DNA of 38,424 bases. Source: a virus (lineage: Duplodnaviria; Caudoviricetes). The notes beneath the pieces were generated by a model. The model saw only the letters and a list, made by a program, of their open reading frames with translations, was not told the origin of the DNA and did no database searches. The position numbers and the translations under genes were made by a program. Location: the IMG/VR virus record IMGVR_UViG_3300007363_000011, positions 1-38,424 of that record, one strand, 5' to 3'. Of the stretch, positions 1-38,424 are shown in pieces; positions within the stretch are counted from its first letter, which is position 1, and every line of letters begins with the position of its first letter.

Positions 1-1
1 G

Positions 2-208
2 GCTGCGGCGTGGGCTGCGGGGAGGGATGCGGCGATGGCTGCGGGGAGGGCTGCGAAGAGGGATGCGGCGAGGGATGCGGCGAGGGCTGCGGCGAGGGCT
101 GCGGCGATGGATGCGGCGAGGGCGTGGGATGCGGCGTGGGCTGCGGAACGCGCATGGCAACGCCAGCACTTCAACGCCACTGTCCTACCGCTACTTACTG
201 CTGAATGA
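2..208 (+). CDS. 3' part of the junction-spanning Imm5-like protein (…[10 protein letters not shown]…[23 protein letters not shown])
   Basis: Position 2 equals 38331, which is in frame with ATG 37908; TGA at 206-208. Confidence 0.85.
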
Positions 209-236
209 AGTTCGTTGCTGCGAAAGGAATCTAACC

Positions 237-926
237 GTGGCTGACGAGGGAATCCGGTACGGGTGGCACTTCCTTCCTGCTGACGGGAAGATGGCTTCGT
301 ACAACGGCAGCCGCCGAACCACCGTGAAGGTGGGCGGGGTCTACGCGGTCAAGGGCGAGATCTTCGTGTGCCGGAATGGGCTACACGGGTCAACCGATCC
401 GCTGGTGAGCCTTGACTACGCGCCGGGGGCGGTCGTGACGTGGTGCAAGTTTACCGGGCCGTTCTCAGACGACACCGATGGGAAGTTTGCCGCCCGATCG
501 CGTGAAGTGATAGCGATGGCCGATGTGACGCGCGAACTGCACGAGTTCGGCCTATGGGCTGCTCGTCGCGCCATGCTGCGCGAGCGCAAGGCTGGCCGTG
601 AGCCTGACAAGCGTTCGTGGGACGCGCTTGCCATCAAGCGCCGCTGGCTGGATGGCAAGACTACCGACTCCGAACTGGCTGCGGCGAAGGATGCGGCGAG
701 TGCTGCGGCGTGGGATGCGTCGAGGGCTCCGTCGAGGGATGCGGCGTGTGCTGCGGCGTCGGATGCGGCGTTTGCTGCGGCGTCGGATGCGGCGTCGACT
801 GCGGCGAGGGCTGCGAAGAGGGCTGCGGCGGGGGATGCGAAGAGGGCTGCGGCGTGGGATGCGGAACGTACCCACCAGCGCAAGATCCTTACCGCCTCCC
901 TGAACCGCGCGCTAGGGCTGCTCTAG
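237..926 (+). CDS. Imm5-like/Ala-rich repeat protein, paralog 2
   Basis: GTG at 237 after GAAAGGA; shares WHFL/YHFL, CxxGxH, YAPG, K(F/Y)AARSR and AAW(D/A)AER..QR with paralog 1. Confidence 0.8.
   Translation: MADEGIRYGWHFLPADGKMASYNGSRRTTVKVGGVYAVKGEIFVCRNGLHGSTDPLVSLDYAPGAVVTWCKFTGPFSDDTDGKFAARSREVIAMADVTRELHEFGLWAARRAMLRERKAGREPDKRSWDALAIKRRWLDGKTTDSELAAAKDAASAAAWDASRAPSRDAACAAASDAAFAAASDAASTAARAAKRAAAGDAKRAAAWDAERTHQRKILTASLNRALGLL
678..863 (+). repeat. Degenerate 12-bp tandem repeat G(A/C)T-GCG-GCG-NNN encoding (A/D)AAx; the same repeat type lies at 38318-38424 and 1-145
   Basis: Directly visible. Confidence 0.9.
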
Positions 927-969
927 GCGATGACTGGAATCCGCAATCATCAAGAGTAAGGAGACTGAC

Positions 970-1341
970 GTGATCGATCTTCACATTCACACCGCTATCA
1001 ACCCGAGTGACGTTTACCCGGTGCCGGGATGCGATGAGTGTCGCCTCGCTGAATACGCACAAGCGCAGCACACGCCGGGGCCGTGGCACTACGCAACTAA
1101 GGGGCCGGGGCTGCTTGGAATCTACGCTGGCGAGCGGTTTGCGATAGCGTCCGACCTCATCGCAGGCATCGCGTCCGCTGACAATCAGGTGGCGAACGCC
1201 CGCCTCATCGCCGCTGCGCCTGACCTGCTGGCGGCGCTGGACTTCCTGACACAAGCCGCGCGCACTGAGCCGGGCATGGCTATCTACGCTGCACATCTGG
1301 CACAGGCTGAGGACGCCATTCGCAAGGCGCGCGGACAGTGA
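970..1341 (+). CDS. Hypothetical phage protein (HTPGPW...ANARLIAAAPDLL family)
   Basis: RBS TAAGGAG, GTG start; motif common in phage early proteins. Confidence 0.8.
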   Translation: MIDLHIHTAINPSDVYPVPGCDECRLAEYAQAQHTPGPWHYATKGPGLLGIYAGERFAIASDLIAGIASADNQVANARLIAAAPDLLAALDFLTQAARTEPGMAIYAAHLAQAEDAIRKARGQ

Positions 1342-1371
1342 CGCTTGCTTGGTCAAGTAAGGAGACTAACG

Positions 1372-1620
1372 ATGACCACCATCAACAGTGACGAATATCG
1401 CCAGCGTGTGCCCTGCGTGCACATGACGATCAAGCGCTTCACGAAGATCGACCCGACGCGCGAATGGTTCATGCACCGCGACGGCCAGTGCGACGGCTGG
1501 GTCGGCTTCGACGCGACCGGGCAGAATGTGCACTGCCCGCGCTGCAACAAGAGCGCGCACATCACCAACGTACGCACCATCTACGGCAAAACGGACGATG
1601 GTGGGGAAGTAGGGGCGTAA
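1372..1620 (+). CDS. Hypothetical Cys-containing protein
   Basis: RBS TAAGGAG before ATG 1372; CPRC motif. Confidence 0.7.
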   Translation: MTTINSDEYRQRVPCVHMTIKRFTKIDPTREWFMHRDGQCDGWVGFDATGQNVHCPRCNKSAHITNVRTIYGKTDDGGEVGA

Positions 1621-1622
1621 CG

Positions 1623-1700
1623 ATGGGAATATTTGTCCTAGGTTTTATCATCGGGTTCGCAGCGCGTGAGTTGCTGCGACAGTATCACGAAGAGTTTTAG
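1623..1700 (+). CDS. 25-aa putative membrane peptide
   Basis: MGIFVLGFIIGFAARELLRQYHEEF fills the gap between neighbouring genes. Confidence 0.5.
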   Translation: MGIFVLGFIIGFAARELLRQYHEEF

Positions 1701-1712
1701 GGAGGGCGCATC

Positions 1713-2000
1713 GTGAAGATTTACGATTACATTCAAGACCCCGGCCACGGGTGGCTCAAGGTTCCGGTGTCGGAAGTTATGAAGCACAGGTTCGAACGTC
1801 CCGGTGCGGATGAGAAGTGGCCGTATCAGGGGCGGCGCGTGTCGTGGTTCTCACCTATTAAGGGCGCTTACATTTATCTGGAGGAGGATTGCGATATGGG
1901 TGCGTTCCTCGCCGCGCTGGAGGAGGACGGATTCGACAAGCCTACTATCAATGAAGTGATTGTTTCCGACACCGACAAGCGTAACCCGCGTAATTTCTAG
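1713..2000 (+). CDS. Conserved hypothetical phage protein (DPGHGWL...YLEEDCD)
   Basis: RBS GGGAGG; recurrent phage motif pair. Confidence 0.8.
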   Translation: MKIYDYIQDPGHGWLKVPVSEVMKHRFERPGADEKWPYQGRRVSWFSPIKGAYIYLEEDCDMGAFLAALEEDGFDKPTINEVIVSDTDKRNPRNF

Positions 2001-2010
2001 GGGAGTAACT

Positions 2011-2277
2011 ATGTCTGATGAATACAACGGCTGGACTAATCGCGAGACGTGGACGGCGGCGCTCTGGATCAACAACGATCAGGGTATGCAAGAGATCGCT
2101 ATTGACCTTGCCAAGAGTGACAAATACGGGTACGCAATCCGCGATATGTTCGAGGATATCTCTAACGATGTGGCAGACGGTATCGCTACACGAGAAACAA
2201 TCATGATGATTGTGGAGATCGGAAGCATGTGGCGCGTCAACTGGCGGGAGATTAGAGACTCACTTATTGAGGAGTAA
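2011..2277 (+). CDS. Conserved hypothetical phage protein (YNGWTNxETW family)
   Basis: RBS GGGGAG; N-terminal YNGWTNRETW. Confidence 0.8.
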   Translation: MSDEYNGWTNRETWTAALWINNDQGMQEIAIDLAKSDKYGYAIRDMFEDISNDVADGIATRETIMMIVEIGSMWRVNWREIRDSLIEE

Positions 2278-2324
2278 CAACATATTGATTGGTGTAGGAT
2301 TGTTGAGTAGTGGAGAGAGATCCA

Positions 2325-2891
2325 ATGCCGACGTTCTCACGCGGAAACTCTAAGACCGGCAACGTGATCACGTACTCGCGCACTCCCGGCGACACTTGTC
2401 CCGGTGCATCCGATTTGTGCGCCAGTATCTGCTATGCCAAGCGCCCATATCGGCGTTACTCGCAGACCCGCGCGCAATGGGACGCAAACGCAAGCGTCAC
2501 GGATATCCCGACCCTGCCGCTAGGCCCCGCTACGATCCGGCTTCACGTATCCGGCGATTTCGATACTGCCGAATACATCCTAGCATGGTATTTCGCACTG
2601 CGTGCGCGTCCTGACGTGGTGGCGTGGACGTACACGCGATCGTGGCGCGTCCCGGAACTCCTGCCCTATTTGGAGAAGTTGCGCGGACTGCCGAACGTAC
2701 AGATGTTCGCGTCCACCGATCAGGCCATCACCGAAACTCACCCGGATGGTTGGCGCGTGGCATTCATCGACGGTGACGATCGCTACAGCGGGATCACTTG
2801 CCCGGAACAGACCGGAGTCAAGGCATCGTGCGAGGAGTGCGGGATTTGCTTCATCGGCAAGCGCGGCAATGTCCGATTCCTGAAACACTAA
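2325..2891 (+). CDS. Gp88-like Cys-rich (putative Fe-S) protein
   Basis: GNSK, TCPGASxxCxxxCYA, RLHVSGDF, YTRSW, CPEQ...CxxCxxC. Confidence 0.75.
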   Translation: MPTFSRGNSKTGNVITYSRTPGDTCPGASDLCASICYAKRPYRRYSQTRAQWDANASVTDIPTLPLGPATIRLHVSGDFDTAEYILAWYFALRARPDVVAWTYTRSWRVPELLPYLEKLRGLPNVQMFASTDQAITETHPDGWRVAFIDGDDRYSGITCPEQTGVKASCEECGICFIGKRGNVRFLKH

Positions 2892-2967
2892 GCCGCCTTA
2901 GCATTTAGCGGTATCATTAACAGTAGTTCAATATTTGTATCAGGTTCTTACGGAAGGGATTGGAATC

Positions 2968-3936
2968 ATGCCTGCTAACATTGAGAAGATGGCTTATGTG
3001 TCGAGCGAGGGCGGTACGTGGCACGGTCTAGGCGAGGCGCTTGACCGCTACCCTACCAGCACCGAGATGCTGAAGGCGTCCGGGCTGGATTGGGGGGTGG
3101 AGCGCAGCCCCATGCTGGATGACACGCTGCGCCTGTTCCCCGGTCGCTACATCCTGCGCCGGGATTCGGATGGCGCACCGCTGGGGACGGTCGGTGACGG
3201 GTATCAGGCGGATGCACCGCGTGACCTGTTCGCGTTCGGTGACGGTGTAGTGCAGGACGGTCAGGCTACGTGGTCTACAGCGGGGTCTATCCTGCGCGGT
3301 GGACTGCCCAACGTGTGGGCATCGATGCGAATCGAAGATGACTGGCGCATCGCTGACGAGGAATACAAGCCGTACCTGTTTATTGCTACAGACTATGACG
3401 GCAAGTTGTCTTTTACTGCGAAGCCGACGGCTATCCGGGTGGTGTGCGCCAACACGTTCGCACTTGCGGAGAAGGCTAGCGGAGGGGTGACTATTAGGCA
3501 TAACGCTAAGAATCGGGACGCGCAGTTTGCTGAGGCCCGTCGCCTACTGTCTATCACGACGGAAGAGATGCGCCGGTTCAAGACGTGGGCTGAGGAGCAG
3601 CAGCAGCGGGTTGCTACCAGCGACCTGACTACTAAGGTGGAGGAGATTATTGCACCGAAGCCGGTGAGCGATGATGTCGAGGTGCGCCGCAAGGCTGAGA
3701 CGATGCGAGACAACGTGCTCACCCGGTTCAACAATGACTTCCTTGCACCGGAGATTGATCGTAACGGGCGCACGCGGTACTCACTGTGGAACGCAGTGAC
3801 TGGGTACGCCGACCACGGGGCGCGTCTCCGCAAGACTGAGGGCAACACTGAGAGTCAGGCTCGCCTGATGTCTACGATGTTCGGGACTGGCGCTAACCTG
3901 AAGAGCAAGGCGTATGCCCTGCTCGCCACGTACTAG
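2968..3936 (+). CDS. DUF932 / TIGR03299-like phage-plasmid protein
   Basis: WHGLG, GLDWxV, TAGS, RVVCANT, IRH and WNAVTGYADH motifs. Confidence 0.85.
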   Translation: MPANIEKMAYVSSEGGTWHGLGEALDRYPTSTEMLKASGLDWGVERSPMLDDTLRLFPGRYILRRDSDGAPLGTVGDGYQADAPRDLFAFGDGVVQDGQATWSTAGSILRGGLPNVWASMRIEDDWRIADEEYKPYLFIATDYDGKLSFTAKPTAIRVVCANTFALAEKASGGVTIRHNAKNRDAQFAEARRLLSITTEEMRRFKTWAEEQQQRVATSDLTTKVEEIIAPKPVSDDVEVRRKAETMRDNVLTRFNNDFLAPEIDRNGRTRYSLWNAVTGYADHGARLRKTEGNTESQARLMSTMFGTGANLKSKAYALLATY

Positions 3937-3946
3937 GGAGTAAGAA

Positions 3947-4213
3947 ATGAAGAAGATTGTGAACGTTGCAGAGGTCGATGGCGAGGGGTTGGTCGCTATG
4001 CTTGGCGAGCCAATCACGTTGTTCTGCGTCAACTACATCTACAGCGGTCGCCTGACTGGTGTAAACGATACGTGCGTGCTGCTAGAGGACGCGCACATCG
4101 TTTATGAGACTGGCCCATTCGACGCCGCAATGTGGAAGGACTCGCAGCGACTCCCCGGCGGCACGTGGTACGTGCAAATCTCTGCGATTGAGTCATTCGG
4201 CGGGGGCAAGTAA
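3947..4213 (+). CDS. Small beta-barrel protein, possibly Sm/LSm-like
   Basis: LGEPITLF...YSGRLTGVNDTCVLLEDA...YVQISAIESF resembles Sm1/Sm2 spacing; RBS GGGAG. Confidence 0.6.
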   Translation: MKKIVNVAEVDGEGLVAMLGEPITLFCVNYIYSGRLTGVNDTCVLLEDAHIVYETGPFDAAMWKDSQRLPGGTWYVQISAIESFGGGK

Positions 4214-4422
4214 TGCAAACCGTTTTGAAGCAGCGGTCGCGGTCGTGGTCGTGGTCGGGGTCGCGGTCGGGGTCGCGGTCGGGGTCGCGGTCGTGGTCGG
4301 GGTCGCGGTCGCGGTCGCGGTCGTGGTCGGGGTCGCGGTCGGGGTCGTGGTCGTGGTCGGGGTCGCGGTCGCGGTCGCGGTCGTGGTCGGGGTCGCGGTC
4401 GGGAGTCTATCAAAATTGCTAA
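4213..4422 (+). CDS. Ser-(Arg/Trp/Gly) dipeptide-repeat peptide
   Basis: TAATG stop/start overlap with the upstream gene selects this frame. Confidence 0.65.
   Translation: MQTVLKQRSRSWSWSGSRSGSRSGSRSWSGSRSRSRSWSGSRSGSWSWSGSRSRSRSWSGSRSGVYQNC
4234..4404 (+). repeat. ~28 hexamers TCG-BGG (B = C, T or G) with a 60-bp higher-order period
   Basis: Directly visible; rows starting 4261, 4321 and 4381 are near-identical. Confidence 0.95.
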
Positions 4423-4437
4423 TGAGGGGAACAAGTA

Positions 4438-4779
4438 ATGAATGAAACAAATAGCGAGTACGAATTCCCACCGTCTACGCTTGCCCATATTCGAGAGAAG
4501 ATGGAAGAAGGCGCAATGCTATCCACTCAAGTAGAGATGCTAGAGGAGTTCAATGATCTTCTCGATGACCTTTCACGGGAGGGGCGGTGCGGTTGTGCTC
4601 AATCTGAGTTCCTTTCCGCTGTGTCAGCACGCTATGCCAACGCTTTACGTGGGTGCTACACTCAATTCCCCGGCCAGTCTGTCAATGAATTGCAGGAGTT
4701 TGCTAGACAGTACGCTGATTTCATGATTGAGGTATGCGATATGTATGAGTCAGTGGTTGGGGTGCATAGCGATGAGTAG
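4438..4779 (+). CDS. Hypothetical protein
   Basis: RBS GAGGGG; acidic, helical-looking ORF. Confidence 0.7.
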   Translation: MNETNSEYEFPPSTLAHIREKMEEGAMLSTQVEMLEEFNDLLDDLSREGRCGCAQSEFLSAVSARYANALRGCYTQFPGQSVNELQEFARQYADFMIEVCDMYESVVGVHSDE

Positions 4780-4978
4780 TTCTTTCGAGCACCAGAAGTT
4801 AGACGGTCTGCTCGCTGCTAAGATGGCAGACTACCTTATTGCCATGACGCCGGGAGTAGATAACAAAGAGCGCAACGGATTGATTACTCACCTGTATTCT
4901 TTCCTGCGTAACGAAGCAGACTGCCCGGTGTGGGCGCACGATTTCGGCTGGCCGCCGATTGAACACGAAGAGGATTAA
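4772..4978 (+). CDS. Hypothetical protein
   Basis: ATG overlaps the end of the previous gene. Confidence 0.65.
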   Translation: MSSSFEHQKLDGLLAAKMADYLIAMTPGVDNKERNGLITHLYSFLRNEADCPVWAHDFGWPPIEHEED

Positions 4979-5056
4979 CGTGAATCAGACTCAAATGAGA
5001 ATCAACAATAAACTTTACTTCACTGACGATTGGCGTAAGGTTAAGTGTCTTTACTA

Positions 5057-5290
5057 ATGGAAACAGTTGAATACAAGACGCTCATGAAGCGCGGTCGCAA
5101 GCCAGTGATTACTACGAAGTTGCTTGGCATTAAGCCGGGCGAGGTAGTTGAGTGGCACAACAATTCACAGCGGACTATCTACCTGCTGGCGCGTCGTAAT
5201 AACCTAAAGGGAAAGTTTGCTACACGTATTATCGACGGCAAGATGTATGTGTCACGCAAGGTAGAACCCGATGCGCCCGAGTTGGGATGA
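5057..5290 (+). CDS. Small basic protein, possibly DNA-binding
   Basis: KRGRKP motif; preceded by promoter-like TTTACT-N16-TAAGGT (5014-5041). Confidence 0.6.
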   Translation: METVEYKTLMKRGRKPVITTKLLGIKPGEVVEWHNNSQRTIYLLARRNNLKGKFATRIIDGKMYVSRKVEPDAPELG

Positions 5291-5636
5291 TTACTTCAAT
5301 GTGATTGCCATTGATGTGTCCTCTAGGGCTACGTGCCCTAGGGCGCATGTCGGTGCAGTCATTGTGTCTGATGACAATCGCATCCTAGCAACGGGGTACA
5401 ACGGTTCACCACCGGGAGAACCCCATTGCATTGATGAGGGTTGTGTCATGGAGGATGGTCATTGTCAGAGGGCACTACACGCCGAGGTGAATGCGGTAGC
5501 GCATGCTGCTAGGGCTGGTATTCCAGTAGGCGGATCGAGGTTGTACCTCTATGGCAGCAACGGATACCGTGAACCGTGCAGAGAATGTTTTAAGGTATTG
5601 AAAGCGGCAGCGGTTCGGTTCGTGCTGTCCGAGTAA
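5271..5636 (+). CDS. dCMP (deoxycytidylate) deaminase
   Basis: RPSWDDYF, RATCPR, VGAVI, TGYNG, HAEVNA, PCxxC. Confidence 0.92.
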   Translation: MRPSWDDYFNVIAIDVSSRATCPRAHVGAVIVSDDNRILATGYNGSPPGEPHCIDEGCVMEDGHCQRALHAEVNAVAHAARAGIPVGGSRLYLYGSNGYREPCRECFKVLKAAAVRFVLSE

Positions 5637-5682
5637 CCTATCTGGTTACGCCCGAAGTGTAGCATACCCGTCAACCTTTCGG

Positions 5683-5711
5683 TTGTAATTTATTGTGTTA
5701 GCCTCTAAGAT
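5683..5711 (+). promoter_or_regulatory. sigma70-type promoter
   Basis: TTGTAA-N17-TAAGAT in an AT-rich gap. Confidence 0.65.
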
Positions 5712-5717
5712 TTAACA

Positions 5718-5948
5718 ATCCAAGTCACCCCATTCAGGGGAGAACGGTGAGATAATCTACTCAGCCCGCCCCTGACATCTGGGGAGACGCCAGAGGGTGG
5801 GCAACAATGGCGGCGTCGGCGTGGCGAGATGACACGCACGTACACTCATTAGTTCTTAGTTCACCCTACTGTGTAGGGGACGAGGGGCTGGCGGTGGACG
5901 GACTGGGGAGTAGTCAGGGCAGGACTGACACGCCACCTCCAAAGAACG
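5718..5948 (+). ncRNA. Candidate structured RNA or long leader
   Basis: Several nested stems immediately downstream of the promoter (see findings). Confidence 0.4.
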
Positions 5949-5956
5949 GATACCTT

Positions 5957-6379
5957 TTGAAGTACCTATTCATTGCACCGCTGCTCATGTACGGTGCCCT
6001 GTGGGCGCAACGCCCCGAACCCCCGACCATCAAGATCACCAAGGCACCCGTGGAATATATTGTTACAGATTTTACTCCGGGTGTGGAGGTGCAGGATGGT
6101 TGGGCTAGGTCACTTACTTATGAACAGTGGCGTGCAGTGTTGGTATTCCCGGAGGAGTACCAGTACGCAATGGCTCGCATCGGGTGGTGCGAATCTAGGT
6201 TTGACCCTACTTCAATCGGTTACTATGGCGAGCGTGGCGCATGGCAAGTGCGTCCTGAATTCTGGGGAGAAGTGCCACCCGACCTATTAGGTCAGGCTCG
6301 TCAGGCATCTCTGATTGTCCAGCAGTGGGGAACTGAACCGTGGTCTACTAAGAATGGTTGTGATGGTTGGGGCAGATGA
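5957..6379 (+). CDS. Lysozyme-like / SLT transglycosylase with N-terminal hydrophobic anchor
   Basis: Probable TTG start giving MKYLFIAPLLMYGALWA; CESRFDP...GAWQ...PW signature. Confidence 0.7.
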   Translation: MKYLFIAPLLMYGALWAQRPEPPTIKITKAPVEYIVTDFTPGVEVQDGWARSLTYEQWRAVLVFPEEYQYAMARIGWCESRFDPTSIGYYGERGAWQVRPEFWGEVPPDLLGQARQASLIVQQWGTEPWSTKNGCDGWGR

Positions 6380-6622
6380 ATGAGCAGTTGGACACACTGT
6401 GACAACTGCGGCAACGCTGCCAAGGATGATGAACTTGACGGCTGGTACGCAGTGTTCTGCCCCGAGCATAGAAGCCAAGAACTGTTAGAACTGTCGGCAT
6501 TCTTTAATGCACAAATAGTAGGAAGGCGTAAACAGGAACCACTTGAATTCTGTTCCGCCAACTGTGTCCAATCATACTTCTTTTGGAAAGATAAACTGAA
6601 TGTCGGCAGTCCTGATTCTTAG
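6380..6622 (+). CDS. Hypothetical Zn-finger protein
   Basis: CDNC...FCSANC. Confidence 0.65.
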   Translation: MSSWTHCDNCGNAAKDDELDGWYAVFCPEHRSQELLELSAFFNAQIVGRRKQEPLEFCSANCVQSYFFWKDKLNVGSPDS

Positions 6623-6812
6623 TAAGTCGCCACGGTTTCACACTGCGCTGCACTGTGATTCTATCTACAATCCTAATATGGTGAACAAGATTGATAGCGT
6701 AATTGTTACCACTCTTGAAAAGGCAAAGGCCAGTGGCAAGAGACGGTGCAAGAACTCCGAGTGTATCGCCACCCCCTACTACTGGTGGAAGGAAGGGGAA
6801 GACCTGCTATGA
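6600..6812 (+). CDS. Hypothetical protein
   Basis: FH...HC...RRCKNSEC; ATGA overlap with the next gene. Confidence 0.6.
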   Translation: MSAVLILSKSPRFHTALHCDSIYNPNMVNKIDSVIVTTLEKAKASGKRRCKNSECIATPYYWWKEGEDLL

Positions 6813-7681
6813 ATATAACTAATAAGTTATACCTACCAGAACCGCTATACATGGCGGTGGCTACCGCACCGTACTCGCGTGGCGAGTCTGACATCTCCGC
6901 TACCGCGCTCATTGATTCGCCCCGCAAGGTTGCACTGGAAGAAAAGTACAGTCACCTATTGGGTGAAGACATCTCTAAGATGGGCGCAATGATTGGCGGC
7001 AACGCCTTTCACGCCTACGTTAAGGGCACCGGAGAACTTGACGACGCGCTGCGCCTAACCATGAAGGTCAATGGTTGGGTGGTATCGGGTCAGACTGACC
7101 ACGTTACCGGCGAACACATCATCGACTACAAGACGTGCCGGGTAGCGAAGTACATGCGCGGGCTGAACAAGGGGCACGAGGATTGGGAGGCGCAACTTAA
7201 TATCTATGCCGAACTGCTACGCTCTAATGGATATGAAGTAAACAAACTTAGTATCTGTGCGTGGCTCAAAGACTGGTCTATTGAGAACGCCGGGTACGAC
7301 AACGGCTACCCTGAGTCAGACATCGTGATGATTGACATCCCGCTGTGGCCTGTATCTAAGGCTCAGGATTACATCATCGAGCGCGTCCTGCTACATCAGG
7401 CTGCGCGCAAGTCACTGCCGCTGTGTTCCCCCGATGAACTATGGGGCGAGGATACGTGGGCGGTGATGCGCCCCAATGCCAAGCGTGCGTCAAAGGTCGA
7501 GAAGACTGAGCAGGATGCACAGGGATGGATTGACAGTAAGCGGGAAGCGGGAGACGCTACCGAATACTGGATCGAATACCGTCAAGGTGAACCCAGACGC
7601 TGTAGATTCTACTGCAACGTCGGTAAGGCTGGACTCTGCGACCAGTATGAGCAGGCCAAGTTGAACGAAGGAGTTGCGTAA
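6809..7681 (+). CDS. PD-(D/E)XK (Cas4/RecB-like) nuclease
   Basis: MNITNK..LP, SATAL, GxxFH, SGQTD, IDYKT, QLNIY, RCxxYC. Confidence 0.85.
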   Translation: MNITNKLYLPEPLYMAVATAPYSRGESDISATALIDSPRKVALEEKYSHLLGEDISKMGAMIGGNAFHAYVKGTGELDDALRLTMKVNGWVVSGQTDHVTGEHIIDYKTCRVAKYMRGLNKGHEDWEAQLNIYAELLRSNGYEVNKLSICAWLKDWSIENAGYDNGYPESDIVMIDIPLWPVSKAQDYIIERVLLHQAARKSLPLCSPDELWGEDTWAVMRPNAKRASKVEKTEQDAQGWIDSKREAGDATEYWIEYRQGEPRRCRFYCNVGKAGLCDQYEQAKLNEGVA

Positions 7682-8070
7682 TGTCAAACTTTACTCACCG
7701 GATTGCATGGGATACACCCTACTGCTACACCGAAGTAACCTACGATACCGATGAAGTCATGACCGATGAGATCATGCAGAGCCTTGCCAATCACGCTGTG
7801 TCTATGGAGGCAGCGATGCTGGAGGTTGGTGGCGGCCCGCGTCAGTACTCTCCTGCTGGTCAAGAGGCGATGGCTAACGGTGCTGTGCCAGTGGCGGGGA
7901 ACCTGCCTAGCAACAACGTAAGTGGCAAGACTTGTAAGAACTGCGGTGGCCCCACTAAGGCTGGTGATTGGCGCAATGGTCAGTACGGTGTATCCCGTCC
8001 GTTGGAGTGCCTGAGCGGGTGTCTCAACGAGAAGGGCTACCCTCTGGCTACGTGGGAAAAGAAGAAGTAA
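7681..8070 (+). CDS. Hypothetical protein with C-terminal Zn ribbon
   Basis: TAATG coupling; CKNCGG...CLSGC. Confidence 0.7.
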   Translation: MSNFTHRIAWDTPYCYTEVTYDTDEVMTDEIMQSLANHAVSMEAAMLEVGGGPRQYSPAGQEAMANGAVPVAGNLPSNNVSGKTCKNCGGPTKAGDWRNGQYGVSRPLECLSGCLNEKGYPLATWEKKK

Positions 8071-9468
8071 TTGCCGCGTAGGGACAGGCTGCCGCCGCAT
8101 TCAGTAGATGCTGAAGAGGCAGTGCTTGGCGCGATTCTTGTCGAGCCTAGCGTCCTAGACAAGTGCACCATAGCCGGGTTGCTTGCGGAAGATTTCTTTC
8201 GCGAGCATCACGGCTGGGTGTACTCGGCAGCGTTAGCGTGTAGGGATGCCGGGCTAGACCCCGGCATCATTACTGTTGCGGCTGAACTAAACAAGCGTGG
8301 AAAGTTAGACGAGTCAGGCGGGGAACCGCTACTCGCAAACTTGGTAGCCAAGTGTCTTACCCCTATCGGGGTAGAGACGCACATCAAGATGGTCGGGGAT
8401 ACGGCTCGACTGAGGCGTACTCTGGTAGCGGCTGGGCAGATTGCCCAACTGGCTTACAGTGAGGAAGACCCTAGTTCAGTACTTGAAAAGGCCCAGTCAC
8501 TTATTGGTGGGCTGGTTCGGGTCAAGGACAGCGGGCTAGAGAAACTTACTGGCGCTCACGTAGAGCAGGCGGAAGGCCCAGAGTGGGGCATCCCTGCTAT
8601 TGATGGTGTGACAATGGGGATGGCACCGGGACGCATGACTATCATCGCTGCACCTACTGGTCAGGGTAAGTCTATGTTGTCCGGTCAGATTGTCAGGCAG
8701 TTTGCTGGTACTGGTGGGCGGGCGGCTATCTTCACGATGGAGATGTCTAACCAAGAGTACCTTTCTCGCATGGCCCATGCTATCTCGGGGGTGCGGATGC
8801 GTTCTTCCAAGAGCGACCCTGCATTTACTGAGTTTGAGCAGGAGCAACTGAATGATGCACGTTCGGTTATTGACAAGTGGGATTTGTATTCGTCTGACAA
8901 GTCTTCCGTCAGTGCCAACGGTATTGCCGCTTCAGTTAGGGCGCTTTCGAGCGAGCGCCCGGTCGGGCTGGTGCTGATTGACTATCTGCAACTGATGGCC
9001 CGTGGCGGTGATAGCCACACCAACGACGCAGAGGCGCTGAAGGCCATTACAGGGGCTATGAAGGGCCTTGCAATGGAGGTCGGCTGCCACGTAGTGATGG
9101 TTAGCCAGATGAACCGGGCTTCCCTGAGCGAGATGCGCCGCAAGGAATCAAATCTGGCGGAGTGCATCATTACCGAAGAGAAGTTTCCGATTCCATTTGC
9201 CGAGTCTCTAATGGGTGGGGCGGTGGAGAATGATGCTGACTTACTTGTCATGCTTCAGAAGCACCCCGGAGAACACTGTTATAATCATGTCGAGGTATGC
9301 GTGGTGAAGAACCGGAACGGTATCACCGGGCATTCGATGATGATTAGCAACTATGCACTTGCTAGACTAGAGACAATGGATTTGTATGCCGTTGGGCGTG
9401 TGGCATCGGGTGACTTGTACAAGCATCGCGCCCTGCTGAAAGACCAAGGGTTGTATATCGGTGACTAA
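8071..9468 (+). CDS. dnaB: Replicative DNA helicase DnaB
   Basis: PPHSVDAEEAVLG N-domain, Walker A APTGQGKS, MEMS, IDYLQL, SQMNR, ENDAD, KNRNG. Confidence 0.93.
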   Translation: MPRRDRLPPHSVDAEEAVLGAILVEPSVLDKCTIAGLLAEDFFREHHGWVYSAALACRDAGLDPGIITVAAELNKRGKLDESGGEPLLANLVAKCLTPIGVETHIKMVGDTARLRRTLVAAGQIAQLAYSEEDPSSVLEKAQSLIGGLVRVKDSGLEKLTGAHVEQAEGPEWGIPAIDGVTMGMAPGRMTIIAAPTGQGKSMLSGQIVRQFAGTGGRAAIFTMEMSNQEYLSRMAHAISGVRMRSSKSDPAFTEFEQEQLNDARSVIDKWDLYSSDKSSVSANGIAASVRALSSERPVGLVLIDYLQLMARGGDSHTNDAEALKAITGAMKGLAMEVGCHVVMVSQMNRASLSEMRRKESNLAECIITEEKFPIPFAESLMGGAVENDADLLVMLQKHPGEHCYNHVEVCVVKNRNGITGHSMMISNYALARLETMDLYAVGRVASGDLYKHRALLKDQGLYIGD

Positions 9469-9655
9469 TCAATACCAGATTCACAAGGTAAACGAACAGT
9501 TCTCCGTAACTCTGGTTCGAGAACTAGAGGAAGAACAGATGCAGGGCTACGAAGAGGTGGCACGCTTCGACTCTCTGAAAGAGGCGACTAACTACGCAGG
9601 AGAACGTGGCGCAGTCATCATTGATTTTGATGCACTGTTGACAACTAACGCATAA
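9461..9655 (+). CDS. Hypothetical protein
   Basis: Overlap-coupled to neighbours. Confidence 0.6.
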   Translation: MTNQYQIHKVNEQFSVTLVRELEEEQMQGYEEVARFDSLKEATNYAGERGAVIIDFDALLTTNA

Positions 9656-9903
9656 TGGATTGTGTGCATCACTGGGTTATTGAATCTCCCGGTGAGGCGA
9701 GGGAGCGTTGGAATGAGCAGTCTCTCGAAGGCGAAGGCCAGACTTACCAGTCTCGATGCAAAAAATGCGGCGCTGAAAAGGATCACATCTCAGACCGCAA
9801 GTTTGACTACCTTGCAGAAGAAGTCAACAAGTCTAATTTCTTCCCAGAGGACATGCCGGAAATGCATCGGAGGGCTAGTCGTCGGCGGCTGGGGCGAGAG
9901 TAG
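9655..9903 (+). CDS. Small Zn-ribbon protein (CxHHWxIExP...CKKCG)
   Basis: TAATG coupling; motif. Confidence 0.7.
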   Translation: MDCVHHWVIESPGEARERWNEQSLEGEGQTYQSRCKKCGAEKDHISDRKFDYLAEEVNKSNFFPEDMPEMHRRASRRRLGRE

Positions 9904-10042
9904 TTGCATCAACTGTGGCTGGGCGGAAGAGTACGAACTGAACCGCCGCTACATGGAAGGTGTGATGGCTAGGATGGCAGAGTCTGGGCTGTCTATCCAA
10001 GCAGAACGATTCAACTTCGAGAAGAAACTTTCTCTCGGATGA
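9812..10042 (+). CDS. Small Zn-ribbon protein (start uncertain)
   Basis: CRKCIGG...CINCGW; ATGA overlap downstream. Confidence 0.55.
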   Translation: MQKKSTSLISSQRTCRKCIGGLVVGGWGESSCINCGWAEEYELNRRYMEGVMARMAESGLSIQAERFNFEKKLSLG

Positions 10043-10164
10043 ACTTGCATTGCCCTCGGTGTGAGCAGTGGGTGCATATCTCACAGATGGTCACTGTCGA
10101 GGGTGATGGGTATGACTACATGGTGTGCAAGCCTTGCCTGACGAAAAAGGATAAGCGTGCCTGA
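10039..10164 (+). CDS. 41-aa Zn-finger peptide
   Basis: Not in the track: MNLHCPRCEQ...VCKPCLTKKDKRA; ATGA overlap. Confidence 0.6.
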   Translation: MNLHCPRCEQWVHISQMVTVEGDGYDYMVCKPCLTKKDKRA

Positions 10165-10588
10165 GCCCCGCGTCCCCACCAAGTACACGCTCAAGAAGTA
10201 TGGCATTACCGAAGAGGATTGGCGTGCGATTCTTGACAGGCAGGGTGGTGTATGCGGGGTGTGTGGGCTAGTGCCTGAGTCTGGCACGTTGCACATTGAG
10301 CATGAGCATGTCAGAGGTTGGAAGAAGATGCCCCCTGAAGACCGGAAGCGGTTTGTCAGGGGGCTTTGTTGTTTCACCTGTAACACCCGGTGGGTAGGGC
10401 GGGGCGCTACGCCCCAGAAACTACGCGCTGCCGCTAAGTACCTAGAGGAATACGATAGGCGCAAGTATGAAACGATCACCGATGCGCCGAACCAAGGGGC
10501 TGAACAAACAGTCAGCAAAAGGAAAGCAAAACCATCAGGACTGGATAAAACGCAGGGACGAAAAGTTAAGGGTACATCCATCCTGTGA
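10157..10588 (+). CDS. Recombination endonuclease VII-like nuclease
   Basis: KYGIT..W..IL.RQGGVCGVC, LHIEHEH, VRGLCCxxCN. Confidence 0.85.
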   Translation: MPEPRVPTKYTLKKYGITEEDWRAILDRQGGVCGVCGLVPESGTLHIEHEHVRGWKKMPPEDRKRFVRGLCCFTCNTRWVGRGATPQKLRAAAKYLEEYDRRKYETITDAPNQGAEQTVSKRKAKPSGLDKTQGRKVKGTSIL

Positions 10589-10775
10589 GGGTAAGGGCGT
10601 CATTGAAGGTGACTGTTGGGGGTGGATGACAGTACACCACAAGATGCCACGTAGCATGGGTGGTACGCAGCATGACGACTCGCCGCTAGTAACGCTCTGC
10701 GTTAAGCACCATGACTGGATTGAGGGGAATAGGGAATGGGCGAAAGAGCATGGGTGGCTTCTAAGGAAAACGTAA
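10467..10775 (+). CDS. HNH endonuclease
   Basis: MKRSPMRR, CEG...C, VHHKMPRSMGG, LVTLCxxHH. Confidence 0.8.
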   Translation: MKRSPMRRTKGLNKQSAKGKQNHQDWIKRRDEKLRVHPSCEGKGVIEGDCWGWMTVHHKMPRSMGGTQHDDSPLVTLCVKHHDWIEGNREWAKEHGWLLRKT

Positions 10776-10927
10776 TGTGGGGCTGGTGTGACTACTGTGA
10801 TCCATTCGGAGAGTTCACGCCAGCGTACCTGTCAAAGAACATGCCTACTGTAAGGTATTATGATACCTACAAGTTATGCCTTAGTTGCAAGTGTGTTACT
10901 ATTATCGAGGACAGGGGAGATGGTTAA
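10775..10927 (+). CDS. Small Zn-binding protein
   Basis: TAATG coupling; CDYC...CLSC. Confidence 0.55.
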   Translation: MWGWCDYCDPFGEFTPAYLSKNMPTVRYYDTYKLCLSCKCVTIIEDRGDG

Positions 10928-10961
10928 CTCAGCACTCCAATGTAAAGAACGAGGTGAAGTC

Positions 10962-11405
10962 ATGAATACACCTGAACGCGCCCCCACGCCGGAGCCGGTG
11001 ACACCTGACCTAGAGGAAGCGCGCAAAGTGCTGATGCGGTCGCACGACTGCTTTGAATGGATCGCGCGATGTCAGGACGAGTTATCGGCCTTCGAGGCTG
11101 CTGCCATCGCAAAGGGCCGCGCAGAGGAGCGTGGGCGTATTCAGACACAGGAGTGCCCCGAAGAAGAGCCGGTGTATGCCAGAGACATCATCCAGCGCAT
11201 GACCGAGGCGCTGATCTGGTGCGGCGGCTCTCCCTCGTTCGGCCCGGATGGCGAGGCTCGCGAGGGGTGGCTGAAACTCTGTCGCCCGCTGATTGACGAG
11301 GCGCTGCGCTTGCCGCACGACCCGGCCCCTCCTACCGAATCCGAAGCACGCCAGAAGATGATCTACGCCCCTGCGGAAGTCCCTGCAAGGGATGGTGAAG
11401 CGTGA
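10962..11405 (+). CDS. Hypothetical protein
   Basis: RBS GAGGTG before ATG 10962; GTGA overlap with the next gene. Confidence 0.65.
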   Translation: MNTPERAPTPEPVTPDLEEARKVLMRSHDCFEWIARCQDELSAFEAAAIAKGRAEERGRIQTQECPEEEPVYARDIIQRMTEALIWCGGSPSFGPDGEAREGWLKLCRPLIDEALRLPHDPAPPTESEARQKMIYAPAEVPARDGEA

Positions 11406-11587
11406 GCGATCAGCGCCCGCTCCTCCTGCTGCCCGAGGTGGCCGAGGAACTGCGCGTGAGCGTCGGGACGCTGCGCAACTGGATTCGTGACGGCAGGGTG
11501 CGCGCGATTCGGCTACCGGGCGGCACGCTGCGTATAACCCGCGCCGAGTTCGATCGCGTGGCTGCATCTGATGGGAAGGTGGAGTAG
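11402..11587 (+). CDS. Excisionase-family (HTH_17) DNA-binding protein
   Basis: LLLPEVAEELRVSVGTLRNWIRDGRVRAIRLPGGTLRI. Confidence 0.88.
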   Translation: MSDQRPLLLLPEVAEELRVSVGTLRNWIRDGRVRAIRLPGGTLRITRAEFDRVAASDGKVE

Positions 11588-12343
11588 ATGGTTAATGTAA
11601 ATCCGTGTAAGGTAATTCCAAACACCAGCATTGTTTCTGGCATGCCTACAGTAAGTGGTGGGCCGTTCCCGCAAAGCGTAGTAATGAACGTCACCAGCCC
11701 GTATGGGCCGCGCGACCCTATCTATACCCCAAACGGGACTACTTCAAACTTTCATTTTGGTGTAGACTTTTGGACACCGGGGCAACAGCCACCGCTAGTA
11801 GCAATGACCGACGGTGTAGTCCGACTCTCTGTTGCTGGTGATAGCATTGTTGGCAACTGGATTCGTGTTGAGAACGATGAATACTCATGGGAGTATTATC
11901 ACCTCGACCAGCCGCCGCCACTTAAGATTGGCGATGATGTAGTAGCCGGTCAGGTAGTAGGTCAGGTGGGCGCAACTGGCATGGCTACCGGCCCTCATCT
12001 CCACCTCGGCATCCAGCAGAACGGGTCAACGGTAGACCCCATGCCGTTCCTTGTAGGCGGCGGGCCATCCGTATCAATCACCCCTGAGTTCCGTCCATCA
12101 CCGCCGCTGTTCTCTGAACAGGGAACATCCCTTGTGACGTTTACTGGCGGCACGTCAACAGACATTGAGAACCTTGCACGTCAGGCTGGCGCAACTGGTG
12201 CATGGGTACAGGACAAGACTGGCAAGTTCCAACTCTTGATTGTTGACGGGCCGGACTTCATGCGTCAACTATTTGATTCAGCGTTTCCCACGCCGTTTGG
12301 CGTGTGTGCAATTAGCCTTACGAAAGCATTGGGAGGAATGTAA
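11588..12343 (+). CDS. M23 metallopeptidase, putative endolysin, with C-terminal binding domain
   Basis: TSPYGPR, HFGVD (HxxxD), YYHL, GATGMATGPHLH, VDPMPFL. Confidence 0.88.
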   Translation: MVNVNPCKVIPNTSIVSGMPTVSGGPFPQSVVMNVTSPYGPRDPIYTPNGTTSNFHFGVDFWTPGQQPPLVAMTDGVVRLSVAGDSIVGNWIRVENDEYSWEYYHLDQPPPLKIGDDVVAGQVVGQVGATGMATGPHLHLGIQQNGSTVDPMPFLVGGGPSVSITPEFRPSPPLFSEQGTSLVTFTGGTSTDIENLARQAGATGAWVQDKTGKFQLLIVDGPDFMRQLFDSAFPTPFGVCAISLTKALGGM

Positions 12344-12537
12344 TGATTAAGTATCTTTGGAACAAACTGCCATACGAAGAGCAGAAGTTAATCTCTGGTG
12401 CTATTGTCGCACTTCTTGCGGCAGGGGCGGTACGCACCATGGAAGGAAGCATCGTGGTTGACACGGTAGTAGCAACTACGGTGCTGGTACGGTACGCAAC
12501 CGACAGCATCCAGCGTGCGCTTGAGCCCAATGAGTAA
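12343..12537 (+). CDS. Putative holin
   Basis: Hydrophobic 64 aa, TAATG-coupled to the M23 gene. Confidence 0.5.
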   Translation: MIKYLWNKLPYEEQKLISGAIVALLAAGAVRTMEGSIVVDTVVATTVLVRYATDSIQRALEPNE

Positions 12538-12880
12538 CTACATGAGTACCGAGGGGGAAGACCTCGGCAACTGTGGCGATCCGTCATGCGATTTATGCCG
12601 CAACAGTAAGACGATTCTAGAGCGGGCTGCTGATGCCGTGTTCAATGACCGGCAGGAAAACTACGGGCATCCGTCTCGTAACTTTGCACGCATTGCCAGT
12701 CTTTGGAATGCGTATCTAAGTCAGTATGGCACAACAAAAATTGCCTCTGAAGATGTTGCTATCATGATGATTCTCATGAAGGTAGCGCGTCTGATTGAAA
12801 CCCCAGACCACGAAGATTCTATCGTGGATATTGCTGGCTATGCCGAGGCATACGCCCGCATGCTGGGCATCGACAAGTAA
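12530..12880 (+). CDS. DUF6378-family all-alpha protein
   Basis: DRQENYGHP..NFARIASLW, DVAIMMILMKVAR, HEDSIVDIAGYA. Confidence 0.85.
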   Translation: MSNYMSTEGEDLGNCGDPSCDLCRNSKTILERAADAVFNDRQENYGHPSRNFARIASLWNAYLSQYGTTKIASEDVAIMMILMKVARLIETPDHEDSIVDIAGYAEAYARMLGIDK

Positions 12881-12904
12881 ACCCTGTGGCGGGGTGAGGT
12901 AACG

Positions 12905-13768
12905 ATGAAACACTTAATCGTAGATGTACCGACTAACGAGGTACATCTGTACCCCATCTCTGACGTTCAAGTGGGCGCAGCGGGTGTGGCTACGGAGCAG
13001 TTCGTAGCCCACATTGCTGAAGCAAAGAAAGACCCACTGGCAATGTTCTTTGGAGGGGGCGATTACACTGACTCGCTCTCACCGTCCAACAGGAAACATC
13101 TCAAGGCTGCGTTCTTACGTGGTGATTTGTACGACACGCCAGAAAGTATGCTTGAAGAGAAGGGCAAGGAACACGCCCGCGAGTTCCTTGAACTGGTAGA
13201 GGGTACTGAAGGGCAGTGGAATTTCTTGCTGAAGGGGCACCACCTTAATGAGTACAAGGTGCAGAACTCTGACGGTACTCATACTATCCGCACCACTGAC
13301 CATGACATTGCCGAGGCTTTAGGTGCCCCATATCTAGGGGAACCCGGTGAGAAGATTGGTCAGGCGCTTATCTCTTACCGCTTCCCTGCACACGTAGCGG
13401 GGCGCAAGCGCCCTGTGATGCGTATGTTCGCCATGCATGGGCAGGGTGGGGGCGGTACGTGGGGTGCGCCACTCAACCAACTGGAGAAGATGAGCAAGGG
13501 CTTTAACGCCCACGTCTACTACGTAGCCCATCACCACAAACTGCTGTCCGGTGCTACGGTAAAACTCCATGAAGGCCCCGAGGCTACCACGAGGCTGAAG
13601 GCTACGGACTCACGGGTTGTGGCTGGCGGATCATGGCTGCGCGGGTACATCCCCGATGAGATTACCTACGCTGAGGATGGCGTTATGCCCCCTCTCGCCA
13701 TCGGTGCCCCGGTTATCTACGTAACATCCATGAAGGATGGGACGTTTAGGATTAAGGTACTGACGTGA
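12905..13768 (+). CDS. Calcineurin-like metallophosphoesterase
   Basis: SDVQVG, GGDYTD, KGHH, MHG and AHHH in canonical order. Confidence 0.78.
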   Translation: MKHLIVDVPTNEVHLYPISDVQVGAAGVATEQFVAHIAEAKKDPLAMFFGGGDYTDSLSPSNRKHLKAAFLRGDLYDTPESMLEEKGKEHAREFLELVEGTEGQWNFLLKGHHLNEYKVQNSDGTHTIRTTDHDIAEALGAPYLGEPGEKIGQALISYRFPAHVAGRKRPVMRMFAMHGQGGGGTWGAPLNQLEKMSKGFNAHVYYVAHHHKLLSGATVKLHEGPEATTRLKATDSRVVAGGSWLRGYIPDEITYAEDGVMPPLAIGAPVIYVTSMKDGTFRIKVLT

Positions 13769-14076
13769 TGCACGTTGCCCGCGCCGCATCTAGGCTGAGT
13801 CCAATCAAGCCGAAGATGGGTGCTGCTATCGTCAAGGGCGGACGTGTGCTTGGCGTAGGGTACAACCGCCCCGGTTCAACCCAGTGGAATCACTGGTCAA
13901 GACACGCAGAAACTACCGCCATCATTGCAGCGGGGGATTGCAGGGGCGCTACGCTGTACGTGTACCGCGAGCATGGCATGACCGGCGAGCCGATGATGGC
14001 GAAGCCATGCTCAGGATGTGAAGAAGCCATCTCTCTCGCTGGTATCAGGCGGGTAATCTACACTAAGCCTGAATAA
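13765..14076 (+). CDS. Cytidine/dCMP deaminase-superfamily protein (second deaminase)
   Basis: MGAAIV, GYN, HAE, KPCSGC, GIRRVIY. Confidence 0.88.
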   Translation: MMHVARAASRLSPIKPKMGAAIVKGGRVLGVGYNRPGSTQWNHWSRHAETTAIIAAGDCRGATLYVYREHGMTGEPMMAKPCSGCEEAISLAGIRRVIYTKPE

Positions 14077-14113
14077 CAGAAAACCCCCAGGAGGTGGAGC
14101 CGGGGGTTCTCTG
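14077..14113 (-). terminator. Intrinsic terminator at the convergence of the two arms
   Basis: Minus strand reads CAGAGAACCCCCGG-loop-CTGGGGGTTTTCTG-TTATT; a second hairpin GAGGC...GCCTC-TTT lies at ~14127-14145. Confidence 0.75.
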
Positions 14114-14182
14114 CGGAGAGGGACACGAGGCGAATCGGCCTCTTTGAGTATTCTAGCCAACGACGCATAGGCCGTCAACCCC

Positions 14183-14437
14183 CTAATCTTCTTCTTCCTC
14201 ATGCGGGAACCACGTAGTCATTAGTGAATCAATGCCAGCGTGTAGCAAGCCGATAGCGTAAGCCGCTGGCACTTCGGTACCAAGCATCTCAAAGTACCCG
14301 GCTTCTTCGTCATAGACAATGACTACGGTGTAAGCCTCTGGGTGTTCAGCAAGAGTCTCACTCAGGGCAGTCATCATTTCCTCTGAGTTGGTGGAACCGA
14401 GAATCTTTTTTACCTCATCGTTAATGTCAAAGTCCAT
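14183..14437 (-). CDS. Acidic hypothetical protein
   Basis: Last gene of the late arm. Confidence 0.7.
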   Translation of the reverse strand: MDFDINDEVKKILGSTNSEEMMTALSETLAEHPEAYTVVIVYDEEAGYFEMLGTEVPAAYAIGLLHAGIDSLMTTWFPHEEEED

Positions 14438-14438
14438 G

Positions 14439-14693
14439 TTACTGACCTAACTTATCTCTGATAAAACCCTCGGCAATAGTTACCAAGAAAGCCGCTGCGC
14501 TACCTATCCCAAAGACAGTAGCAGGGTTGGGGGCGGTACGCTCCTCAATCTTGGTTCTTAAGATTGCCAACTCTTCGAGTACACCCGGCTTGCCATTACC
14601 GTATACGGTGTGAGACATCTGTTCGATAGCCGTAATGATGGCGTCCTGCTTTGTCTCTATGCGCGCCAGCCGGTCAATAACCTCATCGCTCAT
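14439..14693 (-). CDS. Coiled-coil protein with C-terminal TM segment (XhlA/holin-like)
   Basis: RLARIETKQD...GNGKPG...hydrophobic tail. Confidence 0.6.
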   Translation of the reverse strand: MSDEVIDRLARIETKQDAIITAIEQMSHTVYGNGKPGVLEELAILRTKIEERTAPNPATVFGIGSAAAFLVTIAEGFIRDKLGQ

Positions 14694-15001
14694 GGGTTAG
14701 CCGGGATGCTTTCTAGGGAACCTTGCCCAGCGGCCACCAGTACCCCATCGCCAGTCCATCGGTACGTCCACGTACCGCCCTGATTGATAACAAAGTCACA
14801 GTAGTAAACGCCTGTAGAATCCTTGGTGATTTCAGGGTCGATACCGTAGACGTATGTTACCTCCGTACCATCGGGAGCGTGGGTGGTGAATTCAACATCG
14901 GTAGGGTCAGCCTCATCCGTATACAAGTCCGTAAACGTAGCGGTGATTCTGACCGTATTCCCCTGAATATATGCGGCGATTGGAGCACCGTAGTTATTCA
15001 T
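14690..15001 (-). CDS. Ig-like virion accessory protein
   Basis: Beta-rich ADPT...PDG...STGVYY...GTWxYRW pattern. Confidence 0.6.
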   Translation of the reverse strand: MNNYGAPIAAYIQGNTVRITATFTDLYTDEADPTDVEFTTHAPDGTEVTYVYGIDPEITKDSTGVYYCDFVINQGGTWTYRWTGDGVLVAAGQGSLESIPANP

Positions 15002-15960
15002 TAAAATGCCTGACTTTCTACTGCTACGTTTGTTGCAGTCACTCTAATCGTTACTAGAGTGTAAGCACTGGTTAGGCTCACACTACCCGCAAACCCTACT
15101 TGTTGACCTGTAAGAACCAGCGCGCCGGGGGTGGGGCGCACCACCGACAATAGCCTTGGAACGCTGCCAGAGAGGACTAGTGACGCGCGAGCGGGGCGCG
15201 TGACATATGTTAGGGTCGGCGTGCTAAGGCTGGTAGAAAGGGCTCCTGCGGCTGGATTGATTGAATCCGTCAGTGACGGCGTTAAGCCAGTAAGGGTCAG
15301 GCTTCCAGCCGTTGGCCGAAGAATGGACTTAAGTGCTGGTGTGCGGCCAGTAAGCGTTAGAGACCCAGCAGACGGTGAAATTACAAAACTGATAATAACG
15401 CTTGGCGTCTCACCCGTAAGGGTAAGCGAGCCAGCCGCTGGATTAATCAGATAACCAACTAGGACTGTAGGCGTCGATCCGCTGAGGGTAAGCGATGCTG
15501 CCGCTGGGGCAATTTTAAGGGTGATGCTGGGGGTAAGCCCAGTAAGCACCAATGACCCAGCAGGGGGCTTAATGTATTCACTCACAATAACTCCGGGCGT
15601 TTGCCCGGTAAGGGTCAGACTTCCAGCAGCGGGCGCAATCTTAGATGTCAGCGATGGTGTTTGGCCGGATAGCGTCAGCGATGCGGCAGCAGGCTTCAGC
15701 GTCGTCTTCAGCGAGACTGCCTGACCCGTTAATGTCAGTGCCCCTGCATCGGGACGCAGGGTTGACTTAAGTGTCGGCGTTTGCCCAGTAAGCGTCAGGC
15801 TGCCAGCGGCAGGTGCAATATATTTACCTACATTAACCGATGGCACCTTGCCAACGGTGTTAAGCGTAGTTTCATTCAGGTCAAAGTCATATCCGGCATC
15901 GTCAAAGTTAAATCCGTCATAGATAACATATCCGGGAGCCGGAGTAATGACGTAATTCAT
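15001..15960 (-). CDS. Tail fibre-like protein with 12 repeats of PAAGSLTLTGxTP
   Basis: 20-22-aa units visible in the translation (15097-15813). Confidence 0.75.
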   Translation of the reverse strand: MNYVITPAPGYVIYDGFNFDDAGYDFDLNETTLNTVGKVPSVNVGKYIAPAAGSLTLTGQTPTLKSTLRPDAGALTLTGQAVSLKTTLKPAAASLTLSGQTPSLTSKIAPAAGSLTLTGQTPGVIVSEYIKPPAGSLVLTGLTPSITLKIAPAAASLTLSGSTPTVLVGYLINPAAGSLTLTGETPSVIISFVISPSAGSLTLTGRTPALKSILRPTAGSLTLTGLTPSLTDSINPAAGALSTSLSTPTLTYVTRPARASLVLSGSVPRLLSVVRPTPGALVLTGQQVGFAGSVSLTSAYTLVTIRVTATNVAVESQAF

Positions 15961-15974
15961 TTACCAGATTCCAA

Positions 15975-16379
15975 TTAAACCGGCAGCGGCTTGTTACTAG
16001 AAGATACAGTAACAAGCATACCCGAAGTCTTAAGGACTCGGATTGCTTTAGCGTTGACGTTTGGTGAAAAGTTTACAGTTACCGTATCGCTGTTGACCAG
16101 CGCAGAAGTAGCCGTGGCTACGTACAATGCTACGGGTGTACCATCGTTAGATGCTGAACCAGCAGTGCGGTTTTGCAGAAATGCTTGGTTGTAGGTATTA
16201 CTCTTGGAGTCTACAACGCTGCTAATGGCACTTGCGCCAGAAGTACCAGAGTTGTCAGCGGCAATAGCAACAAGCACAAGTTCATTGGCGCTTACCCCGG
16301 TAGCACCAATAGTCGCAGCGATATTTGCTGAACCAGTCTGGTTTCCAGCCCCAACGAGCGACGTGACGACAATTGCCAA
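15975..16379 (-). CDS. Virion/tail accessory protein
   Basis: TTG start after GGGGAG; Ala/Ser/Thr-rich beta composition. Confidence 0.65.
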   Translation of the reverse strand: MAIVVTSLVGAGNQTGSANIAATIGATGVSANELVLVAIAADNSGTSGASAISSVVDSKSNTYNQAFLQNRTAGSASNDGTPVALYVATATSALVNSDTVTVNFSPNVNAKAIRVLKTSGMLVTVSSSNKPLPV

Positions 16380-16393
16380 TTACGCGCTCCCCA

Positions 16394-16421
16394 CGCTCCG
16401 GGACATTCTAGTCCCGGAGCG
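16394..16421. promoter_or_regulatory. Perfect 11-bp hairpin next to an RBS
   Basis: CGCTCCGGGAC-ATTCTA-GTCCCGGAGCG. Confidence 0.6.
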
Positions 16422-16445
16422 CTACTGTTTACTCTGTCAGTGGCC

Positions 16446-16868
16446 TTACGCCAGCGTGAACAGGTTGTTGCTGCCGGACACCGTAAGAGAGTTACCAGCG
16501 GCAATCGTTACGTCAGCCGGTGCAGAGTCTAGGGTGCAGTAGCACAGCACGTTACCACCGGACTCGTAGACAGCAGCGAACCGCGCTGTAATGCCAGAGC
16601 CAGATGCATTCCATGTTGCGTCAGTGATACCAACAGTGACAGTAGTAGTACCAGAAAGAGAAAGCGTAACCGATACACCACCAGTAGTGTAACCGTTAGC
16701 GTTCGACACTTCGTTGGTAACGCCAGCGTAGGTGGTAGTCGCAGCGCCGAGGTTAGACGACGAAGTAAACAGCGCCATCTTGTACGTGTCGCTGTCAATG
16801 TCGAACGTACCGTTTAGAAGGTACGTGCGGCTGTTGTTAGTAAACGTCCATGCGGAAGGTGCGGCCAT
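16446..16868 (-). CDS. Tail fibre-associated structural protein
   Basis: DIDSDTYKMALFTS...NEVS..NGYTTGG...TARFAAVY pattern common in virion modules. Confidence 0.7.
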   Translation of the reverse strand: MAAPSAWTFTNNSRTYLLNGTFDIDSDTYKMALFTSSSNLGAATTTYAGVTNEVSNANGYTTGGVSVTLSLSGTTTVTVGITDATWNASGSGITARFAAVYESGGNVLCYCTLDSAPADVTIAAGNSLTVSGSNNLFTLA

Positions 16869-16954
16869 TTAAGATTCCTTTACAGATAGAGTAAGTTTTG
16901 CGGGCGAAATAACAACTTGATTGCAGGCGCATCGCCCCCCACACTTGCAATCAT

Positions 16955-17161
16955 TTACGTCAGCGTTGTTGTTTTCCAACCCACTGTCCTATCAAAGATA
17001 GACAACTTGATATCACCACTGTCTAGCCAGAAGTACGTTAGTCCTTCTGGACAGTTGGTCTGAGTAGTAGGGTCGCTATCCGCAAAGGGAATAACGAAGG
17101 AGCCAAGCGCCAACTGGTTAGCAGTTGGGTTGGTGCGACCAGCGTTCGGGTACATGTTCAT
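16955..17161 (-). CDS. Small virion protein
   Basis: ATG 17161 overlaps the upstream stop (TAATG). Confidence 0.6.
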   Translation of the reverse strand: MNMYPNAGRTNPTANQLALGSFVIPFADSDPTTQTNCPEGLTYFWLDSGDIKLSIFDRTVGWKTTTLT

Positions 17162-19149
17162 TAGATGTACTCCGACTGACCGGTGTTCCACATGTGTAGG
17201 GTAAGTTCAACGCACTCGATACCGTTACCGTCACGAGTCTTGAGGTCATGGCGGTTACGCACGTCGGCTACCATGCCCCACCGCTGCTGTCCACCGCCAC
17301 CGGGAGGGATGTCGTCAGGGAGGGTGATACGGAATGGGCCACTGGACTGCTGGCTCATCAGCAGCGAGAACGTGTCCATTACTTCGTTGTTGGTGTAGTT
17401 GGTGCCAGTTAGTTCGATCAGCACCACAATCTCTTCAATGATGGCGGGGCGTTCGTCGTACTCTAGTTCCATCTGCCCGTTGATTTCAGGCGGGGTGGAA
17501 GAAGAGTTAGACCCACCGGCTACCTGAGTAAGCCGAGGCTTGATAGTACGCCCGGTCATGGATGCGAGCGGGTAGTAATTCAGGACTGGGTAGATGGTCT
17601 GAACGCCGTCATCATAAACAGTCCCAATGTCAACGTAATCGTTGCCATCTTCGGGGTCGAACACTACGCCAACAGTCCAATTGTCACCGGGCTCCATGCT
17701 TACTGTGCGAAGGCGGACTAGGCGTAGGGTCTTCAGGAGGTTGGGATCAACGTCCAGTTCAGTCCCGTACCACGTTCCGCCCTCAGTGGAGTACACGCGG
17801 GTTGGCATGAGGTCATCACGGCCAATACGAGAGATAGTCTCGTATGCCATGTTGCTGTCTTCGCCCCACATCAGCGTGGTGTCCGCTGTGCTGTTAGTGG
17901 AGAAGATTGCCTCGACCTGAGTGTTTGGCAGGTAGTGCATGGGGTAAAAGTCAGGCTGACCAGTAGAAGCCGTTTGCGCCCCGTATGCACCCTCGGCGGC
18001 AGACGTTGAGAACACGCACCGGTAGATGTAGGTGTCATTGCTGGTGGTCAGATAGGCCACGAACAACTCACCACGTTCGGCCCAGACGGCTGTAGGAACC
18101 CCGTTGTGACCGGTAAACGCGCGCATGCGCTCTCCGATGCCTACAGGGTTATCGGTCGTACCATTGACCGCACGGAGGCCGATGTCAGTGATGGCAAAGT
18201 TCCAGCCCCATCCGGGGTCAGCCCACTGTGCTCCATTAAGAAGGGACTTGTGGTTGGCTAGGGCGCGGGACAGGGGGATTGGCTTGCCTTGGTCAGTAAA
18301 GGTGTATAGCCCAGTCTCGCTACCGAAGAAGGTGAATGGGCCGAACGGCCCAATGCCGGTAGCATTGACCAGAGGGTCGCCAACCTGTAGCGGGGCAGAT
18401 AGTGTTTCAAAACTATCTAGGGTGTAAATAACCCAGTTGTTGTTAGTACCGGCAGAGTTTGCATTGATAAACCACAGCCGGTCAGAACCCGGAACCATTG
18501 CCGTACCGTATACAAGAGTATTGGTAAGATCTTCGGTGTCTGTGTATATAGCGGAAGTAGATGTAACTCCGGTTCGCGTTTGGATAGGCTGAGAACCGCC
18601 AAGGCCCACTCGCCCGTATCCATACCAACTTGCCGCACCTGCTACCGGTGCAGACCATAGTTGTGAGTTAACTGCACTCCATGTAGGAATGTATACCTGA
18701 GTGCTAACATACCCACGATGAGCAAAGATAGAACCAGCCTGCTCATCAAAATATTGGGTATTTGTAATCAGTGGCCCTGAGTCAAAGAAGTAGTCACTTT
18801 CATCAAAAACAAACTCATCATAAATAGAGTAGCCAATTGATGGTGACGGGTCTTGGCCGCTAAGGTCAATTGCGTTTCTCGCACCCTTTGAGATAAGGCG
18901 CTTAGGCCAGCGGGTGTCTAGGTTCTGTACGTAGTCAGTGCGGAGCATGCCTCCAGACATTGACTGACGAGAGGAGCCGATTGGCCCCCAGATATCCCAA
19001 GATACTCGGCGTAGACGAGCCGGGTCGGTGACGTTGGTAGCACGGAAGTTGCGCTGGATACTCCGCGTGCCGCTTGGCAGCAGAGTCTCAGAGACGATTG
19101 CGTATCGCCTTCCGTCTAGAGACAACTCACCGACAGAATAGTCTGGCAA
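17161..19149 (-). CDS. Putative tail nozzle / DNA-stabilisation protein (beta-propeller-like)
   Basis: 662 aa, beta-rich, positioned after the adaptor; assignment from size and synteny. Confidence 0.55.
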   Translation of the reverse strand: MPDYSVGELSLDGRRYAIVSETLLPSGTRSIQRNFRATNVTDPARLRRVSWDIWGPIGSSRQSMSGGMLRTDYVQNLDTRWPKRLISKGARNAIDLSGQDPSPSIGYSIYDEFVFDESDYFFDSGPLITNTQYFDEQAGSIFAHRGYVSTQVYIPTWSAVNSQLWSAPVAGAASWYGYGRVGLGGSQPIQTRTGVTSTSAIYTDTEDLTNTLVYGTAMVPGSDRLWFINANSAGTNNNWVIYTLDSFETLSAPLQVGDPLVNATGIGPFGPFTFFGSETGLYTFTDQGKPIPLSRALANHKSLLNGAQWADPGWGWNFAITDIGLRAVNGTTDNPVGIGERMRAFTGHNGVPTAVWAERGELFVAYLTTSNDTYIYRCVFSTSAAEGAYGAQTASTGQPDFYPMHYLPNTQVEAIFSTNSTADTTLMWGEDSNMAYETISRIGRDDLMPTRVYSTEGGTWYGTELDVDPNLLKTLRLVRLRTVSMEPGDNWTVGVVFDPEDGNDYVDIGTVYDDGVQTIYPVLNYYPLASMTGRTIKPRLTQVAGGSNSSSTPPEINGQMELEYDERPAIIEEIVVLIELTGTNYTNNEVMDTFSLLMSQQSSGPFRITLPDDIPPGGGGQQRWGMVADVRNRHDLKTRDGNGIECVELTLHMWNTGQSEYI

Positions 19150-20082
19150 CTACGCAATCCTCTGTGCAAACATCCAGCACCCAGTACCAAATGTAGTAGT
19201 GCTGTTAGAGGAGTTTTGCGCCCCCTGCAATGTCACCGTTCCAGCATTAGAACCATTGACAACTAATAAGTCTACTGTAATTAAACCATCACTTAGCCAT
19301 GCTACGTTAATAGTTCCAGACTTACTAGAATCATATGCAAGGAAAGAACTAGAAAAAGATGATGAATTTGTTTGCTCTGGTGGTGCACCACTTGGTAAGG
19401 TGGTGGGAGTCCCCGTGTTGTCATTTTGATATGCTGGCCTAATACCGCTAATTCGTACGGCAGTCGGAGAAGAAGGCCCAGTAAATTGTAGTTTTACTCC
19501 ACCTGTGCCACCGTATGTAATAGGTAAATTATACCTAGCAACATATACGCCACTTGCGGCTGCTGAAAAGGAAAAAGTACCGCTTGATGCATTAATATCA
19601 GCAAATGTGGTGCTTGTAGTAAACGTTTGAGAAGATGATTTGTACTTGTAAGTAAAAGGGCTTGCAACAGCCGGGATTCTTTTATCAATCTTTGTAGTAA
19701 TGTTTGCGGCTACTGTCTGTGCCGCTTCTACTTTGACCAGCGCGATTGCAGTTCGATCGCCTAGCGTTGGAACTGATGGGGTTGCGGCTGCTGTGCCGCT
19801 TACAACCACTGCTGCTCCAGTGTTGTCAATTGCCAGCCATGTCCAGCGCGGGTTAGAGCCATCGGCAACCAGAGTCCAAAATGCCGAACCGCCAGTGACT
19901 GAAACAACAGAGCCGAAGTGGGTGATTGAGCCCGACGCGCAATCTACTGTCATGTTAGATGCAGAGTAGGTTGGGGCGCATCCGCTAATAACGTTGTATA
20001 GAGCCGTGTTGCCCTTCAGCATTCCGTCTGCTGCGGATACAGGCTCAATGCTGGCTACGTTAGTAAACTGGTATCCGCTCAT
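19150..20082 (-). CDS. Putative tail fibre / receptor-binding protein
   Basis: N-terminal MTVDCASG...ADGSNPR...ALVKV...IDKR anchor-like region; Ser/Thr/Gly-rich, AT-richer C-terminal half. Confidence 0.6.
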   Translation of the reverse strand: MSGYQFTNVASIEPVSAADGMLKGNTALYNVISGCAPTYSASNMTVDCASGSITHFGSVVSVTGGSAFWTLVADGSNPRWTWLAIDNTGAAVVVSGTAAATPSVPTLGDRTAIALVKVEAAQTVAANITTKIDKRIPAVASPFTYKYKSSSQTFTTSTTFADINASSGTFSFSAAASGVYVARYNLPITYGGTGGVKLQFTGPSSPTAVRISGIRPAYQNDNTGTPTTLPSGAPPEQTNSSSFSSSFLAYDSSKSGTINVAWLSDGLITVDLLVVNGSNAGTVTLQGAQNSSNSTTTFGTGCWMFAQRIA

Positions 20083-20285
20083 TAGAGTCGTCCAAACTTA
20101 ACTTCAGTTACATCTAGGTCAATTAGCGGTGCAATGATTTTTTGTGCCTCTGATTCAGTGTTGCATGAATCAACAATCTGCCCGCGATGCACTACTTCCC
20201 ATGTTGTCTTGCTATCTGCGTCCACTCGCTGAATGAAGGTAAACGTATCAACCTTCCGCTTTGCGGCGGAATCGTCTAGTGGCAT
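20082..20285 (-). CDS. Hypothetical protein
   Basis: TAATG-coupled at both ends. Confidence 0.7.
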   Translation of the reverse strand: MPLDDSAAKRKVDTFTFIQRVDADSKTTWEVVHRGQIVDSCNTESEAQKIIAPLIDLDVTEVKFGRL

Positions 20286-21577
20286 TACGCCCCCCTGATT
20301 TCATACCTGACCGGAGGCTTCGGCACCGGCAGACTTACAGCATTGTTGGTAATACGGTTCCACACGCTTGCCTCTGCGTTCATCACAGTGTCAAGACGTG
20401 CGCGGTCTTGGTTAGGCTTGTTAGCCTGTAGCATGAAGCGCAGCAATCCAGCGGTAAGGGCACGGCGGAACTCGTCCGGCACCACGCTTGAGTCTGATGT
20501 CATCGGGTATGGAAGCGGGCGGCGAGAGTACACAATAATCTGGCTGAGGATAGCCGGGTACTTTTGCAACTCAATAGTAGGTACGCCACCGATGTTGCGA
20601 ACGACGTTGTTAATCTCCGACTCGTAATAGAACTGGGAGCCAGCGTCACGAATCTGGAAGGCGTTGGGCGCAGCGACAGTGTTCTGCATGAACACGGCAG
20701 CGTGGAACTGCGCCACTCCGTCAGCCTCTAAGACAAGAGTAAACTCTGTCTGACTGGCGTTGGGCGTAACGGACAGGGAAAGGTACTGAGGTACGCCGTC
20801 ACCAGTGTGGTAGTCACTCCATGTAGTTGTGTAACCATCGTAGATACCGACGCGCGCATTGTTAGGGGTATTTGCTACCACCCATGCAGCACCACGGATA
20901 GGGATGTAGACGGGCGCAATGCGCCTTGTAAGCCACTGTACGAGTGGCTGGGAGAATGACTGGGTAAGTTGTCCGCCAGTAAGTTCGGCGTAGTACGCGG
21001 AACGCAAGCCGCCAGACTTTTGTTCTACCGAACCGCTATCGAGAGTCCACCCATCTGGTGCGTCAGTAGAGCCATTCCACCAGAGGGCAAAGTCTTCATT
21101 GTGCAGCGATACTGGCGACTCGTCATAGAACACAGCATCAACGTCGCCGGAGCCTTCTAGCCAATCCATTGTGTTCAATGGGTACAGGTCTAGGTTGGGC
21201 GTAGCGGGGATAACCTGACGGTACGTCAGTCGGGTGTAGTCAATAGCCTTGTCTAATGCAAGGCGGAATTCATTGAGGGTGTAGTCTTCACGGTTGACTA
21301 GGATGTACGACTCACCAGTTGGTGGTGATACTGAACGCGCAGCAAACGTAGCCGTTCCAGTGGCATCGTTCCACCCGGTAATCAGCCGCTCCTTGTCGCT
21401 TTCATTGGTGGCGTCGAGGAAGATGAGGCGATCCCCTAAGTAGTAGGTGTTGTCGCCTGTAGTATTAACTAATCCTTCTAGTACGGCAGTAGTGGCGCTA
21501 CCGGAGAGGACTTCCCCGGTGCGCCCGCCAATGCGACGAGCCGCGATGGTAATAAGTTCCTTGCGGCTAGTTGCCAT
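20285..21577 (-). CDS. Putative head-tail adaptor with inserted beta domain
   Basis: ATG 21577 (TAATG); helical ends MATSRKELI... and VPDEFRRALTAG; internal NEDF..W...PDGW carbohydrate-binding-like segment. Confidence 0.55.
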   Translation of the reverse strand: MATSRKELITIAARRIGGRTGEVLSGSATTAVLEGLVNTTGDNTYYLGDRLIFLDATNESDKERLITGWNDATGTATFAARSVSPPTGESYILVNREDYTLNEFRLALDKAIDYTRLTYRQVIPATPNLDLYPLNTMDWLEGSGDVDAVFYDESPVSLHNEDFALWWNGSTDAPDGWTLDSGSVEQKSGGLRSAYYAELTGGQLTQSFSQPLVQWLTRRIAPVYIPIRGAAWVVANTPNNARVGIYDGYTTTWSDYHTGDGVPQYLSLSVTPNASQTEFTLVLEADGVAQFHAAVFMQNTVAAPNAFQIRDAGSQFYYESEINNVVRNIGGVPTIELQKYPAILSQIIVYSRRPLPYPMTSDSSVVPDEFRRALTAGLLRFMLQANKPNQDRARLDTVMNAEASVWNRITNNAVSLPVPKPPVRYEIRGA

Positions 21578-22026
21578 TAGTGAACCGTCACAGTAGAGCC
21601 GGGAGTTAGTGGGTACCACTGGCATACCAGCGTGATAGCGCCAGCGGTTACGCCGTTGGTAATAGTAGCAATAATGTCAAATCCACCAGCAATAATGTGG
21701 AAGTTACCGCCTGCTGGAATCTCATCAATGTGAGTGGTGGGCGTAGCGTCCGCCCACACGTACCCAGTGTCAGGAAAATTGCTAGGGTTGTTGAGCGTAG
21801 TGGCTGGTAACAGATGCCCGGTGTTGCCGGTTACACCGACTGCGATAGTCCCCGTGCCGGTAATAGCGGCGTTGCTCCATCCAAATACTCGGACGGCTAC
21901 ATCGCCAGTTACATCAAACAGGGTCAGGGGCGATGAAGTGGTTTGCCAATCAACCGACATGTCATCGCTAGTATAGGTGGCGACGTTCCAGCCGCCCGTA
22001 AAAGGAATTGCGTATGGACTCGTCAC
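21577..22026 (-). CDS. Virion structural (cement-like) protein
   Basis: Beta-rich, downstream of the capsid gene. Confidence 0.6.
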   Translation of the reverse strand: MTSPYAIPFTGGWNVATYTSDDMSVDWQTTSSPLTLFDVTGDVAVRVFGWSNAAITGTGTIAVGVTGNTGHLLPATTLNNPSNFPDTGYVWADATPTTHIDEIPAGGNFHIIAGGFDIIATITNGVTAGAITLVCQWYPLTPGSTVTVH

Positions 22027-22142
22027 TTCGTCACCTTCTTGGATGCTTCACGATTGAGGCGTTCGATCTCTGCTTCAGCAGCCCACAACTGTAGTTGCAG
22101 TTCGCCAATCTTTGACCTAATAACCTCAATCGTGAGTTCCAT
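22023..22142 (-). CDS. 39-aa coiled-coil peptide
   Basis: Not in the track: MELTIEVIRSKIGELQLQLWAAEAEIERLNREASKKVTK; GTGA overlap. Confidence 0.65.
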   Translation of the reverse strand: MELTIEVIRSKIGELQLQLWAAEAEIERLNREASKKVTK

Positions 22143-22147
22143 TTAAC

Positions 22148-22642
22148 TTACTGCCAGTACGGGAGCCACGAAGCCACGCCAGCAACCTTGATAGGTAGCC
22201 AGCCAGCCTGAGTCTCCGATGCTGGGCGACCTGCGCCGCCAGCCTTTAGCAGTGTTGCTGTAGAACCAGTACCGTCAGCAACGCCCGTGCGGGCGAAGTT
22301 GACGTAGTTGCTTGCTGCGCTACCGACGTTCACATCACCGGTAGAAACCCCACCGATGGTGATTGCGCCGGAACCCTTGGCGTTGAATGTCATTGCTTCG
22401 TTAGTACCAGAAGAAATAACTTCAATCGCTACATCATCTCCCTCCGCTGCGCCGGTAATCTTAATACCGGTTACAGCGTCGGTGGTGGCAGCGTCTACCT
22501 GAAAGATGTAGTCAGTGCCGGTCTGCGCTACAGTCATAGCGTCAGCGGCGTCAGCCGTAACGTTGATAACGTCAAGCGCAGCCGAGTTTACGTAGCCCTT
22601 ATTCGTAATGCCGGGGATAACAACTCCACCGAGTAGAGTCAT
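22148..22642 (-). CDS. Head fibre/decoration-like protein
   Basis: Gly/Ala/Thr-rich; C-terminal GWLPIKVAG..WLPYW. Confidence 0.6.
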   Translation of the reverse strand: MTLLGGVVIPGITNKGYVNSAALDVINVTADAADAMTVAQTGTDYIFQVDAATTDAVTGIKITGAAEGDDVAIEVISSGTNEAMTFNAKGSGAITIGGVSTGDVNVGSAASNYVNFARTGVADGTGSTATLLKAGGAGRPASETQAGWLPIKVAGVASWLPYWQ

Positions 22643-22653
22643 TTCAAACCCCC

Positions 22654-23043
22654 TTAGTTACCAGTCGGGCGACGGTAGCAACCAACAATTGTAGTGTTGG
22701 TAGCAATGTTGATGCGAATAGTACCGTTGTCCTGAACGTAGCGACCAGCCGGGATAACTACCATGTATGGCTTGTCAGCCGTAAGGGTAATTGCCGAAGA
22801 GTTGCCAATACCAGAGTTCTCAGACGGTGGCTCATCGCCAGCAACAAAGGTTGCAGTAGCGCCGCCAGCGGCGTTGTAGAACGTAAAGACAAGGTGGCCC
22901 GTGTCACCCGCAGGAGCGGTGATGACAGCGACGTTTCCCGCCGTGACCGAAGTGCCAACCGAACCGGACGAGAAATCGCCGGACGAAGCGTAGCCAACGG
23001 TCGAGAAGTCCATGTTAGTTACTGCGACAGCAGTGTCAGCCAT
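22654..23043 (-). CDS. Capsid accessory protein
   Basis: RBS GGAGAGGAG; directly follows the capsid gene. Confidence 0.65.
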   Translation of the reverse strand: MADTAVAVTNMDFSTVGYASSGDFSSGSVGTSVTAGNVAVITAPAGDTGHLVFTFYNAAGGATATFVAGDEPPSENSGIGNSSAITLTADKPYMVVIPAGRYVQDNGTIRINIATNTTIVGCYRRPTGN

Positions 23044-23059
23044 TTAAGTCTCCTCTCCC

Positions 23060-23932
23060 TTATGCTTCAGTTACGTCAATGGACGCCAGTGCGTAAGGAC
23101 GAGTGACCTTAGCGCCGTAGACCATTAGACCGAAGTTGTTGGTGTAGAAACCGGTGGGCGCTTCGACCTGCTTAAACTTCGTAACCTGCTCCGCAAAGGT
23201 AGCAGCGTCATCGTAGCCAGCAATAATGGTCTTAGAGCCGGGGGTACCGCCGTCTGGGGTGTTCGTGGACACGTACACGCGAAGGCCAGACACAGTGTCG
23301 ATACCAAGGATGCCCTCACCGTACTGAGAGACGTTCTCCGGGGTACCGAAGGACGAACGGCGTGGGTCTTTCTTAAGAACACCGGCATACCACGGGGGAA
23401 CCACGCACCAACGACCGTCCTCTGGGACGAAGTTGTTGCTGAGGGTCACAGCGAGGTCAACAAGAATCTCAAAGGCGTCGTCGTCACCAGCGCCGGTGCC
23501 AACCGAAGTGGCAGCGGTCAGTTGGTTGGCGGCCTGTACGCCATCCTGAAGAATACCTGCAACGTACGTGTCAACCTCGACGCGCATGTTGTAAGCGGCA
23601 CGGCTCATGGCCTCTTCCATGATGCCCTGTAGCGCCTGAACGTCGTCAACGTCGTCGTACTTGAAGCCGAACGTGCGGCCCTGATCAGCGATAAGCACGA
23701 TGTCAGTCGTGGTTAGCGTCTGAAGGGACACGTCGGTGTTGCGGGTGTATGCACCAATTGAAATGTCAGCGACGGTCTGGATGCGAACCGAGTCGCCCTT
23801 TTCCTTGAGGATGCCTTCGTACTTGCGGTTGCATACGTTGGCGTAAACGAGAACACGGCGTAGAGCGCGCTGAAGTTCCTCAGCCCAAAGTTGAGGAATT
23901 GCACTCTGTACCGTTGATGGGTAAAGCGCCAT
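23060..23932 (-). CDS. Major capsid protein (P22 coat-like family)
   Basis: IPQLWA, NRKYEG, GDSVRI, VPEDGRWCVV, GLMVYGAKVTRP. Confidence 0.9.
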   Translation of the reverse strand: MALYPSTVQSAIPQLWAEELQRALRRVLVYANVCNRKYEGILKEKGDSVRIQTVADISIGAYTRNTDVSLQTLTTTDIVLIADQGRTFGFKYDDVDDVQALQGIMEEAMSRAAYNMRVEVDTYVAGILQDGVQAANQLTAATSVGTGAGDDDAFEILVDLAVTLSNNFVPEDGRWCVVPPWYAGVLKKDPRRSSFGTPENVSQYGEGILGIDTVSGLRVYVSTNTPDGGTPGSKTIIAGYDDAATFAEQVTKFKQVEAPTGFYTNNFGLMVYGAKVTRPYALASIDVTEA

Positions 23933-23958
23933 CTTGGGTAGGTTCCTTTAGTTTGGCC

Positions 23959-24831
23959 CTAGCCTAGCGCAGCCCTGAAGAGTACATCTCGCGCTTTCTT
24001 GAAGTCGCTATCCGAGAGTTTACTCATCCAACGCTGCCGGTCGGCATCGGACATGTTGATAATTTCTTCTGCATTCATACCTCCAGCAATTGCACCTGAC
24101 GGGGTAGTGGGCGCATTGGTGCGCCGGTTACTCTGTAGGTTGCGAGCGTTCAGTTCGGTTTCGACTTCCTTTTGAACCTTCTCGGCAATTTGCTTGTAGA
24201 GTTTTGAATCCTGCGGGACTTCATCAAGGGAAAGATCGGTTAGTGTCTTTGACTTAACTGTCTTAGCGGCGGCTTCCCACGTCTTAGAGGCAATGTCTAC
24301 CATGCCATCCGGGTTATCTTCCATACTATCTAGAATGGAGCGGATAACTCCCGCCTCGGATTCTCCGAAGTTATTAAGAGTGGCTTCAACCCACGCCTTG
24401 CTCAGTTGAGACTTAACCCAATCCTCATTGGCTTTGACCATGAGTGGAGTCTGCTTGGCAAGTTGAGGCGGGATGTATCCCGTTTCCTCAATCTGCTTAA
24501 TCAGATTCTCGTGGTAAGCCTGAGCCCGTGCGATAGACCCCATATCCTTGCGGAGTTCTGATTCAAAACGCTGACGGCCAATGTTTTCGCCGTCCTTGCG
24601 TTGCTTTTCCAGAAGCCCCTTTAGGTTAGGGAACTTGTCCGCAATCTTCAGGATTCCTTCATCGGATTCCAGCAGACTGGGATCGAACGTTGACCCGCCA
24701 TCAGCCACAGCCTCGTTACTCCCGGCCACAGCATTCAGGTCTGGGGTGGTCGCACCATCTAGGTGTTCACCCATTCCCTCGGGCTGCTCCGATACGGCAA
24801 CGTCGGACTGCTCAGTAGCAGTATCTGGCAT
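23959..24831 (-). CDS. Putative scaffolding protein
   Basis: Acidic N-terminus, helical, immediately upstream of the capsid gene; RBS GAGGAG. Confidence 0.7.
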   Translation of the reverse strand: MPDTATEQSDVAVSEQPEGMGEHLDGATTPDLNAVAGSNEAVADGGSTFDPSLLESDEGILKIADKFPNLKGLLEKQRKDGENIGRQRFESELRKDMGSIARAQAYHENLIKQIEETGYIPPQLAKQTPLMVKANEDWVKSQLSKAWVEATLNNFGESEAGVIRSILDSMEDNPDGMVDIASKTWEAAAKTVKSKTLTDLSLDEVPQDSKLYKQIAEKVQKEVETELNARNLQSNRRTNAPTTPSGAIAGGMNAEEIINMSDADRQRWMSKLSDSDFKKARDVLFRAALG

Positions 24832-24891
24832 CTTTCTCCTCGGGCTATCTGTATAAACAGATTAGCCAATATCCTCTAGGTTTGCCCCTGA

Positions 24892-24920
24892 AGGATACTG
24901 GCTAATTGTTAATCTGTCAA
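24892..24920 (-). promoter_or_regulatory. sigma70-type promoter for the scaffold-capsid operon, flanked by two ATCTGT-N4-ACAGAT palindromes (24847-24862, 24912-24927)
   Basis: TTGACA-N17-TATCCT on the minus strand. Confidence 0.75.
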
Positions 24921-24933
24921 CACAGATAAACGT

Positions 24934-27900
24934 TTAAGGAGTGCCAGCCATATTGGAATAAATAGCGTAAAGCAATTCTGTTTGGTCTTTAGTAAGTTTC
25001 CACTTTGTCTTATCAGTATCTGGCTTAGTTCTTTCTTCGTCAAACTTCTTTAACGCCTCTTGGGGGTGGCTTGCCATCCACTGCATTTCCATGAGGTTTT
25101 TAAGTTCGTTGTAAACTTCTACATACGGGTGCTGTTGAACCAATTTGTTGGCTTCAATAGAAGCAAACTCTTTTGGAATACCTCGGCCAATCAATTCCTT
25201 AGTAACGCCCTCTAAGGTGTTTTGATACCATTCGCCGTAGTTCTTTGAGTCACCCAGATCCTCAAAGTTTTCTTTCATAACGCCCCAAGCAAGGGGGTTG
25301 ATTCCCCTGAACTGGTCTTCGGGGGTTAACTGCTCATACCGTCCACGCTCAACCTGCTCACCAACGGTAAGCGGCGAAGCCTTAACACCAGTCAAGCCAA
25401 TAGCAGTCTTTGAAATGGGCTCTGTGCCAATTTCAGATACGCCGAATGGCAGCAATTGTCGCAGGAAATACTCAGGCGTACCGACCTCTTTGCCAGTAAA
25501 TGTCTTACCCGAAAGCAAATCCCAAGCAATACCAACTGCCGGGGAGGCTTTGGTGCGGGCAATGTATGAGAAGTCACCCTTACCGGCAGAAGAGATAGCC
25601 CGCATCAGGGAGTCCCATGGGCCGAACAGGGATACATCGTTACCGCCAACATCACGGATACGCATGAAGTTTGGGTCGTCTGGGTTGAATGAGGTTTCCT
25701 CGCCACGGGCAGTGTTAGCAGCGTAGGTTAGAAGGGTGCCTACGCCAATTAGATTTCGTAGCGACTTAAAAGCCTGATCCCTAACAATGGGCTCTCCGCC
25801 TAATAGGGCGCTTCCCAGCAGGTCTAACTGAGATTGGAAGAATCTAGGGGCGAACGTTGCAATTTCACCCAAGTCTCCAGCAAAACGTCGGTTTGAGTAA
25901 CCAGTCATCAGGTTGGAAAACTTAGTAATTTGCCTCAGTTCGTTTTCAGATAAGGCCCTTTCGCCAACATTCATGGCCCGGTAAAGTCCATCGTTTGAAA
26001 GCAGCCTGAGCGAATCGCCAAAAGAACTGAACGCACGTTCTGATTGAGCAACGCCGGGTAGTTTGCCTACCAATTTGCCAACCCTGCCAGATGCAGATGG
26101 GCTGAACTCAGTAACTCCACCTGAAATTTTGCTACCAAGAGAAGCCCAGTCGGCTGAGGTTAGCCTGCCCGCCTGCCTTGCAGAATCATCAAATGTACTA
26201 ACAAATTTACCAAAGGCGTCAGGGTCAGCGATAGACTGAAGTGCTACCTTCATAGCCTTGCCGTATTGAATGGGGTGTGTAGCGGCTCCTAGAAGCCCCT
26301 GAATGCCCATGAATGACAGGTCGGCAGATGCACGTAGCCCGCGCATGATGTTGTTAAATGCTTTTGTAATACCCAGTACCTGAGAACCGCGACCAGAAAG
26401 TTGCATCTCTTGGTTAAGGTATTTGTTGGCTACGTTAGATACTTCTGCCGGGAATGAGGAACCGGTTAAACCGTAAAGACCAATAGACCCGGCTCCGGGT
26501 TCTTGAGAAGCGCGCTCTAATGCTGTCTTCCAAGTACCACGAATCTCGTTGAGGTCGGTTTTAGTTTGAATAAGAGCCTTCTGTAAATCTTCGCGGCTCA
26601 TGCCAGCGTACGTGCCGCGCTTAACAGCGGCTGGCAACGCTGCTCTTAGTTCTTCAATGTCAGTAAAATCTGGGTCGCTGATAAAACGCTCAATTACCCT
26701 AACGGTGTCATCGTTAAGGCTCTTCTCTGCTACTAGCAATTTCTTCAGAGAGTTATCAATTGCGTCTTTCTTAGCAGCAAGTGCGGGGTTTGAGGCAAGC
26801 AGAGATTCCTTAGCGGTCATTCCAAGACCGCTTTCCTTAAATTGGTTAGTGGCCCATTGGTCGCCTACGCGATTGCCTAAATCACGAATGTAAGATTGAA
26901 GTGACTCTGAGAATGGGCTGTAGGTGTATCCCTGTTGGATACCAGTTGCCATTGTTCCAAATTCTTCAGGGCGCTCAAAGCCCTTCTTGGAACCGCGCAT
27001 TGCAGATGAGGCACGAACCAGTGGCTGATCTACGCCTTCTTCTAAAGCACGACCACGGGGAAGGTAGAAACCGCCATCAATGATGTCAGCGCGCATGTTG
27101 GGCGTAACGCCCATTTCGGTAAGCGCCTGATTGAATGGCGCTAGTTCTTCACGAAGGCGTGTCAGCCCAGACAGTTGCTTTTCATTAAGGTCGGGGGCGT
27201 ATAGTGGCAACTTAGCGGCAACATCTTGTAGGGTGGGCGCACCCCCGAACTGCTTGAGCCCGCCATTCTTGTCAGTGTCAAACAGGTTGTATACATAGTC
27301 AGCAAGATTACCAATGCGATTTGCTTGAGAATCTGTAACTTCTCTAATACGCCTGCGTTCTTGCATAATCGGCGTAGAGTATTCGTTGTCTAGTACCCCG
27401 AACCCAGTTGTTTCTTTTAGGTGATTTAGAAGTGTCTGTGTTCTGGAAAGTTCTGGCTCTACGTTTTTAATTCCAAATACAGATTCGGCTACTGTTTGCG
27501 GCTTAAATGCTTTTGCCGCTGATTCCGCACCAATACCCTTAGTAGCAAGGCGTGATGCTGCCAAACCGCCACCAAGTAAACCGCCAGCAACACCAGCGGC
27601 TAACTGTGCGTCTTCTGAAAGACCGGCCTTTTCTGCTAGATACTGACCGCCCTCTGCGCCGTATGTGCCAGCAAGGTTTAACCCTGCCGCGCTAAGAGCC
27701 CTTGCACCAAACGAGCCAATCTCTGGGCTGGCACCTAAAGCCTTACCGGCAATGCCTAGACCGCGTACTCCAGCAATGGGCGCAGCGCCCACACCGGCAG
27801 TAAGGAAGGTAAGTGGTGACGCCCCAACGTCAAATGCTGTACGCGCTAGACCGCCAGCATATGGAATGCTGCCGATGGTTTCACCAAGTTCAGTGCCATA

Positions 27901-28197
27901 CTGCCTTCCCTGCGGGGAGACAAGGTTTAATGCGTACTCAGCAGATGACAACCCGCGTAGAGTGCGACCGCCAAAATCCCTAACCCCTTGAGGGACAACG
28001 CTTCGAAATAAATCAGCAGCCTCGCCTAGAAAACCTTTTTGCTCTGGCTGTAATTGATAATTACTTATACTTGCAGATTGCTGAGTTGGTGGGTTGTAGA
28101 TGTCTCCCGGATACAACGGCTCAGCATAGAGTGGTTCGCTACTGCTTTGTTCTGGTTGGCTATTTGCTACTGAATACCAAGAGTTATCATTGACCAT
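24934..28197 (-). CDS. Large internal virion / ejection-type protein
   Basis: 1087 aa, helical, with Gly/Ala-rich hydrophobic stretches; podovirus context. Confidence 0.6.
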   Translation of the reverse strand: MVNDNSWYSVANSQPEQSSSEPLYAEPLYPGDIYNPPTQQSASISNYQLQPEQKGFLGEAADLFRSVVPQGVRDFGGRTLRGLSSAEYALNLVSPQGRQYGTELGETIGSIPYAGGLARTAFDVGASPLTFLTAGVGAAPIAGVRGLGIAGKALGASPEIGSFGARALSAAGLNLAGTYGAEGGQYLAEKAGLSEDAQLAAGVAGGLLGGGLAASRLATKGIGAESAAKAFKPQTVAESVFGIKNVEPELSRTQTLLNHLKETTGFGVLDNEYSTPIMQERRRIREVTDSQANRIGNLADYVYNLFDTDKNGGLKQFGGAPTLQDVAAKLPLYAPDLNEKQLSGLTRLREELAPFNQALTEMGVTPNMRADIIDGGFYLPRGRALEEGVDQPLVRASSAMRGSKKGFERPEEFGTMATGIQQGYTYSPFSESLQSYIRDLGNRVGDQWATNQFKESGLGMTAKESLLASNPALAAKKDAIDNSLKKLLVAEKSLNDDTVRVIERFISDPDFTDIEELRAALPAAVKRGTYAGMSREDLQKALIQTKTDLNEIRGTWKTALERASQEPGAGSIGLYGLTGSSFPAEVSNVANKYLNQEMQLSGRGSQVLGITKAFNNIMRGLRASADLSFMGIQGLLGAATHPIQYGKAMKVALQSIADPDAFGKFVSTFDDSARQAGRLTSADWASLGSKISGGVTEFSPSASGRVGKLVGKLPGVAQSERAFSSFGDSLRLLSNDGLYRAMNVGERALSENELRQITKFSNLMTGYSNRRFAGDLGEIATFAPRFFQSQLDLLGSALLGGEPIVRDQAFKSLRNLIGVGTLLTYAANTARGEETSFNPDDPNFMRIRDVGGNDVSLFGPWDSLMRAISSAGKGDFSYIARTKASPAVGIAWDLLSGKTFTGKEVGTPEYFLRQLLPFGVSEIGTEPISKTAIGLTGVKASPLTVGEQVERGRYEQLTPEDQFRGINPLAWGVMKENFEDLGDSKNYGEWYQNTLEGVTKELIGRGIPKEFASIEANKLVQQHPYVEVYNELKNLMEMQWMASHPQEALKKFDEERTKPDTDKTKWKLTKDQTELLYAIYSNMAGTP

Positions 28198-28429
28198 TGA
28201 AAATGCCAGTGTTGTTTTCTGGGGTAATCTTTGGCTTTGTTGAATTGGCGGCGTGCGTGGCTAGTCGCATTACAGCAAGAGAAAATTCAGTGGGCGCACC
28301 GCCATTGTTTACAGCGTAATTGTCTACTTGAAGAACATTACCCGGATTAGAGTATTGAAACTCTGGGTACTGCGTCTTCATGCGTTGCATACGCTGATGA
28401 GTCCACTGGGGCGGTTCTGACATAGCCAT
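28187..28429 (-). CDS. Hypothetical protein
   Basis: TAATG coupling. Confidence 0.6.
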   Translation of the reverse strand: MAMSEPPQWTHQRMQRMKTQYPEFQYSNPGNVLQVDNYAVNNGGAPTEFSLAVMRLATHAANSTKPKITPENNTGIFNGQ

Positions 28430-28731
28430 TATTTCTTGCCCTTGTTACGCGCCGAGATGGCCTTAGCCTTGCTCTTGGCGTCAGCCTTAGACGAAGCGCC
28501 CCACGCCTGAAGAGATAGGAGCAAGCGGGTTGGTCGCCCCTTTTCGTCACGCTCTGGCCCCGGTGAGTTACCCATTCGTGCTAGGAATGAAGCGCGTCGT
28601 GGGTTGTCGCCCGACTTGACTGGTGGCTTAAGGTTGTGACCTTCCGCACGAGCGGAGGCCCTTCCCTTCTCATTAAGGCCGCCAGCGGGGTTCTGGCCTT
28701 CCTTACGCTGCCAAGCCGGGGTCTTTGCCAT
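28429..28731 (-). CDS. DUF6321-like basic protein
   Basis: AWQRKEGQNPAGGLNEKGRAS...RRASFLARM...LSLQAWG. Confidence 0.8.
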   Translation of the reverse strand: MAKTPAWQRKEGQNPAGGLNEKGRASARAEGHNLKPPVKSGDNPRRASFLARMGNSPGPERDEKGRPTRLLLSLQAWGASSKADAKSKAKAISARNKGKK

Positions 28732-28887
28732 CTACTTCTTCTTGCCCATCATGCGCTTGGCCTGCATCTTGTCGAGTTTCATGTCGGCCTTAGAGCCTTC
28801 CTTGTAACCCATCTTCTTGTCGCGGGCCTTGTCCTCACGGGACTTCTCGACCATCTTCATAGCCTTACCCATCGTCATCTTCGCCAT
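28732..28887 (-). CDS. 51-aa Lys/Met-rich peptide
   Basis: Not in the track: MAKMTMGKAMKMVEKSREDKARDKKMGYKEGSKADMKLDKMQAKRMMGKKK; coupled at both ends. Confidence 0.75.
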   Translation of the reverse strand: MAKMTMGKAMKMVEKSREDKARDKKMGYKEGSKADMKLDKMQAKRMMGKKK

Positions 28888-29039
28888 TACTTTTCGCTCC
28901 AAATCTTAGCCTTGTTAGACTGAACAATAACTGCTGGATTCTGCATTTCGTCCATCAGGCGGGTCTTGTGTTCTGGGTCGTGCATGATTTCACGGTGCGT
29001 TTCCATCATGCGGTCTGGGCCGGTGTATGGCTTATGCAT
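28887..29039 (-). CDS. 50-aa peptide
   Basis: Not in the track: MHKPYTGPDRMMETHREIMHDPEHK...; TAATG at both ends. Confidence 0.7.
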   Translation of the reverse strand: MHKPYTGPDRMMETHREIMHDPEHKTRLMDEMQNPAVIVQSNKAKIWSEK

Positions 29040-29215
29040 TACTTTGCTCGCTTTCGTCCGGTTGCGGACATCTTCGCCATCTTCTTCTCGCCGTACTTCT
29101 CACGGCCAATAGACGCTGCTACTGCTGCCGGGTTCTTGGCCCCACCCTTGGCAATAGACTTTTCGAGGGCGGCAAATCGACCACCGCCACCCAACTTCAT
29201 GGACTTACCGGCCAT
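29039..29215 (-). CDS. 58-aa basic peptide
   Basis: Not in the track: [21 protein letters not shown]...AASIGREKYGEKKMAKMSATGRKRAK; TAATG at both ends. Confidence 0.75.
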   Translation of the reverse strand: MAGKSMKLGGGGRFAALEKSIAKGGAKNPAAVAASIGREKYGEKKMAKMSATGRKRAK

Positions 29216-29346
29216 TACCCCTTCCTACTCTTCCCTGCTTTTGACAGGGCAATTGCAATTGCTTGTTTCTTTGGCTTGCCAGCCTTTACCTCAGTCTTGA
29301 TATTTTCTGAGATAACCTTCTGGCTTGAACCCTTACGGAGTGGCAC
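29215..29346 (-). CDS. 43-aa basic peptide (DUF6496-like)
   Basis: AGGAGG then GTG 29346: [43 protein letters not shown]. Confidence 0.75.
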
Positions 29347-29419
29347 TACCGAGCCTCCTATTCTGCCGTGTACGTCAGGGAAATAGGGAAAACCTTGTAC
29401 CGTGCTAGGCCCGGTAGTG

Positions 29420-31741
29420 TCACGCCGACCTCCGCGTAACCTGCTGGCTTGCGCCTTCAGGTGCGAGAAGCGATGCTTGACGCAGGAATGTTTGCGCGGG
29501 GATACCGCGAGCCTGCGCGTTAAGAGAGCCAAGGATTTGCGCCACTACTGGGTCAGTTCCCGGAGTAGATGCGTATACCGCACTTGGCAAGTTTGCAGCC
29601 GTCCACGGAGTGCCGCTGAGGGCATTCTGTAGCGACTTGGTTAGGAAGTTGCGGGCTTCGGTTGTATCCTGCATTGGAAGTTCGCCAAATACAGAACCGT
29701 CAGTTGTGCCATTGGCGTAACGCGGGTAGTCCGTACCTTCAGCGTAACCTTCTAAACCAATAACATCCATTGGGTAATTATAACCCGGAATGTAACCGCC
29801 GCCAGATGATGCACCCATTTCAGCAATACGCTGCTCTGGAGTAAGCGGTCGCTGATAATTATCAAATCCGGTAAATCCCCGCTCTTGACCCCCCGGTGTG
29901 GAGCCATACAGGCGGCTTAAGAAACGGCTTGCCCCTCCTAGGGCATTCAATGCAAGATTCCCAGCGCCGAATGCGGGGGCAAGCATAAAGTTTCCAAGTC
30001 GTTCTTGACCTGCGCGAAGGCGCTGGTCAGCACTATATCCGGGAAGAACTTGACCGGGCTTTTGGTAAGCGTACTGACGGTTTGCTTCATCAATTGCTGC
30101 TTGTCCGTAGTAGTGCGGGCGGCCTTGCGTGGTAACTGCATTAAAGGGGGCGGGTACATAACCCATATCTTGTTCGCCCCAGTTATATACTGGGGGAGTG
30201 TAACTTAGTGGTGTTTCATAGTCAGAGGCATATGGGTTAACAGGATTTTGCATTTGCACTACTGGAATTACAGTAGTAGGCAGTTGCATGCCAGTTGGCG
30301 CTTTTGTTTCTGGCGCTGGCGTTGGAGTTGGCGAATATCCATGACTCTTAAGAAGGGACAGGGCCTCATCTCCGCGACCCGCAAGTGTCATTTGTTCTAA
30401 GTACTTACCTAAAGCGTAACCAGTAGGCTCATCTGTACCGTCAGCGTATCGTTGCGGCATGGTGCCCCCAAAGTATTTTGGCAATTCATTGTTAGGCACC
30501 ACTTTAATAGGGGCCTTAGTTGGGTTGATAATTAGTTCTTCAGTACCGGCTGGCTTGCCATCACGGCGATCACCAACGATAAACTTTTCTTCGTTGGTCA
30601 TGCCGCCTTCGGCCATGCCGCCACCGCCGCCACCTTCCCCGCCCCCGCCACTTCCGCCTTCTCCACCACCGCTACTTCCACTTGAAGAAGGAGCCGGTGT
30701 TCCTCCGCTTCCCCATGCACCTGCAATAGCCTGACCATTATAAGTAGCGCCACCAACTGGTACATTAGACTGGATCATACCGCCACCAAAATTTGTAGAT
30801 GTTGGTGTATTGGACGTGGCGGTTGGATTAGGATTAAAAGGCTTAGGCGGTGCAGTTGTTTGGAAGTTTGGCATAGTCATTCCGGCAAATTGCGGAATAT
30901 TTGGAGCCACAATTGGAGTGTAAGTAAACGGCGACCTCATTGCCCGGATTTCTTCACGAAGCCCGAGGTCTTGCGCCAGTGGTTGCAGCGACTCGTCAGT
31001 AATCTGATTGCCTTGGGCAAGGGCCGTGTTGGCCCTGCCCCAGCCGCTGTTAGCAAGCAAGGTAGAAGCAAGTTTAGCGCGGTCGCCGGGGTCGGCGGCA
31101 AGAACACCAATGTCTTTAGACAGTGCAGCAAGGCGTTCTTGCCTGCCAGCCTCAAATTGTGCGGTAGCCTGCTGAACTGCAAGTTGGTTGTTCTGGTTTT
31201 GAATAGCAACCTGAGCGTTTAGGTTTGCCTGAAGCGCCTGCCGCTGGAATTGCATGTCATTAATCTTGGCAGAATTTTCAAACATGCGCTGCTGAGTAGT
31301 GTTGTACTCAGCAGTTAAACCTTGGGCTTGCTCATATGCGCCCTTGTATTCTAGAAATAATTGAGCGCGTTTAGCAATTCCAATTTGCTCGTCTTGCTGA
31401 TAAATTTTTCTAGTTTCATTGGCATTAGCAATATCGTCTTGAGTTTTTTTGTATTCAAAACTCTTTAGCCATTGTTCTGCCTCTTGCGCCCGTTGTGCTG
31501 CTGCGTTGGCAGCAGATACATTTGCCCCGTACATAGAAGCATTGGCGCTGATACGGGCGGAAGCGGATGGGTCTGGCGCTTGAACGCCAGTAAACCGCAT
31601 TACCCCACCGGGAAGCGCCAATACGTATTCCCATTGGTTGCTTCTGCTGTTAAATCCAACCTGCCCAGTTAAATCACCAGTGGGTGGCCTTGTCTCATCT
31701 GGAACAAAAACAGGCTTACCGCCTACTAATTTCCATCCCAT
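29420..31741 (-). CDS. Internal virion / ejection-type protein
   Basis: 773 aa; Gln/Ala coiled coil, Gly-rich linker, recurring RYAxGT motifs. Confidence 0.6.
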
Positions 31742-32070
31742 TATTGTTCTCGCTTCATTAGCGGGGATTCATCCACGTCGCGTACATATTGTTTAACAAG
31801 GTTATCATATACCCTTGGGGAAATTACTTTTAGCATGTCCATTACTCCGCGACGCGCCATGTCTTCTACACGGGCAATGCGCTGGCCTCGGTCTAGGGGC
31901 TTATCGCCCACTGTCTCGCCGTCTGGCCCAAGCATTGATGCAATGAGTTCCTTGGACAAATCAATGCACTGGTCAAATGCCTGCTGTCGTACTTCGTCCA
32001 TCAGTTCTACGTTGAGGTTAGGCAAGTGCCGCCCCTGCCATGAGGTACTGGTTAGCCTCTCGTCTGCCAA
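31741..32070 (-). CDS. Hypothetical protein
   Basis: TAATG-coupled to the downstream gene. Confidence 0.65.
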   Translation of the reverse strand: MADERLTSTSWQGRHLPNLNVELMDEVRQQAFDQCIDLSKELIASMLGPDGETVGDKPLDRGQRIARVEDMARRGVMDMLKVISPRVYDNLVKQYVRDVDESPLMKREQ

Positions 32071-34207
32071 GGGTTTGTGACAGGTCTGCCGCCATCCCCA
32101 TACCGGGCTGGACTACACCAGAACTGTAGGCAACGTTTGCCCCACCGCTAGGGCCACCGCCCTGACCAAACTGTGCCGCTTCTCCAGTTTCTGAAGGCCG
32201 CATAGCCTGAGACTGCTGCACCATCTGCTCAGCGGTAGCAATTGCGTAGTTAGGGGATTCATTTAGTAGGGCGTAATTGACAGCGCCACGTACAGAGTCG
32301 GCCACAACCTTGATGATGGGCTCAACGCCGCCCGGCTGCGGGTTGGGGTTAGCGCCCGGTGGGAGAATGCCAGACATGACGTAGGTAACAACCTGCTGTA
32401 CGTACATATCAATGACGGCTTGGCGCGAATCCTCAGTCTTGTCGTATTCCTCAAAGAACTTCTGGTAGTCAATAAGACCGCCCTTAAGAAGTTCGATACC
32501 CTGCTGTACGCGGATAGTGCGCTCGCCGGGAGTGTCAAGTTCCTGTGCCACAACAATGGAGTCGGTCAGGTTTTTGGGATCAAACTCAATAAGCGAGCGG
32601 AATTCACGGCGAGAACGACGTGAACCGGGAGCGGCAAAAAAGTAGATTGGCACATCGAGGTCGCGCATCCAGTCGTGCCACATCAGGATGATTTGCTTAA
32701 CAGCCTGAGCGTGGTTGTCTACCGGCTGGCGTAGGGTTTCCTGAGACTGCTGGATAAGTTCACGCACCTGCCACGCAGCGGCGGATGCGCCAGCAACGCC
32801 GGAAGTTACCGGTGAAGGCATCATCTTGTCTAGTTGCTGTAGGTATACTTCAAGCATCTTCTCAATTGACTTAGTATCAATTGTCAGTTGCTTCAGGGTT
32901 CCGGGGTACGCTGCCGCCTCATTGGGGTCTAGTCCCGGTACTTCACCCGCTTCAACCATCTTGGGCTCACCGTCTTCAGTGCGAAGGGTTGAGCCATTGG
33001 TTAGTTCTACTACCCACCGGGGGATTCCATTGAAAGCGGCAGCGTTAGAAGCAAGCGTAAGAAGTTGGTTAATCTGTGGGACAATACCAAAAATCTGGTT
33101 CAGGGGTGTAGAGAACTCCTGACCGTGCAGTGATACGTCCGTCTGGAAGAACGGAACTTCTACGACTGGACAGGTTGGTACACCCATGATTGTGCACCCG
33201 TGTTCACCACGCCAGATTTCTGTCGCGGTATCCACTGAACCCTGCCCAGAGATAAGGATCACCTCCTCTGTGCGGGTGAAGAAACGAATGAGCGTATATA
33301 CGTCAGACGATTCCCAGTCAGAGTTAAGGGGGGCTCCCTTCGGAATGCCGCCAACAATCTGGCCCGTTTTCTTGTCAACAAATAGGCCGTAGCGATCCAT
33401 GTCCTCAGCGTCGATGCCCTTGTATTGAGCAGCGGTCATCGCCAGTTCGGAACCCGGAGCGCAATACTCGTAAGGAATTTCCTCAATGATTGCGGCCCAC
33501 TTGATGCCATCATTGTCTTTTTCGCGCAGTACCATGTCGCGCGGGTATGGCTGGACAGTGAACAGTGAACGCCCAGACTCGAAATTCACCTCCATCGCAC
33601 GCTTGCGACGGGCTGACCAGACATCGCCATGCTCGGCGTAGACCATCTTTCCGCCCTCTTCGTGAGGAACGGAGGCAATTAAGCCTTGCTTCTTGAGTTC
33701 TTCAACTTCTTCTTGGCTCTTGTCCGCGTACATGATGCGGTCAGGAAGGCCGAAGTTGGCGTCACGTGGGAGGGTGAGGTAGTACCCAGCCCCACCTACA
33801 GACATGGCCCAGCCCATCTGCCACTGAGCGTCACGTCCACCTGACTCAACCCACAACTGGGAGTCTAGGCGCTCCTGTGCGCCAGCCATCTTGTCTACCG
33901 TGTCAGAAATGTTGTTCTTGGTAGTAATTGGGATGACAGAAACTTCGGGGCGGTTCGATGCAATGCGCGCAGCGTAGTGCTGTGCAGCCTTAGCCGGTGC
34001 GCCAATCATGGAGCGGATGGCTAGAGAGGTCTTCTGGAAGGGCGCAGGGAGCAGGGTGCCGGTCTGGTTGCCGTCTGCAAAGTCTGCGGTTGCTTGGTTA
34101 ATAAGCGAACGACGAACCTTGAGGTTCATCATTGTTTTTTCGTGCGCGTATCGGGTACGTTCTAGCAAACGTACAATACGGGAGGTAGAAAGCGAGTCAT
34201 CCGTCAC
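32018..34207 (-). CDS. Portal protein (podovirus-type)
   Basis: 729 aa following the terminase; long helical C-terminal extension; synteny. Confidence 0.75.
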   Translation of the reverse strand: MTDDSLSTSRIVRLLERTRYAHEKTMMNLKVRRSLINQATADFADGNQTGTLLPAPFQKTSLAIRSMIGAPAKAAQHYAARIASNRPEVSVIPITTKNNISDTVDKMAGAQERLDSQLWVESGGRDAQWQMGWAMSVGGAGYYLTLPRDANFGLPDRIMYADKSQEEVEELKKQGLIASVPHEEGGKMVYAEHGDVWSARRKRAMEVNFESGRSLFTVQPYPRDMVLREKDNDGIKWAAIIEEIPYEYCAPGSELAMTAAQYKGIDAEDMDRYGLFVDKKTGQIVGGIPKGAPLNSDWESSDVYTLIRFFTRTEEVILISGQGSVDTATEIWRGEHGCTIMGVPTCPVVEVPFFQTDVSLHGQEFSTPLNQIFGIVPQINQLLTLASNAAAFNGIPRWVVELTNGSTLRTEDGEPKMVEAGEVPGLDPNEAAAYPGTLKQLTIDTKSIEKMLEVYLQQLDKMMPSPVTSGVAGASAAAWQVRELIQQSQETLRQPVDNHAQAVKQIILMWHDWMRDLDVPIYFFAAPGSRRSRREFRSLIEFDPKNLTDSIVVAQELDTPGERTIRVQQGIELLKGGLIDYQKFFEEYDKTEDSRQAVIDMYVQQVVTYVMSGILPPGANPNPQPGGVEPIIKVVADSVRGAVNYALLNESPNYAIATAEQMVQQSQAMRPSETGEAAQFGQGGGPSGGANVAYSSGVVQPGMGMAADLSQTLGRREANQYLMAGAALA

Positions 34208-34455
34208 TCAGCACCGCCATGCTTGCGGGAGTGGGACTTCATACCAAAATCAGACTTGGCTTCAAACCCACAGGTTGAGCAGATAATAGCATCTTTAATG
34301 CTAATTTGTCTACTCTCTTCAACAATTGGTGGTGCAGTCTCTACTGATTTGGCCTTTACAAAGAATTCATCCGGCCATTTCTTTTTAGGCACACACATTC
34401 GATAATGTGCGTAATCAGTCTTAAAACGATAGCAGTTTTCACAACGGCTAGACAC
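34204..34455 (-). CDS. C2H2 Zn-finger protein
   Basis: CSTCGFEAKSDFGMKSHSRKH, plus an N-terminal CENC...HxxxC. Confidence 0.7.
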   Translation of the reverse strand: MSSRCENCYRFKTDYAHYRMCVPKKKWPDEFFVKAKSVETAPPIVEESRQISIKDAIICSTCGFEAKSDFGMKSHSRKHGGAE

Positions 34456-34633
34456 TGATATCTCCCCATCTCACGCCACTCTTGCGCCACTTACCAAAGG
34501 CAAATACTTCCATAATGCCCTCATGGCCATCGAGAGTGTGGTCGATGGCAAACTTTTCCTTGGGCGAAGTCTGTCCACAAGCGCAGTGGTAGCGGTAATC
34601 GCCATTCTTGTTGGGTACAGCGATGTCGTTCAT
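34448..34633 (-). CDS. Small Zn-finger-like protein
   Basis: CACG...H....H; ATGA overlap with terL. Confidence 0.65.
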   Translation of the reverse strand: MNDIAVPNKNGDYRYHCACGQTSPKEKFAIDHTLDGHEGIMEVFAFGKWRKSGVRWGDISV

Positions 34634-36072
34634 ACAGCATGTCTCCGTAGCGGCTTGCCGCTGAGGGTTCTATTGGGCAGTTTTGTTACACCGCGTAGCG
34701 CCCACGACAGTTCCATGATGGCGTAACGCCGTGCGTCCATAGCGTCAGCGTGGTGGTTTACCGGGGTCTTGGTGGAGTACCGGGTGCGGTCATTTGGGTC
34801 AGTGCGGTCTGACCAGCGGTATCCGGGGAATTCGCTAATAGAGTTTTTACATTCGGGGCTTATAGTAAGTTTGTCATTTTCCAACAGGAACGCAACCATG
34901 CCAAGGCCCTCGCCTCGGCGGTTGTCAGCACCACGAGCGGGGATACCTTGAGCCTGAAGCGTAGAGATAGCAACTGGTTCGGTCGGGTCACAAACAACAG
35001 TGCCGATTGGGTATTGGCTAAGGAAGTTGATCAATTGATCAACGCCCACCGTGCCCGGTTTGTAGAACTCGGCGTACTGATGTACATGATGATGTGAGTC
35101 CATCCCAAGGACTACGATAGCCGTAGGGTCGCCACCACCAAAGTCGATACCCGCTACCACCCGAATGCAGTCCTCAATAGGAACCCGCTGCTCCCCCACA
35201 TGGCGGTGCCTATCGAACTGCGGGAACACCAGCCCTTGTCTGGCAACGAATGCATCGTCTTCTGAGTCTGGGTAGAAGGCGTCAAACTCCTCCGGCATGC
35301 CGGTATACGCCGCACGTTCTACCGCCAGCCACGCCTCATCACGCCCCGGACGCGCTGACCAAGGGATGAATACAGCGGTGTAAGGCGTTTCGCCCTCTGC
35401 TGAAGCCATGTACAAATCATGGAATAGGCCCGATGGCCCAAGCCTTGGGTTAGCAGTAGATAATGCAATAAACTGTCCACCAGCAGAAAGAGTAGGACGA
35501 AGAGCGGCATAGTTGGATTCTCCCCACGGGTGAAAGGCTAACTCGTCCATCACTGCTAACTGGAATGTGTACGAAACGCCAGCATCCTCTGACGACGGCA
35601 GGGCCATGATGCGCCCACCGGAGTCAAACTCAGCGTCGTCCGTCCTCCAGTTCACAATCCCCCTCTTGGACGGAGGCAGGGAGAACCATGCCCTCCGGCA
35701 CCGGGTCAACAGTTCCCGCGCTTCTCTCTGACCTACGGAGAAAAGGGCCACTCGCCACCCTGAATACATAGCGCGGTACAGCGCATACAGCACAATGGCT
35801 TCCGACATGCCTAACTGGCGTGCCTTTAGGATGATTTCGGAGTTGCCCTGTTCCCACGACTCAAACCGTTCTAACTGATGCGGCCAACCTGTGAATGGAA
35901 TTAACTCAGGCTTAATGGGATCGTCAGAGAGAATACGAACTATCTTAGAGAACTCAGTGACCGAAGGAGGTTTGGCCCGAGCGGCATCACGTTTCTTAAT
36001 CAGCGAAATAGCCGCCAGTACCTCTAAGGGTACGTCGGTGGTATGAAGCGGCTGTTTGGCGGTTCTAGGAAT
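34630..36072 (-). CDS. terL: Terminase large subunit (start uncertain; ATT at 36072 proposed)
   Basis: Frame open to 36111; WPHQ and Walker A LKARQLGMS lie upstream of or span the tracked ATG 35808; Walker B VMDE; nuclease motifs GIDFG and DAMDARRY. Confidence 0.9.
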   Translation of the reverse strand: MPRTAKQPLHTTDVPLEVLAAISLIKKRDAARAKPPSVTEFSKIVRILSDDPIKPELIPFTGWPHQLERFESWEQGNSEIILKARQLGMSEAIVLYALYRAMYSGWRVALFSVGQREARELLTRCRRAWFSLPPSKRGIVNWRTDDAEFDSGGRIMALPSSEDAGVSYTFQLAVMDELAFHPWGESNYAALRPTLSAGGQFIALSTANPRLGPSGLFHDLYMASAEGETPYTAVFIPWSARPGRDEAWLAVERAAYTGMPEEFDAFYPDSEDDAFVARQGLVFPQFDRHRHVGEQRVPIEDCIRVVAGIDFGGGDPTAIVVLGMDSHHHVHQYAEFYKPGTVGVDQLINFLSQYPIGTVVCDPTEPVAISTLQAQGIPARGADNRRGEGLGMVAFLLENDKLTISPECKNSISEFPGYRWSDRTDPNDRTRYSTKTPVNHHADAMDARRYAIMELSWALRGVTKLPNRTLSGKPLRRHAV

Positions 36073-36107
36073 CTTGGTTCCCGGACTTCGTGAACGGATA
36101 ATACATG

Positions 36108-36551
36108 TTAATCATTATTACCCGACTTAAGCATGAGGTTAATTCTCTGCGCTTCTTGGATAAGTTCTGTTTCGTCTACCCCGTAGGTGTTAGCAATAAG
36201 CGAGATCGCCCGCACGTCCACTTCCCGCTTGTCACTAAACTCACGATGACGCTTGGCAAGGAGGGTAAGGGCTGAGACACGGGCTGCATGCGGTGCCGTT
36301 GGGTCGGTCGCGATCGCCCACCCCTCTCGAACGATGTCTTCAGCCGTTACCTCTGCCCGCTGGAATACTCGGTCACGGACTTTATCTAGTTCCCGGCTAA
36401 TCCGTGGGTCTTTCATCAGCCGAGCAGCGGTTACGTCGGCGCTTCCTGCTGCATACCCGGCCCGGATAGCCGCCTGAGTCCCATTGTTATCAATAAGGTA
36501 CTCTTGAACAAAGCGGGCTTGCTTCATTGTTAACTTAGGTCGTGCTGCCAT
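36108..36551 (-). CDS. terS: Terminase small subunit
   Basis: LTMKQARFVQEYLIDNNGTQAAIRAGY. Confidence 0.92.
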   Translation of the reverse strand: MAARPKLTMKQARFVQEYLIDNNGTQAAIRAGYAAGSADVTAARLMKDPRISRELDKVRDRVFQRAEVTAEDIVREGWAIATDPTAPHAARVSALTLLAKRHREFSDKREVDVRAISLIANTYGVDETELIQEAQRINLMLKSGNND

Positions 36552-36557
36552 GGTGAT

Positions 36558-36585
36558 AGTGTATACACAAATTATCATTTGTCAA
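36558..36585 (-). promoter_or_regulatory. Late promoter giving a probably leaderless terS mRNA
   Basis: TTGACA-N16-TACACT-N6-ATG; no SD sequence. Confidence 0.65.
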
Positions 36586-37098
36586 TAACATGTGAAAATA
36601 ACCTAGCATAAAGTGCCTAGTCTAGAAAAATATCCTGTATTTTTTCAGGAGTCTAATTACCTAGATTACTGACTCCTGTATTTTTACGGGGCGCTATGGC
36701 GTCTAAAGCGGGCTAAAAACACGTGGGCGGCACGGCCCTAAGGGGCCTCACGAGCCCGCTTACTCGGGCGTGGTACTTAGTGCCACTGCGCCACGGAAGC
36801 GCGCTGTAGACGCTTCCTGCGGGCTTTAGGCGCGGTTCTGATTCCCTTATTGCAGTGGCAGAAAAGGTGGGGGCTGGATTTTTTGTTGCAATTTGTAGCG
36901 GGGATGTCCCCCCGCGCGGCGCCGCCGTCGCGGTCGCCCGTCTCGCCGCGGCATGCCATGACGCGCGTGTCATGTATCGCTTGTCGTGACAGACAGAACA
37001 GCGTAACCGCCTAAGCAAATTAGCAGAATCAGCCGGGAGCGAGGGGTACCGGTACGGGGTCGGGGTATGACGTCACCTGCGACCGGGCCAGCGTGCCA

Positions 37099-37126
37099 GA
37101 ACATCCGTTCTCCAGAACATCTGTTC
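37099..37126. promoter_or_regulatory. Two tandem LexA (SOS/Cheo) boxes
   Basis: GAAC-ATCC-GTTC at 37099; GAAC-ATCT-GTTC at 37115. Confidence 0.8.
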
Positions 37127-37372
37127 AGCACGTCTGTCCTATCCGTCCACTTGCATATACGTCTTATCAATTCCTAGGTGGGCGCATCGCGGATACCCTA
37201 CCTAGGTATGGCATCACCAAGTATCAACAAATTGATAGCACCGCCAGAAACTATCACAACTTTAATAGAAATTGACCCTAGATATCAATTTAATGTTACA
37301 CACGGCGCGGCTGGCCTGCTTAACTGTCTCCAGTGGCAATGAACACCGGACACGAACGGAAGGGACGCACGA

Positions 37373-37498
37373 ATGAACGCGGTGATGGTCAAGTCTGGCG
37401 GTCGGCAACTCCCGTGGCGCTTCGGCAGCGATCAGCACAAGCGCGCGATCCAGCGTGCGGACGCAATCGCGTCTCGCTGGCAGGTGGTCGCCAAGTAG
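37373..37498 (+). CDS. 41-aa basic peptide with LPWRF motif
   Basis: Not in the track: GAAGGGA RBS; MNAVMVKSGGRQLPWRFGSDQHKRAIQRADAIASRWQVVAK. Confidence 0.6.
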   Translation: MNAVMVKSGGRQLPWRFGSDQHKRAIQRADAIASRWQVVAK

Positions 37499-37557
37499 AA
37501 CGCACGTTCGAGTCTGGGGCAGAACGCTTGTTCTGACCCACTCGCGAACGGATGTTC
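37498..37557. promoter_or_regulatory. Three LexA boxes at exact 24-bp spacing
   Basis: GAAC-GCAC-GTTC at 37498, GAAC-GCTT-GTTC at 37522, GAAC-GGAT-GTTC at 37546. Confidence 0.85.
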
Positions 37558-37578
37558 TGTTCGGGATAAGGTATCGTT

Positions 37579-37848
37579 ATGTTCACCGAGGGCGCATTGC
37601 GTCCGTGGGAAGTGCTGATGCGCGATCCCATCGGGCGGCAGCCGAAGGCTCAGAATCTACCGTGGCGATTCTCCGGGCGTGCTAGCACGCTGAAGATCAA
37701 CGGCGTCGAAGTTGCGCGCAAGCCGCGCACGGTGAAGAACACGCGTTCTACTAGCGTCAGGCGAACTACTGCGCCAGTAGAACGGACGTTCGACAACAAC
37801 GCCCGGCTGGAAATTTCCCGCGGAATTCGAGCGAATCTGGCGATCTAG
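37579..37848 (+). CDS. 89-aa basic protein with LPWRF motif, possibly leaderless
   Basis: TAAGGT-N6-ATG; motif shared with the 37373 ORF. Confidence 0.5.
   Translation: MFTEGALRPWEVLMRDPIGRQPKAQNLPWRFSGRASTLKINGVEVARKPRTVKNTRSTSVRRTTAPVERTFDNNARLEISRGIRANLAI
37737..37791. promoter_or_regulatory. Two further LexA boxes
   Basis: GAAC-ACGC-GTTC at 37737; GAAC-GGAC-GTTC at 37780. Confidence 0.75.
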
Positions 37849-37907
37849 GTATTGCACTTAGTATCGCGGCATGATTTGATCCTATTAGTGAAGGGACGGC
37901 ACAAGTA

Positions 37908-38424
37908 ATGCGGGCATACCACTTCCTGCAATACGACATGACCACATCTAGTGGGGACGAACCCGCGTGGACGGTGGGGGAGACACGCACCATTCCCGCT
38001 AACCGCAAGATCATCCCGTGCGAGTACGGCTATCACGCCTCGCCTACGCTGTTCGATGCGTTGACATACGCGCCGGGTTCTATTGCTTGTGTGGTGGAAC
38101 TCGACGGCGACGTAACCCCGCACGGCAACCCGCCGGACAAGTACGCCGCACGTTCGCGGACGCTGATTGCCGCTGTTGACCTGACGGTTGCGTTGCGACT
38201 GTTCGCTGCTGACTGCGCCGAAAAAGTCCTCCCAATCTTCGAGAAGGAGCGACCAAACGACGACCGCCCACGCAAGGCGATCGAGGCAGCGCGCGCCTAC
38301 GCCGGAGGCGAGATCGACGCTGCGGCGGTGGCTGCGGCGTGGGCTGCGGGGAGGGATGCGGCGATGGCTGCGGGGAGGGCTGCGAAGAGGGATGCGGCGA
38401 GGGATGCGGCGAGGGCTGCGGCGA
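37908..38424 (+). CDS. Imm5-like domain protein with Ala-rich repeats, paralog 1 (5' part; continues through the junction to 208; 209 aa in total)
   Basis: Not in the ORF track. ATG at 37908 after GAAGGGA; MRAYHFLQ...CEYGYHAS...YAPG...KYAARSR...RLFAADCAEKVLPIFEKERPNDDRPRKAIEAARAY matches the Imm5-like pattern. Confidence 0.85.
   Translation, partial: MRAYHFLQYDMTTSSGDEPAWTVGETRTIPANRKIIPCEYGYHASPTLFDALTYAPGSIACVVELDGDVTPHGNPPDKYAARSRTLIAAVDLTVALRLFAADCAEKVLPIFEKERPNDDRPRKAIEAARAYAGGEIDAAAVAAAWAAGRDAAMAAGRAAKRDAARDAARAAA
38330..38424 (+). repeat. 95-bp terminal overlap identical to positions 1-95 (circular assembly overlap)
   Basis: Both copies read GGCTGCGGCGTGGGCTGCGGGGAGG...GGCTGCGGCGA. 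Confidence 0.95.

Follow-up and report, generated by a model that had tools for sequence, protein, structure and literature searches.

LexA-type box arrays beside the packaging genes of a tailed phage without lysogeny genes: a possible sink for host LexA

The head of the early arm in the genome of this uncultured tailed phage carries seven perfect boxes of the form GAAC-N4-GTTC. It appears from the sequences compared that such arrays are under selection, variable in make-up, placed off the predicted promoters and located next to the packaging genes in a phage without lysogeny genes. The seven boxes are candidate sites that are very probably bound by the LexA protein of the host. Our leading explanation, which we hold tentatively and with somewhat less than even confidence, is that they form a docking array for host LexA that would act mainly by number, as a sink.

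The boxes and the leader that carries them

The window is the whole stretch of DNA analysed here (38,424 nt; one virus record, G000, with a 95-nt end repeat). Exact boxes were found at 37099, 37115, 37498, 37522, 37546, 37737 and 37780, as in the preliminary description of this DNA, and its other observations were also reproduced: the spacers read R-N-N-Y in 7/7 boxes, the preceding base was A in 6/7, and the boxes at 37498, 37522 and 37546 followed a 24-bp period. An eighth exact box lay alone at 26029, inside a gene of the virion arm. The boxes had been said to exceed chance by far, and the enrichment check agreed: region 36579-37907 contained seven against a mean of 0.021 in 5000 dinucleotide shuffles (shuffle maximum 2), and the whole window contained eight, where shuffles averaged 0.52 and never exceeded 2 (0/100 reached eight). 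GAAC-N4-GTTC was the commonest gapped 4-bp palindrome in that region, and the spacer-3, spacer-5 and reversed controls had no occurrence either there or in the window. The exact 4-nt spacer thus upholds the earlier identification of the motif as a Gram-positive-type LexA operator (SOS or Cheo box), as described in the accessible text of PMC3323433 and PMC4551915; the former states a LexA motif of this type for Firmicutes and Actinobacteria.

Reading rightwards from the terminase genes, the order was a GC-rich stretch with G-runs, array A, a palindrome with an AT-rich stretch, ORF1, array B, ORF2 with array C inside it, and the remaining early arm. The features are as follows.

36108..36585, minus strand: terminase small subunit gene with its own promoter (TTGACA-16-TACACT at 36585-36558); no box nearby
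36870..37070, no strand: GC-rich stretch with G-runs, presumed packaging start or genome-end zone from its position beside the terminase genes and its composition
37099..37126, no strand: array A, boxes 37099 and 37115 (16 bp apart), non-coding, in the gap that separates the terminase genes from the first early gene; siblings have 3-8 boxes in this slot
37194..37300, plus strand: TACCC..GGTA palindrome (37194-37208), common to L017, L020, L024 and L040, and AT-rich stretch (AT 0.65)
37373..37498, plus strand: ORF1, 41 aa, basic, first early gene, aligned with siblings at 39-52% identity
37498..37557, no strand: array B, boxes 37498, 37522 and 37546 spaced at 24 bp, separating ORF1 from ORF2; box 37498 shares bases with the ORF1 stop codon
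37567..37572, plus strand: TAAGGT, likely ribosome-binding site of ORF2, from GGAGGA/AGAGGG in siblings and T37572G in two runs
37579..37848, plus strand: ORF2, 89 aa, basic, conserved; sibling homologues of 117 aa at 34% identity, and P0238, a full-length homologue of 88 aa
37737..37791, no strand: array C, boxes 37737 and 37780, inside ORF2; altered in variant contigs

The preliminary description had overlooked the conserved 41-aa ORF1, whose stop codon overlaps a box, and the fact that two boxes lie inside the conserved gene at 37579-37848. Both ORF1 and ORF2 are taken as real genes because they are conserved in siblings. The ORF1 family comprised nine proteins including that of the window, and was confined to this phage group. 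Neither ORF matched a family in PHROGs or Pfam or a structure in PDB. The predicted fold of a sibling copy of ORF2 was of low confidence (pLDDT 55), too poor for a structure search, and ORF2 and ORF 5045 gave no usable match in the ESM Atlas.

The first early promoter likely lies within 37194..37300, a position taken from the siblings. This stretch also contains, at 37222, one IHF-like word. We infer a genome end at 36870..37070 from position and composition, and the contigs examined had no trace of it. In the small terminase gene the -10 element TACACT stands 6 nt before ATG 36551, and the spacing is alike before the terminase genes of L026 and L043; the transcript is likely leaderless. A DnaA-type origin in the window was considered and rejected, since no DnaA box within one mismatch was found near the array. 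The window contained no parS.

Promoters, relatives and turnover of the boxes

TAAGGT at 37567-37572 had been reported as a -10 element 6 nt ahead of ATG 37579. Its position was correct, but its role was not supported. The consensus promoter scan did not call it, the siblings have GGAGGA or AGAGGG at this position, and T37572G (giving TAAGGG) occurred in contigs of two runs (X4 and X7). It is likely the ribosome-binding site of ORF2. In comparison, the early promoters of the siblings are clear sigma-70 promoters (TG-extended TTGCAA-17/18-CATACT; TTGACA-17-TACACT). Eight array loci with 74 boxes (at most one mismatch) contained 25 sigma-70-like sites, and a box fell in the span of two weak reverse-strand sites; no forward early promoter called by the consensus scan in these loci had a box, and the distance from early promoters to the nearest box was 72-517 nt. 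The remaining early arm of the siblings is headed by a second promoter, strong and without a box, which in 4/5 cassettes stands about 390 nt beyond array B. The early promoter of the window itself was not called by the scan, and it is therefore by homology with the siblings that we consider the boxes of the window to lie off it.

We examined 32 terminase loci, of which 14 formed one sister clade in the tree, at about 60% terminase identity to the window. Three to ten perfect boxes were present in 11 of these 14, located 0.86-1.8 kb upstream of the large terminase and in the same slot as in the window, so that the conservation in related contigs asked after earlier was found. Among the other three, L017 had no box in 10 kb and two were too short. 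Because the 11 box-bearing loci are closely related, they and the window probably represent about two independent lineages. Another 11 more distant loci had no box in the upstream DNA examined, which was mostly shorter than 2 kb; of the long records, G003 had two scattered boxes and G004 none. A box with zero or one mismatch sat on the ORF1 stop codon in all five sibling cassettes (L020, L024, L026, L040 and L042), hence in 6/6 with the window. L023 and L025 lacked the ORF1-ORF2 cassette and array B together and kept only array A; in L023 the array was present and a homologue of ORF2 was not detectable. L017, with a near-identical terminase, had neither boxes nor the cassette.

Other words occurred in the same slot. 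A perfect 16-bp parS word directly adjoined the LexA array in siblings without ParA (approximately L018:130, L020:2232, L024:1114 and L048:8926), and L040 had a copy with one mismatch. Among the LexA boxes there were five further boxes in L025 (2090-2370) and four in L042 (1110-1300), against a simulated mean of 0.01; these words, similar to TTGTGAA-N4-TTCACAA, we take to be of Rex or CRP type. At L017:8800-8920 the slot held repeated TACCC..GGGTA palindromes instead of boxes. GAAC-W-GTT repeats were seen just past the small terminase gene in L017, L025, L026 and L042 and are candidate terminase sites. The word GTTTACA/TGTAAAC, possibly half of a LacI-family operator, recurred in the early region of L020, L023, L024, L026, L040 and L042 (two to four per locus scanned) and was absent from the leader of the window.

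The boxes also differed among close variants. In a contig of run X9 the 37737 box inside ORF2 was present twice, through a duplication of 21 nt that keeps the reading frame, positions 37724-37805 were replaced in a contig of run X4, and a close-variant contig had GAAC changed to GCAC at 37781. The commonest spacing of adjacent boxes in the window and siblings was 13 bp (15 pairs), tighter than the 18-20 bp footprint expected of a Bacillus LexA dimer (from the accessible text of PMC4551915). It appears from these sequences that gain and loss of boxes outpace the conservation of their positions, the ORF1 stop excepted. The 13-bp tandem boxes create GGAAC-N17-GTT, which in our view resembles an ECF-sigma promoter consensus; we rejected this candidate because most spacings differ and the unit is the palindrome.

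The genome, its host and arrays in other phages

The genome of the window is a complete circle, because a second assembly (G001) spans the 95-nt end repeat and continues into window 1-237. A false circle was considered, given that the end repeat sits in a 12-nt tandem repeat, and was rejected on this crossing. The plus-strand early arm encodes DUF932, exonuclease, DnaB, endonuclease VII, deaminases and an M23 peptidase, and the minus strand is the packaging and virion arm. The claim that the phage has no recognisable repressor, integrase or ParA, and no polymerase, stood up to searching. Among 74 ORFs compared with PHROGs and Pfam there was no DNA polymerase, integrase, CI, LexA domain or ParA, and no plasmid replication gene was recognised among them. 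Six-frame profile searches of G000 for LexA domain, tyrosine integrase, HTH_3, S24 peptidase, ParA and resolvase gave no match to PF01726, PF00589, PF01381, PF00717 or PF13614, and a single below-cut-off match to PF00239 (resolvase) within the DUF932 gene. A small excisionase-like HTH_17 protein is encoded at 11402-11587. No structured RNA or tRNA was found in the window. Tyrosine integrase was absent from all 13 records of the family (0/13).

Some further features of the gene content were recorded. Two DUF7666 genes in tandem span window 37908-38424 and 1-926; the first encodes an Imm5-like domain and has an alanine-rich repeat of 12-nt units, the number of which varies among assemblies. Two separate dCMP-deaminase-like genes (5271-5636 and 13765-14076) occur in this one 38-kb genome. 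An ORF of 69 aa with Ser-Arg-Trp repeats (4213-4422) follows a gene for 88 aa (3947-4213) that is conserved in siblings at 77% identity, and a similar pair is found in an unrelated segment of G001.

Over window 4282-38424, G001 (47,417 bp) shows no difference from our genome; it also carries an integrase, located within the approximately 13 kb not common to the window. Its positions 1-13156 are without window 238-4281 and add a second DnaB, and the junction is a low-complexity Ser-Arg-Trp repeat. This part (L015) was seen to be an unrelated temperate phage segment with an integrase, an HTH repressor-like ORF and a DnaB, in a record rated 100% complete. The integrase might have been the missing lysogeny module; we rejected this, taking G001 as an assembly chimera, which it likely is, and relatives keep the gene order of the window across 238-4281.

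The N-terminus of DnaB had 113 matches, 15 of them taxon-named; 14/15 were Chloroflexota, including four Dehalococcoidia. Judged by this one gene, the host is likely a member of the Chloroflexota. LexA of Dehalococcoides binds a box of the GAAC-N4-GTTC type. The portal had 91 matches, and the sole taxon-named one was an Acidobacteria MAG at 43%. A GTDB search for a prophage or host link returned one weak terminase match. The closest cultured relative by terminase was at about 28% identity, and queries with the array sequence for cultured relatives returned chance matches or none. Rufus and Zooman contained no GAAC-RNNY-GTTC box.

Tandem pairs of the box were found in about 980 viral stretches, compared to 67 for the reversed control, and triple arrays in about 190, the 980 and 190 being estimates from partial scans. 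Among 74 ORFs beside sparse pairs there were five YolD proteins (three loci) and one UmuD/LexA-like protein (one locus) with tandem boxes ahead, and because of these neighbours we conclude that the pattern picks up what look like real SOS operators. At least four boxes in 800 bp were present in 24 of the 123 pair loci seen. We tested 17 of these 24 dense loci, leaving out two siblings, one duplicate and four short loci. Tyrosine integrase was present in 0/17 dense-array records, compared to 22/50 records of at least 31 kb with two or three boxes (Fisher p 0.0006), a contrast that is confounded because only 2/17 dense records were at least 90% complete and some are kin; with the nine dense records longer than 45 kb, p was 0.02. 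In 80 triple loci, a box fell within -45 to about +40 of 5/35 strong promoters, and 36/80 had a G6/C6 run (raw count). Enrichment of arrays at contig ends was rejected, as dense arrays were no nearer to them than pairs (7/23 vs 16/73 within 1 kb).

The box word formed arrays in unrelated phages with a GC of 0.30-0.72, and some triples were plain tandem repeats or iteron-like runs (L306, L335). In the unrelated L085 (2800-3200), LexA, CRP-type and DnaA words were mixed together in front of an early promoter, with the end of the contig 400 nt away. A complete phi29-like genome (G028; L077/L195) had an array in the terminal repeat at both ends. At the right end of another phi29-like phage (L127), the promoter of the capsid operon had perfect -35 and -10 elements with a box in between; this appears to be a classical, GIL01-like late operator in a tailed phage, so operator and off-promoter uses both seem to exist. 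T5 (NC_005859.1; L263) had two near-consensus E. coli LexA boxes (6213 and 9411) beside DnaA boxes in its first-step-transfer DNA (L263:6121-6230 and 9411-9520), one of which falls in the annotated injection stop signal 9140-10149. No description of dense off-promoter LexA arrays in integrase-less phages was found in the literature searched, which was mostly open-access and without supplements that may list such sites.

Possible functions and known systems

If the boxes are a sink, host LexA would bind the seven sites packed at the likely first-entering end of the genome. The LexA pool of a cell is hundreds of dimers (an E. coli figure). Seven sites per infecting genome are too few to titrate such a pool, and the sink could therefore not act at entry but only after replication. 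As the phage DNA multiplies, the sites would draw LexA away from the host chromosome. Several hundred of them would be present once the genome numbers tens to a hundred copies, which may be enough to ease repression. A partial derepression of host SOS genes (recA, a division inhibitor and repair polymerases) would benefit a phage that has a helicase but no DNA polymerase and borrows the host replisome. The three boxes of array B, between ORF1 and ORF2, may also slow transcription into ORF2 until LexA is depleted; this roadblock would not gate the remaining early arm.

A decoy that titrates LexA was one of the two functions suggested at the outset, and it seems to fit the comparative data. Site number appears to matter more than position, as seen from the 3-10 boxes in 11/14 loci, the 13-bp spacing and the in-frame duplication inside ORF2. 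The boxes avoid the predicted promoters in the sister loci (no forward site in eight loci) and mostly in the triple loci (5/35 strong sites). The word is of host type, as the same pattern precedes YolD and UmuD/LexA-like genes and its pairs far outnumber the control, and other host words take the same slot (parS and Rex/CRP-type words, with DnaA and CRP-type words in the unrelated L085). The context is lytic, judging from the integrase counts in the family and the dense records and from the boxes in T5, and the probable host type agrees. However, a number of observations do not follow from a pure sink. Clustering at one end and a fixed box on the ORF1 stop in 6/6 cassettes would be needless, parS is not a titration device, L017 is box-free in spite of its near-identical terminase, the 11 distant loci had no box in the upstream DNA examined, and the L127 box is a classical operator. 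Moreover, the integrase contrast is confounded by completeness and kinship, arrays are not nearer to contig ends than pairs, some triples are tandem or iteron-like repeats, and the host is deduced from one gene while the only named portal match points to Acidobacteria.

Some of these observations would be expected if bound LexA slowed the early steps locally and paced the phage to DNA damage in the host, a lytic deferment similar to that of phi29 with its Spo0A boxes and parS. Such a sensor, which we think rather unlikely to be the main function, might work chiefly as a roadblock ahead of ORF2; other ways would be a loop joining array A to array B around the first promoter, or occupation of an origin. 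It would account for the box on the ORF1 stop in the window and 5/5 sibling cassettes, for the further boxes that abut the ORF2 ribosome-binding site and for the joint loss of cassette and array B in L023 and L025. The sibling parS mirrors phi29 (accessible text of PMC2731898), and the G028 arrays at both ends are like the Spo0A boxes at phi29 origins. However, the box-free strong promoter about 390 nt downstream of array B heads the remaining early arm in siblings, copy number and spacing vary freely, and the window has no parS. The interchange of host words in one slot (LexA, Rex/CRP, ParB, DnaA) could also reflect a structural coat: any host protein that binds tightly to the DNA entering first would cause injection to pause, act as a ratchet or give the DNA cover, much as has been proposed for the injection-stop region of T5. 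The T5 box inside the annotated stop signal and the G-runs that often adjoin arrays (G6/C6 in 36/80 loci, raw count) favour this function. We consider it improbable, because the genome end and entry direction of this phage are deduced, L017 manages without boxes, two boxes lie inside a gene and enrichment at contig ends was not above that of pairs.

The other function suggested at the outset was a master switch: host LexA would repress the early arm, and DNA damage would end a carrier state kept up without a phage repressor, much as in GIL01; ORF1 or ORF2 might then take the part of gp7. The lack of a CI or integrase in the searches, the two small basic ORFs among the boxes and the sibling parS, which would aid persistence of the genome through division, are in line with this. 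The comparative evidence weakened the suggestion to the point where we give it a very small chance: the proposed promoter looks like a ribosome-binding site and TAAGGT is not conserved as a -10 element, no box sits on a forward early promoter and the sibling sigma-70 promoters are box-free, no ParA or recognised plasmid replication gene is present in the window, L017 has no box at all, lytic T5 has LexA boxes as well, and the boxes of GIL01 sit at the promoter (accessible text of PMC4551915 and PMC6182141). It is equally improbable that the palindrome only resembles a LexA box while its true binder is some other host protein or one encoded by the phage, for which ORF1, ORF2, the small terminase and the HTH_17 protein would be the candidates. 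The absence of the ORF1-ORF2 cassette from the boxless L017 would agree with such a binder, and the LexA box of the host is a presumed one. However, L023 keeps its array without a detectable ORF2 homologue, L017 and L026 have the small terminase in common but not the boxes, on which ground we rejected the boxes as small-terminase sites, and this word, which stands ahead of SOS-type genes, recurs in arrays of unrelated phages with very different GC. We therefore rank the LexA sink first, with the local sensor close behind and possibly coexisting with it, and then the entry coat, the master switch and the non-LexA binder.

The known role of LexA sites in phages is that of operators timing prophage induction. 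Dense, fast-changing, off-promoter arrays in integrase-less phages point to another use of the host repressor, by DNA alone. If LexA is titrated, the damage response of the host would be turned on without any phage-encoded protein, and the non-coding terminal DNA would be a host-takeover module missed by annotation. In a wider and more doubtful form, lytic phages of many hosts might carry swappable arrays of regulator sites (LexA, Rex/CRP, DnaA, ParB) in the first-entering DNA as protein-free sponges, which titrate repressors as the genome multiplies and here would switch on SOS for a polymerase-less Chloroflexota phage. The array pattern is also a clue to the host of uncultured phages, and the role of LexA could be tested with T5 in E. 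coli.

In LexA-controlled antirepressor loci of temperate phages, LexA boxes precede a small phage gene. The arrangement here is similar in this respect (such loci are cited in PMC9437464), but genomes with that type of locus also encode CI and integrase, whereas the searches of the window gave neither these nor an antirepressor family. The accessible text of PMC9437464 cites LexA solely in connection with temperate phages and their antirepressor, co-repressor or lytic promoters. The use of host-regulator sites by phages at promoters or origins is already established, as far as the accessible text of PMC4551915, PMC6182141, PMC2731898 and PMC9437464 goes. GIL01, a betatectivirus with the LexA-operated promoters P1 and P3 and the proteins gp7 and gp6 (accessible text of PMC4551915 and PMC6182141), resembles our phage in its Gram-positive-type LexA boxes, in the small early proteins adjoining them and in the absence of a cleavable repressor of its own (no PF00717, PF01726 or PF01381 in G000). 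However, GIL01 is a temperate tectivirus of the linear-plasmid type, and its boxes, about two for each promoter, are located at the promoter itself. In this tailed phage group there are 7-10 boxes away from the predicted promoters, some inside a gene, without sign of a stable prophage state; the consensus scan placed no box at an early promoter (-35 to about +45) in eight loci, and ORF1 and ORF2 have no sequence link to solved structures.

Lytic phages offer closer parallels in some respects. Phi29 has parS and, near the ends of its DNA, sites for a global regulator of its host; the number of sites varies among its relatives. The regulator is Spo0A, and its boxes extend over early promoters and protein-primed origins as well, where repression has been shown (accessible text of PMC2731898). 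Here the promoters are uncovered, parS occurs in siblings only (four loci) and the genome end is deduced. The CtrA-site clusters associated with lytic deferment in alphaproteobacterial phages are likewise convergent clusters of host-regulator sites in unrelated phages, but they were shown to lie in promoter regions and to regulate phage genes (accessible text of PMC9437464). T5, a lytic phage, is similar in that the DNA it injects first, part of which is non-coding, has words for host proteins: DnaA words according to the annotation of NC_005859.1, and LexA words found in the present analysis. In T5, two separate LexA boxes lie 6-9 kb into a 10-kb terminal repeat, whereas the phage described here has a dense array at most about 1 kb from the presumed end of a 38-kb genome.
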